The notes under the pieces are model-generated. The model did not search any database and had not been told where the DNA came from. It worked only from the letters and a program-made list of their open reading frames with translations. From contig CAVTBU010000006.1 in assembly GCA_963733035.1 (NCBI GenBank), positions 256,001-320,000 on the forward strand: a DNA stretch of 64,000 nucleotides, in the 5' to 3' direction. Numbering within the stretch: position 1 is the stretch's first letter; each line of letters opens with the position of its first letter. The position numbers and the translations under genes were made by a program. Origin of the DNA: Pirellulales bacterium (GTDB lineage: Bacteria > Planctomycetota > Planctomycetia > Pirellulales > PALSA-1355). Shown here one piece after another: positions 1-64,000 of this stretch.

Positions 1-1127
1 GTCGCCGCTCTCGCGAATCAACCGGTCCGCAGGCGACTGCCGTGGCCGGAACCATCCGCGCGTCAACTCGGACTTGCCGACGACGATCTTGGTCACGTTG
101 CGCTCTTGAGCGTACCCGATCGTCTCGGCGACAAGGTCCTCGCCGCTTACGGTGGCGGTTTCCGCTCCCAGGCGCTCGGCGAGTCGAAGATGCGCGAGCA
201 GCCGCGCGCGATCCTTCGCGGACATCTCGCCCGATTGCGACGATTCAACGTTGATGGCAATCCACTCGGCTCCCAGGGACTCGGCCAAGCGCTTGGCCGC
301 GCGCACCAGCCTGGCTGACGTGGGGCTGGGACCGACGCAAACCAGCAGTCGTTCGCGGGTGGCCCACACTTCGTGCCGGGCGCGAGCGAGCCGGGCGGTC
401 TGCACGTCGGCGTGCACGCGTTCCGCCGTGCGGCGGAGAGCCAGTTCTCGCAGGGCGACGAGATTCTCCTTGCGGAAGAAGTTCTCAAGCGCCCTTGCAG
501 CTTGCGCCGGGATGTAGACTTTTCCCTGCTCAAGACGCTCGAGCAGGTCCTCCGGCGGCAGGTCGATCAGCGTCAGCTCGTCGGCCCGATTGAAAACATC
601 ATCGGGCACGGTTTCGCGCACGATGACGCCGCTGATCTGGGCAACGACATCGTTGAGCGATTCGACATGCTGCACATTGCAGGTCGTGTTGACGTTAATT
701 CCGGCGTCCAACAGCTCTTCGACATCCTGCCATCGCTTCACGTGTCGCAGTGATGGCGCATTCGTGTGTGCCAGCTCGTCGACGAGAATCAGTTCCGGTT
801 TTCGTGCCAAAGCCGCATCCAGGTCAAATTCTCTCAGCGTCGTTCCGCGATAGGGAGCCTCCAGGGCGCAAGCCGCTCCAGACCTTCGAGCAGCTTCTCG
901 GTTTCGGGCCGCCCGTGCGGTTCGACGTAGCCCACGACGACGTCCGCGCCCGCGGCTTGCTCGCTGCGAGCATCAAGCAACATGGAATACGTCTTGCCGA
1001 CACCCGCGGAGTAGCCGAAGAATACTTTCAAGCGACCGCGCTTTGCCTGGTCGGATGACTCCGTGTCTCCCTCCGTCTTGAGACGAGCCAGCATCTGCTC
1101 GGGTGTGGGGCGATCACTGTCGGTCAT
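1..1127 (-). CDS. kdpD: Sensor histidine kinase KdpD, N-terminal part (runs off window; frameshift near 865)
   Basis: GRLKVFFGYSAGVGKTYSML Walker A, VVGYVEPHGRPET; continues in another frame as LILVDELAHTN...KRWQDVEELLDAGINVNTT, followed by a USP-like domain; downstream of kdpC. Confidence 0.9.
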
Positions 1128-1711
1128 GGCGCGGCATTCGCTGGCGGCTTAGCAAGTTGGTCAAGGGCCACGTTAAGCTCGAGAATATTGACGATCGGCT
1201 CTCCTCCCAGAGCGACGATCGTCGGAGAGTCAATGTGCTGGCGAACCAGCTCTTCTACCTGCTCCGGCCGAAGGTTTCGCGCATCAGCCACCCGTGGCAC
1301 CTGAAACATCGCAGCGGCCAGCGAAATGTGGGGGTCCATTCCCGAGCCGGATGTCGAGACGAGGTCGGCCGGAACGAGTTGCCCCGCATCGGGCTTTAGC
1401 TCGCCGATGATCTGCCGCGCTTTTTCCGTGAGCAAGGGATTCCTGGGCGACAAGTTGCTGCCTCCGGTGGCACTGGCATTGTAGTCGCATGCCGAGGGCC
1501 GCGGCCAGAAGTAGTCGTGTCGTGAGAAACCCTGCGCGAGCAGCCGCGAGCCGATGATCGTTCCGTCGGAACTCCTTACGAGGCTTCCCTGTCGCGACTG
1601 CGGCGCGGCGAGCACGGCGAAGCCCAGAATGACGGCCGGGTAAGCCACCGAGCAGACCAGAAGGCTCAATAAGAACAGTCGCAATGACGTGATGATGTCT
1701 CTCATGTTCAA
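1124..1711 (-). CDS. kdpC: K+-transporting ATPase subunit C
   Basis: N-terminal TM helix, GSRLLAQGF, YFWPRPSA, GGSNL, VPADLVSTSGSGMDPHIS. Confidence 0.95.
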   Translation of the reverse strand: MNMRDIITSLRLFLLSLLVCSVAYPAVILGFAVLAAPQSRQGSLVRSSDGTIIGSRLLAQGFSRHDYFWPRPSACDYNASATGGSNLSPRNPLLTEKARQIIGELKPDAGQLVPADLVSTSGSGMDPHISLAAAMFQVPRVADARNLRPEQVEELVRQHIDSPTIVALGGEPIVNILELNVALDQLAKPPANAAP

Positions 1712-1736
1712 TTCTTTCTCACCCCGGGGCCAAAGG

Positions 1737-3823
1737 CTATGCCAATCCGAGGCCCGACAGGACCAAGTCGATCAACTTGATTCCCACAAACGGCACCACC
1801 AATCCGCCCAAGCCGTAGATGAGCAGGTTCCTCCGCAACAAAGCGTCGGCTCCCACGGCCCGGTAGCGCACGCCCCGGATCGCGATGGGAATGAGGCACG
1901 GGATCACGACGGCATTGAAGATCACGGCCGAAAGGATGGCACTCTGAGGCGTGGCGAGCCGCATGATGTTCAGCACTTCCAACTGAGGCAGTGCGACCAT
2001 GAAGATCGCCGGGATGATCGCGAAGTACTTGGCGACGTCGTTGGCCACGCTGAACGTGGTCAACGCGCCGCGCGTCATAAGCATCTGCTTCCCCACCGAT
2101 ACGACGTCAATGAGCTTGGTCGGATTCGAATCGAGGTCGACCATGTTGCCGGCTTCCTTGGCGGCCTGTGTCCCGGTGTTCATCGCCACGGCCACGTCGG
2201 CCTGAGCCAGGGCAGGGGCATCGTTGGTGCCGTCGCCGGTCATGGCCACGAGATGCCCGTCTTTTTGATACTCCCGGATGAGTTCCAGCTTGGCCTCGGG
2301 CGTGGCTTCCGCGAGAAAATCATCAACGCCTGCCTCTGCGGCGATCGCAGCGGCCGTCTTGGGGTTGTCGCCGGTAATCATTACCGTCTTGATGCCCATG
2401 CGGCGCAACTCGATGAAGCGTTCTTTGATCCCGCCCTTGACGATGTCTTTCAGGTAAACGGTTCCCAGTACACGGCTATTCTCGGCAACCACAAGCGGCG
2501 TCCCGCCGGCGCGGGCAATCACGTCCACATCGTGTGCGACTTGCTCAGGAAAATCGCCGGCCTGTTCGTCTATAAATCGCCGGATCACGTCGGCCGCGCC
2601 CTTGCGGATGCGCCGACTGTCGAGGTTGATCCCACTCATTCGCGTGCGGGCCGTGAAGTTGACAAACTCGGCCTGCTTTGCTTCCAGCTCCCGGCCGCGG
2701 ATGTTGAACCGCTCTTTGGCCAGGACGACGATGCTGCGCCCCTCGGGCGTTTCGTCAGCTAGTGAGGCCAGTTGGGCCGCATCTGCCAGTTGCCTCTCTT
2801 CGATTCCAGACGCGGGCCGGAATTCGGTGGCTTGGCGGTTCCCTAGCGTGATCGTGCCCGTTTTGTCCAACAGGAGCACATCCACGTCACCGGCAGCCTC
2901 GACGGCGCGGCCGGACATGGCCATTACATTCGCCTGGCTCAGACGCGCCATGCCGGCAATGCCAATCGCGGCCAACAGCGCGCCGATCGTAGTAGGTATC
3001 AGGCAAACCAGCAGGGCGACCAGCGTTGGCACGTCGATGGTCACATCGAAGTATTGCGCAATGGGATAAAGCGTCGTGCAGACCATCAGGAATATCAAGG
3101 TGAAGCCGGCCAGCACGATGGTCAGCGCGATCTCGTTGGGGGTTTTTTGACGCTCCGCTCCCTCGACCATCGCAATCATGCGATCCAAGAAGCTTTCGCC
3201 GGGTCGGGCCGTGACGCGAATCACTAGATGGTCCGATAGCACGCGTGTTCCGCCCGTGACGGCTGAGCGGTCGCCACCGCTTTCGCGAATCACCGGAGCA
3301 CTTTCGCCGGTGATCGCCGATTCATCGACCGAAGCGACGCCCTCGATGACTTCGCCATCGGCGGGAATCGTCTCGCCGGCTTCCACACGCACAAGGTCGC
3401 CGTTTTTCAACTCGGAGGCCGGCACGTCTTCGACAGTGGATTGGCTTTGATCGACGAACCGATGAGCGGTGACGTCTTGCCGCGCCTTGCGCAGGCTGGA
3501 CGCCTGGGCGCGCCCCGCGCCTCGGCCACGGCCTCGGCGAAGTTCGCGAACCAGTCCGTCAGCCACAGCCACACCGAGATGGCGAGGAAATAGCCGGTGC
3601 CTTCGCTTCTGGAGACGGCCGCCGAGAGCGTTGCCAATGTGGTCAACATGGCTCCAAGCTCCGTGACGAACATCACCGGGTTGCGGGCCATTGACCATGG
3701 GTTCAGCATTTTGATGGCCTGGCCGACCGATGGCAGCAGCATCCTGGCGGTGAAAAGCGACTTCTCCTTGCGAAAGGACGAGCCCCCGGAAGAGCCGCCG
3801 GCCGACATTGCTTCGACTTGCAT
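1737..3823 (-). CDS. kdpB: K+-transporting ATPase subunit B (frameshift near 3515)
   Basis: NPVMFVTE in ORF 3407-3823; TGES, DKTGT and [16 protein letters not shown]-type ATPase motifs in ORF 1737-3845. Confidence 0.95.
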
Positions 3824-3841
3824 GGAGTTTGGCCCTTCGAA

Positions 3842-5512
3842 TCAACGCGGATTGAGGTGTTCGGCGATCGGACCCAGCATCGCCAAGGGCAGGAACAACA
3901 AGGCTCCGACAATGAGGATCGTTCCCAGCAGGACGACGCCGAACAGCAGCGTGTCAGTGCGGAAAGTGCCGGCGGTCTCGGGAGCAGCCCGCTTGGCAGC
4001 CAATGAGCCAACGATGGCCAGCGGCGCGATGATGGGGATGAACCGACCCAATAACATGACGACTCCCGTGGCGATGTTCCACGGCACCGTGTTATCTCCC
4101 AGACCCTCAAAGCCAGACCCGTTGTTGGCGGCCGCGGAGCTGAACTCGTAGACGATTTCGCTCAAGCCGTGGCTGCCAGGATTGTGCAGCGTGTCCAGAC
4201 CCCACGACGTGTCTGCGAACAGCGCGGTCCCGCCCAGGATGAACAGCGGATGAGCCAATAGCGCGATCAGCGCCAGCTTCATCTCCTTGGTTTCCACCTT
4301 GCGAGTGAGATACTCCGGTGTGCGGCCGACCATCATGCCGGCCAGGAATACCGCAGTAATCACGAACAGGAACATATTGATAAGCCCCACCCCGACGCCC
4401 CCGAACACGACGTTCAGCCACATCCCGGCCATCGGCACGATGCTCGTCAGCGGGTTCAGGCTGTCATGCATCGCGTTCACGCTGCCGTTGCTGGTCGAAG
4501 TGGTCGACACGGCCCATGTCGCACCGGCAGTTGTGCCGAAGCGCAGCTCCTTGCCTTCGAGGTTCATCGAATGCGCGACCGGCAAATCCTCTAAGGCGGC
4601 TGTCGGCTGGCTTTCAAGCCAACAAGCAGAGACGACGAAGCTCAGGTAAAGCGCCAGCATCACGCCGAAGAGCACCGCCGCGTGCCTGACGCGAGCGGTG
4701 ATGCGGCCGAACATCCAGACGGTCGCCATCGGCACAAGCAGGATGGCAATGTTGGAAAGCACGTTCGACCAGAACGTCGGATTCTCGAAAGGATGCGTGC
4801 AATTCGGCCCGAACCAGCCTCCGCCGTTCGTGCCCAATTGCTTGATCGCGATGAAGGCCGCCACCGGGCCACGGGCGATCGTCTGCGTCGCGCCTTCGAG
4901 CGTTGTGGCGACCGCCGCACCTTCCAGCGTCATGGGCACCCCGCAAACGACCAGCAGACCGGCCCAGACGATCGACAGCGGTAGCAGGATCAGGGCCGCC
5001 GCTCGCCAGACGTCTTGATAGAAGTTGCCCAGGCGCGAGAACCCTGCGAGCCCTCGGGCGAGCGCCGTGACGACCCCGATGCCCGTCGCCGCACTGACGA
5101 ACTGCAGCCACATCAATGCCCCAAGCTGAGAGAAGTAGCTGAGCGATACTTCACCTGAATAGTGCTGTAAGTTTGTGTTGCTGGTAAAGCTGGCCGCGGT
5201 ATTGAAGGCCAGGCTTGGTTCGATCGGGCCCTTGTCATCGGGATTGAGCGGCAACCACGGCTGAGTCGTCAATACGAGATACGCGAACACGAACATCAGC
5301 AGATTGAAGGCCAACATCGAGACGCAGTACTGTTTCCAACTCTGCGGCCGGCATATCTCATATCCAAGCAGCGCCACGCACGCTTTGTCGTAGCGGACGC
5401 GAATTGGTCCGGCGTCGCTCGGATCCATCGCCCACTGCATGTATCGCGCCAGCGGCCAAGAGAGGACGAGCGCTACCACGACGACGATTGTTGGAATAGT
5501 CAAACCGAGCAT
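3842..5512 (-). CDS. kdpA: K+-transporting ATPase subunit A
   Basis: [56 protein letters not shown]. Confidence 0.96.
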
Positions 5513-5528
5513 CGTCTGGTTTCCACTG

Positions 5529-5621
5529 CTAGAACTGCTCCGGCCGGATGATCACGTAGCAGAGATAGCCGAATGCGAAGATCGTCGTCACGATCACGCA
5601 ACCATTGACAAGCACTTCCAC
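5529..5621 (-). CDS. kdpF: KdpF small subunit (MEVLVNGCVIVTTIFAFGYLCYVIIRPEQF; not in ORF track)
   Basis: GTG start with GAGGAG RBS; 30-aa hydrophobic peptide ending YLxYxxxRPEQF, directly upstream of kdpA. Confidence 0.88.
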   Translation of the reverse strand: MEVLVNGCVIVTTIFAFGYLCYVIIRPEQF

Positions 5622-5631
5622 GGCATTCTCC

Positions 5632-5712
5632 TCACAGCCGCTCGCAGGCCCAAGTGAAACCAAGCATCGCCGTGAATTCGGCTATTCCAATGAGGAGCAT
5701 CAAGATCCACAT
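5632..5712 (-). CDS. Small hydrophobic peptide upstream of kdpF (MWILMLLIGIAEFTAMLGFTWACERL)
   Basis: 26-aa single TM peptide ending CERL, stop abuts the kdpF RBS. Confidence 0.55.
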   Translation of the reverse strand: MWILMLLIGIAEFTAMLGFTWACERL

Positions 5713-6108
5713 TCTATCGCCACTCAGGAACCGGCCAGCAAGTCGTCGACGGATGGATTCTAGTGGGGGCCGCGCTAAAACGGCGTCAAAAAGCCGGCCG
5801 CCCAGAATCCCCCAGACGGCGCGAGAATTCTTAGATTTCCCCATGAACCAACGAAACCCGAGCGGCGTCTAAGGTGTATAAGAGGGGTCGGGGCCAAGGG
5901 GCTGCTGACCGCTGTTGTGACAAGCTTTTACGGGTTGTTCCTTCCATGATGTTCTTACGGCCAAGACTGTTCCAAGAACGGATAGCCGGGAGTTATTGGC
6001 GCAGCGACAGTGTGCATTGATCGCGAAGCGATGCCGACCGCTGCAAGGTAATTCCTCCCCGCTACCACTCCGCTTGTGACGCTTGGCCTTTAGGTCGATC
6101 TGGCTGCC

Positions 6109-6143
6109 AAAGCCCGGTGTCGCAAGGACATCGGGCTTTTTTT
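6109..6143 (+). terminator. Intrinsic terminator/attenuator hairpin upstream of tRNA array
   Basis: AAAGCCCGGTGTC-gcaag-GACATCGGGCTTT stem followed by a T7 run. Confidence 0.75.
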
Positions 6144-6189
6144 GTTGGCCTGACGTGGAGGTGGTGGCGGGGAACCAGGCAACACACAT

Positions 6190-6280
6190 GGGTCGGTAGC
6201 GGAGACGCGGGCACCATGCGCAGCATGGTCGGCGGTGGCCTGAAAAGCCGCAGACGAGGATTCGAGCGCCTCCCGACCCA
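6190..6280 (+). tRNA. tRNA-Phe(GAA)-like, degenerate, with hairpin insertion between D and anticodon arms
   Basis: GGGTCGG/CCGACCC-A acceptor; GTGGC-CTGAAAA-GCCGC anticodon arm; TTCGA loop. Confidence 0.6.
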
Positions 6281-6283
6281 CTG

Positions 6284-6368
6284 CGCCGGGCACCGACCGC
6301 AGGTTGGTCGGCGCGACACTCAGACTGTCGTGCCGTAAGGCGTGGGAGTTCGAGTCTCCCCTTGGTCA
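6284..6368 (+). tRNA. tRNA-Leu(CAG) remnant; 5' half replaced by hairpin insertion
   Basis: CGACA-CTCAGAC-TGTCG anticodon arm, long variable arm, GGGAG-TTCGAGT-CTCCC T arm, CTTGGTC-A end; no clean 5' acceptor strand. Confidence 0.6.
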
Positions 6369-6402
6369 CTGAACTGTTGGCGGGCAAGAACCCGTTGAAC
6401 GA

Positions 6403-6471
6403 CGCAGGCGAGCCAGTGCTCAGCTGGGCCTCATAAGCCCGGACCGTCGGGTGCGACACCCGAACCTGCTA
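6403..6471 (+). tRNA. tRNA-Met/Ile2(CAT)-like, degenerate D arm
   Basis: GCAGG/CCTGC acceptor; TGGGC-CTCATAA-GCCCG anticodon arm; TCGGG-TGCGACA-CCCGA T arm. Confidence 0.55.
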
Positions 6472-6556
6472 CTAGCAACTGAGGCCGCCGAGCGATTAGC
6501 GAGGATGAAGACCGAAGGCGGTAGTCATCAGACAAGCCGCCGCGCAGCAGACATTT

Positions 6557-6630
6557 GGCCGGGTACGCAAACTGGCAAAGCGACGAGGTCGAGAGCCTCG
6601 TGTTTGTGAGTTCGACTCTCACTCCGGTCA
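6557..6630 (+). tRNA. tRNA-Leu(GAG)-like with short variable region
   Basis: GGCCGGG/TCCGGTC-A; CGAGG-TCGAGAG-CCTCG; GTGAG-TTCGACT-CTCAC. Confidence 0.7.
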
Positions 6631-6635
6631 CTGAC

Positions 6636-6708
6636 GATCCCGTGGTCCAACGGCTAAGACGCCTGGATGACACCCAGGAAACAGATGGTTCAACTCCATC
6701 CGGGATCA
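6636..6708 (+). tRNA. tRNA-Val(GAC)
   Basis: GATCCCG/CGGGATC-A; CCTGG-ATGACAC-CCAGG; GATGG-TTCAACT-CCATC. Confidence 0.8.
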
Positions 6709-6733
6709 CTTTGCAACCGAGTTGCGCAGCGAA

Positions 6734-7115
6734 TCAGTCGGACATCGTTGACGAAAGTCGAGCGGCGAGCTTTCTGCCACACCAGGCTGCAACAGCCATC
6801 GGAATCGCTGCAGCAGCAAATTGAATCGGCATCACGATTGACAACGGTCCAAGGCCCGACGGATCCGGCTCAAAGAGCGTGAGCAGGTACACGACGATAA
6901 ACGCAGCCCCACAAACCATGCCAAGCAGGACTCCCTGAGAGGTGAGGAGTCCTACTAGATAATGCGATCGAACTTGCCGTTACGACAAGGTTCCATTCGC
7001 CATCGTCCGGTGAAATACGCCAGAATCCACCGACAAGGCAAATAGCCGTCACGGCAACGAACAGAGTTCGCAAGTTGAACTGTGACCGTGACTGTAGCTC
7101 GTTGTCTCCACCCAT
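6734..7115 (-). CDS. Small membrane protein (probable frameshift near 6960)
   Basis: N-terminal QFNLRTLFVAVTAICL hydrophobic motif, continued in another frame by TM segments ending at 6734. Confidence 0.45.
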
Positions 7116-7182
7116 GATCGCCATTATACGGTACGACTTCTGGTTCAGGGCACCACGACAGAACACCGTTTACGTCGCAATT

Positions 7183-7253
7183 GGGCTGCTCGTCCAACGG
7201 GAAGACGCCTGGCTTGCAACCAGGAAATCGGGGTTCGACTCCCCGGCGGTCCA
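7183..7253 (+). tRNA. tRNA-Ala(TGC)
   Basis: GGGCTGC/GCGGTCC-A with G3:U70; CCTGG-CTTGCAA-CCAGG; GGTTCGACTCC. Confidence 0.88.
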
Positions 7254-7264
7254 CTGAACAACAC

Positions 7265-7352
7265 GGGCTCATGGTCCAAAGGGAAGACATCAGGCTGGCA
7301 GTCTGACCAGTGTCTATTGGAAATGCGGCGGGTTCAATTCCAGGTGGGTCCA
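7265..7352 (+). tRNA. tRNA-Ala(GGC)-like with insertion in variable region
   Basis: GGGCTCA/TGGGTCC-A with G3:U70; TCAGG-CTGGCAG-TCTGA; ~20-nt variable region; weak T stem. Confidence 0.6.
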
Positions 7353-7375
7353 CTCATCAATCATGGAGACGTGAA

Positions 7376-7612
7376 ATGGCCGATTCTGTGTTGATCCGGT
7401 TCGTCGGCGAAAGAGGGAAAGCACATCACTTTTTGAAGCTTGGCCCGGTAGAGGTTTGGAACCCGCCGGAGCGTGAGTTTCAGGGTGGCGACGAAATCAG
7501 GGTGCAGATTCGCCCGAATGCCTTAAACCCAGATTGCGTGGACCTGACATTTGACGATGGACAATACGCGATTGAAGTTCCGAAGGATTTCTTCGTGATC
7601 GTTGAGGAATGA
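7376..7612 (+). CDS. Hypothetical protein (78 aa)
   Basis: GGAG RBS, ATG, plausible globular sequence between tRNA genes. Confidence 0.55.
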   Translation: MADSVLIRFVGERGKAHHFLKLGPVEVWNPPEREFQGGDEIRVQIRPNALNPDCVDLTFDDGQYAIEVPKDFFVIVEE

Positions 7613-7705
7613 AATGGAAGGTAGATGCTATGGCAGCGGCGAGGGACTGCGTTAGGCTCCGAGTCACGAGGGATTGTTTTATCCGTTGTTTTGAGGAGCT
7701 CAATC

Positions 7706-8884
7706 ATGGCCACTCGACCGCAAGACTGCAGCACAACGAAGCCAGTACTGTTCCTGGGTCTCGAATTAGGGCAGCGAACCTGGAAGTTGGGGTTCACCGT
7801 GGGTTTGGGTCAGAAGCCGCGGCGACGTGAGATCGCTGCCGGTTGCATTCAGGCACTGAAACGAGAGATCAATGAGAGTAAGCAACGTTTTGGTCTGCCT
7901 GCGGATGTGGAGGTGATTAGCTGTTACGAGGCAGGCCGTGATGGGTTTTGGCTGCATCGTTGGCTGGTGTCTGAGAACGTCACAAACTTGGTGGTTGACT
8001 CGTCTAGCATTCAAGTGCCGCGGCGGCAGCGACGGGCCAAGACCGATCGTCTGGATTTGGAACAATTGTTGACCATGTTGGTGCGCTGGCATCAGGGCGA
8101 GTCGAAAGTCTGGAGCGTGGTGACGGTGCCGAGTGAAGCGGAAGAGGACGTTCGGCATTTGCATCGCGAGTTGGAAACGCTGCGGGCGGAACAGACCAGC
8201 CACATCAATCGAATCAAGAGGCTGTTGATCGGTTGCGGCGTGGTGATTGATGTGAACCGCTGGCTACCGAAACGGCTCAAAGCAATACGGCTTTGGAATG
8301 GCTCGCCGTTGACCAGCGATTTGCGGCAACGGGTATTGCGGGAGTTCGAGCGGATGCAGGTGGTCAATCGACAGGTTCGCGAGCTGGAAAAGGAGCGTGC
8401 CGCCCGGATTCGCAGCAACGAAACTGACAAGAGCGTCGCCCAGGTGCGGACGTTGTTGGGCGTGAAGGGCATCGGCGTCAACAGCGCGTGGATGTACGTG
8501 CAGGAGGTGTTTGGCTGGCGAAAGATCAAGAATCGTCGTCAATTGGGTGCGCTCGTGGGGCTGACCGGCAGTCCGTATAGCAGCGGCAACTTGGAGCGCG
8601 ATCAGGGAATTACAAAGGCTGGAAACCGCCGGATGCGAACAATGGCTGTCGAAATCGCCTGGGGATGGTTGGCATTCCAACCCGGCAGCGATCTGAGCCG
8701 TTGGTATCACGATCGATTCGCGGCCGGAAACAAGCGTCTTCGTCGCATTGGAATTGTGGCGCTGGCAAGAAAGCTGTTGGTGGAGTTGTGGAAATACCTG
8801 GAGACCGGCGTGCCGCCTTGCAACGCGGAGCTGACCGAGTGGGAGGACAAGATTCACTACACCCCTTCCCTTACGCCGGCGTAG
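7706..8884 (+). CDS. IS110-family transposase/recombinase
   Basis: GAGGAG RBS; RuvC-like GLELG / CYEAG / AKTDRLD; C-terminal GIG...YSSG...GITKAGN...VALARKL. Confidence 0.93.
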   Translation: MATRPQDCSTTKPVLFLGLELGQRTWKLGFTVGLGQKPRRREIAAGCIQALKREINESKQRFGLPADVEVISCYEAGRDGFWLHRWLVSENVTNLVVDSSSIQVPRRQRRAKTDRLDLEQLLTMLVRWHQGESKVWSVVTVPSEAEEDVRHLHRELETLRAEQTSHINRIKRLLIGCGVVIDVNRWLPKRLKAIRLWNGSPLTSDLRQRVLREFERMQVVNRQVRELEKERAARIRSNETDKSVAQVRTLLGVKGIGVNSAWMYVQEVFGWRKIKNRRQLGALVGLTGSPYSSGNLERDQGITKAGNRRMRTMAVEIAWGWLAFQPGSDLSRWYHDRFAAGNKRLRRIGIVALARKLLVELWKYLETGVPPCNAELTEWEDKIHYTPSLTPA

Positions 8885-8889
8885 CGATT

Positions 8890-9125
8890 GGATCGGTGCG
8901 AGTATGGAGCGTCTGAACGACTGACGTCGAGACTGGAAAGCGACCGAGTATCCGGCGGGTACGAGTTAGGCTCACCGAAAGGTAGATGGGATCGCTTTCA
9001 TTATGGCTTCCCGAGAGCGTCCAGGACGCATAGGGCATAGGGTGATCGGCGATGATGCCGGCACGGATAGAAGCTAGTCGTTGGCCTCGGCCACAACGAT
9101 CAGCGGAAGCCGCCAGTCATGACGT
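8890..9125 (+). ncRNA. Putative bridge RNA/seekRNA of the IS (boundaries approximate)
   Basis: Two stem-flanked internal loops carrying matches to the target (GTATCCGGC, AAGGTAG) and to the donor junction (ATAGAAG, GGCAT). Confidence 0.8.
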
Positions 9126-9336
9126 TGAACCGACAGAAGAAGTGTTTTGAGGAATGGCAGGACAAATGAATGTGCATCCCAGCACGGCTCCAGCCGCGGC
9201 GTGCGGCCAGAGCCGTCACGGAATCATTCACCCGCCCTGACCTGGCTATCCCTTGTTGGGTTGCTCTTCAGCAGAGCTCAACTCCGTTTCACCAGGCAGG
9301 CGAAAGTATATCACGACTCAACGTTGGATGAGGAGC

Positions 9337-9342
9337 TTGACA
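9337..9342 (+). promoter_or_regulatory. -35 box (TTGACA) of predicted circle-junction promoter
   Basis: 17 nt upstream of GATGCT, which forms only when the right end joins the left end. Confidence 0.6.
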
Positions 9343-9456
9343 GGTGCGCATCCATAGAAGCCGGATACGGTTGGCCGGGCCGCTCTGCTAAGGCGGTTCC
9401 CGCTCGTCGGGATGAGGGTTCGAATCCCTTGCCTTCCGCTCGTGAACGATACGTGA

Positions 9457-9529
9457 GCCTCGATGGTGAAACGGACGATCACTCCTTGCTTCTAACAAGG
9501 CATTCCGGGTTCGAATCCTGGTCGGGGCA
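9457..9529 (+). tRNA. tRNA-Arg(TCT)
   Basis: GCCTCGA/TCGGGGC-A; CCTTG-CTTCTAA-CAAGG; GGTTCGAATCC. Confidence 0.85.
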
Positions 9530-9555
9530 TTTTTGAGGAATACGACAATATATAT

Positions 9556-9630
9556 GGCGTCCGTGGTGTAGCGGTTTCTGCACGTCTGGCTGTGAACCAG
9601 AAGGTGGCGGTTCAACTCCGCTCGGACACC
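9556..9630 (+). tRNA. tRNA-His(GTG)
   Basis: G-1 and C73; TCTGG-CTGTGAA-CCAGA; GGTTCAACTCC. Confidence 0.85.
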
Positions 9631-9647
9631 CTGAAAGGAAGTGAAGC

Positions 9648-10244
9648 ATGGTCGCAAAGGTACTTGAACATCCAACGCTGGTGCTCAACCGCAACTGGCA
9701 GCCGGTGAACGTGGCCACGGTGGCCCGGGCGCTGGTGCTGTTGTGGAACGACTCGGCTCGCGTGGTGGACCCGGCGGACTACCGGCTCTACACCTGGGCC
9801 GATTGGTCGGAGCTGCGCCCGGACGAAGGCGAGCGGTTCATCCAGGCCGTGCGGCTGCGGCTGCGCGTGCCCGAGGTGATCGTGCTGGCCGAGTACGACC
9901 GGCTGCCGACCGCCGCCGTGAGCTTCAGCCGCCGCAACGTATTCAAGCGGGACCATTGGGCCTGCCAGTACTGCGGCTGCCAGCCGGGCGGAGAGGAGTT
10001 GACGATCGATCACGTGATTCCGCGGTCGCACGGTGGCACCTCGACGTGGGAGAACTGCGTGCTCGCGTGCATCGGCTGCAACAAGCGAAAGGCCGACCGC
10101 ACGCCGCACCAGGCCGGTATGCGGCTCCACAAGGTGCCGGTCCGGCCGACGTGGAAGCCGATCTACGCCCGCGACAGCGTGCGGATCGAAAGCTGGTCGA
10201 AGTTTATCAGCGAGACGTACTGGAATGTTCCGCTGGAGAAGTAG
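9648..10244 (+). CDS. HNH endonuclease (McrA-like)
   Basis: LVLN...FSRRNVFKRDHWACQYCG...LTIDHVIPRSHGG...WENCVLACIGCNKRK. Confidence 0.93.
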   Translation: MVAKVLEHPTLVLNRNWQPVNVATVARALVLLWNDSARVVDPADYRLYTWADWSELRPDEGERFIQAVRLRLRVPEVIVLAEYDRLPTAAVSFSRRNVFKRDHWACQYCGCQPGGEELTIDHVIPRSHGGTSTWENCVLACIGCNKRKADRTPHQAGMRLHKVPVRPTWKPIYARDSVRIESWSKFISETYWNVPLEK

Positions 10245-10280
10245 CCAGTTGCCCGCAGGGCTTGTTCCTGCGGGCCTTAC

Positions 10281-10350
10281 ACGAGTGTGCTCCTGGGAGA
10301 GCAGTCAGCCTCCAAAACTGACGGACGGGGTTCGACTCCTCGCGCTCGTG
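10281..10350 (+). tRNA. tRNA-Trp(CCA)
   Basis: ACGAGTG/CGCTCGT-G; TCAG-c-CTCCAAA-a-CTGA; GGTTCGACTCC. Confidence 0.78.
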
Positions 10351-10353
10351 CTT

Positions 10354-10427
10354 GCCGACGTGGCTCGAAACAGAAAGGCACCTGTCTTGTAAACAGGTTG
10401 ATGCTGGTGCGAATCCAGTCGTCGGCT
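10354..10427 (+). tRNA. tRNA-Thr(TGT)
   Basis: GCCGACG/CGTCGGC-T; CCTGT-CTTGTAA-ACAGG; T loop TGCGAAT. Confidence 0.78.
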
Positions 10428-10438
10428 CTTAAGAGTTT

Positions 10439-10744
10439 TCAGCTTGTCGCAGGCCCGCTACGGGCGTCGTCGAGCATAGTCACTAAAGATCTTCGCAGAT
10501 CAGAACCGGGCTCCTGCAACCACCGATTGTCGTAACGCGCCAAATCTGTGGCGATGTTTGCCTCGGTGAACCACTCGCCGTCGCCACGAATTAAAGCTGG
10601 GACATTGTGCAATGCGTCCAAATAGTCGTGAACCTCGTCAATTGCGATCTGCTCTCCGTAGCGTATCCGCATCCGCAAATGCGTGATCGCTCGTTCCAGA
10701 AATACCAGATAAACGTCGGCGTCGTCTTGCGGCAGGCGGAGCAT
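10439..10744 (-). CDS. Hypothetical protein (101 aa)
   Basis: Plausible helical protein filling an inter-tRNA spacer on the opposite strand. Confidence 0.5.
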   Translation of the reverse strand: MLRLPQDDADVYLVFLERAITHLRMRIRYGEQIAIDEVHDYLDALHNVPALIRGDGEWFTEANIATDLARYDNRWLQEPGSDLRRSLVTMLDDARSGPATS

Positions 10745-10799
10745 GGCACATCGCAGTCACGGATTTCGTTTGGGAGAACTGCATTCATTGTAACGCTAT

Positions 10800-10871
10800 G
10801 GCCTGTGAGTGTGTGGGATCGCACGGCAGCCTCCGAAGCTGCAAGACCAGGTTCGATTCCTGGATGGGCTA
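10800..10871 (+). tRNA. tRNA-Arg(CCG)
   Basis: GGCCTGT/ATGGGCT-A; GCAGC-CTCCGAA-GCTGC; GGTTCGATTCC. Confidence 0.8.
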
Positions 10872-10883
10872 CTTGAACAATGC

Positions 10884-10956
10884 GTCTCGCGGGTGTGCCG
10901 GATGAGCACGGCAGTGTTCGAAACTGCAAGACGAGGTTCGATTCCTCGGCGAGGCA
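10884..10956 (+). tRNA. tRNA-Arg(TCG)
   Basis: GTCTCGC/GCGAGGC-A; GCAGT-GTTCGAA-ACTGC; GGTTCGATTCC. Confidence 0.8.
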
Positions 10957-11135
10957 CTGATAAGGCGACAGACTGAATGATCATGTTGCAAACAATCCTG
11001 ACAGCACTGAGACGAGCTCTGTTTAGCCAGCCTGTAGCCGGCGGGGTGACGGCGAAGCCACCGTCGGCAGAGGCCGTCGCGTGTGCGGTCGTTCATTCGA
11101 CGACTTCGGTGGATCGCAGCGAAGGGAGGCTTACC

Positions 11136-11621
11136 ATGAACGCAGCCTATGACAAACTATGCGAACACCTGACCAACCAGCACATCGGCTTTTGGTCGCG
11201 CAGCGAGGACCTGTCGATCTGCACGGACTTTCGGGGCGAGGTCGGCACGTACCGGATCTTCGCTCGGGTTGACGCTGATGACAGCTTGTTCCAGGTCTTC
11301 GGTCACTCGCCGGTTCGCGTTCCGCCAGGCTCGCGGCCGGCGATCGCCGAGGCCGTGGCGCGGATCAACTGCGGTCTGAAGGTCGGCAAGTTCGAGATGG
11401 ATTGTGACGAGGGCGAGCTGCGGTTTCAGGCGGCCCAGATTCTGCCCGACGACGATCTCGACGAGCAGACGATTCAGCGTCTGATTGGTACGACCATGTC
11501 GATGTTGAACATTTACCTCCCGGCCGTCCTGTCGGTCATCTACGGCAACGAACTGCCGAAGGATGCCGTCAGGCACGCAGAGCCCGGGCGGCAGCTGTCC
11601 GACGAAAACGAGCCGCGGTGA
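11136..11621 (+). CDS. YbjN-domain (T3SS-chaperone-like fold) protein; possible upstream start 10977
   Basis: GGGAGG RBS; VPPGSRPAIAEAVARINCGLKVGKFEMDCDEGELRF pattern. Confidence 0.75.
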   Translation: MNAAYDKLCEHLTNQHIGFWSRSEDLSICTDFRGEVGTYRIFARVDADDSLFQVFGHSPVRVPPGSRPAIAEAVARINCGLKVGKFEMDCDEGELRFQAAQILPDDDLDEQTIQRLIGTTMSMLNIYLPAVLSVIYGNELPKDAVRHAEPGRQLSDENEPR

Positions 11622-11641
11622 GGCCTGATCACCGCGCATTT

Positions 11642-11714
11642 GTCCTCGGAGTGTGCCGGATTCGCATCCGACCCTGCGAAGGTCGAGGACCAGGTTCAAT
11701 TCCTGGCGGGGACA
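11642..11714 (+). tRNA. tRNA-Arg(GCG)
   Basis: GTCCTCG/CGGGGAC-A; CGACC-CTGCGAA-GGTCG; GGTTCAATTCC. Confidence 0.82.
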
Positions 11715-11747
11715 TTGAGGAACATTTAGAACTAAGCGAAGTGGTCA

Positions 11748-12407
11748 GTGGCACGCACAATCGGAAGCATCACGATGACTGAACTTGAACACCTTTCATT
11801 TGAGCAACTGTTGGACGGGTGCGAAAAGGGACTCAAAAACGCGCAGTCACTGGCCGCTGAGGCAGGGCTCCTCTACGAACATAAGTACTTTGCACGGACG
11901 TACGCTCTTAGTCACCTAGCAAGAGAAGAACTCGGCAAAGTCATGATGCTATATCACGCCGCCATCGACGTCCTCGTTGGTGCGACCGTTGACTGGAAGA
12001 AGCTGAGCCGACGGTTCCGAAATCACCAAGAGAAGATCATAAACGATCAAATGTTCCAATCGCACACGATGGATCTCTTGAAGGCAGCTGAATTGCTAAC
12101 GGAGCAAGAGCAGGGTCAATTGGCGGCAGCGCAGCATCTCCAATTCACGAAACAGGCGATCGCGTATCGTAATCGCAGAAAAAACGCGTCCCTCTACGTG
12201 TCCTGGGAGGATCTTGCCTTTCAGATGCCCTCTGAGGTATTCACCGAGCAACAAGCGTATCGAATCTGGATGATTGCCAAATTTGCATGCGACGACTTCA
12301 CTCGGATAGTTGAGTCACTTAGAAAATGGGGTGCCCTGGAGCGAGAGCAGTTACTCGGAGTCTGGAAGCCTGTCATCGAACAGATACAAAGCCTCCTGAA
12401 GGAATAA
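11748..12407 (+). CDS. AbiV-family (HEPN) abortive-infection-like protein
   Basis: NAQSLAAEAGLL, YALSHLAREELGK, FRNHQEK and RRKNASLYV motifs; lower GC. Confidence 0.75.
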   Translation: MARTIGSITMTELEHLSFEQLLDGCEKGLKNAQSLAAEAGLLYEHKYFARTYALSHLAREELGKVMMLYHAAIDVLVGATVDWKKLSRRFRNHQEKIINDQMFQSHTMDLLKAAELLTEQEQGQLAAAQHLQFTKQAIAYRNRRKNASLYVSWEDLAFQMPSEVFTEQQAYRIWMIAKFACDDFTRIVESLRKWGALEREQLLGVWKPVIEQIQSLLKE

Positions 12408-12411
12408 CAGC

Positions 12412-12483
12412 GACGCTGAAGCCAGACGGCATGGCGACTGCCTGCAAAGCAGTTTTTAGCGGGTTCGACTCCCGCCGGCGTCT
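12412..12483 (+). tRNA. tRNA-Cys(GCA)
   Basis: GACGCTG/CGGCGTC-T (U73); ACTGC-CTGCAAA-GCAGT; GGTTCGACTCC. Confidence 0.85.
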
Positions 12484-12485
12484 TT

Positions 12486-13030
12486 GAAGCGAAATCAGAA
12501 AGGAGATTGAAGCGAGGTTGATTCGGCCAGTTCCAGCGGCGCACGGCGGCTCGTCCTTGATGAGAGGCGATTGCTGCACGTGTGTTCCGCGAATGGGTTC
12601 TGCAGAAAGCTGCGTCTACCGTAACCAACAGATGGTTAGCTCAGTGGGTAGAGCACCAGACTTTGCATCTGGCTGTCACGGGTTCGACTCCCGTACCAAA
12701 CGCGGCTAAAAACCGCTCCGGCGCGAAAGCGTTACCAAACGCCCGCGGGGGCGGGCAAGCGTAGGTCTGCCGCTGGCACAGCGTTGAAAGACGCGGGCCC
12801 GTGCGGCGCAAGCGTCGCAACGTGCCACGTGCCAGTGGCAAACACAAGACGGTGCCCTGCAGTGCGCAGATACCGCTTGTGCGAGTCCTTGGCAACGACA
12901 AACCGACGCCGATGGCAAAGCGCGAGCCATGCTCAAGCAACGCCCTCGGCAAAGCGAAATCAACGCCTTGGATAGCACAGGCTCAAGCGCACTCCGCATA
13001 CGGATGTGGGACCGACGTTTCGCTTCGCCC
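12486..13030 (+). ncRNA. Candidate large structured RNA (GOLLD-like context)
   Basis: End-to-end pairing, many helices, GNRA-type loops, no convincing ORF. Confidence 0.6.
12630..12702 (+). tRNA. tRNA-like element (loop CTTTGCA, broken acceptor stem) inside the large RNA candidate
   Basis: TAGCTCAGTGGGTAGAGC D arm, CCAGA/TCTGG stem, ACGGG-TTCGACT-CCCGT; only TGGT/ACCA of the acceptor pairs. Confidence 0.6.
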
Positions 13031-13108
13031 CCAACGGCATTTTATTTGTGAACTAACTCGGTGGCTCGAACGTCCTATCAGTTCATGTACCGAGAGGAGG
13101 CAATTCCA

Positions 13109-14221
13109 ATGAACATCTTCATCATCAAGACAATCAAGATCCGCAGCTACGAAATGGGTCTGTACTTCCGCGACCGCGAGTTCAAGGGCTTGCTCGGCGA
13201 AGGTCGCCACTGGTTCATAGACCCGCTGGGCAAGGTCAATGTTGAAGTCGTCTCGCGGCGTGCGCCGTGGCTCGCGCACGAGAAGCTCGACGTGATCTCG
13301 CGCTCGGGTGCGCTCAAGGACCGCGCGGTGGTGTTGGACCTGAAGGACTACGAACGGGCTCTGGTCTGGATCGAGGGTCGCTTCAGCCACATCCTGCCGC
13401 CGGGCCTGTACGCCTACTGGACGGCGCTGCGTGACGTAAAGGTCGAGGTGGTCGATGCGCGGCATGTGCGCTTCGAGCACCCGGACCTGAAAGTCATCGT
13501 GCAGTCGCCGCTGGTCGAGCGCGTGCTGGAGCTGGCCACCGTGCAGGCGCACCACGTGGGCGTGCTGTTCATCGACGGCGACTTCGTTGAGACGTTGCCG
13601 CCGGGCCGCTACGCCTTCTGGAAGAACATGGCCCAGGTCAAGTTCGTCGAGGAGGATATGCGGGAGGCGATGTTCGACGTGGCCGGCCAGGACATTATGA
13701 CGGCCGATAAGGTGACGCTGCGGATGAACGCGGTCGTCACGTATCGCGTCGCCGATGCCCGGACGGCTGTGAGCACGGTGGACGACGTGCGGCAGGCCTT
13801 GTACCGCGAGGCCCAATTGGCGCTGCGTGCCGTGGTGGGTGCCCGCGAGCTCGACACGTTCTTGATGGAGAAGGACGGCGTGGCGAGCGAGTTGGCCGAC
13901 ATGGTGCGTGCGCGTGCCAAGACCTTGGGCGTGGAGCTGATTGCCGTGGGTATCCGCGACATCATCCTGCCGGGCGAAATGAAGGATCTGATGAACCGCG
14001 TCACGGAGGCCAAGAAGGCCGCCGAGGCCAACCTCATCGCTCGCCGCGAGGAAACGGCCGCCATGCGCAGCCAAGTCAACACCGCCAAGCTGCTAGCCGA
14101 CAACCCGACCCTGATGCGCCTCCGCGAGCTGGAGGTCCTGGAAAAGGTTGCCGCCAACTCGAAGCTCAACATTGTGTTGGGCGAAAAGCGGTTGACCGAG
14201 CGGATCGTCAATGTGCTGTAG
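13109..14221 (+). CDS. SPFH/band-7 (slipin-family) protein
   Basis: GAGGAGG RBS; QDIMTADKVTLRMN, GIRDIILPGEMK, RREETAAMRSQVNTAKLL, PTLMRLRELE. Confidence 0.9.
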   Translation: MNIFIIKTIKIRSYEMGLYFRDREFKGLLGEGRHWFIDPLGKVNVEVVSRRAPWLAHEKLDVISRSGALKDRAVVLDLKDYERALVWIEGRFSHILPPGLYAYWTALRDVKVEVVDARHVRFEHPDLKVIVQSPLVERVLELATVQAHHVGVLFIDGDFVETLPPGRYAFWKNMAQVKFVEEDMREAMFDVAGQDIMTADKVTLRMNAVVTYRVADARTAVSTVDDVRQALYREAQLALRAVVGARELDTFLMEKDGVASELADMVRARAKTLGVELIAVGIRDIILPGEMKDLMNRVTEAKKAAEANLIARREETAAMRSQVNTAKLLADNPTLMRLRELEVLEKVAANSKLNIVLGEKRLTERIVNVL

Positions 14222-14229
14222 CAAGAAGC

Positions 14230-14269
14230 CCCGAGGGCTGGACGCGAGTCCCGCCCTCGGGATTATTCT
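14230..14269 (+). terminator. Hairpin terminator after SPFH gene
   Basis: CCCGAGGGC...GCCCTCGGG followed by an AT-rich tail, between convergent genes. Confidence 0.55.
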
Positions 14270-14295
14270 ATTGAGCAAGCGGATCCTCGGCAGCC

Positions 14296-15272
14296 TCAAA
14301 CACCGAAGATCGGCAATTGCAGCTTCTCTTGCAGCTCTGCCCGCACTTTCCCGCCTAGCAGGAACCGGACGAAATCGCCGGCTTCAAGCAACCGGATATC
14401 AGCCGCATCCGCTTCCCGCCGCGCCTCGTCGGTGAAGCCGAACACTGACACAAAGCAAAACCGGCCGATGCCCAGCCTTTCGAAATCGTGCTCAATCTCC
14501 GCCCAGCCGACCGGCTGGTTTTGGTACCGCTTTACTTGCACCCGCCACACCTCCTCGCCCAGCTCGCCGTGATCGAACCGCGCTTCGACATCGATGATGG
14601 GCTGATTCTTGCCCACCCGCCGTTCATCCACCACCGCGCCTTGCGCTTCAAGTAGTCGACGACGAGCCACTCCCAATCCTTGTCGTTGAGCGCCTCCGAG
14701 CGCCGGATGATGAGCGTTTGCAGCCGATGGTAGGCATCCTGCACGTCCTTGTCCGGCGCGGCGATAAGGTTCGGCGACTGGCCGCGCACGATTTGATCGA
14801 CAATGTCGAACGCCTCGGCGATTTCCCAGAACGACATCCTCGGCCCGAGCAAGCTGCCCTTGAGCCGCCCGTAGAAATCGAGAATCTTGATCGCAGGCAC
14901 CGGGTACTCGACGCGGCGGTAGTGCCAGATATCGGTCTGGTCCTCAAGCTCGAAATCACGATACAGCGAGTCAGACGCGACGCGGCAGATTTGCACGCAT
15001 TTCCCAATCGGGTTGTAGTAGAGAATGTAGTCGCCCGCCGCGCATTCGCGTCCGAAGCGGAATAGCTGTCCGGTGCCTACCCCTACCTCGCGGTCTTGCT
15101 TGTAGAACGCGCACACGCTTTTCACATGCGACCACAACTCGTCACGCGTTCCGCTCGCAAGCAGCTTCGGATCAACGTCCTGCCAGCCGACGCCGACGAT
15201 GCCGTGCCGCCGGCAGAACTCAACGCAAATCCCGCCCGAACCGAGCTTGATTCCCCACACCCGCTGGCCCAT
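14296..15272 (-). CDS. Mrr-like restriction endonuclease (frameshift near 14648)
   Basis: N-terminal VGVGW...GQLFRF...GDYIL; C-terminal IDVEA...VQVKRY...FVSVFGFT-A-EA Mrr_cat-like motifs. Confidence 0.75.
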
Positions 15273-15431
15273 GTCTCATCCCCAAAAAAGCTTCCCGAAT
15301 ACCACATCACCCGCCTTTCCACAACCGCCTGGGTTTTCGCGATGTCCGCCCGCACTGTTTCGTTCAACGCCAGGCCGCGGGCGACTATACTTGTACCACA
15401 CTCGCGCCATCACGAATCGCTCGTTAGTGAC

Positions 15432-15923
15432 ATGACGAAAATCGAACTGTACCTCCTGAACCTTGCGGGCGAATATCGCGTTTGCAGCGAGCTCAATAAG
15501 CGCGGCGTGTTCGCCACCATCACGTATGGCAACCGCAAGGGCGTCGATATCTACGCCATCAGCGATGCAAAGAATCGCGCACTGAAGATCGAGGTTAAAA
15601 CAAGCCAGCACGGCCGCTTCGTCACCGGCATCTCCCAGAAATGCCTGGAGGACAGCCCGCACGCCCCGGATTTCTGGGTCTTGTGCGACATCAAGGCGGG
15701 CGACACTGACGCATTCACCGAGCGGTTCTTCATCCTATCCCACCGCACCATCTGCCGCATCCAGAAGGCGCGCAACCAGAAATACGCCGACAAGTACACT
15801 GCCAAGCACGGTAAGGCCCCCGACCTCGCCGGCGGCGTCGACAACGTAATGATCGCCGACGTGGAGAAGTTTGAGGACAAGTGGTCGAGCATTGTCAAGC
15901 GAGTCAGGAAGCCTATCACCTGA
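15432..15923 (+). CDS. PD-(D/E)XK nuclease-fold protein
   Basis: LAGEYRVCSEL, GNRKGVDIYA, KIEVKTS. Confidence 0.7.
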   Translation: MTKIELYLLNLAGEYRVCSELNKRGVFATITYGNRKGVDIYAISDAKNRALKIEVKTSQHGRFVTGISQKCLEDSPHAPDFWVLCDIKAGDTDAFTERFFILSHRTICRIQKARNQKYADKYTAKHGKAPDLAGGVDNVMIADVEKFEDKWSSIVKRVRKPIT

Positions 15924-15961
15924 CCGCGGCGAGCCAATCAAGATAGGTATCGCGAATTAGG

Positions 15962-16699
15962 TCACTCAGCCTCTTTGCCAAGGAGTTTTTTTACGAGTGC
16001 AACCGAACCATCGAGGAAAGCAAGTCGATCCTCGATGGCGATTCGTGCCAATGGGCCCGGCGAAGCGAGAATCTCGTCAATATAGAACAATCGCACTGGA
16101 CGCTCGAATATTTCGCTAAGCCTCACTTCAATTTGAGTATGTTCGTCAGAGCGACTCCACAGAACGAGATAACTCTCTGCCACAGGTTCCCCGCGAACTA
16201 CAGACAGTAGCAGGAATAGACCGTCGCGACCGCTAACAAAGTATCGGTCCACATCCTTCCAAGTAACCGGCCCACTGAAGCCGCCCCAACTCTTGCATTC
16301 ACCCGAAATCAAACCGTCCGGTGAGCGCAGCAACAAGTCGAGCTGTACACGGCCGCCCGTGGTTTGGCACTTTCGCGTCAACTCTTTAATGCCCCACGAA
16401 CGAAGCGGCTCAGGCAAGCAGGGAAAAGTGCCGCTTGTGGCCAGTCGTTCGCCCGATGGAATCAGTTCGTGTCCCTTGATGGAACGTTCGGCGACGGAGG
16501 AGAGTCCGTGATCTTCAAACCACGCTCGCACGACAGGCTCGTAAAACCCCTGGTATCCGAGTATCCAATACGCAAATGCCCGCGTCTTGGGGTTCGTTTC
16601 CATCAATGTTTGTGCGCTTGTAGCACCACCTGCAACGGGCGCTGTCGACAGCGGCTCGTTTCCAACCGATGCAGTTGCCTGCGCAACCTCAATCGGCAA
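15962..16699 (-). CDS. Hypothetical protein, possible PD-(D/E)XK nuclease
   Basis: QLDLLL...GECKSW motif; overlaps brxL stop. Confidence 0.55.
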   Translation of the reverse strand: MPIEVAQATASVGNEPLSTAPVAGGATSAQTLMETNPKTRAFAYWILGYQGFYEPVVRAWFEDHGLSSVAERSIKGHELIPSGERLATSGTFPCLPEPLRSWGIKELTRKCQTTGGRVQLDLLLRSPDGLISGECKSWGGFSGPVTWKDVDRYFVSGRDGLFLLLSVVRGEPVAESYLVLWSRSDEHTQIEVRLSEIFERPVRLFYIDEILASPGPLARIAIEDRLAFLDGSVALVKKLLGKEAE

Positions 16700-18240
16700 T
16701 TGCTTTAATTAAGGCTTCCCGTGCATCACCGTAAAACACAATCGTCACTTTCGTCGCCAAATCGTCAGACAGTTCAAAGAGCTGTTTTCGCGATGAAATT
16801 GGCATGAGGACAACGGACGCGCCTTTCTCGACCGCCAATTCGACGACATCAATCGCATTGTGCACCGGATCAATTGACCCACCGAGATTCAATCCCCCTA
16901 CAACAACCAAGCCGCCGCGTAGGCTGCGGTTTATCAGTGACGAACAGAGGCCCAAGAGGGCGGCCATGCCTAGCGACCTTCCGCCCTTGCTGGCGTCAAA
17001 CGCCCGCAGCTGAATTGAAAACTCGTGCTCCCGCGGGTTGCGGTCACCGACAAGTTGAGACGGCTGAGAATACAAATTGGCTTCCGCGTACTTCACTGAC
17101 TCAGAGAACGACGGAGGAGCCGGTCGATTGAGAATTCGCGTCCCATTGCCTGGACCTTCAGAAACTTCGATGCGATACAGCCCCGAACCTTCGTCCTGGC
17201 CGCCGGGGCTAATCGCCCATACTTGTCCAGGCGGCAATGGATCGCGGCCGATATGGTCCTCGCTCTGCAATTCCGGGGTGACGACGAACTGTTCGATGCC
17301 GTCGCGGCCAAGCGCGTAACTAAACTGCGTGTTTCGGAACTCGGCACTGCCGATTCGCTTCTGTTGCTCCTTGACGCGTCGGCGAGATTCCAATGCCAGA
17401 CGCACTGCCCATTCAAGGTCTTTGTCAGACACGTCTTCGTCCGGGCTAGGATGAATGAGCTTGAGTAGGCCATTGATTGTTTTGTTGGCTGCGTTTTGAT
17501 CCCGACCACTCAATGCACCTCCGAACGTTACTCTTCCCTGCAGGGTCGATAGCCGATTGTGGCTTCTTAGGCGGGTCCAACACTCGCTCAGGAAATCGGA
17601 TACCAGCCCAAAATGGTTCGTCTTTGTTTGTTCGGAGACTTTCGGCACGTCCCAGCCTGGAAGGTAACCGTGAATTCGGTCCATGAGTGCGGTGTCATCT
17701 CGCATTTCGGGCGGCATCGGACCGAATAGGTGCCCGACTCGTTGCTGATGTGCCACATCGACTTCAAAATTCCCGACCATTACGATACTGCCGTAAGCCC
17801 TAATGCTTTCCTTTCCGCGGCTGAATTCACCGGACTCCATGTACCCTTTCATGATGTTGACGCCGTCCTTTTGATCGAAGGACACGCCGGACACCTCGTC
17901 GAAACACACCACATCATACTGACACACCAAGCCGCGCTGCCCCGTGCTGTTATTCACAAACATGCGGGCCACCGTCGCTTTGCCGCCGGAAACCAGGTGA
18001 GCGTACGGCGATATTTGCTGATATAAATGGCTCTTGCCAGTTCCACGCGGACCGAGTTCAACCAGGTTGTAGTTATTCTCAACAAAGGGAACCATGCGCA
18101 GGAGGAGGGCATCCATATTCCGAGGGCTGAGCGACTGCGGCTCCAGCCCGATGCTCCGAATCAAGAACTGCTTCCATTCATCGGTGGTAAAACGTTGACG
18201 CCCTTCATAGAGGCTGTCCAGCACATCCCGTTTCGAGGCA
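16689..18240 (-). pseudogene. brxL: BrxL-like AAA+/Lon-domain protein, N-terminally truncated
   Basis: LLRMVPFVENNYNLVELGPRGTGKSH, DVVCFDEV, MKGYMESGEFSRG, DRIHGYLPGW, C-terminal Lon-like domain; homology stops near 18240. Confidence 0.8.
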
Positions 18241-20597
18241 AGTCTGCCTGATGCCAAGAAGTCAGGCACGGGCTGGTCGGCCTGCTGTCCGGCCCACGAC
18301 GATCGGCAGCCCAGCCTGTCGATCGCCGAGGGGGAGGACGGCCGGGTCTTGCTCAAGTGTCACGCCGGTTGCCCAGTCGATGCAATCTGTGCGGCGCTCG
18401 GCCTCAAGCCGACAGACCTGTTTGCAGTGTCAACGTCAACGGTATTGCACCCAGCCCGGGAAAAACACCAATACCGTGGACAGGCAAACGGCAAAACGAT
18501 GGGCAACTCGTTCGCCACCGCTGACGAGGCAATCCACGAGCTCGAGCGGCGGCATGGCCCTTCCACGGCCCGATGGACCTACCGCGATGACAGCGGAGTT
18601 GTGGTCGGCGTGGTCGTTCGATGGGACTTGCCGGACGGCAGCAAGAAGATTCGGCCAGTCAGCCTGCATGGCGACCACTGGCGAATTGCGGGAATGTCCA
18701 CGCCTCGGCCGTTGTACCGCCCGGAAGACCTGCGTGACGCGAAGCGGGTCTACGTCTGCGAGGGCGAGAAGGCCGTGGAAGCGGCCCGATCGCTCGGACT
18801 GATCGCGACCACTTCGGCGCATGGATCGAAGTCGTCGGACAAGACCGATTGGAGTCCGCTCGCCGGGAGGGAGGTCGTGCTTCTGCCCGACAACGATCCG
18901 GCTGGACTTGAGTATGCAGACGCAGTCGTCGGTCTGTTGGAGCGACTCAAGCCTCCTCCGACGATCAAGGTGGTAGAGCTGCCTGACCTGCCGCAGAAGG
19001 GCGACATCGTGGAGTGGATCGAATCACATGGCGACGCAGCGGAGCCCGAGTCAATGCGAGACGAACTGGAGCAACTGGCCGACCAAGCAGATTTTGTTCA
19101 GCGCAATGTTCCGGCGAAATCAGGCGCCCGCGTCGTGAGCTTCACTCCGTTTCCGACGGAGGTGTTGCCCGAACCGATTCGAAGCTTTGTGCTTGTTGCA
19201 GCAAGGGCAATCTGCTGTGACGCGTCGTACATCGTTCTCCCGTTGTTGGCCGTGCTGGCGTCGGCGATTGGCAACACGCGCCGATTGACACTCAAGCCTG
19301 GGTGGAACGCGCCAGCAATCATCTGGACAGCCATCGTGGGCGAGAGCGGCACGGCCAAGACGCCGGCGTTTTCGCTCGTGATGCGGCCCATCAAGAATCG
19401 CCAGGCGAAGGCGCTCAAGCAATACGAAGCGGACATGCAGCAGTACCAGACTGACCTGGCGAACTATGACAAGGCGTTGACCGTCTGGAAACGGGATAAG
19501 AACACAACGGATCCGCCGCCGGACAAGCCGCATGAGCCACAGCCCAGACGGTGCATGGTCGGCGACACAACCGTCGAAGCACTCGCCCCGATTCTCAAGG
19601 CAAACTGGTGCGGCGTGCTGGTGGCCCGAGATGAGTTGGCCGGCTGGATTGGCTCGTTCGATCGATACGCCAGCGGCAAGGGCGGTGCAGACTCCCGCAT
19701 TGGTTGAGCATGTTCAATGGCGAGAACATCTCCGTGGATCGCAAGACGGGCATCCCCAAAACCATTTTCGTTCCGCTGGCCTCCGTTTGTGTGACCGGCG
19801 GCATTCAGCCGGCCATTCTGCATCGGGCCCTGGGAACTCAGCACAGAGAGTCTGGTCTGGCGGCGCGTCTGCTCGTGTGTTGCCCTCCGCGCAAGGCCAA
19901 GAAGTGGACCGATGCGGGCATCGACCCATCCATGGAAGCACAGCTTGCCATGCTGCTGGATCGTCTGTTTGAGCTCGAGCCCAGGTTCGACGAGGACGAC
20001 GAGCCGATGCCGGTCCTGGTTCGACTGTCGAAGGAAGCGCATGAGGAGTGGAAGGCCTACTACGATGCCCATGCGCATGAGCAGGTCGATTTGACCGGCG
20101 ATCTGTCCGCAGCGTGGTCAAAGCTCGAGGAATATGCCGCTCGGCTGGCGCTCGTGGTCCATTTGGTCCGCTGGGCCGCCGATGACCCAACGCTGGAGTC
20201 AGAACATGTCGTCGACGTCGACAGCGTTCGAGCGGGCGTCACGATGACCCAGTGGTTCAAGCACGAAGTTCGACGTGTCTATGCGCTGCTGTGCGAGACG
20301 GACGAGGAGCGAGACGAGCGCCGGCTCGTCGAGTGGATCGATCGCAAAGGCGGAGCGGTCACAGCTCGCGAGGCGCACATGGGCTGCCGCTGGCTTCGGG
20401 AGGCGGGCTTGGCCGAAGCTGCACTGAATGCGCTGGTGCAATCTGGGCAGGGCACCTGGGAACCATCGCCTCGCGGAGCTCGTGGCCAACCGACGCGCCG
20501 ATTCCGACTGACAACAGCGTCAACCGTCAACGGTAATTGTCCCGCACCCGACGAAAAGACGAATACCGTTGACGTTGACGACGCAGACGCAGCGTAG
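18241..20597 (+). CDS. Primase (Zn-finger + TOPRIM)/DUF3987 helicase-like replication protein; no start codon, frameshift near 19695
   Basis: CCPAHDD...KCHAGC, VCEGEKA, LPDND, VGESGTAKT, RDELAGW, GGIQP, SGLAARLL. Confidence 0.8.
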
Positions 20598-20761
20598 ATC
20601 GCACTCGCCAGGGGAACTTTTGGCAGTTCCCCGTCCACCGGGCCCGTTTGCTTTGCAAGATGCGAAACGTGCCGGTAGTGTCCGCGTGTGGCCCGTCGCG
20701 AACCGACGCGAGCCCGTGCAACTTTACAACGACCAAGTTCTAAATCTTGAAACGAAAGGAA

Positions 20762-21973
20762 ATGAAGATGGCAAGTATCGCAACGGATCAAAATGGCCGG
20801 CGGCGAATTCTGTTTATTGCGCCGGATGGACGGCGGCCAACGGTGCGGCTGGGCAAGGTGTCGCAGCGGGCGGCTGAGGGCGTGAAGCACCGCGTGGAAC
20901 AATTGCTCGAGTGCAAAATGCTTAACCGGCCGATGGAGGCGGACCTGGCAACGTGGGTCGCGAGGCTGCATCCTCGCATGGCCAAGAGGTTCGCGGCGGT
21001 GGGGCTGATTCCCAAGGCGGATGCGCTGGCGGGCCCAACGTTGCAGAACTTCATCAACGAATACACCACGGCACGCAGCGACATCAAACCACGGTCGGTC
21101 AATCGATTGGAAGCGGCCGGCAAGAAGCTCGTGGAGTGCTTTGGGCCGGATCGGCGGATGAAGGAGTTTACGATTGGAGACGCCGACAGCTTCCGTATTT
21201 GGCTGCTTGGACAAAGTTTTGCTGAAAACACCGTGCGGCGGCTTTGCGGACGTGCCAAGCAGTTCTTCAGGGCGGCTGTGCGGCGGAAGCTGATCCCGGA
21301 GAATCCGTTCGGCGATCTGGTGTCCGCGGTGCGAGGCAACCCCAGCCGCTTCTACTTCGTTACTCAAGAGGAGGCGACGAAAGTGCTCGATGCCTGCCCC
21401 GACGCCGAATGGCGGCTCTTGTTCGCGCTCAGCCGCTACGGCGGGCTGCGCTGCCCCAGCGAGCACCTCAGCATGCGGTGGGGCGATGTCGACTGGGCGA
21501 ACAATCGGGTGCGTGTGCCCAGCCCGAAGACGGAGCACATTGAGGGGAAGGAGTCGCGGATGATCCCCATGTTCCCCGAGTTGAAACCGTACCTCGAGGA
21601 GGCGTTCGAGCAAGCCGCGCCGGGCACCGAGTTTGTGATCAACCGCTACCGCAGTTGCAACGCCAACCTGCGAACCCAGCTCATGCGGATCATCAAACGG
21701 GCCGGACTGAAGCCGTGGCCCAAGCCGTTTCAGAACCTGCGGAGCACGCGGGAGACCGAGCTGATGGAGAAGTTTCCGGCCCACGTCGTGTGCGGTTGGA
21801 TTGGCAACAGCGAGGCGATCGCGCTCAAGCACTACCTGCAAGTCACCGACGACCATTTCGATCGGGCCGTGCGGGGCGAGGCGGAGATCGGGCCGGAAGT
21901 CGCGCCGACTGTTACCAACACTCCCGCCAACCCAGCGGCGCAAAGCGGCGCAGCATGCGCACGCAACGGGTAG
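20762..21973 (+). CDS. Tyrosine recombinase/integrase
   Basis: GGLRCPSE, SPKT, QNLRST, WIGNS, KHY catalytic pattern; ends ~90 bp from tRNA-Glu 3' end. Confidence 0.92.
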   Translation: MKMASIATDQNGRRRILFIAPDGRRPTVRLGKVSQRAAEGVKHRVEQLLECKMLNRPMEADLATWVARLHPRMAKRFAAVGLIPKADALAGPTLQNFINEYTTARSDIKPRSVNRLEAAGKKLVECFGPDRRMKEFTIGDADSFRIWLLGQSFAENTVRRLCGRAKQFFRAAVRRKLIPENPFGDLVSAVRGNPSRFYFVTQEEATKVLDACPDAEWRLLFALSRYGGLRCPSEHLSMRWGDVDWANNRVRVPSPKTEHIEGKESRMIPMFPELKPYLEEAFEQAAPGTEFVINRYRSCNANLRTQLMRIIKRAGLKPWPKPFQNLRSTRETELMEKFPAHVVCGWIGNSEAIALKHYLQVTDDHFDRAVRGEAEIGPEVAPTVTNTPANPAAQSGAACARNG

Positions 21974-22065
21974 CAGCGAGCCGCAGGCGACTCAGACCAC
22001 CAACGCAAAAGCCCCGGGATTGCCGGGGCCTGCGACTTCCTGCGATATAGTGAACACTTGTTCAG

Positions 22066-22138
22066 TACCCCCACGGGGAGTCGAACCCCGGTTTTCGGAC
22101 TGAGAATCCGACGTCCTGGGCCACTAGACGATGGGGGC
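22066..22138 (-). tRNA. tRNA-Glu(CTC)
   Basis: GCCCCCA/TGGGGGT-A; TCGGA-TTCTCAG-TCCGA; GGTTCGACTCC. Confidence 0.93.
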
Positions 22139-22291
22139 GTGGCCTTGGGTTGGTCTGCGTTGTCGGAGGCGGACGACCTTCGACGGCGACCAGGCTATTC
22201 TAATCTATCGGCCCCGCCAAGGGCCAAACCCTAGTTGGTATAAAAACGTCGGGGGGCTGTCAACGGGTGCGGTGCGGCTCTTTACGTCGGC

Positions 22292-23884
22292 CTACCCGTC
22301 CGTCGCGCCTTCATTCGTTGTCGTGCCGCGTGGAGCGCGCTGCAGCCACTCGCGCCAGAGACGGAAGCTGCGGTAATCGCTTGGAGTCCGGCGCTCCGCG
22401 AGGACGACGCCGATGAGCACCCGCATTTCGCCGTCGAGTTCGTTGCGTTGGGGGTATAGGCGTGTGAGCTTGTCGGCGGCTTCGGTGAACTTGTTTTCGC
22501 GGATCAGCACCACGGCCTGCCCCGCCAAACCGAACGCACGCAGTTGCACCTCGGCATCATTATATGCCGCAAACTCGTCGAATATTTCCTTGGCCTGGGC
22601 GTAGTCGTAGTCGCGCAGGTAGAGCAATGCCAGGCCCTGTTTGGCCCGCTGGACGTCGAAAGTACTGTTGGGAAAGTAGTAGGGGACGCTCTTCCAGCCG
22701 GCTTCAGTATCGAGCAGTGTGGCGTAGATCAATTGCTCAGCCGACGTATCGTGCTTGGAAACCGCCGTGGGGTCTTCGGGGGTGGCCACGATCACCGGTG
22801 CTGAACGCAGAGCCCAGGCCGCTGCGGCCCCCAACCCCAGACACAACACGCTGGCAGCGATCCAGGGCAAGATGCCGCGCCGCCGCACAGCCGGCATCGA
22901 CGAGGTGCGCATCGCGACCGCCAACTGCTGTGTGGCCTGGCGGCGGGCTTCGACGGTGCTCAGCAGGTCGTCCTGCCAACCATCCACTTCCTCACCCGGA
23001 TCATCCTGATAGAGCTCGATCGACACGGTTCGTAGTTCGTGGAGGAGTTGCCGCGGCGTGGAATATCGCTCCTTGGGATCCTTGGCCAGCATCGTGTGCA
23101 CGATGCGGCAGACCTGCGCGGGGATGTCCGCCCGTAGATTCTCAATCCGCTGCGGCGGAGCGTTCAGGTGTTGCACGGCGATCGACAAGGCCGTTTCGCC
23201 GCGGAACGGGGGTTCTCCGGCCAGCATTTCGTAGGCGGTGACGCCCAGCGAGTAGATATCGCTGCGGCTGTCGAGCGGTTTACCTTCGACCTGCTCGGGG
23301 CTCATATAGAGCGGCGTGCCCATCGTGACGCCAATTTGCGTGAGGTTTTGAGCCTCGTCGGCGCGATACAGCCGCGCCAGGCCAAAGTCGGCTACCTTCA
23401 CTTCGCCGCTGGCCGAGAGCATGATATTTTCCGGCTTGATGTCGCGGTGGACGATGCCATGCTCGGCGGCCTTGTGTAGCGCGGCGGCCACCTGGCGAAC
23501 GATCGCCACGACGCGGGCAACTTCTGGCGGTCCTCGTCGGGTCATCAGTTCGGCCAGGTTAAGCCCCTGGACGTATTCCTGGGCGATGAAATGGGAGCCA
23601 TCGGCGTAGCCCACTTCGTATATCTGGACGATGTTGGCGTGGATGAGTTGGGCGGCGGCCCGGGCTTCTTGCTGAAAACGATCGACGTAGGTGGCGTCGG
23701 TAGCCAGGTTGCTGCGGAGGATCTTGATGGCAACTTGCCGGCCGAGCGAGAGCTGGTTGGCCAGATAGACTTCGGCCATGGCGCCTTTGCCGAGTCGCCG
23801 GAGCAATCGATAGCCGTTTAGAGTTCGTCCCGAGAAGTCGGTATCCGCGGCGGCATCGGTTGCGGTCGGTCGGACGTCCGACAT
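22292..23884 (-). CDS. Membrane Ser/Thr protein kinase
   Basis: LGKGAMAEVY, VAIK, HRDIKPEN, DFG, GTPLYMSPEQ; TM helix. Confidence 0.95.
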   Translation of the reverse strand: MSDVRPTATDAAADTDFSGRTLNGYRLLRRLGKGAMAEVYLANQLSLGRQVAIKILRSNLATDATYVDRFQQEARAAAQLIHANIVQIYEVGYADGSHFIAQEYVQGLNLAELMTRRGPPEVARVVAIVRQVAAALHKAAEHGIVHRDIKPENIMLSASGEVKVADFGLARLYRADEAQNLTQIGVTMGTPLYMSPEQVEGKPLDSRSDIYSLGVTAYEMLAGEPPFRGETALSIAVQHLNAPPQRIENLRADIPAQVCRIVHTMLAKDPKERYSTPRQLLHELRTVSIELYQDDPGEEVDGWQDDLLSTVEARRQATQQLAVAMRTSSMPAVRRRGILPWIAASVLCLGLGAAAAWALRSAPVIVATPEDPTAVSKHDTSAEQLIYATLLDTEAGWKSVPYYFPNSTFDVQRAKQGLALLYLRDYDYAQAKEIFDEFAAYNDAEVQLRAFGLAGQAVVLIRENKFTEAADKLTRLYPQRNELDGEMRVLIGVVLAERRTPSDYRSFRLWREWLQRAPRGTTTNEGATDG

Positions 23885-24096
23885 GGGAGTTCTCGGCGGT
23901 ACGTCGGTTGGCAGTCGCTGGGATGGTTGCCGTGCCGGTGGGATGCGGCAATCGCTGCAATTCAGTTCCAAAAGGGTCACGGGTCACAACCGTCCCATTC
24001 TATCAAACGGGGCCAGACCTTAATTTAGTATGAAGCGGCAACGCCCCACTGACAACCGTCGCATAAGTTACAAAAAAATGCACGTTCGGCCGGCCG

Positions 24097-26436
24097 CTAG
24101 CGGTTCAGCTGTTGGGGCCAGTTGAGATGTCTGTGCAGAAAATCGAAGGTGCCAACGCCGTGAATGGTGTGGGGACCGTCGAAGAATTCGATGGCCGTGC
24201 GATCGGGGATGCCGAGGTCAGCATAAAGGTGCCGAATTTTGGCATATTCATAAGCAACCCACGGGTCGGGCGCGACGCCGTCGTGATGGCCCCGTTCGAC
24301 CATGAACGGTCGCGGCGCGATCAGGGCTGCCATTTCGGCATAGTTGTAGGTGTTGCCCAGGTCGAACTCGAAGATCTCATATTCACCGGTGGCAACATAA
24401 CTATAGGGAGCGCGAGTCGAGGCATTCTTCCAAATCCACTCATTGAAGTCGGCCGAACAGATCGAAAGGCAATAGTTCTCGACAAGGGCGGGCACGCGCA
24501 TCGCGGTCTTGCCGCCGTACGAGAGGCCATAAAACGCGATCCGCTCCGGATCGACCATCGGCAGCGTGGCTAGCCAGTTCACGAGTTGCTGGTGTTGCGG
24601 CACGATGATCGAGAACAACGTCTTGCCAAGCGGATTGGCCTTGCGCTGCAGAGTGCGGAAACGGTCTTGAAAAATGTAGGGGTTTTGGGGCGCGTAGACG
24701 ATGAAGCCGCGCTCGGCGAGCCGGCAGGCGTATTGGTTGTAGGCGGGATTTACTTTCGCGGGATCGGCGACGTCGGTCGGGCGTCCTTCCAGACCATGCT
24801 GGCAAACCACCACCGGCCGCCGCTCGCCGGGCTGCAGATTCTTGGGCAGCAACAGGATGCCGTAGGCGAAGACGTCGGGAAAAACGTCGAGCACGACTTC
24901 GTGCCCCGTGTAAAGCGTTTCGTCGTAGATCTGTCGCGTGCGCGGATTTGCCGGCAAAAGCGGTTCGTCGAAGCGGCCGATGACTTCGTCGTAGAAATGT
25001 TGGCGGTACGATTGAGTTGATGCTTTCCATTTCTCCCGGTCGTGCGACGCGCGGTCGGCTTTGGACCAGAAGTCTTCTCGTACGTACTCGCCTTCGCGCA
25101 TCAGGTGCTGCGTGTCGGCGTTGATCTGGTCGAAGGCCCGTCGATGCCGATCGGTGGCGTCGGGCAGTTCTTGCTCGATCACAGGTGACTCGGTGAGGGG
25201 GACGAAGACCGCGTCGCGATAGAGTGTCGTAAGAAACGCGGTGACGGCTTTTTCGGTATAAGGAGCGCCACTGCCGTCATCACTGACAATGCATTGAGGC
25301 GGATGTTTTGTCTCGAGGCCCGCGATCAGCGATTTGCCACGATCGATTTCGGCTTGCACGGTGCTCGCCGCAGGCGTTATCAGCTGCCCAGGCGCAGCCG
25401 AGCTATTGCGACCCTCACCTGCCGCCGGCGGACCGGAGACGTCGGGTGCTCGGCAGGCCTCGACGACGAGTGTCCGCGGAGCGATCAGGCTGGCTAGCTC
25501 GGCGTCTCCGAACTGGTCCAACAGCCCGAAGACGTTGCGGTAAATGGGCTCCTGCCAGATTCCTTGCCTGCTGCCGAAGTACCCGCTGACAAGCGCCGCG
25601 TCGATCCGTTCGTCGAGTGCGGCCGCGTACAACGCTATCAATCCGCCTTCGCCGTAACCGGCCACGCCGATCGGTCGTACATCGGCGCCTTGTGCCTGGC
25701 GGAACCAGTCGACGGCGGCCAACACCTTTTGCACTTCGTAACCGATGATGTGTCGTCCCATTTCGAACGCCGGACGATAAAGGAATTCTCGATGCGGTTG
25801 GTTTGTGGCGCGGGGGCCAATGGCCGAGAGGTCGTCTTGGCGGTTGATTAGCGCGGGCACGACCACTTCGCAGCCGCGCTCGGCCATGCGTTGCGCGATC
25901 CGATCGCTCGGTTCGACTCCAGTGATCAGACCCGACAACTGCTCTGGCGTCTGATCTGCGTCGGGGATAATGACAATGCGGGCATGGACGTTTTCAGCAG
26001 ATCGAGGGCGCAGCAAAAGGCCCTCAGCGTGGACGCCGCGGACCACTGGCCAGCGAACCGCGATAATCTCGATCTCGGGGTGTCTCGCCGTCGCCAACAC
26101 GGCCGGATGCGAAGATGTCTGCAGGAATTCGATCTCGCGCACTTGGGCGCGGTCGTCGTGGGCGCCTACGATTTTCGCCAATCGTGCGCGGTTGGGAGCG
26201 ATCGATTGGCTGTGGGCCTCTGGGCTGGAGACGTCGCGTTTCCAATGCCGCGACCGCCGGGACACCGATTCGTCGATCTCGCGGAGCAGAAACCGATCGA
26301 TGCCGGCCACCATCTGGTCGGCCAAATCGCCGTGCATTTCGAGCGGCTTGGTGCCGGGCAGGGGCTCGCCTGCGGAAAGGTAAGGCAGCCAACTTAGCAA
26401 GAGAGCAATCAGGCAGGCAGCGCAACTCGACTTCAT
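24097..26436 (-). CDS. Secreted two-domain alpha/beta hydrolase (dienelactone hydrolase/esterase-like)
   Basis: Signal peptide; GYGEGG and GLSYGG nucleophile elbows. Confidence 0.8.
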   Translation of the reverse strand: MKSSCAACLIALLLSWLPYLSAGEPLPGTKPLEMHGDLADQMVAGIDRFLLREIDESVSRRSRHWKRDVSSPEAHSQSIAPNRARLAKIVGAHDDRAQVREIEFLQTSSHPAVLATARHPEIEIIAVRWPVVRGVHAEGLLLRPRSAENVHARIVIIPDADQTPEQLSGLITGVEPSDRIAQRMAERGCEVVVPALINRQDDLSAIGPRATNQPHREFLYRPAFEMGRHIIGYEVQKVLAAVDWFRQAQGADVRPIGVAGYGEGGLIALYAAALDERIDAALVSGYFGSRQGIWQEPIYRNVFGLLDQFGDAELASLIAPRTLVVEACRAPDVSGPPAAGEGRNSSAAPGQLITPAASTVQAEIDRGKSLIAGLETKHPPQCIVSDDGSGAPYTEKAVTAFLTTLYRDAVFVPLTESPVIEQELPDATDRHRRAFDQINADTQHLMREGEYVREDFWSKADRASHDREKWKASTQSYRQHFYDEVIGRFDEPLLPANPRTRQIYDETLYTGHEVVLDVFPDVFAYGILLLPKNLQPGERRPVVVCQHGLEGRPTDVADPAKVNPAYNQYACRLAERGFIVYAPQNPYIFQDRFRTLQRKANPLGKTLFSIIVPQHQQLVNWLATLPMVDPERIAFYGLSYGGKTAMRVPALVENYCLSICSADFNEWIWKNASTRAPYSYVATGEYEIFEFDLGNTYNYAEMAALIAPRPFMVERGHHDGVAPDPWVAYEYAKIRHLYADLGIPDRTAIEFFDGPHTIHGVGTFDFLHRHLNWPQQLNR

Positions 26437-26665
26437 GCGGGTACCAAAGCGGGGAGTTGATCGATTTCGGTAGGTCGTTCAGGGCGATTTCAAGCTTAGC
26501 AACGCCCTGGACACCATTCCACCAAAGCGGCAGCGCCAAATGGGTCGGACTGGCTGTAAGTTGGCAGCTCTTGGCTGGCCCAACTATAATTTGGGCTATT
26601 CCGGCGGCCGACAGCGGCGGACCGGTTTTTTCTCCGAAAATCGAGACGCCTCGAAAGTGATCCTC

Positions 26666-27559
26666 ATGAGCCAACTTTTTGTCACCAGTCGTCGCACTTT
26701 CCTGCGATCCACCTTGGCCGGCGCGGCACTCGGCACGTTTGTCTCGCGAGGTTTTGGCGACGACTCGAAGCCGCGGCTGAAAAAGGCGGTGAAGTACGGC
26801 ATGATCAAAGTGCCCGGGGCGTCAATCGAGGAGAAGTTCCAACTAATCAAGCGCTTGGGCTTCGAGGGCGTGGAAGTCGACAGCCCTAGTGACGTCGATC
26901 GCGAGGAAGCCAAGCGGGCCCAGGACGTCACCGGTATCCAGATTCACGGCGTCATCGATTCGGTGCATTGGCACAAGCGGCTTTCGGATCCCGATCCAAA
27001 GGTCCGTGCCGCGGGGTTGGCAGCGCTGCGGACGGCCATCGACGACGCCAAATTCTACGGTGCCAACACGGTGTTGCTTGTTCCTGGAAAAGTGACCGAC
27101 CCCAAAACGGAGAACTACGACCAGGTTTACGCTCGCTCGCAGGAAGAGATTCGCAAAGTGCTGCCGCAAGCCGACGATGCTGGCGTGAAGATCGCAATCG
27201 AAGTGGTTTGGAATGACTTTATCACGAAGCCCGAGCAATTGGTGCAGTACGTGGACGACTTTAAAACGCCAACCGTTGGTGCGTATTTCGACTGCAGCAA
27301 CATGGTCAAGTACGGCGTGCCTTCGGCGACTTGGATCCGCGAGCTCGGTCCGCGAATGCTCAAGTTCGACTTCAAGGGCTACAGTCACGAGCGGCAGTGG
27401 GTGCCGATTGGCGAGGGCGACGAAGATTGGCCCGAGATCCTCAAAGCCCTGGACGAAATCGGCTATCACGGTTGGGCCACCAGCGAAGTGTCTGGCGGCG
27501 GTCAGCAAGAGCTGGCGGAAATTGCCGAACGGATGAACCGCGTGTTGGGGCTGAGCTGA
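26666..27559 (+). CDS. Sugar phosphate isomerase/epimerase (TIM barrel), Tat-exported
   Basis: SRRTFL Tat motif; IAIEVVWN, YFDCSN, GEGDEDW. Confidence 0.85.
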   Translation: MSQLFVTSRRTFLRSTLAGAALGTFVSRGFGDDSKPRLKKAVKYGMIKVPGASIEEKFQLIKRLGFEGVEVDSPSDVDREEAKRAQDVTGIQIHGVIDSVHWHKRLSDPDPKVRAAGLAALRTAIDDAKFYGANTVLLVPGKVTDPKTENYDQVYARSQEEIRKVLPQADDAGVKIAIEVVWNDFITKPEQLVQYVDDFKTPTVGAYFDCSNMVKYGVPSATWIRELGPRMLKFDFKGYSHERQWVPIGEGDEDWPEILKALDEIGYHGWATSEVSGGGQQELAEIAERMNRVLGLS

Positions 27560-27582
27560 GCCCTTTTACATGCGATGTCAAC

Positions 27583-28362
27583 CTAGCTGCGTCTGGCAAT
27601 CCGCTCGGCCGGGTCCTGTCGATAGTAGTCCGCCAGGAGTTCGTATAGCCTTGGATGCCGGTGGCGCAGTTCCACGGGTGCGTCAAAGAAGCATTCGGTG
27701 GCCACGGCAAAGAACTCCGCTTCGCTTTCGGCACCGTACTTGTCGAGTAATGTGGCTCGTCCGTCGTGGGCGTCGCGCCGCAGCTGCTTGAATTCGGCGG
27801 TCATCACATCGTGCCACTGCTGGCGAGCTTCGCGAGTTTCCAGCGGCGGCGTGCCGTTGGTGCTCCGATCGAGCATGTCGATCTGGTGGGCGAATTCGTG
27901 CCAAATGAGGTTATTGCCCTGACCCGGATGCCGTGACTCGTCGGCGATCTCCGCCCAGGAAAGAATGACCGGACCGCGATACCAGGATTCGCCCAGCCGA
28001 GCCGATTCGCGTTGGATCGACCAGCCATGGTGCCACCGTTCCTCGGGCACCGCGTAGCCGGCCGGATAGATCAGGATCGACAGTACCGCGCGAAACGGGT
28101 CTCCCGGAAGTTCGAGCGCCATCAGCGAGGCCTGGGCGGCGACGGTGACTTTCATCTCATCCGTGAGGGTCAGCCCGCCGCAGCCTTCCCAATTTTTTTC
28201 GACCACGAAGATGCGCAGCTTGTCGCGCAGGCGGGCCTGGTCGGTGGGGGAGAGATGGCGGTAGTGAGCGACGTTGCGGTCGAGATAGACGAGCCACTCG
28301 CCGGGAAAAGGCAAGGACAAAATCTTCCGACGGCGGCGCTCGCGTAGCCAGGAGAATATCAT
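27583..28362 (-). CDS. MtfA/M90 zinc metallopeptidase
   Basis: NLIWHEFAHQID, EFFAVATECFF. Confidence 0.88.
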   Translation of the reverse strand: MIFSWLRERRRRKILSLPFPGEWLVYLDRNVAHYRHLSPTDQARLRDKLRIFVVEKNWEGCGGLTLTDEMKVTVAAQASLMALELPGDPFRAVLSILIYPAGYAVPEERWHHGWSIQRESARLGESWYRGPVILSWAEIADESRHPGQGNNLIWHEFAHQIDMLDRSTNGTPPLETREARQQWHDVMTAEFKQLRRDAHDGRATLLDKYGAESEAEFFAVATECFFDAPVELRHRHPRLYELLADYYRQDPAERIARRS

Positions 28363-28398
28363 CGTGCGCAGTCCATCCGTGAACGCCCGGCCTTGCGA

Positions 28399-29694
28399 CT
28401 ACAGGGTCCAGCCTTTGCGATACTCGCGCTGCAAATACTGTTCGGCGGCGGCCGTGTCGGTCTTGAAGGCCTCGGCGTCCCAGGAAATCTTAGCTTGCCC
28501 GGCACGGTAGGCCACGTTGCCCAGCAGCACAGCTTCGGCCAGTCCACCGGAGTAGTCGAAATTGCAGGTCGTCGGGCCGCGCGACTTGATGGCATCGGTC
28601 CATTCTTTCCAATGGCCGACCGAATTGGGAATCGTTTGTGGCGGCGCGGCCGGCGGTTCCCCTTGGTTCATGAAGTACTTTAGCGTCCCGTAGTCGGCCA
28701 GCAGCCGGCCTTCGGTGCCTTCGAACAGAACGGCCGCGGTCTTGTCGTATTGCTCCGCTCCCTCGGGTCGCCAATCGCCGTGATACCAGGTCAGGTGCAC
28801 GGCCGGCCGGCCTCCCTTGGCGGGGAATTGATAATCGACCCGCATGTTGTCCGGCACCTGGTTGTCGCCACCGATCGTCTTTTCTCCCTTGGCTTCGATG
28901 CTCGTCGGAGCGCCGAGATCGAGTGCCCAAAACGGCAGATCCATGTAGTGGCAGCCAAAGTCGCCGAGCGTGCCGTTGCCAAAATCCCACCAATAGCGCC
29001 AGTTGAAATGGAAGTGCGACGGATGATACGGACGCATCGGCGCGGGGCCAATCCACAAATCGTAATCGACCGTTGCCGGCGGTGTGCCCTTGGCAACGCG
29101 AACGCCGGGGCGATTTGTATTCACCTGCCACACGTGCACGCGCTCGACGGGTCCAAGCTGACCGGACTGCACGATTTCGACAACGCGTCGATAGTTGTCA
29201 CCGGCATGAATTTGCGTGCCCATCTGGGTAACGGCTTTTTTCTCCGCGGCCAGGTTACGCATTTGGCGCACTTCGTAAACCGAGTGGGCCAGCGGCTTTT
29301 CACAGTATACGTCAAGACCTTGTCGCAGGGCCCGCATCACGGGCATGGCGTGCGTGTGGTCGGGAGTCGAGACGACGACCGCGTCCAGGTTTTTTTCTTT
29401 GTCAAACAACTGGCGAAAGTCGGTATATCGTGCCGCATCGGGGAAACGCTCGGCCATCGGTCCCAGGTGCTCGCTGTCGATGTCGCACAGCGCAACGATG
29501 TTCTCGTGCGTCAGTTGGTTGATGTTGTGCGCGCCCTTGTTGGCCACGCCCACGCAGGCCAGATTGAGCTTCTCGTTCGGACTTCGAGCCGCCAAGACCG
29601 GCTGGGTTCGACCAAAGACTCCCACGGTTGCCGTGGCCGTTCCGGCCAAGATTGCCTGCTTGATGAACTCGCGACGTTCGAGATGCTGCGACAT
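28399..29694 (-). CDS. Gfo/Idh/MocA oxidoreductase, Tat-exported
   Basis: RREFI; STPDHTH, YCEKPL, QMGTQ, GDFGCH. Confidence 0.92.
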   Translation of the reverse strand: MSQHLERREFIKQAILAGTATATVGVFGRTQPVLAARSPNEKLNLACVGVANKGAHNINQLTHENIVALCDIDSEHLGPMAERFPDAARYTDFRQLFDKEKNLDAVVVSTPDHTHAMPVMRALRQGLDVYCEKPLAHSVYEVRQMRNLAAEKKAVTQMGTQIHAGDNYRRVVEIVQSGQLGPVERVHVWQVNTNRPGVRVAKGTPPATVDYDLWIGPAPMRPYHPSHFHFNWRYWWDFGNGTLGDFGCHYMDLPFWALDLGAPTSIEAKGEKTIGGDNQVPDNMRVDYQFPAKGGRPAVHLTWYHGDWRPEGAEQYDKTAAVLFEGTEGRLLADYGTLKYFMNQGEPPAAPPQTIPNSVGHWKEWTDAIKSRGPTTCNFDYSGGLAEAVLLGNVAYRAGQAKISWDAEAFKTDTAAAEQYLQREYRKGWTL

Positions 29695-29849
29695 GATCGG
29701 GGGTCTCCGCGTGGTGTGTTGTATTCGGTTGGCTGGATTTGGTGGGTGGGTGGGTGTCGCGTCCGTACCGGCAACAAGTGCGACGGATCGACGGCAGCCC
29801 CAATTCTGAATCGAGCCGCGGGCCGCGTCAATCACGACGGGCCCTCCGT

Positions 29850-31958
29850 CTACGGCAGCGGTGGGGGGCTCGACGGCGCGGTGGGCCTTGAAACGGGACT
29901 AGCCAGCGGTAAGGAGTCCACGCCCGTCCGAGTTTGGGGAGAACTTGGAAAGGGTGCTCCAGCCGATCCGAGCGGGCCATTGGTCGACGAGGCCGTCCAC
30001 GGCAAATGCTCCAGTTTGCTGGGGGGCTGTCGGTCGACTTCGACCAGGTGCTCGAGCAGGACGCGGTGCACTTCGAGGACCGTGAGCGGATGGCGGTGGA
30101 CCGACGAATGATCCGAATCGACGGTGATTTCCGAGACCGCCGGTTCGAAGTGGGCGCTGGCGACGGATACCACGCCGTCACCGTCACCGGTGACGCGCCC
30201 GAGTAGCCCATGCTTGGAGACGCGGCCAACGATGTTGTGGTAGCGAATCCGAGGGGCGGCGGGCGCCTCAAGCATCACCGGCAGAATCGGAGAGTCGGGT
30301 GCCAGAGAGTCGATGCTCGTGTTGACTTCCAGCAGGTTATGGCTGCGGAAGTAGTCAGGATTGTCTTTATAGAGTTGTTGGCGGCCGCTGAGCATCATTT
30401 GCGGAAGCGTGATCAGCTTGCTGCCGATCCAACGCGTCGCGGCGTTGGAGAACTCGCTGCCGCGAAAAGGCGTGGCAATGGTGATCACACGGCGCACTTC
30501 GGGGACGGGGCGAAAGAAGAATTCGGCCGCCAATTCCCGCCGTGTGTCGGGGGGCGCGTGAATTGCTTCAAAGGGCTCGTTGCTGACGATTCTCCAGAAA
30601 TCGTTGCCGCTGTCGATCGTCTGCAGTCGCGACAGCAGGCCCCCCATGCTGTGCCCCACCAGCACCATCTGGTTGATGGCCGGTTGGCGGTGATACGGGT
30701 CGATAATCTGGCGGGCCTCGGCCAGGTCGCGGCGCAATTGGGCGGCACTGATCCAGAACGGCTGGCCGGTCGGATACAGATAGAACCAGAATTGGTAGCG
30801 GCTGCGAATTTCTGGTGAGCCACGCAAGTCGTTGAACATTTCCATCCAGGTGATGGGGCTTGACCATAGCCCGTGTACCATCAACACGGGGATTTTACCG
30901 GGCTGGTAGGGCTCGAGCATGTACAGCCCTTGCAGCTTGGCGGTTTGCGCAGGGTTGAGAAGTCCGATCGTCGACGAGTCGAGGTGCTGCAGTTCCTTCT
31001 GATTTAGCGCGTACGCCAACGGAGTGGTTAGATCGCTCTCGAGCGGCACGCGGCGGCCATCGACGCTGATCTCCGATGTATTAAGTGGGTCGTAGAGTTC
31101 CAGATGAACGACGTGATGGCCGTTTTCCGGATCGCTATTCGGCATGCAGCGCAGGAATGCGGTGACCGGGAAGCTCATGCCCGGCGGATAGAATTTCTCC
31201 TCGGGGCTTGCGTTTTCGTGGTGCTTGCGAACCGCAATTAGCGGAACGCCGAGTCCGTAGTTGTGGTATTGATTTCGCAGTCCGCGAATTTCGTAGTCGG
31301 AGACGAAACGGAATTCGGCGAAGTCCTCTGCGCCCAGGTATTGCTGCGAACCACGATTGTGGTTTCGACGACCTGGTTGGCGGTGCGGATGGTCTGCGTG
31401 GTGCCGGGGATCAATTTCCCTTGCTTCTTGATGATGCGAAGGGCGCTTTCCAGGGCGCCGTTGTAGAGGTCGCAGGCCCCGCGAAATTCCGGGTCGTAGG
31501 GATTGCGGTACCGCCCGAATCGCTCGTTAAACAAATACTGATAGGCATGGACGACCGCCAGCCCGTGGAACTCGAGCGCTTTGCGGCGGCTCATTGGTTC
31601 GGCCCGCTTGCCCGCCAGATACGACAGCTCCGCGAGCGAATACAGCTTGTCGGTCGACGGGTCTTCTTGATTCAACTCACTCAGCTTGATCAGGAGTTTG
31701 GCGTTGGCGTGTTCGAGGTCGTCCTCGAGGTCATACCGACGCGCGAGCAACTGCGTCCGTTCGGTCGGTTGGGGACCGTGCGGCGAAAGCAGTTGAAGCG
31801 GTCCAGCCAGGGGATTGGCGGGCACCTCGCGCACGCGCACCCACTTCTCCTGCGCAGCCACAGACAGCTGCCACGACGGCGAACAGAATAAGGATGACCG
31901 CCGGCCGGCCGTGCGCGATTGAGCGCGCACGGCCCGCGGACGCCGCGGAATCAGGCAT
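29850..31958 (-). CDS. Lipoprotein alpha/beta hydrolase (esterase/lipase); several frameshifts (near 31860, 31330, 31205)
   Basis: Lipobox VCGCA; VHGLWSS, GHSMGG, GDGVV; pieces in three ORFs. Confidence 0.75.
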
Positions 31959-32209
31959 GGACTCGGCTTTGGAGACTCGCACGAAGATCAAAACAGGGCA
32001 ATGACTTACCGCCCCTCACGCCGCGTCGGCGCAGGGAGAGACTGCCTCGGGGCCGAACGATAGGAATTCGTCCCGGCCCGAGCAATGCCGCTTTGACTTT
32101 ACGGCGTTCTCTAGACAACCCAGGCTTCCGGTCGTGAACTTTGCGTGGACTGAAAGGCTCTAGGCATTCGGTTGACTCTCGTCGTATCCTGCTAGCGGAT
32201 GTTGCTACC

Positions 32210-32800
32210 ATGCCCGCGAATGCCATCATGCCGCACGACCACGAGATTGAATTGTCCAGCAACCGGATTTTGCTCCGGGCCTTTCGCTTGGAAGACGCCA
32301 CTGCGATCTATGACGCGGTATGCGAATCAAAGCCTGAGTTGTCTCGCTGGCTGCCATGGTGCGGCGCGGACTACGGCCAGAACGACACGCTGGAGTTCCT
32401 GAACCACCGCGGCGAGTCGTATCGCAATCACGAGGAACACGCCTTTGCAATCATCGAGCGAGCCAGCGGACGCTTTCTTGGAGCGACGGGCGTCAATCAA
32501 ATAGACCGCTCGGCACGCCGGGCCAACTTGGGTTATTGGCTGCGTACCAGCGCCACCGGCGAAGGCTATGCCACCGAGGCTACGCTGCTGGTCGCCCGTT
32601 GGGCGTTCGCGGAACTTGGGCTCGAACGAATCGAGATCGTGGCAGCCACCAGCAACGAGGCCAGCCAGCGGGTTGCCCTCCGCGCTGGTGCTCAGCGAGA
32701 AGGTGTCGCTCGCCGGCGGCTACGAATCGGCGACGAGCAGCGCGACGCGGTCGTGTTCTCCCTGGTGCCGAGCGATCTGGCAGGCGAGAATAAGACGTAG
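32210..32800 (+). CDS. RimJ/RimL-family GNAT N-acetyltransferase
   Basis: ANLGYWL, GEGYATEA, NEASQRVA. Confidence 0.9.
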   Translation: MPANAIMPHDHEIELSSNRILLRAFRLEDATAIYDAVCESKPELSRWLPWCGADYGQNDTLEFLNHRGESYRNHEEHAFAIIERASGRFLGATGVNQIDRSARRANLGYWLRTSATGEGYATEATLLVARWAFAELGLERIEIVAATSNEASQRVALRAGAQREGVARRRLRIGDEQRDAVVFSLVPSDLAGENKT

Positions 32801-32861
32801 TGGGTCAAACCGCCCCGTTACCGTTTCTTGCCGACTTGCGGCGCTACGCAAGCACAAAAGA

Positions 32862-34019
32862 ATGCCGTTCCATTCGTCCAGCGAACGTCTTGCAGTTGAT
32901 GGGGGCCCGCGCGCTCTCTGCGGAGATCCGCCGCCTTGGCCGCGACCCGATGAAGCCGTGCGAGAGGCCCTCGAACGGGCCTGGGCTGATGGCAGCTGGG
33001 GGCGATATCACGCGGAGCATACCGATAGACTTGCGGCGGAACTTGCTCGATTGCATGCGGTGGAGTTCGTCACACTTTGCCCATCTGGCACGTTTGCCGT
33101 CGAGTTGGCGTTGCGCGCCTTGAAGGTCGGTGAGGGGGATGAAGTCATCCTCGCCGGATATGATTTCCCGGGAAACTTCCGCGCCATCGAGGCCACCGGA
33201 GCCCGGCCGGTGCTCGTCGACCTTGCTCCGGGCAGTTGGCGACTCGACCCGCACGAAATTCCGCCGGCGATTGGCCCGCGCACAAAAGCACTGATCGTGT
33301 CGCACTTGCACGGCGAGCTGGTCGACATGGCCAGCGTTTGCGACGTCGTGCGCGGGGGGGCTGTTTGTGGTCGAAGACGCCTGTCAGGTCCCTGGGGCAA
33401 GGATTGCTGGGCGGTGCGCGGCAGCTGGGGACACGTCGGAGTGTTGAGCTTTGGTGGCAGCAAGCTGATCACGGCGGGGCGGGGCGGAGCGATCCTGACT
33501 TCCGACGCCGAGCTACACCAGCGGGCCAAGGTTTTCTGCCAGCGAGGCAACGACGCCTTTCCATTAAGCCAACTGCAGGCGGCCGTATTGCTCCCACAGC
33601 TAAGTCGGCTGGAAGAGCACAATCAACGCCGCCGCCGAGCCGTCGCCCGCTTGCTGGCGCAGACGGCACAACTGCCAGGCCTCAGGCCACTGGCAACATC
33701 GACCGAAGACGCGGTGTTCTACAAGCTTCCCTGGCACTATGTAGCCAGCGAATTGGGAGAACGTTCGCGGGACGAGTTTGTGCATGCGCTGCAGGCCGAG
33801 GGTGTGCAGACGGGAAGTGGCTTTCGAGGTTTTGTGCGGCGGACGGCGCGGCGGTGCCGCAAAGTCGGCGAGTTGCCGCATAGTCAACGGGCCGTCAATA
33901 CAACGCTGCTGTTGCACCATCCCATCCTGCTGGAATCCGATGAGCGGCTTGACGCCCTGGCCGCGGCGCTGGCCAAAGTGGCCCGGGCGTTTTCGCGACG
34001 TCCGAGCGTCAAAGAATAG
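32862..34019 (+). CDS. DegT/DnrJ/EryC1/StrS aminotransferase (compensating frameshifts ~33355-33415)
   Basis: SGTFAVELAL, LSFGGSKLITAGRGG; VVEDACQ motif present in an alternative frame. Confidence 0.85.
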   Translation: MPFHSSSERLAVDGGPRALCGDPPPWPRPDEAVREALERAWADGSWGRYHAEHTDRLAAELARLHAVEFVTLCPSGTFAVELALRALKVGEGDEVILAGYDFPGNFRAIEATGARPVLVDLAPGSWRLDPHEIPPAIGPRTKALIVSHLHGELVDMASVCDVVRGGAVCGRRRLSGPWGKDCWAVRGSWGHVGVLSFGGSKLITAGRGGAILTSDAELHQRAKVFCQRGNDAFPLSQLQAAVLLPQLSRLEEHNQRRRRAVARLLAQTAQLPGLRPLATSTEDAVFYKLPWHYVASELGERSRDEFVHALQAEGVQTGSGFRGFVRRTARRCRKVGELPHSQRAVNTTLLLHHPILLESDERLDALAAALAKVARAFSRRPSVKE

Positions 34020-34024
34020 CCGAC

Positions 34025-34792
34025 ATGTCGAACGACGAGGAGACGATGACTTTCCAGCCGCTCCACTTTTTGCTGACGAATGATGACGGCATCGACGCGC
34101 CGGGAATTTCCGCGATGCAAGAGGCCTGTGCCTCCCTGGGAAAGGTCGTGGTGGTGGCCCCCAATCAGCATCTTTCGGGATGCAGCCATACTGCCACCAC
34201 GAGCCGAGGCATGTCATTGGCTGAAGTCGGCCCAAATCGCTACGCACTGGACGGCTCGCCGGTGGATTGCACACGCATCGGACTTTACCGTGTGGCTCCG
34301 GATACGCAGTGGGTGCTGTCGGGCGTAAACGAAGGGGGGAACCTGGGAGCCGACGTTTATCTATCCGGCACCGTGGCGGCTGCCCGCGAGGCCTGCTTGC
34401 TCGGCAAGCCCGCCATCGCCATCAGCCAATACATGAAACGTCGGCCGGCCGACTGGGGTCGCGCGTTGCGCTGGACCCGCCACGTGCTGCAACTGCTCGT
34501 GAGGCGTCCTCCGGAGCCGGGCACGTTCTGGAACGTCAACCTACCTGATCCCGATCCCGGCGCGGATGATTTACCCGAATCCGTATTCTGCGACATCGAT
34601 CCTCATCCTCTGCCGATCGAGTACGAACTACGTGAAGGCAAGCTGCACTATCGCTCGCGGTATCAGGATCGCCAGCGTGCGGCAGGGCGCGACGTGGAGC
34701 TTTGCTTCGCCGGGCGGATTACGATCAGCCAAGTCGGTCTGCACGCAATTCCGCCTCAGGCGATCGCCGAGAAAGGCGATTTACCGTCTTAA
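34025..34792 (+). CDS. surE: 5'/3'-nucleotidase SurE
   Basis: LLTNDDGIDAPG, SGVNEGGNLG, SGTVAAA. Confidence 0.93.
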   Translation: MSNDEETMTFQPLHFLLTNDDGIDAPGISAMQEACASLGKVVVVAPNQHLSGCSHTATTSRGMSLAEVGPNRYALDGSPVDCTRIGLYRVAPDTQWVLSGVNEGGNLGADVYLSGTVAAAREACLLGKPAIAISQYMKRRPADWGRALRWTRHVLQLLVRRPPEPGTFWNVNLPDPDPGADDLPESVFCDIDPHPLPIEYELREGKLHYRSRYQDRQRAAGRDVELCFAGRITISQVGLHAIPPQAIAEKGDLPS

Positions 34793-35013
34793 CGAGGTCG
34801 TGCGGCCCAGAGTTCGTTGCGCATTCGCTTCGACGCCGGCACTGGTTCGGCGGGCGCTTCGTCGAATCTTGGCAGTTCTCCGCGGACGATCCGCACGTCC
34901 TGCGGGGCCTCGATCCCAAATGTGACACGCTGCCCCAGGATTCGCTTGACCACCAGGACGATCCCATCACCGATCACCACCTTTTCACCAATTTTGCGAC
35001 TGAGTACGAGCAT
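34789..35013 (-). CDS. csrA: Carbon storage regulator CsrA-family
   Basis: MLVLSRKIGEKVVIG...GIEAPQDVRIVRGEL. Confidence 0.88.
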   Translation of the reverse strand: MLVLSRKIGEKVVIGDGIVLVVKRILGQRVTFGIEAPQDVRIVRGELPRFDEAPAEPVPASKRMRNELWAARPR

Positions 35014-35378
35014 GGTTTTGTTTTCCCTCCGTGGCTCACTTTCTGACTGTGGGTCCCGCCCCAGCTCCGGCGAGCTGGAATTCATGCGGTTGCTTGGCTC
35101 GCATTCTTTGCAAGGGCGGTGCCGTGGCCACATTGGTGTCGCCAGAATGTTTGTGCATGCGCGCTAACTCATTTATGCATTGAGACTTGTGATTCTTCAG
35201 GATGGGCCGGCGGCCGTTCGCTGCTACGCCGCGTGCCGTCCGAAGTTGAGAGAGTCGTCTCAATTTCAGACGCACTGCCTTGGCCTAGCTTGGATCGCGC
35301 ACTGGGCACGGCTGGCCGATATCCGCAAAACGTTAATGCGTGTATTTACACATCAATCGCGCCAAATATACTGCAAAC

Positions 35379-35840
35379 ATGGAAAATGAATCGGTGTGCT
35401 TGCACGAATATTGCGTAGTTCCCTACCGCGTAACGAGTTCGGGAGCGGAGTTTTGCCTACTTACGCCACTCTCGCAGAATCGATGGGAGTTTCCCAAGAT
35501 TCGTCTTGCCGCACCTAACGCCTGCGATCTTGAGATCCTGAAACAGGCGGCCGAATCGGCCGGATTGCGCGGCACAATCGCCAGCTACGAGCCCCTTGGC
35601 TCCTTTGTCGCAACCAGGCAAAACGAGACCCGTAACATGGTGGGATTCTTGATGCGGGTGGAAGATATCGAGGACCCTTGGCCGCGGCAAAATAGCCATC
35701 GGCGTCTTTGGTGTCTGGCCGAGGAAGCCCGGGTGCGCATTCGGCGCAAGCCACTTCGTCGCTTTATTGATTTGGCGCTACAGAACGTGCGGTATGCACC
35801 GCGCGATACCCAGCCGTCGAGTGGCTCTCCAAGTTCGTGA
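35379..35840 (+). CDS. NUDIX-fold protein (degenerate motif)
   Basis: VVPYR, RWEFPK, AAESAGLRG, WP...RRLW pattern. Confidence 0.65.
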   Translation: MENESVCLHEYCVVPYRVTSSGAEFCLLTPLSQNRWEFPKIRLAAPNACDLEILKQAAESAGLRGTIASYEPLGSFVATRQNETRNMVGFLMRVEDIEDPWPRQNSHRRLWCLAEEARVRIRRKPLRRFIDLALQNVRYAPRDTQPSSGSPSS

Positions 35841-35955
35841 ATTTGGGGGCACGACCATTTTCGATGCGCCGCTTTCAACGCGTGGTGTGAGCTGGGCAAC
35901 CGTTTTACAATGCGAGGCGAGTCCTCTATCGGCCTTCCTTCCGCGGTATTTGCGA

Positions 35956-36790
35956 ATGCGCGCTTCACTGACCTGCCTGTTCGTTGCATCGCTCGGCGTC
36001 TTGTCGCCACTCGTCGCCCAAAATGTCCCAAGCAGCGATGAGCGATCCGCAACGATCGAGTCGCAGTTGCGAACCGTGTCCCAGGCCCTTGCCTCTCGGC
36101 CAAAAGACAAACAGTTGCTCGATCGCCGCGCGGCGCTGCACGCGGCCGCCGGTGAGCCGGTCAAAGCCATTGCGGATTATGATCGACTATTGAAGCTCGA
36201 TCCGAGCCTCGCCGCGGCCTTCGACGCCCGAGGAAGCGAGCAGTTCAAACTCGGGCAAATTGATGCGTCGATTGCCGATTTCGACCGTTACTTGAAGCTA
36301 CGGCCCGATCAGGTGCCCTGGCACTGGAAACGCGGCATCTCCTACTACTACGCGGGTCGCTGGGAAGAAGGGCAACGCCAGTTCGAGGGTTATCAAACCG
36401 TCGACGATAACGACGTTGAGAACGCCGTATGGCGTTACCTGTGCATGGCGCACTCCAAGGGTGAAGCCGCGGCTCGGGCCGACATGCTCAAGATCAAACG
36501 GGACCCTCGCGTCCCGATGATGGAAGTCTACGCACTGTACAAGGGTGAACTCCAGCCCGACGACGTGTTGACGGCAGTCGAGCGGGGTAAGCCATCGCCC
36601 GAGGAACTGAACGCGCGGCAGATTCTACGCGCATTTGTACCTGGGGCTGTACTTCGAAGCGGCCGGCGACGTTGCCGAGGCGAAAAAGCACATCGATCTG
36701 GCTCGGCAGCACAGGATCGGCCACTACATGTGGAATGTGGCTGATGTGCATGCCCGGCGGCTCGCGGAACCGAAAGCCACCGAACCCTAG
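35956..36790 (+). CDS. Secreted TPR protein, NlpI-like (frameshift near 36620)
   Basis: TPR repeats; WKRGISYYY, DVENAVW, DPRVPM; FYAHLYLGLY in the second frame. Confidence 0.8.
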
Positions 36791-38391
36791 GGCGATGCGA
36801 CCGCCGTCGGACTCGCTTCCAGGATGCGAATCACGCGCTGCGACTGATGCAGTTTGCCGTTGACGTCCGTGCCACGGACACGCAGCAAGTGGATTCCCGG
36901 CGTCGGCTTTCCGCTGAGATTGGCTTTCCACAAGTGCGTCGACGGCTTTGGTTTGGGCTGCTGTCGGAACGCTTCGGGAGACTTGGCCAACAGGGCGGCT
37001 TCCTTGTCATACGTTGCCTGGTGCAGCGGTTCGACCTCGCGGGTATGGGCAAGCGGAATCCAATCGCCGCCGGCCAGCGACATTTCGACCTTCGACCGCT
37101 CGGAGCCATTGAACAGATCGACGTACACGATCGTGCCGGCGACCTTGTCGGCGGCTACGGCGTCGGGGGCGTGAATGTCCATTTGGTAGTCAGCAGGTCG
37201 CCCGGCGGCCTTGAAGTCGAGCGTATATTTGGTGCCGTCGAAGCTGATGATCGAATAGCCGTTTGGCGCGCCGTCAGCCATGGTGGCGTGCGGAATTCCA
37301 CGCTCATCGGGAGCACCGCTCCACCAGCCCCCGCAAACCGTGACGTTGATGATATGGTGATGCGGCTCGGGCCCCAGCCACCCATCTTCCTTCTTGATGT
37401 AGCGGTGCTCGTGGTGGTGTGTGTGCCCGGAGATCGAGATGCAGAAGGGACGTTTTTCGATCAGGCGGTAGAGTTGCTCGCGGTCGCGGACGCCAACGAT
37501 GGGAATATGCATCATCAATACGACCATCTGGTCCTGGGGGATCATCGAAAGGTCGTTGCGGATGAACTGCATCTGTTCATCGCCCAGTCCGCCGCGATAC
37601 GTGCCTTTGCCTCCTTCGTCCGGAATGTACCATTCGATGTCGTCGAGCACGATGAAGTGCACCTGGCCGTAGTCAAACGAATAGTACGGCGGTCCGTAGA
37701 CGCGCTCAAAGGTTTCGTCGCTGTGTTGGTCGTGCTTGGCTTCAAAGTTGATGTCATGATTGCCGATCACGTTGTACCAAGGAATACCGATTAGCGCGAT
37801 CGTCTTGTTGAGCGTTTCGAAAGTGTCGAGGTTGTTGAAGGCAATGTCGCCAAGCGTCACGCCGAAGGACGCGTCGGTGCCGATCAACTCCTCGACGACG
37901 TCGTGCCCCACGTATTCCACTTCCTGTTGGTTGCGTGGCTGCGGATCGCCGAACAGAATCGCGCGAAACTCTTCTGGTTCGGGTTGCTCGTAGAGCGGAA
38001 AGTTGATGGCGTTTGGAAGTGGGCCCGTCGGGGCCACGCCGGGGAACTCGGAAGGCGGCGAGCCGTTCGGCTTATGGATATAGTAGAAACGCGGTAGCTT
38101 GTCCGCGGAGAGCGGCGTGCGGTAGCCGCGCGGTTTGATCACGAACACGATGTCGTCATCGTCCACCTTGAGCGAGTATTTCCCTTGCTCGTCGGTCGTC
38201 GTGATGTCGCGGCCGTTCGAAACCTTGATGCCGGACAATGGCTTTTCACCGGCGTCGAACTTCTCGTTGCCGTTGGTGTCGAGGTAGACCGTACCGTGTG
38301 CCTCGTGCACTGCATCCGCGGCGATTGCGCCGTCGGCAAAGACCAAGAGCAGTGAGGCCAGAATCACAGTTGGCAAAAGGATAGACTTCAT
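36787..38391 (-). CDS. Secreted calcineurin-like metallophosphoesterase
   Basis: GDPQ, LGD, GNHD, HIP, GHTH motifs; signal peptide. Confidence 0.9.
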   Translation of the reverse strand: MKSILLPTVILASLLLVFADGAIAADAVHEAHGTVYLDTNGNEKFDAGEKPLSGIKVSNGRDITTTDEQGKYSLKVDDDDIVFVIKPRGYRTPLSADKLPRFYYIHKPNGSPPSEFPGVAPTGPLPNAINFPLYEQPEPEEFRAILFGDPQPRNQQEVEYVGHDVVEELIGTDASFGVTLGDIAFNNLDTFETLNKTIALIGIPWYNVIGNHDINFEAKHDQHSDETFERVYGPPYYSFDYGQVHFIVLDDIEWYIPDEGGKGTYRGGLGDEQMQFIRNDLSMIPQDQMVVLMMHIPIVGVRDREQLYRLIEKRPFCISISGHTHHHEHRYIKKEDGWLGPEPHHHIINVTVCGGWWSGAPDERGIPHATMADGAPNGYSIISFDGTKYTLDFKAAGRPADYQMDIHAPDAVAADKVAGTIVYVDLFNGSERSKVEMSLAGGDWIPLAHTREVEPLHQATYDKEAALLAKSPEAFRQQPKPKPSTHLWKANLSGKPTPGIHLLRVRGTDVNGKLHQSQRVIRILEASPTAVASP

Positions 38392-38596
38392 GCGTATCTC
38401 CGCGGAGAGCCAAAAGCGGGATGAGGGTGGGCGAGCGTGCGAGTTGATTGTCCCTGCTAAGAGCTGGGTTCGCAAGCGCACGGTCGCCGAAGGTTAAGTT
38501 TGCTGCAAGGCAGTGCCGGTTGCAAGCCGACCGGAACTCTGGAGAATGTGAATCCCAGTTGTCGCGCGAGCAAATCACCACGCAAATTACGAACCG

Positions 38597-39715
38597 ATGA
38601 TGAATTCCACACCCGATCCTTATGCAACCGACCCAGATGCCGTGCGGATGCGGCAGAAGCGGTTGCTGGACCTGATGCAAGAGAAGAAGCTGGACCTGGT
38701 GATCCTCACGCAACAGGCCCACGTTCAGTACTTCTGTGGACCGCGTTTTGCCTGGACGTTTTCGCCGGCCGTCGCCATCACCGACGACGGACGCGTGACG
38801 CTGGTGGGTCCTGAGCCGCCGGCGCGTGACGCCGTGGCCGACGACCTGCGAACCTATGAGGCTCAATCATTCTCGACACTTCGCAACGACCAGCGAAAGA
38901 AGTCGACAGACGTTCTGTTCGATGCGCTCGGCAAACGGGCCAGCGCGAAACGCATCGGTCTGGAGGCATCCTCGTGCGGGACGGAGGTTACCGGCCGTTT
39001 GTCGGCGGAACTGATCGATGTTGAATCGGATGTTTACTTCATGCGCCGCCGCAAGGATCCGGACGAACTCGCCCGGCTGCGCAAAGCAATTGCAGGCACG
39101 GCGGCGATGCACGCCCGGGCGCGCGAGATGATCGAGCCGGGTGTCAACGAGTTGCATGTGTTCAGCGAACTGCAAGCCGCCGCCGTTGGCGAGTATGGTG
39201 AGATGCTAACCGGTACCGGCAACGATTATGCCTGTGGCGAGCGCGGCGGCGCCCCCCGCGATCGAAAGATCGAAGCCGGGGAACTGTACATCCTCGATCT
39301 CGGCCCAGCGTTTCGAGGTTATTTTGCCGACAACACGCGCGTGACTTGCGTGGGCGGGAGTCCAACCGATGCCCAACTCGAAGCCTGGAACCACATTCTG
39401 CCGGTGTTTGAGATGGTCGAGCGCGAGGTGAAGCCGGGCAAACGGTGCCGCGAGTTGTTCGACGAGGCTCACGCCTGGTTGAACCAGAAACCGTGGGAGT
39501 TCGAACATCACCTGGGGCACGGAATCGGCCTGTTTCCCCACGAGGCTCCGCACTTAAATCCCTGTTGGGACGACACGTTCCAGGAAGGCGAGGTATTTGC
39601 CGTCGAACCGGGGCTCTATGGCGAACCGCTCCGCGCTGGCATCCGCCTGGAGAATAACTACCTGGTTACCAAGACCGGCGTGGAACTGTTGACGCCATTT
39701 CCGCTGGAGCTCTGA
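38597..39715 (+). CDS. M24 Xaa-Pro peptidase family
   Basis: GYFADNTR, HHLGHGIG, HEAP, VEPG, GIRLEN. Confidence 0.9.
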   Translation: MMNSTPDPYATDPDAVRMRQKRLLDLMQEKKLDLVILTQQAHVQYFCGPRFAWTFSPAVAITDDGRVTLVGPEPPARDAVADDLRTYEAQSFSTLRNDQRKKSTDVLFDALGKRASAKRIGLEASSCGTEVTGRLSAELIDVESDVYFMRRRKDPDELARLRKAIAGTAAMHARAREMIEPGVNELHVFSELQAAAVGEYGEMLTGTGNDYACGERGGAPRDRKIEAGELYILDLGPAFRGYFADNTRVTCVGGSPTDAQLEAWNHILPVFEMVEREVKPGKRCRELFDEAHAWLNQKPWEFEHHLGHGIGLFPHEAPHLNPCWDDTFQEGEVFAVEPGLYGEPLRAGIRLENNYLVTKTGVELLTPFPLEL

Positions 39716-39727
39716 TCGTTCGGAGAT

Positions 39728-40504
39728 CTATCGCCGGGCGAAGTTCATGGCCAGCATGTCGATCTGGCCCTTCAGGTCGGCGAGCAACAAGTTTGGGTTG
39801 GCGCCGTCGGCCATGTGCGAATAGAAGGCCTGCGACGCTGAGCCGTGGGTGACGCCGAGCATCGAGGTGGTATGCTCAAGCTGTCGGATTTGCGAGTCGA
39901 GTTGGCGAAGTTTCTGCACGGCGAAGCGGCTGTTGCGCCAGATCCGCTCGAGCTGCCAAACCAGACCGACGAGAAACACGCCTCCACCCCCCGCAGCGAT
40001 CGTCAAACCCAAGTTCCAGAGGTCGGGGCGGCCTTCAGACAGCGACCAGCCCAGCACGCCACCACCCGCCACGAGCGTAAGTAGTCCCAACCACACGACG
40101 GAGTGCGCTACAAGACTGGAGCGTCTGGCCGGCCGGTCGGCGCGTCGTCGCCGTCGCGCCGTTTGCGGTCGTGGAATCGACATGTGCGGTGCGTCGAATC
40201 GCCATTGTGGCTGCCGACTGGCCTGCGGCTCGGCATGAGCCGCATGTCGACGCTGCCACGGTCCGAATCGTGCTTCAAGCGAACGCAGGTTCTGATCGAG
40301 CTCCCAATCCTCGTAGCTGCGCGTGCTGGCCGAGGGTCCGGTTTCCAGGTCAATGCCGACTTCCGCCGGGTGCCCCGAGTCGTGGGCGCCGGGCTCGGTA
40401 TCGTCGTTGGAGACCAGACCCGCGCCGCAGCGACCGCAACGCATGCCCGACTGTCGGGGTGAGCGAATGCCGGGTGTATCCTGGCGACAGTTCTTGCACC
40501 ACAT
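39728..40504 (-). CDS. Hypothetical membrane protein with N-terminal Zn ribbon
   Basis: CxxC...CxxC, two TM helices, coiled C-terminus. Confidence 0.7.
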   Translation of the reverse strand: MWCKNCRQDTPGIRSPRQSGMRCGRCGAGLVSNDDTEPGAHDSGHPAEVGIDLETGPSASTRSYEDWELDQNLRSLEARFGPWQRRHAAHAEPQASRQPQWRFDAPHMSIPRPQTARRRRRADRPARRSSLVAHSVVWLGLLTLVAGGGVLGWSLSEGRPDLWNLGLTIAAGGGGVFLVGLVWQLERIWRNSRFAVQKLRQLDSQIRQLEHTTSMLGVTHGSASQAFYSHMADGANPNLLLADLKGQIDMLAMNFARR

Positions 40505-40665
40505 AAGAGCGACTCGCGAAACGACGCACTAGCTTGACTAGTTGCCCAAGGGCTTTTTGGCCATTCCATGCATCGGCGATTCGTCGTGGGGGAATGCAGC
40601 GAATTCGGCGACTTTTCCGGATTCGCGGAGCTTGCGGCTAGCTGTCAGGCGGTTGCTGGCAGGCC

Positions 40666-42801
40666 CTATTCGGCCGTTTCGTTTTCGGCCGGCGATTCAC
40701 CTTGACCAATTGCTTGCCCCGGCTGGGCGTCCCTGGAGGCCGACGGTTCGGCAGCGCTTTTGGCAGCGGCCTCGCCGGAGGCGTTTTCCGCCACCGGGAT
40801 GTTGGCAGCGGGGGCCTCGTACCACTGGCCGCGCAGCCAATCGGCGATCAGCTCAATTTCCCGCGCGTCGAGCAGGTTTTTTGACGGGTTGCCATCCTGT
40901 TCGGCAAACGCCGGCATGCGGTCGTTGGAGTCGGGATAGTAACGCGCGTGCGTCGGGTTGCTTATCATGCCGATTAGCCACTCGCGCGAGCCGTAGCCGG
41001 TCAAATCGGGCGCCGTGCCCAATTCGCCGACATCGTGGAACTTATGGCACATCGTGCAGTTCTCTTCGTTGGCGATCAGTTCGCGACCAGCGGCGATTTT
41101 GCCGGCGTCCTCTTTGTCGGTTGCCTGCTGCGCTTTGAGTTGTGCTTCGGCCGACAAGGCAATCACAACCTTCTGTACGTCCTCGGCCGGCCACTCGGTC
41201 ATCGTATCTTTGACGAAGCCGGCCATTTCGCCTTCGGCATGTTCGGTGCCGCCGAAGTAGCTGAGTCCGGAAATCTGCTCGGGATTCAGCAGCCCCGTGA
41301 TCCAATCCCGACTGGCAAAACCGTATAGATTTGGTGCCGTGGCTTTGGCAAGCACGGGTGATTCCGCCCCGGAAGGGGGCAAGTGCGTGTGGCAACTGGC
41401 ACAATGCGCCGCGAACAGTTTGGGACCCTGCGTGCGGGGATCTTCACGTAAGAGGGTGATTGCGCCGGTCATCGGGATGCGGCCCGGCGCGGAGGCCAAT
41501 TCAATGACTCGATGAGCCTCTTCGTCGGCGTTTTCGACGGCGGCCAGATACTCCTTCGACTTGCGGTAATGTTCGTACCTCCGAAATTGATGCTTGTAGT
41601 CGGCGATTTTGGCGGGGTCGTTCTGGAAATGTGCGACGATCTTTTTATCGTCGGTGCCCAACTCCTCGGCCAGTGGAGCGATCTCGGCGAATTGTTCCGG
41701 GTCGGTCCAATGGGCCTGATAATCCTCGCCGATCGCTTCGACGGTCAGATAAGCCACGCCGCACATCAGAATCAGCATCGTGGCGATATTGAACCGATGC
41801 CCTAACTTCCAGCGGCCGATGATCGGCATCAGAAACAGACCGCCCAGGATCAAGCTGGGGATCACGACGGCACCGAGTAGTTCTCCTCGCTCCCCCCAGC
41901 CCTCGAAGAACTTGAGAAACTGAAACAGAAACAGGAAGTACCATTCCGGCCGCGCGGCGGAGTATTGATTCGACGGGTCGGCTGGCGCGCCGAGTTCGGC
42001 GCCGGCAGTGGGACCAAGTGCGGCGCCTCCGTCAGGCGAGAACCAATCGAACGGATGCAGGCACAGCACAAGCACCACGGTCAACACGGCCAGGCAGGCC
42101 ACCGCGTCCTTGAGGACCTGGTCGGGCCAGAAATACGCGTCTGCAAACTTTGGCGGCTGCTTGCAGTGGATGCCGTGGCGGCGAAACAGCGCCACGTGCA
42201 GCACCAGAAAGAAGACCAGCGACGCAGGTAAGATGCCGGCGTGCAGCGCGAAGAACCGCGTGAGCGTGTGATGTCCGTAGTCGGCTCCGCCGACGACGAT
42301 TTGCTGCAATTGCGGTCCGACGAGCGGTACCACGCCCAACAGGTTCGTCGCGACGCGCGTGGCCCAGTAGCCCTTTTGATCCCAGGGAAGCAGGTAGCCG
42401 GTGAGCGACAGGCCGAGCACGATCTGCATCAGGATCAGGCCCAGCCAGAAATTCACTTCGCGCGGCGCGCGATAAGCACCATCGATAACGACTTGCATCA
42501 AGTGCAAGGCCAACAGCACGACCATGGCCTGGGCCATGAAATGGTGCATGCCGCGCAGCAGCCAGCCCCCCTGAGTTTCGTACTGAATGTAGTACACGCT
42601 CTCCCAGGCCGTCTGAGCGCTGGGGCTGTAGTACATCCACAGGGCGAAGCCGGTCACGGCCTGGACGAAGAACGCGAACACGAGCGTGCTGCCCCAAACG
42701 TAGCGCCAGCGGGCGCCGCCGGGTATGCGCTGGTAAAGCGCCTCGTGGACGAGATCGCGAATGCCAGTGCGGCTATCCAGCCAGTTGACGAGCGCCTTCA
42801 T
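40666..42801 (-). CDS. Cytochrome b fused to diheme cytochrome c (bc complex)
   Basis: Cytochrome b motifs GWLLRGMHH, GYLLPWDQ, PEWY; CASCH and CTMCH. Confidence 0.92.
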   Translation of the reverse strand: MKALVNWLDSRTGIRDLVHEALYQRIPGGARWRYVWGSTLVFAFFVQAVTGFALWMYYSPSAQTAWESVYYIQYETQGGWLLRGMHHFMAQAMVVLLALHLMQVVIDGAYRAPREVNFWLGLILMQIVLGLSLTGYLLPWDQKGYWATRVATNLLGVVPLVGPQLQQIVVGGADYGHHTLTRFFALHAGILPASLVFFLVLHVALFRRHGIHCKQPPKFADAYFWPDQVLKDAVACLAVLTVVLVLCLHPFDWFSPDGGAALGPTAGAELGAPADPSNQYSAARPEWYFLFLFQFLKFFEGWGERGELLGAVVIPSLILGGLFLMPIIGRWKLGHRFNIATMLILMCGVAYLTVEAIGEDYQAHWTDPEQFAEIAPLAEELGTDDKKIVAHFQNDPAKIADYKHQFRRYEHYRKSKEYLAAVENADEEAHRVIELASAPGRIPMTGAITLLREDPRTQGPKLFAAHCASCHTHLPPSGAESPVLAKATAPNLYGFASRDWITGLLNPEQISGLSYFGGTEHAEGEMAGFVKDTMTEWPAEDVQKVVIALSAEAQLKAQQATDKEDAGKIAAGRELIANEENCTMCHKFHDVGELGTAPDLTGYGSREWLIGMISNPTHARYYPDSNDRMPAFAEQDGNPSKNLLDAREIELIADWLRGQWYEAPAANIPVAENASGEAAAKSAAEPSASRDAQPGQAIGQGESPAENETAE

Positions 42802-43361
42802 TGTTTGACGACTTTTTCGGCCTTGCCGGTGTAAAAGTTCTCGAACTTCACGAGGATTTCCGTCTGCTCGACTTGGCAGGGTAGCGAATCCATCGGCCGT
42901 GGGCTGGGGCTCGGCTCGATAATAGACCCGTCGACCGCGAACGAACTGTTATGACACGGACACTTGAACGTATTTGTCGCCCCGTCGTACGCCACGAAGC
43001 ACCCGGCGTGCGGGCAGGTGGCTGTCAGGCAGCGCGGCTGCGACTCTCCCGGGAGCCGTCGCAGGTAGACTGCGCCGATCGGCTGGACCGATTCGTTCCA
43101 GGCGTCGATGCGTTCGGCCACAACCGGAAACTGTCGCGGGATGCCGTCGTCGGGAACGGCGCCCAAAGGGGCCACGGGAATGAAGCTGGCGCCCTTGGCC
43201 TTGCGACGGAGAGGATCGAGAAACACGGCCAAACCTGTGGCCGCAGGCACGATGGCAACCAAACTGCCCACCAGGACGGCCGCGACGTGATTGAAGAATC
43301 CTCGCCGCTGCTCGGTGGAGGGTGTCGTGTGTTTGGTCGGCGGGGAAGCTGAACTGGCCAT
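42798..43361 (-). CDS. Rieske 2Fe-2S subunit
   Basis: RRGF Tat motif; CPHAGC and CPCHNS. Confidence 0.92.
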   Translation of the reverse strand: MASSASPPTKHTTPSTEQRRGFFNHVAAVLVGSLVAIVPAATGLAVFLDPLRRKAKGASFIPVAPLGAVPDDGIPRQFPVVAERIDAWNESVQPIGAVYLRRLPGESQPRCLTATCPHAGCFVAYDGATNTFKCPCHNSSFAVDGSIIEPSPSPRPMDSLPCQVEQTEILVKFENFYTGKAEKVVKQ

Positions 43362-43583
43362 CGGGCGGGAGGCCTCCGATCTGCGTGGTTGCGAAGCCGC
43401 GGCTTCGCGTTGCGGTAGGACCGAGCCAGGGTTTGCTTTGGCGCGGCGCTTCAATCAGGCGGGCAATGTTGGCGGGTGGACGGACGTGGTTTCTGTCACC
43501 TCCTGCGGGCGTGCCACGCTCCTTCAGCGGACTCGACACGTGAACAAAGCGCAGTCTGCGCCGTAACGCCATCCAAGTTTCAA

Positions 43584-44570
43584 TTATCGCATGGCTTTGC
43601 GCACAGCGTCAAGCACCAGGGATTGCGCTTCGGGCCAGGGGGCGTTTGTGAAAGCACCAGCCGCCGCTTTGTGGCCCCCACCGCCAAACCCTTTTGCCAA
43701 TTCGTTGCAATCGACGTCCGCCGTTCGGCTGCGGAAACTAAGCTTGAATCCGCCGCTCTGTTGCTCGACAAGGATCACGGCCACTTGGGTGCCGGAGATC
43801 GCCAGGGTCATGTTGATGACGTCTTCCGTGTCGGAGGCAAGCGCGCCAGTCTCTTCGAAGTCCACCTTTAGCGCAGCCGTATGTGCCAGCCGACCGTCGA
43901 GTTCTGTTTGCGTGCGAGCCAGGATGCGGCCACGCAATTGCAGTCGCGCGAGCGAATCCCGTTCGTAGAGCGCGGCATAGATCTCGCTGGGCACTGCGCC
44001 AGCTTCAATCAGGTCGCCGGCATAGCGCATCGTCAAGTCGCTTGTCGAACCAAAGCGGAACCAACCAGTATCGGTGGCGATGGCCGCGAACAGGGGCCGC
44101 GCGATTTCGGGCGTGACTTTGACCCCGAGGTGCCTGGCGGCCTCCAGAACGAGGCGTCCGGTTGCTTCGGCCGAAGTGTTTTTGAAAAGCTCGGCTCCCA
44201 GGTCATCTTCTCCGACGTGATGATCGAGAATGGCCTTGTGCGCCTTGGTCGAGCGGACAACTTCGGCCATGGTGCCGAGTTGTGCCCAGGCGCTTGTATC
44301 AAGCACCATTACCACCTCGCAGCCTTCCAGGTGAAACGGTTCGATGTCGACGCCGAGCGTCTTGAGTTTGCGGTCCGGGTCGATGAACGCCAGATTGGGC
44401 GGTGTCGCCTGGGCGTTGACGATCAGTACGTCCTTGCCAAGCGCCTCGAGCACTCCAGCCATCCCCAATTCGCTTCCCAGCGCGTCGCAATCGGGGCGAA
44501 TGTGGCTCGTCAGCAGGAAGCGATCGTGAGACCGGATCAGTTCAGTGAAGCGGGGCCAGGCAATCGGCAT
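43584..44570 (-). CDS. nrnA: DHH/DHHA1 phosphoesterase (NrnA-like)
   Basis: HIRPDCD, DHH, DTG, GGGGHKAAAG. Confidence 0.88.
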   Translation of the reverse strand: MPIAWPRFTELIRSHDRFLLTSHIRPDCDALGSELGMAGVLEALGKDVLIVNAQATPPNLAFIDPDRKLKTLGVDIEPFHLEGCEVVMVLDTSAWAQLGTMAEVVRSTKAHKAILDHHVGEDDLGAELFKNTSAEATGRLVLEAARHLGVKVTPEIARPLFAAIATDTGWFRFGSTSDLTMRYAGDLIEAGAVPSEIYAALYERDSLARLQLRGRILARTQTELDGRLAHTAALKVDFEETGALASDTEDVINMTLAISGTQVAVILVEQQSGGFKLSFRSRTADVDCNELAKGFGGGGHKAAAGAFTNAPWPEAQSLVLDAVRKAMR

Positions 44571-44642
44571 CGTCTCGCACGGGGTTTAGAGGAAGGGGCA
44601 TCAGGGGACGAGCGAAAAGGCGAATCCGTGCCAGCCGCGCCG

Positions 44643-45614
44643 TCAGGCGGGAGACTCCCCGCCGAAGGAAAGCTTATCGGCCAACTCGTATTCTTGGAAT
44701 GCCCGTCGGGCCTCGTCGACGTCGTTTTTTAATTGTCCAACGAGTTCTGCGACTCCGGCAAATTGCTGGATCCCTCGCAATCGGGCGAGAAAGTCGACTT
44801 CGAGTGCCTGGCCGTAGAGCGGCGAGCCGTCCCAGCCTACCAGGTGCACCTCGACCTTCATGGCCCCTTCGCCGAAGGTTGGATTCGGCCCCACGTTGAT
44901 GGCCGCGGCGAGTCGGCGATTGTCCACCAACCCTCGGCCCGCATAGACACCGGGCCCGGGCAGCAGCGTGTCGATGGCGTCGAGATTGGCGGTGCCGAAA
45001 CCGAGCTTCATGCCCCGCCCCGCGCCGTGTACGACCATGCCGCGGATACGGTAAGGTTGCGTGAGCAGTTGCCGGGCTTGGGCCACGTCTCCCTCCGCGA
45101 GGAGTCCACGGATCCGGGAACTGGACACATAGTCGCCGCCGACAACCAGCGGCTCGACCACGTCGAGGCTGATGCCGGCCGCGGACGTTAATTGCCGCAG
45201 GACGTCGATCGTACCGGCGCGATTGTGTCCGAAATAGAAATTGGGACCTTCGACCATCGCGCGAGCGTCGAGTTGCTTGCGGACAATTTGGTTGAAAAAC
45301 TCCTCGGGCGAAAGCGAGAGCAATTGCTCGTCCGTTGGGTAGGCGATCACGGCGTCGATGCCCAGGTCGGCCAGCAGCCGCGCCTTGCGGTCGGTCCAAG
45401 TGAGCGGAGGGGGCGCATGCGCGGGACGCAGCAGGCGCACCGGATGGGGATCGAACGTGAACACGAGCGCCGCACCGCCGAGGTCGCGCGCTTTCTCGAT
45501 GACACGGTCGACGATCCGCGCGTGACCGAGGTGCACGCCGTCGAAATTGCCGATCGTGATCGCGCCTCCGCGAAGTTCGGCTGGCAGATCCGCAACTTGA
45601 CGCAGGAGCTTCAC
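44643..45614 (-). CDS. ribF: Riboflavin kinase/FAD synthetase
   Basis: IGNFDGVHLGH, VSSSRIR, GTAN, GVYA, EVHL. Confidence 0.95.
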   Translation of the reverse strand: MKLLRQVADLPAELRGGAITIGNFDGVHLGHARIVDRVIEKARDLGGAALVFTFDPHPVRLLRPAHAPPPLTWTDRKARLLADLGIDAVIAYPTDEQLLSLSPEEFFNQIVRKQLDARAMVEGPNFYFGHNRAGTIDVLRQLTSAAGISLDVVEPLVVGGDYVSSSRIRGLLAEGDVAQARQLLTQPYRIRGMVVHGAGRGMKLGFGTANLDAIDTLLPGPGVYAGRGLVDNRRLAAAINVGPNPTFGEGAMKVEVHLVGWDGSPLYGQALEVDFLARLRGIQQFAGVAELVGQLKNDVDEARRAFQEYELADKLSFGGESPA

Positions 45615-45808
45615 GTGATGCGTCCGTCGAGTGGCATGGTCCAACGGCAAAATCAAATTATGGGGCGTGACACGACCGCTGGTCAATCGGCACGACGTGT
45701 TCCGCCCGCACCCTGCGGCTGCGGCAAAGTTGAGTCTCGCCTGTCGATTGCCGGATATGCTATCCTTGCACAAGGTTCGGTCGCGCATTGCAATCGCTTG
45801 GACGACCC

Positions 45809-47449
45809 ATGGAAGAAAAACAGTTTTTCTTGTCCCGAGACTTGGCACATCGACTGGCCGCGATCGATATTGGCACCAACAGCATCCGTCTGATGGTCGC
45901 CGAGCCGCTACGGGGCGGGAATTATCGCATCCTAGACGAGGAGAAGGAGTCGACCCGACTCGGCGAGCATCTGAGCAAGACCGGTCGGCTCGATCCGGGC
46001 GCAATCCAGAAGTCGCTCGACGCACTGCGACGAATGAAGCAGATTGCCGAAGGTTTCCAGATTACCGAACTCAAGACGATCGCCACCTGTGCGGTGCGCG
46101 AAGCCGCCAACGGCGGCGAATTTTGCCGAAGGGCCAAGGATGAATTGGGCATCGACATCGAAGTCATCGGTAGCGAGCAGGAAGCGCGGCTGGCGTTTTC
46201 CAGTGTCCAGCGAGCCTTCGACCTGACCGGCCAGCACGTCGCCGTGGTCGATATCGGCGGCGGCAGTACCGAAATCGTGTTGGCCTTCGGCAATCTGATC
46301 GAGGCGGTGTACATGACGCAACTCGGCGCGGTTCGTCTGAGCGAGGCGTACCCCGACGCTGCCACGCCAGAAGGCTTCGGCGAGTTGATCGACGGTATCG
46401 ATCGCCACCTCCGTAAGCACACCAAGAACCCGGTCTTCACGCCACATATTCTGTTTGGTTCCGGAGGAACCTTTACGAGCCTGGCCGCGATGGTCATGGC
46501 CGCCAAGAGACAAGACGGCATGCCGGTGCGCGGCTACCAGGTGAGCCGGGCCGACGTGCGCCACTTGCTTGACCGACTGCGGAAGATTCCGCTCAAGGAA
46601 CGAGCCAGCGTGCCGGGACTCAGTCCGGATCGCGCCGACATCATCGTGGCGGGATTGGCGATTGTCGACCGCGTGATGGAACGCTTTCAAGTCAATTCGG
46701 TGCAGATCCACAACCGCGGCGTGCGCGACGGTTTACTACTGTCGATGATCGAGCGATCGCTCGGCAGCGACAACGACAAACCGCGCGATCGCGACGCTGC
46801 CCTCGAACGGCTGGCCGCCAGTTGCGGCTGCGAAATGGAACATAGCCGCCACGTTGCCAGGCTGGCCGGCTCGATCTTCATGCAACTGGCCCCACACTAC
46901 CATCTCAATCCGACCGACCAGACGCTGCTCGAAGCCGCCGCCAAACTACAAGACGTAGGCTATCTGATCAATTACGACCAACACCACAAACATAGCTACC
47001 ACCTGATCCTGCACAGCCGGTTGGAAGGTTTTCAGCCCAACGAGTTGGAAATCATTGCCAACGTGGCGCGCTATCATCGCGGTGCCGACCCCAAGCGCAA
47101 ACACGCGAATTTTCGACAACTTTCGGAGCGCGACAAGAATCGAGTGCGGCAGATGGCGGCCATCTTGCGCGTAGCCGGCGGCTTAGACCGCAGCAATACG
47201 CGTCAGGTGACGGCTGTCGACGTGCAATTTGGTCGCAAACACAACGTCACGCTCAAGTTGACCGCGAAGCAATTTCCCGAGGTCGACATCTGGGGAGCGC
47301 GAAAGCGAGTCAAGCTCTTCGAAAAAGTGTTCGATGCCTGGTTGGCCCTTGAATGGGAGGATGCGACGCAGTCGGGCTCGCCCGTCTCCAACGGTCACAC
47401 AGGCGTTTCCGAGGGATCGCCCAGTACGGCCAACAAGCCCCAAAGGTAG
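45809..47449 (+). CDS. ppx: Ppx/GppA phosphatase
   Basis: AAIDIGTNS, DIGGGSTE, RADII, C-terminal HD-like domain. Confidence 0.92.
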   Translation: MEEKQFFLSRDLAHRLAAIDIGTNSIRLMVAEPLRGGNYRILDEEKESTRLGEHLSKTGRLDPGAIQKSLDALRRMKQIAEGFQITELKTIATCAVREAANGGEFCRRAKDELGIDIEVIGSEQEARLAFSSVQRAFDLTGQHVAVVDIGGGSTEIVLAFGNLIEAVYMTQLGAVRLSEAYPDAATPEGFGELIDGIDRHLRKHTKNPVFTPHILFGSGGTFTSLAAMVMAAKRQDGMPVRGYQVSRADVRHLLDRLRKIPLKERASVPGLSPDRADIIVAGLAIVDRVMERFQVNSVQIHNRGVRDGLLLSMIERSLGSDNDKPRDRDAALERLAASCGCEMEHSRHVARLAGSIFMQLAPHYHLNPTDQTLLEAAAKLQDVGYLINYDQHHKHSYHLILHSRLEGFQPNELEIIANVARYHRGADPKRKHANFRQLSERDKNRVRQMAAILRVAGGLDRSNTRQVTAVDVQFGRKHNVTLKLTAKQFPEVDIWGARKRVKLFEKVFDAWLALEWEDATQSGSPVSNGHTGVSEGSPSTANKPQR

Positions 47450-47463
47450 TGCCACGCGCTCTG

Positions 47464-48186
47464 TTAGTTCATTTGCAACGCGCAATTGCGCACTGGCGGA
47501 CGTTGCGGAACGGGCTGCGGCTGCTTGCGGGTCAGGTTGATCCATGTCTCAGCCGCGACGACGTTGATCACAAATCCAAGCCAGGCGACGGATTCCCACG
47601 CTTCGGAAAATGAAGCACCGATCGGCGGCATCATCAGCAGCGGGATCAGCACGCGAAAGGTCGCAATACCCAGACCGATGGCGAAACAGCGAATCATCCA
47701 TTCACGATGGCGGGCAATCTCTCGGCGGCGAATCGTGCGGTAGCCCTGCACCAGCGCAACGATGAATAAACTACTTGCGAAGACGATCGCAGCGTTGGTC
47801 GACAGGTCGCCAAACACGGGTAGACGTTGGACGAAGATCAATGCCGTCACCACTCCCACCAGCGCCGCGATCATCCACACGCGCCCCGACCAGCGGTGGA
47901 AGCGGATCCAGCGATTGCGAACCGCGGGCAAGAACTGAATCGGTCCCAGAATCATGAATACCAGACCCGATGACGCGTGCGCGATCGACAGATACGGCAG
48001 CGCGAAGTAGCGGGGTTCAAAACCTTCGGCACCGGGCGGCGACGGGGGGACGACGTAGCCGGACGGGTCGCTCAGGTATTGGGTCGTCCGGATCAAACGC
48101 GTTACGGCACTGGCCGAACCGACAAAGGCCAGTAGTAGCACGCAGCAGAATCCGACGCGGCCAAGCACGGTAATCATGGAAGACAC
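47464..48186 (-). CDS. DUF2306-like membrane protein
   Basis: HRWSGRVW, HREWMIR, multiple TM helices. Confidence 0.75.
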   Translation of the reverse strand: MSSMITVLGRVGFCCVLLLAFVGSASAVTRLIRTTQYLSDPSGYVVPPSPPGAEGFEPRYFALPYLSIAHASSGLVFMILGPIQFLPAVRNRWIRFHRWSGRVWMIAALVGVVTALIFVQRLPVFGDLSTNAAIVFASSLFIVALVQGYRTIRRREIARHREWMIRCFAIGLGIATFRVLIPLLMMPPIGASFSEAWESVAWLGFVINVVAAETWINLTRKQPQPVPQRPPVRNCALQMN

Positions 48187-48302
48187 TCCGGACGGGATAG
48201 GGCGACCCCCGTATCATAACGGGCGACACGAAGCGGGCGCCATTGCCAGTTGATTCGTCCGCCGTGGGGGAATCTTGACCGTGCAAGGCTCGGGGGCGGG
48301 TA

Positions 48303-49181
48303 CTACCCCTCGCCAGCGCCGACAAGCTGCCAGGCATTCGGTAGGAACCGAATCAGGTCGCTCGCGATCATTGAGATTTGCCCCAGTTCGGCGGCAGCTA
48401 GATCGCCGGCCAAGCCATGCACGTGGCAGCCCAGTCGGGCGGCGTCGTAGGGCGAAAGGTGTTGGCAGAGCAGGGCGGTGATAATGCCCGTCAGCGTGTC
48501 GCCGGTGCCGCCCGTGGCCATTCCTGGGTTCCCTGTCGTATTGAGCGCCAGCCGCTCGCCGTCGGCAATCACCGTACGATGCCCCTTGAGCACCAGGACC
48601 ACGGAATTCTTCTGGGAAAAATCATGTGCAAGTGCTTCACGTTTGTCCAAAGGAATCGTGTCACGCCCGGTTAGTCGGCCGAATTCGCCGGGATGCGGTG
48701 TCAGCACTCTTGGTCCCCCGGCGCGGGGCAGAATCTGCGGCTGTGCGGCCAGCGCGTTGAGTGCATCGGCATCGACGACCATCGGCTGCTTTACCTCGCG
48801 GTAGAGTCGGCCGACGATTTCCCTCAAGTGATCGCTCCGGCCGAGTCCCGGGCCGAGCGCGACCGCGGTGGCGTTTTCGACGTATTCCATCAGGATCGGC
48901 AAGGCCGCCTTGGCAATGCGACCATCCGCGTCACTCGGCAGCGACAAGCTCATCGCACTGGGTTCAAACGCAGCCACGGTTGGCTGACAGGCGGCGGCCG
49001 TGGCCAGCGTCACCAGTCCGGCCCCACTTCGCAAACTTGCCAACCCGGCCATGGCAACCGCACCGGCCATTCCTTGGGATCCACCAATTAGCAGTGCCCG
49101 TCCAAAGTTGCCTTTGTGACTGTCAGGACTTCGGGGCGGCACGCGCGGTAGCGGCGAAGCGTCGTGAGTTGGAACGTTCAT
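48303..49181 (-). CDS. nnrD: NAD(P)H-hydrate dehydratase
   Basis: HKGNFG, GPGLG, DADALN, TPHPGEF, GGTGD. Confidence 0.92.
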   Translation of the reverse strand: MNVPTHDASPLPRVPPRSPDSHKGNFGRALLIGGSQGMAGAVAMAGLASLRSGAGLVTLATAAACQPTVAAFEPSAMSLSLPSDADGRIAKAALPILMEYVENATAVALGPGLGRSDHLREIVGRLYREVKQPMVVDADALNALAAQPQILPRAGGPRVLTPHPGEFGRLTGRDTIPLDKREALAHDFSQKNSVVLVLKGHRTVIADGERLALNTTGNPGMATGGTGDTLTGIITALLCQHLSPYDAARLGCHVHGLAGDLAAAELGQISMIASDLIRFLPNAWQLVGAGEG

Positions 49182-49966
49182 GCGCTCGATCTCGTACCGG
49201 GGGCTTTGCTGGCGCGGGCGGCGATCAGGCCGGCAACGTAACCGCCTTTGAAACCGGCATCGATATTCACCACGGTGACGTTGGCCGCGCAACTGTTGAG
49301 CATGCTCAGCAAGGCCGCAATTCCACCCAGGTTTGCGCCGTAACCGACGCTGGTCGGCACGGCGATAACCGGGCAGGCGACGTGACCGCCCACGACGCTG
49401 GGCAGCGCGCCTTCCATGCCGGCAATGACCACCACGGCATCGACATCCGAAAGCTGGCCCAGGTGTTCGAGCAAGCGCTGTGGCCCGGCCACGCCGACGT
49501 CGAAAACAACCGTGACCTCCGCGCCCATCCACAAGAGTGTTTCGCGGGCTTCCTCGGCCACGGGCAGGTCGCCCGTGCCGGCCGTCACCACGGCGACGCG
49601 ACCCCTTGGCGCCTCGCTGCCGTTTACCTTTTGCGCGGTAATTCGAAACGTGCGGGCCACTTTGTTGTAGCGGCCGGCTGGGAAACGGGGGGCCAACTCC
49701 GCTGCTTTTTCAGGCGATATGCGAGTGGCAAATGCATCGATTCCTTCGGTCACGAGCCGCTCAAAAATCTTCAAGAGCGTGGGGACGGTTTTGCCTTCGC
49801 CAAACACGACCTCCGGGTAGCCGCAACGTCGCTGCCGGTCGAGATCGAGCTGGGCTTCGTCGAGATCAGCCGTCACCTCGCCGGTGGCGGCGGCCAGGAA
49901 GGCATGGAGCGGCAAGCGGCCATCGAGCAGTTGCCGGGCCAGTTTTTCGAGTTGTTGTGGGTTCAT
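49178..49966 (-). CDS. larB: Nickel-pincer cofactor biosynthesis protein LarB
   Basis: GYPEVVFGEGK, DVGVAG, AGMEGAL, PTSVGYG. Confidence 0.9.
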   Translation of the reverse strand: MNPQQLEKLARQLLDGRLPLHAFLAAATGEVTADLDEAQLDLDRQRRCGYPEVVFGEGKTVPTLLKIFERLVTEGIDAFATRISPEKAAELAPRFPAGRYNKVARTFRITAQKVNGSEAPRGRVAVVTAGTGDLPVAEEARETLLWMGAEVTVVFDVGVAGPQRLLEHLGQLSDVDAVVVIAGMEGALPSVVGGHVACPVIAVPTSVGYGANLGGIAALLSMLNSCAANVTVVNIDAGFKGGYVAGLIAARASKAPGTRSSA

Positions 49967-50145
49967 GATGTAAATCCTACCCCAGGGCTGGCGATGGGGC
50001 GAACGGCTGAAATCTCCGTTAGAAATTGAATTTGCCGCGTTGTTGGACTGCCACCGCGCGTTTCCACCTTGCCAGAATCCCTGGTCAATGTTAGCAAATG
50101 GCTTGGAAATCCAATTCGTCCTGCCTCGATGTCCCAACTGCGTCC

Positions 50146-51237
50146 ATGAGCCAGCACACAGCACGACGAGAGAAGCTTCGCCGTCTCTTTCGCAGACAGG
50201 GCCTCGACGCCCTCCTGGTAACCAACTTCGTCAATGTTACTTATCTGACTGGTTTCACCGGTGATGACAGCTACTTGCTCGTCTTGAACAAGGGCGAAGT
50301 CGTCGTTAGCGACCCCCGCTACACCACGCAGCTCGCCGAGGAATGCCCGGCGATGGAGGCGTCGATCCGTCCGCCCGGGGTGGGCATGGTCGAGACGATC
50401 GCTCAAATCGCCCAGCGGGCAAAGATCGGCAAATTGGGGATCGAGGGGGCCTCGATGACCGTTGCCACCCGCGACGAGATTGCCGCCGCGCTTCCCAAGT
50501 CTGAGTTGGTGAGCACCGGAAGCTTGGTGGAGGAGTTGCGGCTGATCAAAGACAAGGACGAGGTGGCCGAAATTCGCCAGGCAATTTGGATGGCGGAGCG
50601 TGCGTTCGCCATCCTGAGAGCATCGCTACGGCCAGACCGCACCGAGAAGGAAGTGGCTGACGAATTGGAGAACAACATCCGCCAGTTCGGCGGCAAGGGC
50701 TGCAGCTTTCCGTCGATTGTGGCAGTGGGGGCGCGTGCAGCACTGCCGCATGCCCGACCGACGGGCCAAAGGATCGGCGCGGATGACTTTGTGCTGGTCG
50801 ATTGGGGAGCCAACGGCGGGCTGTACATGAGCGACTTGACGCGGGTATTAGTGACCGGTAAAATCCCGCCGAAACTCGAACGGATATATAGAGTTGTGTT
50901 GTCGGCGCAGGAGCAAGCCATTGCGGCCATCCGGCCCGGTTTGACCTGCCACGAGGTGGACGAAGTGGCTCGCAAGGCGATCGCCAAGGCGGGCTTCGCC
51001 AAGAATTTCGGCCATGGATTGGGGCACGGTATCGGCCTCGAGATTCACGAAGGCCCGCGACTGTCCGCTGGCCAGCACCGCAAGCTCGAACCGGGCATGG
51101 TGGTGACGGTCGAGCCTGGCATCTACCTGCCTGGTTGGGGTGGCGTGCGGATCGAGGACGACGTGCTGGTAACCAAGGGCGGTTGCGAGGTCCTCACGTC
51201 GGTGGGCAAACAGTGGGAAGACGCCATCGTTCAATAA
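50146..51237 (+). CDS. Aminopeptidase P family (M24)
   Basis: [30 protein letters not shown]. Confidence 0.92.
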
Positions 51238-51322
51238 CACCGCGCCCGGCATCCCTGGCTCCACGTTGCGTCACACTGGGGCCGCCGAAACGTACGCGGA
51301 ACATCGATCTTTGGAGAAGTGC

Positions 51323-51811
51323 ATGATGGCGGGGTCACCCTCCAATCAAGGCGATATTTTTGACGTCAAGCGTATTCGCCGGCTTGTGGAACTGATGAAC
51401 GAGCACGAACTGGCGGAAATTGACCTCCGTCAGTCGGACCAACGGATTCGCCTCCGCAAGGGGGGCGAGCCGATCATCACCACCGAGGTTGCCCGCCCCG
51501 CGGTGGCTGCCGCGCCAGCTGGTGCACCGGCGGCCGGGTCCGAGCCGGCAGCGGCCGCGGATGCCAACCTGGTGGAAATCAAGAGTCCCATGGTCGGCAC
51601 TTACTACGCATCGTCGAGCCCCGAGGCACCGCCGTTTGTGAAAGTCGGCGATCACATCGGCCCTACGACCACGGTTTGTATCATTGAAGCCATGAAAGTC
51701 TTCAATGAGATTCCCGCGGAGATGTCCGGGCAAGTCGTCTCGGTGCTCGTCGAAAACGGCGAACCGGTCGAATTCGGCCAGCCGTTGTTCAAGATCGACC
51801 CTCACAAATAG
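51323..51811 (+). CDS. accB: Biotin carboxyl carrier protein
   Basis: SPMVGT, EAMK. Confidence 0.95.
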
Positions 51812-51908
51812 ACGGCGCTCGCATGCGAGTCAGTGCCCCTGGCGCTCGTGCACCACGATCTGGACGAGTCGTCCCCCAGGAGCATTGACCGGGCAGCGGG
51901 TGGAATAA

Positions 51909-53255
51909 ATGTACAAGAGAATCCTGGTCGCCAACCGAGGCGAAATCGCGCTGCGTATCATTCGTGCCTGTCGCGAGTTGGGCGTCGAAACGGTGGCTAT
52001 TTTCAGCGAAGCGGATCGTGGTGCCGCGTATCTCGACCTGGCCGACGAAGCCTATTGCGTTGGACCAGCCAAGGGGGCCGACAGTTATCGCAAGATCGAC
52101 CGCGTGATCAGCGCCGCTGAAATTGGCAACGTTCAGGCGATACATCCCGGGTACGGGTTTCTGGCGGAAAACGCCCACTTTAATGAAGTCTGCCGTAGCT
52201 GCAAGATCGACTTTATCGGACCCACGCCCGAAGCAATGGCCCGCCTGGGCGACAAGAACTCCGCTCGGGCGCTAGCCCGAGACGCGAATGTGCCTGTCGT
52301 TCCCGGAAGTGCCGGCTTGATTAGCGACGACAGCGAAGCCATGCGAGTGGCACACGAGATTGGTTTTCCGGTGTTAGTTAAAGCCAGCGCCGGCGGCGGC
52401 GGACGCGGCATGCGAGTGGCCCTTAACGACCTGGCTCTCAAGGCGGCACTTTCGCAGGCCGCCAGCGAGGCGGAAGCCGCGTTTGGCGACGGCAGTATCT
52501 ACCTGGAAAAATACATCGAGCATCCTCGGCACGTCGAGGTGCAGGTGCTCGCAGATCATCATGGCAATGTGGTCCACTTGTGGGAGCGCGATTGCTCGAC
52601 ACAGCGGCGCCACCAGAAGCTGATCGAAGAGAGTCCTTCACCCCACCTGACGCCGGAACGACGGGTGGCCATTTGCGAAGCGGCCGTGCGGCTGGTGAAG
52701 GCCGCCGGCTACACCAACGCCGGAACGGTCGAGTTCATTGTGGACGGTGAGGGAAATTTCTACTTCATCGAAGTCAACGCTCGCATCCAGGTCGAACATC
52801 CGGTGACCGAAATGATCACGGACATCGATCTCATCAAAGCTCAGATTCGGGTCGCTTCGGGCGAACCGTTGCCGTTTTCGCAATCCGACATCGTGGCCCG
52901 TGGAGCGGCAATCGAATGCCGCATCAATGCCGAAGACCCGGCCCGCAATTTCCAGCCGTCACCCGGCAAGATCGAACGGATGATCGCTCCGGGGGGATTT
53001 GGCGTGCGGTTTGATTCCCATGCGCACCCTGGCTACGTCGTCTCGCCGCACTACGATTCGATGATCGGAAAACTAATTGTTCATCAGGCGACCCGCCAAG
53101 AGGCCATCGACTGCATGCTCCGGGCGCTCGACGAACTGCGGATTGAGGGGATCAAGACCACCATTCCGCTGCATCGCGAAATCTTGCGCCACGCCGCGTT
53201 TGCCGAGGGACGCATCGATACCACTTTCGTCGAACGCAGCGGACTGACACAATAG
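51909..53255 (+). CDS. accC: Biotin carboxylase
   Basis: [33 protein letters not shown]. Confidence 0.96.
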
Positions 53256-53350
53256 GAAGTAAGGAAGGGGTCCGGCTGAGGGGACGAGAAACTCCCCGCG
53301 TCGGAGTGCCTTCCATCCACCTTCCTTCCTTTGGCATTCAGTCTTTTGCT

Positions 53351-54652
53351 ATGACGCTATCCCGCCCCCCTAAGGTCGAAACGAACATTCGTCGAGCCGC
53401 GATTTTGTTTGCCGGCGGTCCGGCGCCGGCGGCCAATGCCGTCATCTCGACGGCGGCCAATTCATTCTTGCGGAACGATCTGCAAGTTCTCGGGATCATG
53501 AACGGCTACTCGCGACTCTTGGAGTTTGGCGAGAACCGGCCGCTGGAGAAAGGACGCGACTATATCGAGCTCGATCAGACCGTCCTCCGCCGCACTCGCA
53601 ATTCGCAAGGAATCTTGATCGGCACGGCTCGGGCCAACCCCGGCAAGAACGTATCGCATCCGTCGCATCTGGCGGACCCTGAACGCGTGGCCCCTTTGCG
53701 TACGGTGTACAACGCCTTGCGGTCGTTGGAAGTCGACGCGCTGATCTCAATTGGCGGTGATGACACGCTGAAAACGGCCAATAAGTTCAAGCTCTTTCAG
53801 GACCGTGCTCAACCGGGTCCCCGGATTCCGGTCGTGCACCTGCCGAAAACAATCGACAACGACTATTCGGGGATCGACTTTACGTTCGGCTACTTCACGG
53901 CCGTCGACACGCTGGCGAGCGAAATTCGCAACCTTTTGGCCGACGCCGAGGCGAGCCGGGCGTACTTTCTGACCGAGACGATGGGCCGCAGCGCCGGTTG
54001 GTTGGGCTACGGCGCGGCGATTGCCGGCGAAGCCAGCTTGGCGATTAGCGTCGAGGATATCACCGGCAAGTACCGCGAGACCGAGCAGGTCGTGGATCCC
54101 ACGACCGGTGAACGCCGCACGCGGCAGATCATGAACGTCGAGCGGGTCGTCAAGCGGGTCGTCAAGACCATGCGGGCGCGGGAGGCAGAGGGAAAGGAGT
54201 TCGGCGTGCTGGTCATGGCCGAGGGCCTGGCCGAATACCTACCGATGAGCTACTTGCGGGGAATTTCGCGAGACGAGCACGGCCATATCGCCATCTCGCA
54301 GCTCAATTTGAGCCGTATGTTCTCGAAGTTGATCGCTGACGAGTACAAAGCACAAACCGGCAAAAATCGGAAGATCACCGGCTTGCAATTGGGATACGAG
54401 GTCCGTTGTGCCCGGCCGCACGCGTTCGACGTCATGCTCGGCAGCCAACTGGGCGTGGGCGCCTATCGGGCGCTGGTCGAGGAAGGCTTAAATGGCGTGA
54501 TGGTTTCCGTTTCTGGGCAGCTCGACCTGAACTATGTTCCCTTCGAAAAACTCATCGACCCCGACACACTCGTGACGATGGTCCGCTATGTCGACCCCGA
54601 CAGCGACTTTCACCGCTTGGCACGCTTCCTCGAGATCTACGTCAACGAGTAG
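53351..54652 (+). CDS. 6-phosphofructokinase, probably PPi-dependent
   Basis: GGPAPAAN, GGDDT, PKTIDND, MGR. Confidence 0.88.
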   Translation: MTLSRPPKVETNIRRAAILFAGGPAPAANAVISTAANSFLRNDLQVLGIMNGYSRLLEFGENRPLEKGRDYIELDQTVLRRTRNSQGILIGTARANPGKNVSHPSHLADPERVAPLRTVYNALRSLEVDALISIGGDDTLKTANKFKLFQDRAQPGPRIPVVHLPKTIDNDYSGIDFTFGYFTAVDTLASEIRNLLADAEASRAYFLTETMGRSAGWLGYGAAIAGEASLAISVEDITGKYRETEQVVDPTTGERRTRQIMNVERVVKRVVKTMRAREAEGKEFGVLVMAEGLAEYLPMSYLRGISRDEHGHIAISQLNLSRMFSKLIADEYKAQTGKNRKITGLQLGYEVRCARPHAFDVMLGSQLGVGAYRALVEEGLNGVMVSVSGQLDLNYVPFEKLIDPDTLVTMVRYVDPDSDFHRLARFLEIYVNE

Positions 54653-54668
54653 GAAGAAGACTTTCGTC

Positions 54669-55022
54669 TCAGGGATTTCGTTCGATACGTGCCTCGGGAA
54701 AGAGTGCCTGGGCGAGTTCGAATTCCTGCTGCGGTCCGTCACCATTGAAAATAATCCAACCGATTGCTTCATCTCCCATCAGCCGCCGCCAGATGGGGAT
54801 CTCCCGCAAATGATCTGACGGTAAGTACCACCTTTCGCCCGGCGGTTTCACAAGTTCCGATGCGCGGGTAATAATCGCGTATGTGCTTGGCTTAATCCGC
54901 TTGAGCGCGGATTGCCGGCGATGAATCCAGTTGACTTCCGACGCGAGCCAGCAGCCGAAGACGGTGACCGCGAGGAACAAGGCTCCAAGACTGAATCGAA
55001 ACCAACGTCTTGGCACACTCAT
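54669..55022 (-). CDS. Hypothetical membrane-anchored protein
   Basis: RRWFRFSLGALFLAVTVFGCWL N-terminal anchor. Confidence 0.6.
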   Translation of the reverse strand: MSVPRRWFRFSLGALFLAVTVFGCWLASEVNWIHRRQSALKRIKPSTYAIITRASELVKPPGERWYLPSDHLREIPIWRRLMGDEAIGWIIFNGDGPQQEFELAQALFPEARIERNP

Positions 55023-55037
55023 CTCGCAGCCCTACTG

Positions 55038-55625
55038 CTACAGGCTGCCCTTGGTGCTCGGTACCCCCGGCGCGCGCGGGTCGATTTCAACCGCCATGCG
55101 GAGCGCTCGGGCCGCGCTTTTGAAGATCGCTTCGCTGATGTGATGGCTGTTGCGGCCATGGTGCAACAGGATGTGCAAATTGCAGAGTGCGTTGCCGGCA
55201 AAGGCCTGCCAGAATTCCTCGATCAATTGACTATCGAAGCTGCCGATCGTCGACGTGGGAAACTCGACACGAAAGACCAGGAAGCAACGGCCGCTTAAAT
55301 CGATGGCCGTCGTTACCAAGGTTTCGTCCATCGGCAGCGTGAAATGTCCGTAGCGATGGATACCTTGCTTGTTCCCAACCGCTTGGCGCACGGCCTGACC
55401 AAGGCAGATGCCGACATCCTCGACCGTGTGATGCTGGTCGATGTGCAAGTCGCCCACGGCCTTGACGCGCAGATCGAACACGCCGTGCTTGGCAAACAGC
55501 GTGAGCATGTGATCCAAAAAGCCGACGCCCGTATCGATGGTCGACGTCCCCGAGCCATCGAGATCCAACTCGAGTTCGATGTCGGTTTCGGCGGTCTTGC
55601 GTTGGATTTGGGTGTGGCGCGACAT
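55038..55625 (-). CDS. hisB: Imidazoleglycerol-phosphate dehydratase
   Basis: [19 protein letters not shown]. Confidence 0.96.
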
Positions 55626-55752
55626 GGCAGCAGGACGAATGAAAACGGAACGACAAGTTAGCAGGAAGCGGCTTGCTCAGTTGAGATGTCCGCGCCGCTT
55701 CCGGGTTGTAGGCGGTTCGTTGTTGGGAACTTCGGTGGTCTGCCTTCAATTC

Positions 55753-56799
55753 TTACATCTTCGACTTCAACACGGCGAGGCAGGCGTCGATTTGTTCGTC
55801 GGTGCCGACCGAAATCCGCAGCCCATCCCCCCAGCCGGCATAATCCATGTATCGCACCAGGATCTGGTTCGCCTTGAGGTGCTCGTACAGCGGTTTTAGG
55901 GGAATTGCCGGGTGCGGGTTCCAGACGAAATTCGCCTGCGATGCGACCGTGGCAAAGCCCAGGTCTCGCATCTGGGCGGTTAGACGCGCGCGGGTTTGCT
56001 TCACCTTGGCAAGGTTATCTCTTAGCCAGGCCTGATCGTCGATTGCAGCCGTCGCACCGGCGATGCTGAGGGCATCGACGTTATAAGAGTCCTTCACCTT
56101 GGTGAACTGCTCAATCATGTGGGGTTGGGCCACCAAGAAGCCGAATCGCAGGCCGGCCAATGCATACGACTTGCTGAGCGTGCGCGATACCATGATCTTC
56201 TCGTTCTTGGCGACCAACGGCAGACAGTTCTGATCGGCGAAGTCGGCATAGGCTTCGTCGACAAGTAGCGGGCAGGGGAGCCGGTCCGCAAGCTCGAGAA
56301 TTCGCTCAGGCGATACCACGGTGCCGGAGGGGCTGTTGGGATTGGGCAGGAAGACCAACTTGAGGTCGTTGCTCGCCGCGGCGAAGGCATCGGAAAGCGT
56401 CCAGTCGGCGTTAAACGGAACCTCTTCGGCCGTCGCGCCCTGCAACTGGGCCAACGTTTTGTAAAGAATGTAGCTTGGATAAGCCAGCCGCAGACACTCA
56501 CCGCTGCCGACAAGCGCGCGGGTAACAATCGTGAGAATGTCGTCGCTGCCATTGCCACATAGGATCCAGTCCGGATCGATGCCCAGCACCTCGCTGGCGC
56601 GGCGACGAAAGGCCGTGCCCAACGGGTCGGGATACTTGCTTAGTCCGCGTTCGAGTACCCCGGCAATGGCACGCGCGACGGCTGGCGAGGCAGGGTAAGG
56701 ATTCTCGTTGGTGTTGAGTTTGATGAACTTGCCACCCTGCGGCTGCTCGCCTGGCACGTAGCCGGCCATTCGCTCAATTTCGGGACGAAAGTACGACAT
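55753..56799 (-). CDS. hisC: Histidinol-phosphate aminotransferase
   Basis: LNTNENPY, NPNSP, DEAY, TLSKSYALAGLR. Confidence 0.95.
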   Translation of the reverse strand: MSYFRPEIERMAGYVPGEQPQGGKFIKLNTNENPYPASPAVARAIAGVLERGLSKYPDPLGTAFRRRASEVLGIDPDWILCGNGSDDILTIVTRALVGSGECLRLAYPSYILYKTLAQLQGATAEEVPFNADWTLSDAFAAASNDLKLVFLPNPNSPSGTVVSPERILELADRLPCPLLVDEAYADFADQNCLPLVAKNEKIMVSRTLSKSYALAGLRFGFLVAQPHMIEQFTKVKDSYNVDALSIAGATAAIDDQAWLRDNLAKVKQTRARLTAQMRDLGFATVASQANFVWNPHPAIPLKPLYEHLKANQILVRYMDYAGWGDGLRISVGTDEQIDACLAVLKSKM

Positions 56800-56896
56800 G
56801 CGATTGCTATTCTAGGGGTCTAGTTGCTGATTATTGCCAGGGGAGCGTTTTGTCCAATGGCGCACCTTAAGGAGACGCTCGAACGCGTTGGCCGGT

Positions 56897-58258
56897 TCAC
56901 TCCAGGCGAATATCCACGCTGGCTCGATGTGCGGACAAGCCCTCCTTGTCCGCCAGCGTCCGGATGTCATCGGCCAAGGCCGACAGCCCTTCGCGACTGC
57001 AATGAATGACGCTGTGGCTGCGGAGAAAATCGCGGGCGGACAATCCGCTGGCGAAGCGCGCCGTGCCGCCCGTCGGTAGCACGTGAGACGGTCCGGCGGC
57101 ATAGTCTCCCACCGCGACCGGAGTGTAGTTGCCGACGAACACGGCCCCGGCGTGACGAATTCCAGCCAGCAGCGGCTCCGGCTCGTCGACCGCAATGTGC
57201 AAGTGCTCGGCGGCAATCTCATTGGCCAATTCCACCGCTTCGCTGGCGTCGCGCACGAGCACCAAGGCCCCGAACTGCTCCAAACTTTGCCGGGCCAGGT
57301 CGCCGCGCGAAAGGTGTGCGGTCTGCCGCGCCAATTCGTCGGCCGTCGCTTCGAGCAGTCTGCTGCTCCAAGTGATCAGGATGCTGGCTCCCGGCGCGTG
57401 CTCGGCCTGGGCGATCATATCGGCAGCGGTGAAATCGGGACGCGTTGTGTCGTCCGCCAACACGACGACTTCGCTGGGTCCGGCGATCGAGTCGATATCA
57501 ACTTCTCCGTACACGGTTTTCTTGGCCAGCGCGACGAACAGATTGCCCGGGCCAACGATCTTGTCAACCTTCGCCAGCCCCTCGACACCGTAGGCCAGGG
57601 CGGCGACACCTTGCGCACCGCCTAGACGGTATACTTCGGTCACTCCAATTTCGTGACAGGTGGCCAGCAGATCGTCGTTGTAGGCGCCGAAGGGCGTTGG
57701 CGGAGCGATCACGGCCAGTTGCTCGACGCCCGCCGCCTGGGCCGGAACGGCCGTCATCAGCACCGTGGAAGGGTAGGCCGCGGCACCACCGGGAACGCAA
57801 ATCCCGACGCGATCCAAAGGTCGGTAACGCTGCTCGAGATAGCTCCCCTGGGGACGTTCGATTCGCACGTCCCGCGGCAACACCGCCTGTTGAAACTCGA
57901 AGATGTGCTGCCGAATCCGTCGCACAGTCGCGAGAAAGATAGCATCGGCCTTCGCATGCGCCGCTTTGAGCTGCGCGGCATCGACGCGGAGAGTCTCGGG
58001 CGTGAGTTGTGCTTTGTCGATTCGCGCCGAGTAGTCAAGTACGGCGGCGGTTCCCTGCTCCCTGACGTCGCGGCAGATGCGCTCGACAACCTGCTGCGGC
58101 GTGAGCACTTCGCCAAATACTTCCTTGGTGCGTTGTTGGCCAGCCGCACTGACGATATTGCCACGCGGGCTGAGCGCTTCACGCAGGCGACAAAGCGCAC
58201 TCCGAGCGTCGCTCGAACGGCTGTCGATGCGCTGGATGTTAATTGTGGGGATGGTCAT
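56897..58258 (-). CDS. hisD: Histidinol dehydrogenase
   Basis: YPSTVLM, GPGN, AGPSE, QAEH, GPSHVLPT. Confidence 0.96.
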   Translation of the reverse strand: MTIPTINIQRIDSRSSDARSALCRLREALSPRGNIVSAAGQQRTKEVFGEVLTPQQVVERICRDVREQGTAAVLDYSARIDKAQLTPETLRVDAAQLKAAHAKADAIFLATVRRIRQHIFEFQQAVLPRDVRIERPQGSYLEQRYRPLDRVGICVPGGAAAYPSTVLMTAVPAQAAGVEQLAVIAPPTPFGAYNDDLLATCHEIGVTEVYRLGGAQGVAALAYGVEGLAKVDKIVGPGNLFVALAKKTVYGEVDIDSIAGPSEVVVLADDTTRPDFTAADMIAQAEHAPGASILITWSSRLLEATADELARQTAHLSRGDLARQSLEQFGALVLVRDASEAVELANEIAAEHLHIAVDEPEPLLAGIRHAGAVFVGNYTPVAVGDYAAGPSHVLPTGGTARFASGLSARDFLRSHSVIHCSREGLSALADDIRTLADKEGLSAHRASVDIRLE

Positions 58259-58496
58259 GAAGTTTATTCGGCCTGCGGTATCAAGGACCGCGTTGGCCTC
58301 GGGCAGGTTCACGCGAGGGCGGTGTTGTGCTTGCGACGGCCGACGCGTAACAGGTTGTCCGGTCGGCCTCCCCTGGCCAGGCGTAAACCGCCCGGTTACG
58401 ATGACAGACGCGGCGCGGCGGCCGAACGCCCCATTCTGGCCCACCGCTCGCGCGAGGAAAAGCCCTCTGCCTGTTCCCACCCGCGGAGAACTCTCC

Positions 58497-59582
58497 ATGT
58501 CGAACCGCATTCTGGATTTTCGCAGCGACACGCTTACCAAGCCGACGCCCGGCATGCGGGCCGCCATGGCGAACGCTTCGGTCGGCGACGACGTGTTCGA
58601 CGAAGACCCCACCGTGCATGCGTTGCAGGAGCGCGTTGCCGACCTGCTGGGTAAGGAATCTGCGCTGTTTGTGCCATCGGGCTCGATGTCGAACCAGATC
58701 GGCGTTCGCGTGCACTGCGACCCGGGGGATGAGTTCATCTGCGAAGGCGGCTGCCACATCTACAACTATGAGCAGGCGGCCTATGCCCAGCTCAGCGGAG
58801 TGGCGGCTCGCACGGTCGATGGTGTAAACGGCGTCCTGCGCCGGGAACAGCTGACTGGCTTGATCCGACGCCACGCGGACGATCACCTGGTGCGTACTCG
58901 GCTGGTCTGCCTGGAGAACACGCACAACCGTGGAGGCGGGCAGATTCAACCCTATGAGGTCGTCGAATCCATTTGCCGTTGGGCTCACGATAGCGGGCTG
59001 CTCACGCATTTGGACGGTGCACGCCTATTCAATGCGGCAGTGGCCACGGGAATCGATGCCCGCCGCTGGTCGCAGCATTTCGACACCGTGAGCGTTTGCT
59101 TTAGCAAGGGGTTGGGCGCGCCAGTCGGTTCGGCGCTGGCGGGCCCCAAAGATCTGATCAAGAAGGCGCGGCGTGTCCGCAAACTATTCGGCGGCGGCAT
59201 GCGGCAGGCTGGCATCATCGCGGCCGGTGCATTGTACGGTCTTGACAATCACATCGAGCGGATGGCCCAGGATCATGCGAATGCCCGCCGGATTGGCGAA
59301 GCCGCCAGCGGGATCGACGGTTTGAAATTGGTGGGCAAGCAGGTCGACACGAACATCGTGATCTTTCGCGTCGACCCGAAGCTTGGCACGGCCGCCGAAT
59401 TTTGCGAAAGACTCAAAGCTCGTGGCGTGCTGATGCTGGCGATCGGCGCGCAGGAGGTTCGGGCCGTGACGCATTTGGACGTCGACGAGACGGACACTGC
59501 CGAGGCCAGCGAGATTCTCGCCGAGGTCGCCGCGGAGGCCCCCTCCAGCAGCGTATCGGCTGGAGCGGACGTGCACTACTAG
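58497..59582 (+). CDS. ltaE: Low-specificity L-threonine aldolase
   Basis: DFRSDT, ENTHN, HLDGAR, SKGLGAPVGS. Confidence 0.93.
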   Translation: MSNRILDFRSDTLTKPTPGMRAAMANASVGDDVFDEDPTVHALQERVADLLGKESALFVPSGSMSNQIGVRVHCDPGDEFICEGGCHIYNYEQAAYAQLSGVAARTVDGVNGVLRREQLTGLIRRHADDHLVRTRLVCLENTHNRGGGQIQPYEVVESICRWAHDSGLLTHLDGARLFNAAVATGIDARRWSQHFDTVSVCFSKGLGAPVGSALAGPKDLIKKARRVRKLFGGGMRQAGIIAAGALYGLDNHIERMAQDHANARRIGEAASGIDGLKLVGKQVDTNIVIFRVDPKLGTAAEFCERLKARGVLMLAIGAQEVRAVTHLDVDETDTAEASEILAEVAAEAPSSSVSAGADVHY

Positions 59583-59614
59583 GGCACATTGCCCGCTAGG
59601 CGGAGATCGTTGCT

Positions 59615-60172
59615 CTACAGATTCCAAGTCTCGAACAGTTTTTTGCGGAACTCATGCCACTCGGGCACTTTTTCCGCTGTGTGTCCGTTTGACTTGTCGC
59701 CGGAATTGGCCAATTCGCTCACCCAGTCATCCATGCGGCGTAGCCGCTTAGCCAGGCTTTGCAGCACGTTGTAGGCCAATTTGTAGGCCGCGGAATTACC
59801 GCTGGCCAGCATCTCGTCGTATGCCATGCGGTTGATGCTCAGCAGCCGCACTTGCGTCTTGGCCACGACATTGGCCGAGTGCGGTGCCGGACTGAAGAAC
59901 GACATTTCGCCGAAGACATTGAACGGTTCGAGTTGCGCCAGCACGAGCGGACCATCGTGGCTGCTGACGCGAATCACTTCGCATTTACCTTCCATTAAAA
60001 TCCATAGCTGCTGGCTGCGTTTGCCTTGTTCAATGACCAGTTCGCCAGGCGCGAAGGCCCGTTCCTGTGCAACGTCCATGAGTTGCTGGCACTCGTCGTC
60101 GTCGAGTTGATGGAATGCCGGCACTTGTCCGCAGGCTTGAATCGATTTTGTGCGAAGGTCGTCGCTGCTCAC
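59615..60172 (-). CDS. Cyclic-nucleotide-binding domain protein
   Basis: VIEQG, FGEMSF...HSANVVA. Confidence 0.85.
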
Positions 60173-61401
60173 GTGATTCCTCCCAAAATCGTGGCCCGTC
60201 CCACGCGGCCGATGCCCAGCATGTAGGCCGCGGTTCGGAGGCTGACTTTGCGTTCCTGAGATAGAGACCAGACGCGCTCAAAGGCATTGGTCATCACGCT
60301 GTCGAGTTCCTGGCGGACTCGGTTGATGCCCCAGGAATAGTGTTGGCGATTTTGCACCCATTCAAAATAGCTGACCGTGACGCCGCCCGCATTTGCCAGA
60401 ATGTCCGGCAGCACAACCGTTCCGCGTTCGTCAAAGAGCTGATCGGCGTCCGGCCAAACCGGTTGATTGGCCGCCTCGATAATCATGGGAGCCTTGACGC
60501 GATCGGCGTTCGCGGCCGTGATCACACCTCCCAACGCGGCGGGGACCAGGAGTTCGACATCGAGTTCGAGTAACTCTTCGTTGGAAATTCGTTCGGCCTC
60601 CTTGTACCCCTTCAGGCCATGATGCTCGCGCGAATACTGAAGCAACTTGGGAACGTCGAGCCCATCGGGACGAAAATAGCCGCCGCTGACGTCGCTCACG
60701 GCGACGATCTTGAACTCCGACTCGTGCATGAACTTGGCCGCATGCGCACCCACGTTTCCAAAACCTTGCAGAGCGACGCGCGTTTCCGAGACCTTGCGTC
60801 CCAGGCGGCCGAGCATTTTGAATGCCAGAATACCCACTCCGCGCCCCGTCGCCTCCTCGCGTCCCGGAATGCCATGCAGCTCGACGGGCTTGCCGGTGAC
60901 AGCGCCTGGATTGAAACCGTGGTACTTCTGGTACTGGTTCATTATCCAGGCCATCACGTCGGCATTCGTACCCATGTCGGGTGCGGGAATGTCGACATCC
61001 GGGCCCAGCACGTCGTGAATGCCGTCGATGAATTTGCGCGTGATCCGCTCGAGCTCGCGCACGCTGAGCTTTCCGGGATCAACGGCTACGCCCCCCTTGG
61101 CACCGCCAAAGGGAATGTCGACCAGCGCGGTCTTCCAGGTCATCAACGCTGCCAGTGAACGAACCTCGCTCAGGTCGACCTCGGGATGAAACCGCAGGCC
61201 TCCCTTCATTGGTCCCCGAGCGTCGTCGTGCTGGACGCGATAGCCAATGAACGTCGCGATTTCGCCGTTGTCCAGTTCGATCGCAATTTGAACTGATACC
61301 TCACGCTTGGCGGTCAGCAGCAGTTGCCGCATGTTCTCACTCAAGTCCATTCGATCGGCAGCGCGATCAAAATATAGACGAGTGGCGTCGATTGCTCGCA
61401 T
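60169..61401 (-). CDS. gdhA: Glu/Leu/Phe/Val dehydrogenase (glutamate dehydrogenase)
   Basis: GPMKGG, GGAKGG, PAPD, GFGNVG, NAGGV. Confidence 0.9.
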
Positions 61402-61565
61402 GGATGGCTTCCGGAGACTCCTGCGCAATGGGGGAGCGGTGAGGCAATTGAATAATAGTCGCGTATGTCGGCCGGCTCAAGGTAAGCTGCGTAGACCCAA
61501 TACCCGCCGATGGCTTGGAAATGTTTTAATCGTGTCGGTTTTGTAAGGTTGCCATGTCCGGGATG

Positions 61566-64000
61566 CTATTGACGCGGGTGGAATCCCTCAACCGACACTT
61601 CGCCCCCAACGATCGAGACACAAACCGCGCCGTCTTCGGCAGTGTGCAATACGCCGCCGCCAGGCTCGGCAAAGGCGGTGCGAATTGCCGGCAGACGATC
61701 CGAATGGCCCCCGCTGACAACCGTCCACTCGGGCTTGCTCCACGCCAAGAAGCCCGGGGGATCGCTTGACGCGCTGCCGTGATGGGGGGCCATCGTCACA
61801 TCGCAATCGTAGGGACGCTCCGCCAGTACGTCTTCGAGGCCGGGCGACTCCAAGTCGCCGGTGAGCAACACGCGCCGCCCCTGATATTCGATGGCTAGCA
61901 CGATGCTGTTGGCGTTATCGCTGCCGAGCACGCCGCGCCGCGGAGGGTGCAGCACTTCGATTTTCACCTCGTCGCCGGTTCGCAGCCGATCGCCACTCCA
62001 AACTTCTACCAGCGGCACGCCACTCTCGTCGATCGCCGCGCGCAACGCTTGCACTGCCCGGCTGCCGCGGTTCTCGAACATCACGGGCGATACATAAATC
62101 ACGCCGACGGAAATCTGTTCGAGCACCGCTGGAACGGCGTTGTAGTGGTCGGCGTCAGCATGCGAGATCACAATTGCATCGAGATGCGTGATGCCCCGCG
62201 ACCAGAGGAAGCTGGAGATGATTCGGCCCGCCGCGGCCGGCGAGCCAAGGCGGCCCGCGTCGTAGAGCAAAGTTTGTCCGCCAGGCAGTTCGATGACAAC
62301 GGCCGTGCCATGTCCCACCGAAAGAAACGTGCAGTCGAGTCGGTCGCTATCCCGTCCGTTAGCAAACGAGAAACTAAAACCGATCGCCGCCCAACCGGCC
62401 ACCCCTCCGAGCACCCAACGCCGCGAGGGACGCCAACTCGGCACCAGTGCGACGCAGCCTAGTGTCAGGTAGAAACCGGCCAGCCACCAATCGGCCGGTC
62501 CGACAACCCAAAAGTGACTCGCTGGCCACGCCCGAGCCGTTTCGACGCATGTTTGCATGAACGACAGATTGGCGTCGCAAAGCACACCCAACAGTGCGCC
62601 CAACGGCGGAACCAGCCAACCGAAGAGAAAGATCCCAAAGCCACAGGCCATCGCCAAGGTAACCGGGACGGCCAGCACCGGTCCCAACAAGACGGCGACG
62701 GGCGATACGAGGTGAAACCTCGCCATCACGAGCGGGCAAACGACGAGCCAAATCAACGTCGTGGCCAGCGTGGCTTGCCAGACGGACCTCGCCACACGCC
62801 GAGCTAACCGCTCGGGCCAGGGGCGCGTTCGCAGGACGAGTGCGTCTAGCGGATCCAGTTGCCGTCGTCCCCGTCGCGTGTCGGCCAGGTACACCAGCAC
62901 ACCCACCGCGAGAAACGAGAGTTGTGTTCCTGCCTGGAACAATTCCGCGGGGTTCAACGCCAGCACCACCAGACCGGCCGCTGCCAGGGTGTTGAACCCC
63001 AGCGGGCGCCGCGAAAGGACCATTGCCAGGCAAGCCACCAGCACCATGACGGTGGCCCTCACCACCGGCGGTTCGCCGTCCGTTGTGGCCGCATACAGCA
63101 CGCATGCGACAACGACGATGCCCAGAGCCCAACCTCGCGGCACGAGCCCCACGCGCATGACTAAAAACAAGCATCCGGCCAGGATGCCGACATTTAATCC
63201 CGAGACGACCAGCAAATGAATCGTTCCGGTTTCGACAAACGCCTGACGCAGATCTGGATCGAGCTCGTCGCGCGCCCCAAGAAACATCGCGGCGCCCAAG
63301 GTCGAGCGACTCGGCCCCAAGTTGCGCCACAGCAACGCATCGCCGTGCGTTCGCAGGCTGTCAATCACCGCCGCGGGAAACAGCCGCCAGCCCCCTGCGA
63401 GAGTCGTGACGCATTCTGGGAATTCGCAGTTGAGCGAGACCATCCGCCGCGCGCCGTGCGCCTGGGAGGCGAAATCAAACTCGCCTGGATTGGCCGGCGC
63501 GCGTATCTTCGCCCACTGGGCAAACGCCCTCAGGGTGTCTCCTGCATGGACGTCAACCACGTTACCGTTAACGAGCAGGCTGACCCGGCCCGAGGCCGGC
63601 TGCCATCGCGCTCCGTTGCGAATCGCGAGCACGTCGACTTCCAGGCGTGTTCGTTCGTTCGCGGCGATCGTGCGCAGCGGGTCGGGCGGGGGAGCCGGAA
63701 TGCGCCGCGGGCCACCGGCTGCTCGCACTTTGAGGGCCACCGGCCCAGGTGTGTCGGTGCAGAGAACGCGAGGTTGTCGTGCTCGAACATAGCCCAGCGA
63801 CAATGATGCCATGCACCGGCCGTGGCTGCGACACTAACGAGCAACATGATAGCGGCGGCCGGCAACAGACCACGGCGCCAAGATAGATACCATGCCACCC
63901 AGGCCGAGATGGCCGTGAACATCCACCAGCCCACCGGCCAGGCGAGCCAGCGATCGATCACGATACCAACGCAGGCTGCCAAGAGCACCACGACCAGAGG
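61566..64000 (-). CDS. comEC: ComEC/Rec2 competence protein (starts beyond window; frameshift near 63760)
   Basis: HLLVVSGLNV, VGHG, SHADADH, PHHGS. Confidence 0.9.

Follow-up and report, generated by a model that had tools for sequence, protein, structure and literature searches.

How does a serine tRNA gene within a long tRNA array come to lie in two pieces, and is the DNA that separates them a parasite or a switch from which the host benefits? The gene lies in the window, by which we mean the whole stretch of 64,000 nucleotides that was analysed (C6:256001-320000, from a genome of 6.65 Mb in 10 contigs). A first-pass annotation had noticed that the 5' strand of a tRNA-Ser(GCU) stands about 1.74 kb from the rest of the gene and had attributed this to an insertion sequence (IS) placed after nucleotide 9, and a 1736-bp IS is indeed what sits between the two parts. 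In our reading, the locus very probably results from the site-specific insertion of an RNA-guided IS of the IS1111 type between positions 9 and 10 of the tRNA-Ser(GCU), an accessory gene of the array. The anatomy of the locus, the match to the target, the covariation of guide and flank within the family and the intact orthologues in relatives were established directly. The features are collected in Table 1.

Table 1 Features of the interrupted tRNA-Ser(GCU) gene and of the element within it (positions are those of the window)
Feature	Position	Strand	Remarks
5' fragment of tRNA-Ser(GCU)	7616..7624	+	tRNA positions 1-9: acceptor strand GGAAGGT, A8 and G9
3' part of tRNA-Ser(GCU)	9361..9438	+	D arm, GCT anticodon arm, long variable arm, T arm, 3' strand of the acceptor stem, G73
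IS1111-type (IS110 family) insertion sequence	7625..9360	+	1736 bp; delimited by the second copy and the family-consensus ends
AG core dinucleotide	7623..7624 (left copy); 9359-9360 (right copy)	+	read from the sequence
Subterminal inverted repeats, 6 bp	7628..7633 (CTATGG); 9352-9357 (CCATAG)	+	the two pair with each other; each 3 nt from an end as drawn; longer in relatives
Transposase gene	7706..8884	+	392 aa; NCBIfam NF033542
Predicted seekRNA (bridge-RNA-like): target-binding stem, internal loop and hairpin	8937..8998	+	consensus structure of 56 sequences
Predicted guide 1, GTATCCGGC	8948..8956	+	reverse complement of tRNA positions 9-17 (core G plus CCGGATAC)
Predicted guide 2, AAGGTAG	8979..8985	+	sequence of tRNA positions 3-9 in the same sense; predicted to pair with the bottom strand
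Conserved block, putative donor-binding part	9027..9077	+	holds ATAGAAG (9067-9073), the right-end sequence of the IS
Additional segment (about 170 nt) of the right non-coding region	9140..9320	+	also present in transposase-less loci of other genomes; putative passenger
TTGACA, right end	9337..9342	+	would stand 19 nt upstream of TGCTAT (7626-7631) in a circle

The two junctions can be read letter by letter. The 5' fragment, GGAAGGTAG, is preceded by GAAAT and followed by ATGCTATGG, the start of the IS, so that 7616-7637 reads GGAAGGTAG / ATGCTATGGCAGC; at the other end CCATAGAAG runs up to 9360 and is followed by CCGGATACGG, the remainder of the tRNA, the letters around 9360/9361 being GCATCCATAGAAG / CCGGATACGGTTGG. 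As had been anticipated, tRNA scanners miss the split gene: ARAGORN called 15 tRNA genes in the intact window and none from 7353 to 9457, and a search with Rfam (E up to 1) returned nothing better than a partial, sub-threshold match of the tRNA-Sec model to 9357-9436 (25 bits, E 0.17). The first-pass annotation had also predicted that scarless removal of the element would restore a complete type II tRNA-Ser with G73, and this was borne out. Upon deletion of 7625-9360 in silico, ARAGORN scored the joined sequence as an 88-nt tRNA-Ser(gct), a cloverleaf with a 7-bp acceptor stem, a GCU anticodon, a long variable arm and G73. Deletion of 7623-9358 or of 7624-9359 gave the identical product, because AG is present at both junctions and the cut point is therefore ambiguous by 2 nt. 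U is the norm at position 8 of a tRNA; this feature is absent from the joined gene and from all 11 array orthologues. All of them have A8, which, conserved as it is, points to a trait of the lineage in this array tRNA. The near-identical intact orthologue at locus L081 reaches 36.3 bits with the tRNA-Sec model of Rfam, for which the cut-off is 47, and its match to the general tRNA model is lower still. The tRNA encoded by the split gene is thus atypical, since even this intact orthologue scores low on the Rfam models.

Uninterrupted counterparts of the gene occur in relatives. With 9361-9640 as query against 41 genomes (40 relatives and the source genome), 11 foreign loci with long matches were fetched, and each of them holds an uninterrupted tRNA-Ser(gct) at the equivalent place of the array. 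The gene stands directly between tRNA-Ala(ggc) and tRNA-Arg(tct) in eight of the 11; the order differs in L084, L089 and L090, and the L091 locus ends just upstream of tRNA-Ser(gct). These relatives were checked for a different 5' acceptor strand, and the strand proved to be the same: tRNA positions 1-9 agree with 7616-7624 in 8/11 orthologues, and over the first 20 nt four orthologues are identical to the join, four show one difference, two show two, and L088 shows seven. The IS itself was found in 0/40 related genomes searched, with four partial matches only.

The transposase places the element in the IS110 family. It scores 169.1 bits with the NCBIfam model NF033542 ('IS110 family RNA-guided transposase'; cut-off 140) over model positions 2-342 of 343, the Pfam domain Transposase_20 lies above its cut-off (E 7.3e-12), and DEDD_Tnp_IS110 lies, with 22.8 bits, below its cut-off of 29. 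The protein shows the DEDD (RuvC-like) plus Tnp-domain organisation of the family and aligns over its full length with relatives, the nearest of which, in contigs of one genome per species, are at most 58% identical and derive from Gemmatimonadota, Burkholderiales, Acidobacteriota and a Pirellulales MAG. With the solved chains of IS621 and ISCro4 the protein shares only weak similarity, all of it in the C-terminal domain (E 2.6e-4 and 1.2e-4, respectively). We assume that the transposase is active.

The ends of the element agree with this assignment. From relatives with several copies, the ends of the family were derived as AG / AT(G/A)CTATG ... CATAGA-AG / (right end CATAGAAG), and these are exactly the ends of the present IS; AG stands at both ends in all nine relatives with listed junctions, and the predicted circle junction, CCATAGAAG/ATGCTATGG, is consistent with the ends seen throughout the family. 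Insertion is site-specific, with a short core at both junctions and no long target duplication, and the same tRNA position is used by two full copies of the IS and one relic. The non-coding DNA downstream of the transposase gene measures 476 nt (8885-9360), versus 81 nt (7625-7705) upstream. Subterminal repeats and a long downstream non-coding region are described as traits of the IS1111 group in the available parts of PMC11187229 and PMC11208160, and every defining feature of the IS1111 type that was tested was found in the element. If the ends were joined in a circle, TTGACA, a spacer of 19 nt and TGCTAT would constitute a candidate junction promoter; relatives show TTGACA, 17 nt and TACTAT across their joined ends. 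A scan of the linear form gave no promoter-like site, and its terminator-like sites were no commoner than in shuffled sequences. Rfam (E up to 1) had no family match inside the IS.

How could such an element find position 9 of a tRNA gene? The RNA encoded by its 3' non-coding region would carry two short guides, of which guide 1 would pair with the top strand at tRNA positions 9-17 and guide 2 with the bottom strand at positions 3-9. The guides would overlap at the AG core, the presumed site of strand exchange. Both match the tRNA, and the element therefore appears to be programmed for this tRNA gene. The predicted order, in which the complement of the top strand lies 5' of the match to the bottom strand and both overlap at tRNA position 9, is that of the IS1111 seekRNAs of ISEc11, ISKpn4, ISPa11 and ISPst6, in which, as far as the available part of the report goes, the top-strand complement comes first and the two matches overlap in the target (Siddiquee et al. 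2024, PMC11187229). Guide 2 is followed by ATGG, of which the first three bases (ATG) match the left end of the IS. Guide 1 lies about 119 nt upstream of the ATAGAAG motif, and in each of the six relatives with defined ends (6/6) a stretch that lies 111-120 nt upstream of the conserved ATAGAAG is complementary over 8-9 nt to the right flank of that same element. About 55 of 79 loci have non-coding regions that resemble the surrounding conserved block at 75-96% identity (mostly 77-87%), the proteins being at most 58% identical, and CGGATAGAA and the final G of the block are invariant in A1. Legible on the donor side are the 7-nt ATAGAAG and a 4-nt covarying G(C/T)AT and nothing further; a clean donor-binding guide was looked for, and no assignment beyond these two motifs was convincing.

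Across relatives, the guide sequence of an element tracks its own flank. The covariation set comprised 55 unique elements with 39 distinct right flanks. Guide 1 matched the element's own right flank at no fewer than 8 of 9 positions in 40/55 elements, versus 35/2526 cross-pairs, and 15/55 elements remained below this value for the right guide. Covariation of guide 2 was weaker, with 26/48 own pairs versus 302/2254 cross pairs reaching at least 3 of the 5 variable positions; the element under study is one of three elements with 5/5. The alignment of 56 sequences yields an outer stem, an internal loop with both guides and an inner hairpin, with compensatory changes in 18 of 23 pairs. The outer stem is present in the single-sequence fold as well, a fold that for the non-coding region is hardly better than those of shuffled sequences (z -1.72; 12/200 shuffles fold as well). 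We infer that the guide RNA is made and used. The targeting of tRNA genes was also considered as a trait of the family and was rejected, as a tRNA gene lies near the element in 1/60 loci of relatives (a tRNA-Pro at L050, about 1.3 kb from the IS).

The interrupted gene belongs to a large set. The genome has 96 predicted tRNA genes, and 44 of them are co-oriented at C6:241456-268483 in an array with partial internal duplication. As many as 27 are found in C6:241456-245991 (4.5 kb), and the array falls under the definition of an L-array, which comprises at least 20 tRNA genes at a density of 2 or more per kb (PMC4758250, available part). Its tRNAs are supernumerary to a dispersed housekeeping set. 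A housekeeping tRNA-Ser(gct) with a different 5' region is intact at C5:700967-701054, so the interrupted array tRNA-Ser(GCU) is redundant and its inactivation by the insertion would affect a gene that the host can spare. The exact 15-nt target is absent from the genome as it stands (0 hits), and the nearest sequence, with one mismatch, is at C7:549301.

The same position has been used more than once. A second IS copy (copy 1, C6:246363-248098), with 1 mismatch in 1736, follows the GGAAGGTAG of a paralogous tRNA-Ser(gct). Its upstream flank is unrelated up to tRNA position 1, and downstream the identity extends over 66 nt. In the tRNA of this copy the 3' strand of the T arm is replaced by other sequence, and ARAGORN made no call after excision in silico. 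On the minus strand of C5, at about 2680581-2680644, the left junction recurs with 20 identical nt and leads directly into diverged anticodon and variable arms with no IS body, the decayed relic of a third site. One may ask whether the two full copies go back to a single old insertion, the array segment having been duplicated together with the IS and gene conversion having kept the copies alike. The array is partly duplicated, and the tract of identity (1811 bp, 99.945%) has its left edge precisely at tRNA position 1 and takes in, downstream of the IS, another 66 nt of tRNA, as this history would have it. However, the other duplicated parts of the array are 78-98% identical with unalignable spacers, and the IS copies must therefore be much younger than the duplication. 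The unrelated upstream flanks and the occurrence of the same junction in other contexts, namely in metagenome contigs and on C5, likewise speak against it. We regard a copied insertion as quite unlikely; it would alter the history of the locus and not the nature of the element. Two separate targeted insertions are favoured, by which both paralogous copies in the array would have been struck in this genome and a decayed third site left behind.

The tRNA flanks of the two IS copies are identical in 9/9 and 66/66 nt. With respect to gene conversion as the origin of the two copies, these identical flanks are compatible with either history.

Two near-identical repeats 17 kb apart in one assembly of 10 contigs might raise the suspicion that a repeat has been misplaced into the tRNA gene by the assembler. 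Population data in the form of Logan contigs, i.e. assembled contigs of soil metagenomes, argue against this. Independent contigs built from short reads of X1, the best holder, run across the right junction (9260-9388, 0 differences) and likewise across the left junction of copy 1. From another study (X2), a contig of 1812 nt corresponds to 7616-9427 with 153 differences and thus represents a diverged copy at the same tRNA position with both junctions spanned. In addition, the junctions follow the AG-core rule of the family and the guides match the flanks. An assembly artefact is hardly credible in view of these data. A further contig, from X3, corresponds to 7616-8258 (about 90% identity) and has yet another, third flank upstream. 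Contigs from two studies thus represent diverged IS copies, about 90-91% identical, that occupy this tRNA position between other flanks. JGI metagenome contigs were searched with the 18-nt left junction as well; the seven exact matches are attributed to chance, 0/7 having similarity to the IS or to its transposase.

The X3 sample also holds the locus without the IS: a contig of 189 nt corresponds to 7474-7624 (1 difference), followed by G and then by 9362 onward. Occupied and unoccupied contigs together indicate that the insertion is polymorphic in nature. The unoccupied contig has G for C at tRNA position 10. It is most simply taken as an allele that was never occupied, because it comes from another sample, has G10, and the same allele is found in X4 in a different relative. 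The remaining joints among the contigs belong to relatives in which tRNA-Ala adjoins tRNA-Ser. A circle joint and an empty site of the same strain were not found among these assembled contigs, which drop rare variants.

Does the element act as a reversible switch or 'DNA intron', as the first-pass annotation had proposed? The host would then benefit from an array tRNA-Ser(GCU) that is switched on by precise excision and off by re-insertion. The proposal presupposed that excision of IS110 elements regenerates the target, and this premise stood in part. For IS621, post-excision junctions were detected by PCR in E. coli and required read-through transcription (Hiraizumi et al. 2026, PMC13626964, available part). 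For ISEc11, a member of the IS1111 group, circles were detected and the regenerated target was not, according to the available part of PMC11187229. The IS can be removed in silico with no scar, its orientation is that of the array, and the X3 contig shows the locus unoccupied in nature, all of which would suit a switch. However, that contig stems from another sample and carries the G10 allele seen in X4, and excision of IS621 is described as less efficient than insertion (PMC13626964, available part). The redundancy of the gene with the copy at C5:700967-701054 and the decay of two of the three sites, the tRNA of copy 1 being broken beyond the IS and the C5 site being a relic, argue against a switch that is maintained. 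Possible in principle, the switch found no support here, and we consider it very unlikely.

A precedent for such a switch would be IS492, which reportedly causes phase variation at the eps locus of Pseudoalteromonas atlantica by precise excision. Both are IS110-family elements whose precise excision restores the interrupted gene. In the case of IS492, however, there is a selectable phenotype and the switching was measured; at the present locus the gene is redundant, its interruption would confer no such selectable phenotype given the second intact tRNA-Ser(gct), and no switching was seen in the assembled contigs.

A related possibility is that the element is a specialist of tRNA arrays that spread horizontally, for which a conserved array tRNA gene that the host can spare serves as a portable landing pad. 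The transposase and the guide RNA would then be expressed by read-through from a stress-inducible array operon, excision and insertion would track the induction of the array and thereby toggle the array tRNA-Ser(GCU), and the host would evade the guide through the C10-to-G variant of the empty sites. This combination is unlikely as a whole. The contribution of read-through from the array to expression of the IS is plausible in itself, because the IS is co-oriented with the array. Compared with the above alternatives, the targeted insertion of an IS1111-type element remains our preferred reading: the insertion looks like ordinary targeted parasitism of a dispensable gene, whose site may represent a safe landing place on an array that spreads between genomes.

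Among characterised systems, the IS1111 seekRNA elements are closest. They share with the present element the NF033542 transposase, the subterminal inverted repeats, the long downstream non-coding region and the order and overlap of the guides, as well as natural re-programming, in that relatives share a scaffold and differ in guides and flanks. The differences are the transposase, which is at most 58% identical to any relative found, the target, which here is the acceptor/D-arm region of a tRNA gene body, and the additional 170 nt or so that its right non-coding region contains. IS621 (Durrant et al. 2024, PMC11208160; Hiraizumi et al. 2026, PMC13626964; available parts of both) likewise has guides for both strands around a 2-nt core, on a guide RNA with two loops as predicted here. 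A promoter is expected across the joined ends in both. The 'handshake' guides of IS621 (PMC13626964, available part) are resembled by AAGGTAG plus ATG, which equals the left junction, so that the extension of the guide would match the post-recombination junction. The core of IS621 is CT and its RNA is encoded upstream, in the left end, in contrast to the AG core and the predicted downstream RNA of the present element.

What is new at this locus is the target. No report of an IS110 or IS1111 element that targets a tRNA gene body was found in the literature searched, although the supplements of the papers cited here might list predicted targets; the term 'tRNA' occurs 0 times in PMC11187229 and solely as an analogy in PMC11208160. 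The available parts of both cite REP, attC and Tn21-end targets, which are parallels. The locus would be a clear example, from nature, of RNA-guided targeting by an IS1111-type element whose guides have been re-programmed to the body of a tRNA gene. The array itself resembles the long tRNA arrays known from the literature (PMC4758250; Santamaria-Gomez et al. 2021, PMC8421152) in its co-oriented, supernumerary tRNA genes, and differs by its partial duplication and its interruption by IS and ORFs. It shares with them an HNH endonuclease gene, which here lies within the array and was described beside the Anabaena array. Insertion sequences and transposases are mentioned 0 times in PMC4758250 and PMC8421152, and insertion sequences would join the known parasites of long tRNA arrays.

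Because tRNA scanners silently lose split genes, the gene counts and anticodon inventories of such arrays can be wrong. The guides and their target (9 + 7 nt about an AG core) also form a defined pair for a transposase far from those of IS621 and ISEc11, and this pair might be of use as a recombination tool. Note that the first catalytic acidic residue of the transposase is E, not D, in nine of the ten aligned members of the clade.

In assembled contigs of the soil metagenome runs X3 and X4, the tRNA-Ser alleles that lack the insertion sequence have a G at tRNA position 10, where the interrupted gene has C; this nucleotide, at window position 9361, adjoins the AG core of the element. Judged by its complementarity to tRNA positions 9-17, the 9-nt guide in the non-coding region of the element would be mismatched by this G. 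Elsewhere in the genome that contains the window (G000), contig C5 carries a relic of a third insertion. It matches the left junction exactly over 20 nt, comprising one upstream base, tRNA nucleotides 1-9 and the first bases of the element, and continues with divergent versions of the anticodon and variable arms of tRNA-Ser; the body of the element, the D arm and the T arm are absent. Downstream of the second copy of the element (copy 1, in the paralogous tRNA gene of the array), the sister tRNA-Ser(gct) has ≈25 nt in place of the 3' strand of the T arm, which form an 8-bp hairpin, and retains the 3' strand of the acceptor.

The first acidic position of the DEDD motif, near the N-terminus of the transposase (window 7706-7800), is a glutamate (L-E-L-G) in nine of the ten aligned transposases of the clade; in IS621 this position is occupied by aspartate. 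The right non-coding region of the element contains an extra segment that has matches at 77-84% in three other genomes, all from the same family or order: three matches in G008, and others in G017 and G025. No transposase was found beside these matches and no Rfam match was obtained for the segment, which may represent a small repeat nested within the element, or else an RNA carried as a passenger.

An array with identical gene order is kept in five loci from related genomes (L081, L083, L085, L087 and L088), which belong to several families of the order, and is compact there, with 17-20 tRNA genes in 2.5-3.3 kb. Unlike these, the array of G000 is duplicated and loosened by inserts. Its tRNA genes are interspersed with three protein genes, and further protein genes follow downstream. 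Two of its tRNAs, tRNA-Ala(ggc) and tRNA-Arg(tct), each contain ≈17 additional nucleotides at the position of the variable loop in comparison to their own paralogues; these additions form small hairpins and resemble an acquired long variable arm. A tRNA-Cys gene of the window is likewise long, at 92 nt.

Features in and around the tRNA array and the insertion sequence (IS)
Feature	Location	Strand	Remarks
tRNA-Cys	window 6190-6281		92 nt
tRNA-Ala(ggc)	window 7265-7353		89 nt; paralogue 72 nt
Extra segment	window 9140-9320		≈170 nt
HNH endonuclease gene	window 9648-10244		between array tRNAs
YbjN-like protein gene	window 10977-11621		between array tRNAs
AbiV-type HEPN protein gene	window 11748-12407		between array tRNAs; abortive-infection family
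SPFH protein gene			downstream of the three intra-array genes
BrxL-like ATPase gene	window 16689-18356	minus	downstream of intra-array genes
DUF3987 gene	window 18349-20597		two ORFs (split); downstream of intra-array genes
Sister tRNA-Ser(gct), downstream of copy 1	G000 C6:248099-248200		outside window
tRNA-Arg(tct)	G000 C6:250180-250269		other array half; 90 nt; paralogue 73 nt
Relic of third insertion	G000 C5:2680581-2680644	minus	outside window

Follow-up and report, generated by a model that had tools for sequence, protein, structure and literature searches.

An IS110-family insertion sequence in a tRNA-Ser(GCT) gene carries a predicted bispecific bridge RNA downstream of its recombinase gene

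A 1736-bp IS110-family insertion sequence occupies positions 7625-9360 of the + strand of the window, by which we mean the whole 64,000-nucleotide stretch of DNA analysed here (one AG core copy is counted with the element). It has an IS1111-style layout, in which a short left end precedes the recombinase gene, a long non-coding region follows on the 3' side, and the subterminal inverted repeats are short, and we consider it very probable that the element is intact and that its 3' region encodes a predicted bispecific bridge RNA (a long seekRNA) of ~190 nt, at 8931-9118 on the + strand. RNA-guided recombinases of this kind were first described in 2024. All eight sequence strings quoted in an initial annotation of this DNA are found exactly where it had placed them, and all four guide strands, the core, the target together with its empty site, and two apparently independent insertions can be read from sequence alone.

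Results

The Recombinase Probably Belongs to a Clade of Its Own

The recombinase gene (7706-8884, + strand) encodes a protein of 392 aa, and a GAGGAG motif at 7693, 8 nt upstream, is likely its ribosome-binding site. The assignment to the IS110 family made in the initial annotation is borne out by the NCBIfam model NF033542 ("IS110 family RNA-guided transposase"; 169.1 bits vs. a cutoff of 140), by Pfam PF02371 (45.9 bits vs. a cutoff of 21.3, E = 7e-12), and by conserved carboxylates and a Ser-Gly pair; Pfam PF01548 scores 22.8 bits, under its cutoff of 29. Similarity to the solved IS621 and ISCro4 recombinases is weak (E about 1e-4 to 3e-4) and confined to the C-terminal domain, with the Ser-Gly aligned.

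The carboxylates in question are E20, E75, D114, and D117, and the Ser-Gly pair is Ser293-Gly294. Among 63 distinct proteins of the clade, E75, D114, D117, and S293 are invariant and G294 is found in 62; the first carboxylate position (E20) is Glu in 62 proteins and Asp in one. In a MAFFT alignment with named IS110-like proteins, E20 shares its column with the Asp that comes first among the catalytic residues of ISHvo10, ISEc45, and IS5708. The predicted active site of the clade is of the E-E-D-D + Ser type, with a carboxylate kept at the first position. Because the recombinase is at most 31% identical to any named IS110-like element from plasmid records (IS5708, ISEc45, ISSso6, IS1618, and ISHvo10), we place it in a separate clade, which is probably one of its own within a known kind of system.

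The Element Interrupts a tRNA-Ser(GCT) Gene in a Large tRNA Array

The left junction (7616-7633) reads GGAAGGT-AG-ATGCTATGG, and the right junction (9352-9368) reads CCATAGA-AG-CCGGATAC. The left end of the element, ATGCTATGG, lies at 7625-7633, and the right end consists of CCATAGA (9352-9358) followed by the core AG (9359-9360); the subterminal inverted repeats, CTATGG/CCATAG, are perfect over 6 bp and match at 9/11 positions when extended. To the left of the element is the 5' part of a tRNA-Ser(GCT) gene (7616-7624, + strand), made up of the left target GGAAGGT and the core AG (7623-7624), and to the right is its 3' part (9361-9439, + strand), which starts with the right target CCGGATAC (9361-9368). 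The sequence taken as the insertion target is GGAAGGTAGCCGGATAC. When the flanks are joined in silico, ARAGORN finds an 88-nt tRNA-Ser(gct) with a normal cloverleaf; since excision restores the 88-nt tRNA, the element interrupts the tRNA-Ser(GCT) gene after base 9. In addition, contigs of the public runs X1 and X2 read ...GGAAGGT immediately 5' of 9359 (AGCCGGATAC...), i.e., their target is uninterrupted, with one AG only, and the sequence around it is different. The pre-insertion target proposed in the initial annotation, GGAAGGT-AG-CCGGATAC, is thus supported by the junctions, by the in-silico excision, and by the empty sites in X1 and X2, and the tRNA-Ser gene that it had named as the target is, by the same excision, a tRNA-Ser(GCT).

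The public runs also contain near-variants of the uninterrupted site (X1 and X3) and, in X3, an odd joint from 8833 to 8923 with 88 other letters in between; in the contigs of X1-X4, neither a circle junction nor a joint across the element is found.

According to ARAGORN, the whole genome holds 96 tRNA genes, 47 of them on contig C6, and 44 of the latter fall in C6:241,456-268,483. The window spans the later part of this large tRNA array, and the element sits in it between tRNA-Ala(GGC) and tRNA-Arg(TCT), oriented in the same direction as the array tRNA genes. An intact housekeeping tRNA-Ser(GCT), with a sequence that differs from that of the interrupted gene, is located at C5:700967; the interrupted gene is a redundant array copy. 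We also considered a left end that mimics the remainder of the tRNA and so restores the gene, and rejected it, the alignment being no better than those of shuffles (z = 0.9).

A second copy of the element, with 1 nt difference over the whole element, is found 17 kb upstream (G000:C6:246354), where it shares with the window copy the nine bases on its left and the tRNA sequence on its right. Identity between the two loci ends directly to the left of the tRNA start (9 nt) and 66 nt to the right, and the second site, with its disrupted T arm, is a tRNA-Ser-like pseudogene for which ARAGORN makes no tRNA call. Because the sub-arrays are old, diverged paralogues and the elements are near-identical, we read the two copies as separate insertions into the same 17-nt sequence, which points to a recent, site-specific mover that has inserted twice independently. 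Another 13 AG+CCGGATAC sites are present in the genome, none of them occupied and none with a left-guide match; as these right-half sites without a left match are all empty, the right half alone appears not to be enough for this element. When empty sites were reconstructed for 79 loci, the window locus gave a tRNA and none of the relatives' loci did (0/77; ARAGORN). In the literature searched, as judged by titles and the opening lines of abstracts, we found no tRNA-targeting IS110-family element, which is not proof of absence in print.

Anatomy of the Predicted Bridge RNA

The RNA region (8931-9118) starts 47 nt past the recombinase stop codon, on the same strand, and ends ~240 bp inside the right end of the element; all features described here are on the + strand, and helix numbers refer to the family alignment discussed below. 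A closing stem, P0, encloses both loops and is formed by GACTG (8931-8935) and CAGTC (9114-9118); its family equivalent, AAGGTC/GACCTT, is helix 1. The outer stem of the target loop, P1, has GAAAGCGA (8936-8943) + CC as its 5' strand (8936-8945 in all) and GG + a bulged A + TCGCTTTC (8992-8999) as its 3' strand (8988-8999 in all); it corresponds to helix 2, in which 7/8 pairs are changed on both sides. P1 encloses the right target guide GTATCCGGC (8948-8956), the inner hairpin P2 (8958-8976; GGT-ac-GAG/CTCACC with the loop TTAGG), and the left target guide AAGGT + core AG (8979-8985). As the initial annotation had recognized, the right target guide is the exact reverse complement of the right target sequence (core G + CCGGATAC, 9360-9368), and AAGGTAG repeats the left flank plus core as read on the top strand. 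The AT that directly follows the left target guide (8986-8987) equals the first two bases of the left end. P2 is helix 3, with 5/6 pairs compensatory in the family; the window copy has a weaker version of it, of 6 bp with a 2-nt bulge, than its relatives.

The outer stem of the donor loop, P3, is formed by GGCTTCC (9005-9011) and GGAAGCC (9105-9111), and its family equivalent is helix 4; the 3' strands of P3 and P0 together take up 9105-9118. Inside P3 follow, in this order, a small hairpin P3a (GCGTC C AG G GACGC, 9017-9029; helix 5), the strand GGCAT (9034-9038), whose pairing with the left end ATGCT includes one G.T wobble, the inner hairpin P4 (GTGATCGGC GATGAT GCCGGCAC, 9042-9064; helix 6), the strand ATAGA + core AG (9067-9073), which is identical to the right end plus core, and the hairpin P5 (9077-9100; helix 7). 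In Durrant's nomenclature, GGCAT is the right donor guide and ATAGA + AG is the left donor guide. Both of these matches to the ends had been noted in the initial annotation, and its two-loop drawing holds for the target loop and for both outer stems; what it had drawn as a second loop is instead a multi-branch junction with three hairpins (P3a, P4, and P5) inside P3, and the closing stem P0 comes in addition.

Folding of 8885-9130, the check proposed along with that drawing, gives a minimum free energy of -93.2 kcal/mol vs. -82.9 +/- 4.45 kcal/mol for shuffles, i.e., a z-score of only -2.31, with 3/200 shuffles folding as well. Both outer stems are present in the minimum free energy fold, in which the first loop is partly paired; in the centroid, this loop is open. 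It is the covariation in relatives, and not this modest single-sequence z-score, that excludes chance. A search of 8885-9360 against Rfam with E up to 1 matched no RNA family, the only matches nearby being to tRNAs together with weak chance matches.

Target Guides Track the Flanks of Each Relative

Relatives were collected in two sets. A scan of species-representative genomes gave the genome set, 79 loci with recombinases 44-58% identical, hosted by Gemmatimonadota, Acidobacteriota, one Pirellulales MAG, and many Burkholderiales. Including the window's two copies, a block matching window positions 9027-9079 is found downstream of the gene in 75/81 loci. The ends are conserved in this set (left AT[G/A/C]CTATG, right [C/T]CATAGA-AG), which allowed both ends, together with at least 14 nt of flank, to be called at 49 loci. 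The metagenome set holds 80 loci (47-68% identical), in 62 of which the RNA region was found by nhmmer with the family alignment; these loci were processed by nhmmer/hmmalign, and their end-calling is crude, that of the right ends more so than in the genome set.

For the right target guide, the MAFFT columns under the window's guide were compared, at every locus, with the right flank of that locus in reverse complement, and guide-flank pairs from loci with guides that differ at >=3 positions served as non-cognate controls in the genome set. A run of at least 7 matching positions is found at 38/49 genome loci vs. 1/2118 non-cognate pairs; the run length is 9 at 23 loci, 8 at nine, 7 at five, 6 at six, and 10 at one, and runs of 3, 4, and 5 are seen at two, two, and one loci. 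The set contains 32 right-guide strings, 27 of which have at least one locus at >=7. When a single locus is taken per string, 26/32 pass, and 0/2000 permutations reach the observed number, none exceeding 6. The right guide also matches its flank over at least 7 positions in 13/37 metagenome loci vs. 2/1270 non-cognate pairs, with the right ends crudely called as stated above.

Among the 11/49 genome loci with a right-guide match below 7, six have runs of exactly 6. L044 is a rearrangement, its flank being an inverted piece of the RNA region of another copy; the guide of L041 has 2 mismatches; L060 sits at the target type of its relative L061, yet has a different guide; and L006 and L045 likewise fall below 7. 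Copies at unrelated targets with the same loops, which the initial annotation had named as the case that would speak against its reading, are seen in few loci only, clearly in L060 and, with the mismatches and the rearrangement just given, in L041 and L044. The alignment of homologous copies that it had called for shows loops that co-vary with their flanks at many different targets.

The left target guide equals the flank at position -1 in 47/49, at -2 in 34/49, and at -3 in 17/49 genome loci, the last figure being about what is expected by chance; in the Burkholderiales relatives, the match extends just 1-2 nt beyond the core. In the metagenome set, the left guide + core is identical to the flank over 7 of the last 8 or more positions in 26/47 loci vs. 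0/978 non-cognate pairs, with 14/32 distinct combinations passing and 26 guide strings represented. The two target-loop bases after the core equal the start of the left end in 32/47 metagenome loci (AA in 17, AT in 13, and AC in 2). Disagreement in these post-core bases may stem partly from end-calling.

The individual matches are short (5-9 nt), and the genome holds AAGGTAG 239 times and GTATCCGGC or its complement 82 times, and one might therefore suppose that the matches between loops and flanks are coincidental or a by-product of repeated sequence around the element. Non-cognate pairs nevertheless reach such lengths in just 1/2118 and 0/978 cases, 32 and 26 distinct guide strings each track their own flank, and for the right guides 0/2000 permutations reach the observed value; the permutation controls thus reject coincidence, and we give it a vanishingly small chance of being correct.

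Donor Strands and Core Track the Ends of the Element

On the donor side, the strand that mirrors the right end, GGATAGAAG, is invariant wherever the ends are CATAGA-AG. The 5' donor strand varies along with the left end: opposite A, G, or C at left-end position 3, this strand has T, C, or G at 47/49 genome loci, and a G.T wobble is seen in the other 2. The left end is more variable in the metagenome set (AA.., AC.., AT..), and the donor 5' strand tracks it, position 2 being paired in 46/51 loci (T-A 21, A-T 19, C-G 3, G-C 1, wobble 2) and position 3 in 43/51. The core, given as AG in the initial annotation, holds up in the same way, since it co-varies where it is different: L005, the sole GG-core locus in the genome set, has GG at both junctions and in both loops, its donor strand reading ATAGAGG, and L093, L102, and L127 have a CG core at the junction and in the target loop, which is matched by a donor strand ATAGACG in L093 and L127 and confined to the first loop in L102. 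All four guide strands and the core co-vary with the flanks and ends.

These observations bear on the possibility that the first stem-loop (~8936-8999) is the whole of the functional guide, in which case the second region would serve as a processing signal or scaffold and the ends would be recognized by the protein, via the subterminal repeats and the target sequence flanking the donor. A short seekRNA is sufficient for ISEc11, and its donor must have target flanks, according to Siddiquee (2024; PMC11187229); the present element has subterminal repeats (CTATGG/CCATAG), and the donor strand ATAGAAG is constant in the genome set where the ends are constant, and hence uninformative there. Left-end positions 2 and 3, however, co-vary with the 5' strand of the second loop through all four Watson-Crick pair types (at the 46/51 and 43/51 loci above and, for position 3 with wobble included, at 49/49), and the core of the second loop shifts to GG or CG along with the junction core, as pairing between RNA and donor predicts. 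We therefore consider a guide confined to the first stem-loop unlikely and favour a bispecific RNA with both a target and a donor loop.

Conserved Helices Identify the Folded Strand

In 39 non-redundant regions, RNAalifold finds 23 pairs, 18 of them compensatory. A model of seven helices (P0, P1, P2, P3, P3a, P4, and P5), all of which show compensatory changes in the family, has 92.2% of its cells paired vs. 28-42% with the partners slid, a comparison in which the model is favoured, having been drawn from one row plus RNAalifold. Of its 41 pairs, 24 change on both sides vs. 11.4 +/- 2.1 in shuffles, and 0/500 shuffles reach this number. It should be noted that the window's own stems are shifted by one MAFFT column and are therefore counted partly as "broken" in the alignment; they are perfect in their own sequence. 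G-U pairs are frequent (e.g., 10 at columns 23/87 and 11 at columns 100/241), and because a G-U pair is an A-C on the opposite strand, the folded strand is the recombinase (+) strand.

Could the 3' region act as DNA, in the form of single-stranded hairpins or protein-binding sites, rather than as a transcript? In favour of a DNA-level role, no RNA sequencing run containing this sequence is found among the public runs listed, and a sigma-70 scan of the integrated copy gives 0 promoter-like sites. Such a role is at odds with helices that tolerate G-U pairs, with the position of the region 240 bp inside the right end and not at the end, and with the experimentally established RNA guidance of the family, as described in PMC11187229, PMC11208160, and PMC11208158; it also leaves unexplained why each loop contains one sense and one antisense strand relative to the target or the ends. 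We judge it very unlikely, and take the region to encode a bridge RNA.

A Putative Promoter Would Form Across the Circle Junction

The right end contains TTGACA (9337-9342, + strand), a candidate -35 element that would be completed by TGCTAT of the left end (7626-7631) in the circle only. In 43/43 distinct right-end|left-end junctions, TTGAC lies at a distance of 16-18 nt from the right end, and left-end positions 2-7 read T[A/G]CTAT; this arrangement across the junction suggests that a putative sigma-70-like promoter would form in the circle only. A promoter formed at the circle junction has been published for this family (Siddiquee, 2024; PMC11187229). In the integrated copy, two terminator-like sites are present, the number expected by chance. 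Since the element is co-directional with the tRNA genes, read-through transcription is possible, and the RNA may come from the tRNA array in this way or from the putative promoter at the circle junction.

Discussion

The features described above suggest how the element might move. The recombinase, with its predicted E-E-D-D + Ser293 active site, would be loaded with the bridge RNA, in which GGCAU would pair with the left end and AUAGA-AG would mirror the right end plus core at the donor junction. The RNA-loaded recombinase would then join the circularized element (right end-AG-left end) with GGAAGGT-AG-CCGGATAC, with strand exchange at the AG core, which would lead to insertion in one orientation after base 9 of the array tRNA-Ser(GCT), without target duplication. 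The binding of the RNA to the recombinase and the strand-exchange chemistry are assumed here by likeness to IS621 and ISEc11.

The known mechanism is unchanged by these results, and the system is mechanistically expected; what is new about it, namely its tRNA target, a Glu as the first DEDD residue, and the clade, is modest. The right-then-left order of the guides was correctly noted in the initial annotation and is the order of published IS1111-type seekRNAs (PMC11187229), so it is not new. The present element is an example of an IS110-family element aimed at a tRNA gene, and its relatives amount to a ready-made specificity table, with >30 right-guide variants, 26 left-guide variants, and three cores (AG, GG, and CG).

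Relatives are known from Gemmatimonadota, Acidobacteriota, Pirellulales, Burkholderiales, and many metagenome contigs. Tentatively, one may imagine a bridge-recombinase lineage, widespread in soil bacteria, with rules of its own. Its active site would be of the E-E-D-D type, an outer stem would close its 3' bridge RNA, and the guide order would be reversed in both loops; the right target guide would have 8-9 nt, and the left one would continue past the core to include two bases, the first ones of the left end, and so provide a built-in handshake guide. The window member of such a lineage might be specialized on the array tRNA-Ser, in the direction of array transcription, and possibly be expressed by read-through and processed together with the tRNA precursors. 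We advance this wider picture as a possibility on the doubtful side.

Among known systems, the closest in layout are the IS1111-type elements. According to Siddiquee (2024; PMC11187229), seekRNAs of the IS1111 type begin with the top-strand match and have their coding region downstream, those of ISEc11, ISPa11, and ISKpn4 are 70-100 nt long, and IS1111 has a transposase of 330-350 aa and subterminal inverted repeats of 7-17 bp; according to Durrant (2024; PMC11208160), bridge RNAs are predicted in the right end of 93% of IS1111 elements. Like these elements (ISEc11, ISPa11, and ISKpn4), the window element has a long non-coding region downstream of the recombinase gene, in which the strand complementary to the top strand of the target precedes the one complementary to the bottom strand, with an overlap of both target matches at the point of insertion. 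It also has subterminal inverted repeats and, in its right end, a -35-like TTGACA that would meet the left end in the circle only, and its relatives aim at different targets via changes in the loop. Unlike in IS1111, the recombinase has 392 aa (~355-390 aa in the relatives) rather than 330-350 aa, and the subterminal repeat is perfect over 6 bp (9/11 when extended) rather than 7-17 bp long; in addition, the first carboxylate of the window clade is Glu, and the target of the window element is a tRNA gene.

The comparison with IS621 (PDB: 8wt6) brings out the same kind of machine in a different arrangement. In IS621 (PMC11208158 and PMC11208160), the RNA is encoded upstream, its target loop has the left guide on the 5' side and the right guide on the 3' side, and the catalytic residues are D11, E60, D102, D105, and S241 (Hiraizumi, 2024; PMC11208158). 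The two systems share a predicted or known bispecific RNA whose target and donor loops each have a top-strand-pairing and a bottom-strand-pairing strand, a 2-nt core common to the target, the donor, and all guides, and DEDD-type residues plus a serine in the (here predicted) active site; moreover, the target-loop strand that runs 2 nt into the donor sequence (32/47 loci) resembles the handshake guide of IS621. Unlike in IS621, the window RNA is encoded 3' of the gene and not 5', its guide order is reversed in both loops, AG takes the place of CT as the core, the right target guide has 8 nt plus one core base vs. 4-7 nt, the donor region is a multi-branch junction, and similarity between the proteins is confined to the C-terminal domain (E = 3e-4).

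The tRNA Array Surrounding the Element

The IS110-family element lies in an array of 44 tRNA genes, all on a single strand (G000:C6:241456-268483, that is, on contig C6 of the source genome), the later portion of which occupies window 6190-12483. Two sub-arrays can be distinguished within it, diverged from one another and parallel in part, with the order Leu-Leu-Val-(Thr)-Ala-Ala-[Ser::IS]-Arg...Arg-Cys, where Ser::IS denotes the interrupted tRNA-Ser gene. The tRNAs are interspersed with two protein-coding genes, one for an HNH endonuclease (window 9648-10244; PF01844, E = 7e-15) and the other YbjN-like (window 10977-11621), and a small ORF of 78 aa (window 7376-7612), which has no Pfam match, has its stop four bases upstream of the interrupted tRNA-Ser gene. 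Some array tRNAs are unusually long (e.g., Cys, 92 nt, and Ala(GGC), 89 nt). On the right-hand side of the element, a spacer of ∼220 nt (window 9119-9336) separates the RNA structure from the right-end TTGACA and shows no conservation in the relatives; the ORF at window 9147-9536 extends past the element's boundary and probably does not represent a real gene.

Further Sites Related to the Element in the Genome

The sister copy is inserted in a tRNA-Ser-like target on the same contig (right flank, G000:C6:248098-248200). This target matches the tRNA-Ser gene of the window as far as TTCGAATC in the T loop, past which ∼27 unrelated bases take the place of the 3' T-stem strand and are followed by ACCTTCCGC; it is either a pseudo-tRNA or a gene whose T arm has acquired an insertion. 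A solitary left junction is present outside the window, on the minus strand of contig C5 (G000:C5:2680631). Here, the nine bases at the 5' end of tRNA-Ser run into the initial 10 bases of the left end of the element and then into a tRNA-Ser-like anticodon and variable arm with ∼90% identity to the array gene; the site lacks both a T arm and the element, no tRNA is called there, and it looks like the scar of an old insertion that later suffered a deletion. Two additional, distant IS110-family recombinase genes (24-27% identity) are located at G000:C5:53807-54565 and G000:C7:394414-395244.

Rearranged and Mismatched Relatives

Among the relatives, the Cupriavidus lacunae locus L060 shares its target type (...TCTAG/GGTCTGTTC...) with another relative, L061, and carries a right target guide, ACAGTAAGA, that belongs to a different subgroup. 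The insertion could have been guided in trans by the RNA of a co-resident relative, and no such relative able to supply the guide was found among the loci collected. In a Burkholderia copy (L044:1984-2160), the right flank is the reverse complement of another copy's target-loop region, which makes this locus a nested or inverted arrangement. Finally, the RNA region of a Cupriavidus relative (L051:4152-4352) ends in ...GGCACGGATAG/ATGCTATG..., with a left end fused directly to the DNA that codes for the donor loop and resembles the right end plus core. Recombination seems here to have used the guide-coding DNA of the element itself as a site.

Follow-up and report, generated by a model that had tools for sequence, protein, structure and literature searches.

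The closest described counterpart of the RNA characterized here is the b7a-tRNA, a tRNA-like RNA beside Band-7 and RtcB genes that was predicted by Burroughs and Aravind (NAR 2016) and is unvalidated according to the passages of a later study that concern it (10.1101/312249). SPFH proteins and RNA repair meet elsewhere too: in Pseudomonas aeruginosa the SPFH protein PaFlo8 sits inside the rtc locus (passages of PMC13086221), and RtcR is reported to be activated by damaged tRNA (PMC7790460, a paper that uses none of the terms band 7, SPFH, slipin, and nucleotidyltransferase). Joint derepression is documented in Anabaena for the trn tRNA array, an HNH gene, RtcB, and a slipin, alr0740, which rises 42-fold (Table 1 of PMC10272220). 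The YrlA/Y RNAs found with Ro60 (Rsr) in rsr-yrlBA-rtcBA operons, and the large GOLLD and ROOL RNAs, are the other systems with which the present element can be compared.

The window analysed here is a stretch of 64,000 nucleotides from a Pirellulales bacterium. Between the end of a tRNA array and a slipin gene, on the plus strand, it holds a conserved structured RNA of about 555 nt that is neither a coding sequence nor a set of decayed tRNA genes: a 5' domain (about 150 nt), an embedded tRNA mimic, and a 3' domain of about 300 nt with long-range closure (Table 1). A sequence-only reading had proposed, at 12486-13030, an ornate non-coding RNA that contains a tRNA-like fold, a description borne out by conservation and compensatory changes in 48 homologues; the structured element does lie about there, and its bounds are better drawn from 12484, the first base past tRNA-Cys, to 13038, where the closing helix ends, plus a U-rich tail to about 13048, some 60 nt ahead of the slipin gene.

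Table 1. Features of the element and its immediate neighbours, in window coordinates.
Feature	Position	Strand	Basis or remarks
tRNA-Cys(GCA), last genuine array tRNA	12412..12483	+	Rfam tRNA, 53.8 bits over the full model; ARAGORN
Variable 5' leader	12484..12532	+	Low conservation, many indels (alignments A2, A3)
5' domain	12533..12596	+	RNAalifold helices 12533-35/12594-96 and 12537-45/12579-89
Linker with small hairpin leading to the tRNA-like unit	12597..12632	+	Constrained fold, window copy alone
tRNA-like unit, b7a-type	12633..12698	+	Rfam tRNA, 51.1 bits; stems covary
Two small hairpins	12702..12733	+	Variable/optional 12702-16; GNRA-capped 12720-24/12729-33, loop GAAA
5' strand of closing helix	12741..12768	+	GCC, GGGGGCGG, AAGCGU, GGUCU; covariation
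Long hairpin, tip with GAAA- and GCAA-capped sub-hairpins	12769..12839	+	Base 12769-75/12833-39 covaries
Multi-helix core of 3' domain	12843..13008	+	Covarying helices and inner helices
3' strand of closing helix (13009-13038), then U-rich tail AUUUUAUUUG	13009..13048	+	Covariation of pairs
SPFH/Band-7 slipin, 370 aa	13109..14221	+	Pfam Band_7; RBS GAGGAGG at 13092-98

The plus strand of the element folds to -239.4 kcal/mol, compared with -213.2 +/- 5.8 kcal/mol for 100 shuffles (z -4.53, none as good), and the minus strand gives z -2.18, with 4 of 100 shuffles as good; the fold signal is strand-specific, plus over minus. The element does not code for protein: this genome carries it twice, and the copies are offset from each other by indels of 5 nt, 11 nt, and further sizes not divisible by three. 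The structure was assessed on a MAFFT alignment of 48 homologues (37 of them recovered with a search pattern in which some of the 5' domain is fixed) against a null of 500 shuffles, with slid controls in addition. At the 72 consensus pairs, 95.1% of 3409 cells are paired (85.5 +/- 0.3% in shuffles), compensatory changes occur at 41 pairs (26.7 +/- 2.1 in shuffles), and covariation is 0.330 (0.155 in shuffles, at most 0.083 in the slid controls), with none of the 500 shuffles reaching any of these values. A further 44 pairs taken from the window copy's own fold are 72.2% paired (58.7% in shuffles), with covariation of 0.337 against 0.162. Mean column identity among the aligned homologues is 39%, yet pairing is kept by compensatory changes. 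A non-functional, decayed piece of tRNA array (pseudo-tRNAs and spacer) spread by duplication might be expected to look like this locus in two respects, the broken acceptor stem of the tRNA-like unit and the duplication of the cassette in this genome, where the second copy's slipin is truncated, but both covariation tests contradict decay. Also against it are the pairing kept at such low identity, the single tRNA-like unit that an Rfam scan detects in the element, and the conservation of the element in several of the phylum's families and classes, and we find this explanation scarcely credible.

Several individual helices proposed from the letters alone are supported by covariation across the 48 homologues: UGCCGCUGGCA/UGCCAGUGGCA at the base of the long hairpin (12769-75 with 12833-39), AGUGCGC/GCGCACU (12861-67 with 12987-93), and CUUGUGC/GCACAGG (12875-81 with 12976-82). 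Other proposed pairings, the end closure GAAGCGA/UCGCUUC, the long-range GUUGAUU/AAUCAAC, and CGGUGCCC/GGGACCG, received no family-wide support in a joint test of the three helices (54.4% paired against 53.1% in shuffles; covariation 0.161 against 0.154, with 117 of 500 shuffles as high). They could be specific to this lineage, since the 5' leader aligns poorly. In place of the proposed end closure, the 3' domain is closed by a long-range helix, 12748-55/13024-31 with 12741-43/13036-38, whose main part has compensatory changes at 8 of 9 pairs and 94.9% of cells paired, and in whose extension (12764-68/13009-13) one pair switches between A-U (23 sequences) and G-C (20).

The remaining parts are conserved to different degrees. 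The 5' leader carries an AAGCRAGG-type motif, with AAGGAG in this lineage only. The 5' domain has a variable hairpin with CCA/UGG and CGG/CCG as its closing pairs and, on its flanks, the conserved strings CCAGCGGCGC, GUGUUCCG, and AUGGGUUCU, which are partly fixed by the search pattern (one locus recovered through its protein, L185, reads CCAACGGCGC); the base of this hairpin covaries, and its inner helix 12546-50/12573-77 is 79% paired. Between the tRNA-like unit and the 3' domain, the GNRA hairpin is 90.7% paired with compensatory changes at four of its five pairs, and the hairpin before it is only 48% paired in the alignment and missing from some homologues. The inner part of the base of the long hairpin covaries at 4 of 4 pairs, and its tip varies in length and sequence. 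The most conserved strings (GUGCCCUGCAGUGCGCAGAUACCGC, GCUCAAGCGCACUCCGC, and GUGGGACC) lie in the 3'-domain core, which is built of helices 12843-46/13005-08, 12852-55/12996-99, 12859-70/12983-94, and 12875-81/12976-82 enclosing inner helices 12885-93/12965-73, 12908-12/12946-50, 12914-16/12942-44, and 12924-27/12931-34.

The embedded unit is shaped like a tRNA without having the features of a genuine one. A tRNA-like unit with a broken acceptor stem had been noticed at 12630-12702, and the Rfam tRNA model indeed aligns there, only from model position 4 to 67. The unit keeps complete D-, anticodon, and T-arms, has 3-4 acceptor pairs in place of seven with a discriminator base, and lacks CCA. 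ARAGORN makes no call on the window copy. The body of the unit is similar to genuine tRNA-His(GTG) genes at 10 of the 11 relatives' loci examined. The anticodon loop, CUUUGCA in the window copy, is unconstrained across the family: the 48 homologues have 34 distinct loops, with a mean entropy of 1.18 bits compared with 0.19 bits for the T-loop, 29 of 48 have U33, and of the 46 loops of seven bases, 18 have A at position 34 and 39 keep a purine at position 37. Cis-pairing of the mimic's anticodon loop with a "codon," as in a T-box, was considered and rejected: nowhere along the alignment do counts of 3-5-base k-mers leave the range of the shuffled null, and no partner sequence covaries with the loop. 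Such variability while the arms and T-loop are conserved, with 28 different "anticodons" among the 45 units that ARAGORN calls in homologues, is what a tRNA-shaped bait or tripwire might show, in which anticodon nucleases or other toxins would cut the mimic's loop and either the broken fold or the resulting cyclic-phosphate fragments would turn on the slipin and repair. Such a device would fit a neighbourhood that offers spare tRNAs along with one HNH and one AbiV/HEPN gene, and the reported activation of RtcR by damaged tRNA (PMC7790460). However, loop variability equally fits a plain lack of constraint, nothing covaries with the loop, RtcR is absent from the window, and the cleavage is purely postulated, so that we judge this explanation quite improbable.

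Apart from tRNA, the element matches no family in Rfam. A scan with Rfam 15 (cmscan), over the whole window at gathering scores and over 12300-13200 at E<=10, returned only tRNA and weak tRNA-like families, and so the element is not GOLLD or ROOL, as the suggestion of a GOLLD variant would have had it. It does share with these RNAs a size class, many helices, GNRA loops, and a tRNA array with an HNH gene, and one copy sits on a 94-kb IMG/VR contig. A GOLLD- or ROOL-like RNA that forms RNA-only multimers and lies near tRNAs by chance, independently of the slipin, is nevertheless very improbable, given that no GOLLD, ROOL, or other Rfam model matches even at that permissive threshold, that the element is chromosomal in Planctomycetota and tightly linked to a specific protein gene, that the 5'-domain pattern has no match in viral contigs, and that a search of a phage collection with the slipin protein found no match. 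The YrlA model scores 15.6 bits on the element against a gathering score of 69, and this weak match lies mostly on tRNA-Cys. The element resembles YrlA/Y RNAs as a noncoding RNA with a tRNA-like module beside a ring-forming protein in the manner of repair and stress loci, but the protein partner differs, and a search of this 92%-complete genome turned up no TROVE/Ro60 gene.

Homologues are found at at least 74 loci, mostly in Planctomycetota: 74 of 119 loci from the pattern scan match an nhmmer profile, 37 of them over its full length, and a covariance model of the 5' domain (R1) matches 13 of 151 genomes in a phylum-wide sample. A DNA search at the level of the order gave long matches (E<=6e-19) in only 9 of 38 hit genomes, this genome included; the other matches (20-60 nt, E 2e-6 to 1e-2) were treated as partial or chance. 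Linkage to the slipin is tight. A slipin homologue lies downstream in 42 of 47 loci with enough flank, its start at most about 175 nt from the estimated end of the element in 39 of the 47. In each of the 12 other R1-positive genomes, the contig with the R1 match also encodes a slipin on that strand, starting 0.35-0.85 kb downstream of the match. The slipin of the window matches Pfam Band_7 (8e-31) over residues 144-315, has no Pfam match in residues 1-143, and matches solved stomatin chains at 1e-32 over residues 151-356; judged by eye from its sequence, it is probably soluble, with no apparent membrane segment.

A tRNA-like RNA that immediately precedes a slipin-type Band-7 gene in the same orientation is the arrangement expected of b7a-tRNA systems, and the likeness extends to the proteins. 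Full-length homologues of the slipin (33-39% identity) stand beside RtcR, RtcB, or RlaP in Burkholderia, Photobacterium, Citrobacter, and E. coli, with leaders that are tRNA-like or related: RtcR adjoins the slipin in Citrobacter, Burkholderia, and Photobacterium, RtcB in Photobacterium, and RlaP in Citrobacter, and in Burkholderia and Photobacterium the slipin is preceded by tRNA-like units. Enterobacterial leaders may also share part of the 5' domain, their apparently related module being placed after a sigma-54-like promoter and ahead of the slipin: the two best matches of R1 in 54 kb are the slipin leaders of E. coli and Citrobacter (E 2e-4 and 8e-4; 20.6 and 18.7 bits). A resemblance of the 3' end to proteobacterial and firmicute leaders seen by eye (GUGUGA..., CGCUUCGCCCC...) was not upheld: in those leaders a 3'-end model (R2) found nothing significant (best E 0.031, inside rluF), nor did nhmmer (E 0.27-9). 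Against these likenesses, the tRNA mimic here is buried in an RNA of about 555 nt, the element ends a tRNA array of 14 to 30 genes rather than standing behind a sigma-54 promoter, and no RtcR, RtcB, or RlaP adjoins it or lies within this window; the RtcB of this genome is on another contig, read in two overlapping frames. Among relatives with short flanks, one locus (L127) has an RlaP-like stretch after the slipin and another (L172) an RtcB fragment before the element. The proposal of an undescribed large RNA class holds in part: a tRNA-like RNA beside Band-7 was already predicted in 2016 as b7a-tRNA (as related in passages of 10.1101/312249), and the 5' and 3' domains match no Rfam family. 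The papers searched, in which the 2016 prediction is covered at second hand and b7a-tRNA is named in one paper only, contain no account of such domains flanking the tRNA-like unit, nor of any large structured RNA that separates a tRNA array from a slipin gene. New are the size, the fusion to an L-type tRNA array, and the 3' domain of about 300 nt, which was detected only in Planctomycetota-type loci.

Most of the homologous loci are preceded by tRNA arrays. A plus-strand tRNA ends within 150 nt of the element in 49 of 72 loci with upstream flank, and 41 of these 49 tRNAs are tRNA-Cys(GCA). The window's own partial array has 14 tRNA genes in 6.3 kb, and a second stretch, of 30 plus-strand tRNA genes within 10.4 kb just upstream of the window, ends at copy B of the element; in both number and density it qualifies as a tRNA array unit, for which 20 tRNA genes and 2 per kb are the minimum (PMC4758250). 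As in the L-type arrays and TrcR regulon of Anabaena, a long, horizontally mobile array is accompanied by an HNH gene, and there too a slipin is tied to them, being co-induced with array, HNH gene, and RtcB under translational stress (passages of PMC8421152 and PMC10272220). In Anabaena, however, separately located genes are linked by regulation, whereas here the link is physical, and the passages on the Anabaena array in these papers describe no structured RNA between array and slipin.

Downstream, the closing helix followed by a U-rich tail resembles a terminator and is likely the 3' end of the RNA. At least five of the next eight bases are T in 31 of 48 homologues, and a T-run of at least four is present in 24 of 48 (two rows are cut short there); the tail is weak in 17 of 48, and termination is therefore not universal. 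A scan for sigma-70 promoters and simple terminators was uninformative for the element, the closing-helix end having escaped it because of its loop limit of 8 nt. Pieces of the element occur on contigs from four metatranscriptome studies, one of which covers 12490-12693 with a single mismatch, and another RNA-library contig spans 12882-13121, across the terminator-like end into the start of the slipin; these are assembled contigs, which carry neither ends nor strand and could include DNA carry-over. The 24 sequencing runs listed each hold a small share of the stretch (0.07-0.21).

A terminator-like end just ahead of a gene invites another account, in which the element is a cis-acting attenuator leader of the slipin mRNA and makes no stable trans-acting RNA: the closing helix and U-tail would set termination against read-through, and the tRNA-like unit would sense tRNA-processing or tRNA-modifying enzymes or translation factors. 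The same-strand slipin close downstream, the U-rich tail in most homologues, the enterobacterial module placed between promoter and slipin, and the contig bridging 12882-13121 would all suit this account, and in the window copy a local hairpin (12741-46/12751-56) competes with the closing helix. By eye, though, the competing hairpin is unconserved in homologues, and a conserved multi-helix core of about 300 nt far exceeds the needs of known attenuators. Copies without a downstream slipin also exist (G006b, G006c, and 5 of the 47 loci), and there is no conserved leader peptide, because indels break every frame. On balance we consider attenuation alone an unlikely explanation.

The interpretation we favour, to which we give about even credence, is that the element is a Planctomycetota-type, enlarged form of the Band-7-associated tRNA-like RNA and a candidate partner or scaffold of the slipin in a response to translation damage. 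It would be co-transcribed with the tRNAs of the array, processing of tRNA-Cys would free its 5' end, and the closing helix with the U-tail would end or protect its 3' end. The resulting stable RNA could then serve as the cognate partner, scaffold or bait, of the oligomeric slipin, and its tRNA elbow, by analogy with the Y RNA/YrlA-Ro60 model, might recruit or occupy tRNA-handling or repair enzymes when translation or tRNAs are damaged. Transcription that continues past the terminator-like end would tie slipin synthesis to this transcript. A bolder version, which we advance only tentatively, is that this is a new class of large ornate RNA forming a ribonucleoprotein cage with a ring-forming slipin, like Ro60-Y RNA or a vault: the elbow would capture damaged tRNAs or repair enzymes, the spare tRNAs of the array would restore translation, and the 3' domain would be the platform for slipin binding or assembly.

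Bacterial RNAs longer than 500 nt with dense, covariation-supported structure but no known function are, to our knowledge, rare. The role of this one is testable, because it comes with an obvious candidate protein partner and a stress context, and at least one cultured, nonpathogenic carrier exists, Adhaeretor mobilis HG15A2 (locus L127). The element gives the unvalidated idea of b7a-tRNA and Band-7 a much richer RNA to work with, and it physically joins accessory L-type tRNA arrays, HNH genes, and slipins, which had earlier been tied together only by co-regulation in cyanobacteria.

The structured RNA candidate at 12484-13048 (+), between a tRNA-Cys and a slipin (SPFH/Band-7) gene, is real, and the sequence-only reading of it as a non-coding RNA with a tRNA-like fold inside holds: the + strand of 12484-13035 has a folding energy of -239.4 kcal/mol versus -213.2 +/- 5.8 for shuffled sequences (z -4.53, 0/100; only -2.18 for the - strand), its homologues covary, and 12633-12698 gives a partial Rfam tRNA match (51.1 bits, model positions 4-67). 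ARAGORN on the window makes no call for this tRNA-like unit. A coding sequence is ruled out because the indels separating the window element from a second copy in the genome (copy B) are not divisible by three (5, 11, and other lengths). The GOLLD variant proposed there as one option has no counterpart in Rfam 15, which reported tRNAs alone across the window at gathering scores and tRNA-type matches alone in 12300-13200 at E<=10; a GOLLD-like assembly made of RNA only is very improbable.

Covariation was measured on a MAFFT alignment of 48 homologues, not fitted to structure (mean column identity 39%), which includes several near-duplicate rows (same species, two collections) and draws 37 of its rows from a pattern fixing CCAGCGGCGC, GTTCCG, and TGGNTTNT; a locus reached through the protein rather than the pattern has CCAACGGCGC. 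RNAalifold predicts 72 pairs and shows compensatory changes at 41 of these. In this consensus, 95.1% of cells are paired (shuffled, 85.5 +/- 0.3%) and covariation is 0.330 (shuffled, 0.155; best slid control, 0.083), while the 44 pairs of the window fold, a set somewhat favoured by its derivation from one aligned sequence, give 72.2% (shuffled, 58.7%) and 0.337 (shuffled, 0.162; best slid control, 0.158). None of 500 shuffles reached the observed values on any measure for either set. That the element is junk is hardly credible. Three of the six helices drawn from the sequence alone lie within the consensus (12769-12775/12833-12839, AGUGCGC/GCGCACU, and CUUGUGC/GCACAGG); the end closure GAAGCGA/UCGCUUC, GUUGAUU/AAUCAAC, and a helix with GGGACCG as one strand are without support there.

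Features of the element and related loci (unprefixed coordinates, window; G000, source genome, with contigs C5 and C6; L, extracted loci)
Feature	Position	Strand	Remarks
tRNA genes (14)	6190-12483	+	
IS110-family transposase, 419 aa	7625-8884		among array tRNAs, after tRNA-Ala(GGC)
HNH endonuclease	9648-10244	+	among array tRNAs
YbjN-family protein	10977-11621	+	among array tRNAs
AbiV/HEPN protein	11748-12407	+	among array tRNAs
tRNA-Cys(GCA)	12412-12483	+	5' neighbour of element
5' domain	12533-12596	+	CCA/UGG and CGG/CCG pairs closing variable hairpin
tRNA-like cloverleaf	12633-12698	+	
Two small hairpins		+	between cloverleaf and 3' domain; one GNRA-capped
3' domain	12741-13038	+	closed by long-range helix 12741-12768/13009-13038
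Long hairpin in 3' domain	12769-12839	+	
Multi-helix core of 3' domain	12843-13008	+	
Slipin ORF, 370 aa, SPFH/Band-7	13109-14221	+	Pfam Band_7 8e-31, residues 144-315
Separate mobile island	14532-22138		3' of slipin; PDC-S02-like ORF, DUF3987 gene as two ORFs, tyrosine integrase adjoining tRNA-Glu(CTC); BrxL N-terminally truncated (profile positions 168-677 alone matched)
30-gene tRNA array	L198 (G000:C6:238000-256000) 3457-13823	+	directly upstream of window
IS110-family transposase, 419 aa	L198 8364-9623		after tRNA-Ala(GGC), position equivalent to 7625-8884
Copy B	C6:251828-252366		end of 30-tRNA array
RtcB	G000:C5:873071-874377 (L196/L197)		two overlapping pieces, different frames (profile positions 1-228, 213-426); may be frameshift or assembly error
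Lone 70-nt fragment	G000:C5:2678932-2679001 (L003/L035)	-	near tRNA-Leu(TAA), other contig; 87% identical to 3'-domain conserved core, 12847-12916
~290-nt leader, E. coli	L192 (CP061233.1) 6480-7003		sigma-54-like promoter to slipin-RlaP genes
~290-nt leader, Citrobacter	L191 6690-6985		sigma-54-like promoter to slipin-RlaP genes

Directly 3' of the closing helix the window copy reads AUUUUAUUUG, and at least five of the eight bases after this helix are T in 31 of 48 homologues (two rows end early there). The 5' strand of the helix has an alternative local hairpin at 12741-12756 (GCCCGC-GGGG-GCGGGC), which could be a switch but lacks conservation in many homologues. Contigs from four metatranscriptome studies contain parts of the element or its close relatives, for example 12490-12693 (one mismatch), 12564-12852, 12843-13017, and 12891-13041; one (12412-12574) bridges tRNA-Cys and element and another (12882-13121) bridges the terminator-like end and slipin, and as assembled contigs they attest that such sequence occurs in RNA libraries but do not define its ends, strand, or level. 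That the element is purely an attenuator is possible but rather doubtful.

In the tRNA mimic, the stems and T-loop are conserved across the 48 homologues (T-loop entropy 0.19 bits) and the anticodon loop is unconstrained (1.18 bits; 34 distinct loops), with U33 in just 29 homologues, A34 in 18 of the 46 loops that have seven bases, and no covarying partner found for the loop elsewhere in the RNA. Among 74 loci, ARAGORN calls the mimic a tRNA in 45, with 28 different 'anticodons'. In 10 of the 11 loci examined from relatives, the body of the mimic is similar to genuine tRNA-His(GTG) genes. A role as nuclease bait seems improbable.

Copy B, 16.6 kb upstream, is 86% identical to the window element, and its duplication also takes in tRNA-Cys and the ORF start. 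Near-full-length relatives occur in three other genomes of the same family, and long matches (E<=6e-19) in 9 of 401 genomes of an order-level sample (source genome included); identity of up to 87% between different families suggests lateral spread. A degenerate 5'-domain pattern scanned against one-genome-per-species contigs found at least 119 stretches, whose record titles, among the matches listed, are mostly Planctomycetota MAGs and include Adhaeretor mobilis HG15A2; an nhmmer profile of the element matches 74 of these stretches (37 at full length). R1, a covariance model of the 5' domain, has hits in 13 of the 151 genomes sampled across the phylum (source genome included); these hits come from several families and are not confined to a single class. 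Three copies in one genome (G006) suggest that the cassette undergoes duplication and decay; copies without a neighbouring tRNA-Cys or without slipin downstream exist (L004 in G030; L033/L034 in G006). The entire cassette of 15 tRNAs, tRNA-Cys, element, and slipin (75% amino-acid identity) is also found on L185 (IMGVR_UViG_3300007072_000340, 94 kb, IMG/VR viral class).

A slipin homologue lies downstream in 42 of the 47 loci whose downstream flank is 1300 nt or longer, starting ~175 nt or less from the element end in 39 and ~1 kb away in 3. Upstream, a tRNA ends within 150 nt of the element in 49 of 72 loci (tRNA-Cys in 41 of those), with up to 22 tRNAs in the available flanks. All 12 other R1-positive genomes of the phylum sample carry slipin on the contig and strand of the R1 match, which lies 0.35-0.85 kb 5' of the gene start, and 11 more genomes with more divergent slipins (39-56% identity) are R1-negative. 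Residues 151-356 of the window slipin match stomatin chains with solved structures (1e-32). By its appearance, the window array is a segmental duplicate of the second half of the 30-gene array, with kdp genes between; the 30-gene array ends in tRNA-Arg(GCG), tRNA-Cys, copy B, and a truncated slipin (matching residues 1-210 only). PMC8421152 describes L-type tRNA arrays as linked to HNH genes and as induced by translational stress; the HNH link, which the window array also has, is reported there for cyanobacteria. Table 1 of PMC10272220 has the Anabaena slipin alr0740, an HNH gene, RtcB, and the trn tRNA array derepressed together.

Full-length slipin homologues (33-39% identity) also occur in Citrobacter, E. 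coli, Burkholderia, Photobacterium, and Subdoligranulum records. Their neighbours include genes of RNA repair (regulator RtcR, ligase RtcB, nucleotidyltransferase RlaP): divergent rtcR and RlaP (PF10127) in Citrobacter, with a sigma-54-like promoter and then a leader with a T-loop-like motif upstream; RtcR in Burkholderia (L193), with an aberrant tRNA-like unit upstream; and RtcR and RtcB in Photobacterium (L195), with two tRNA-like units upstream. PMC13086221 likewise places an SPFH gene within the P. aeruginosa rtc locus. Across the 54 kb of these loci from other phyla, the top two R1 matches are the E. coli and Citrobacter leaders (E 2e-4 and 8e-4, rough values from two related species), which have a CGGCAC-hairpin-GUGUUCCGU module in common with the planctomycete RNA; a 3'-end sequence model had no significant match in the leaders. 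In complete genomes, the region of the E. coli leader occurs (at least 80% coverage) in 1629 of 5426, with no annotated feature under it.

The best classification of the element is as a greatly enlarged variant, Planctomycetota-type, of the module of Band-7 genes and b7a-tRNA (a tRNA-like RNA predicted in 2016 beside Band-7/RtcB repair genes, according to 10.1101/312249), fused to an L-type tRNA array. In the mode of action that we favour, and infer at about an even chance of being right, it would be a stable RNA partnering slipin in a response to translation or tRNA damage.
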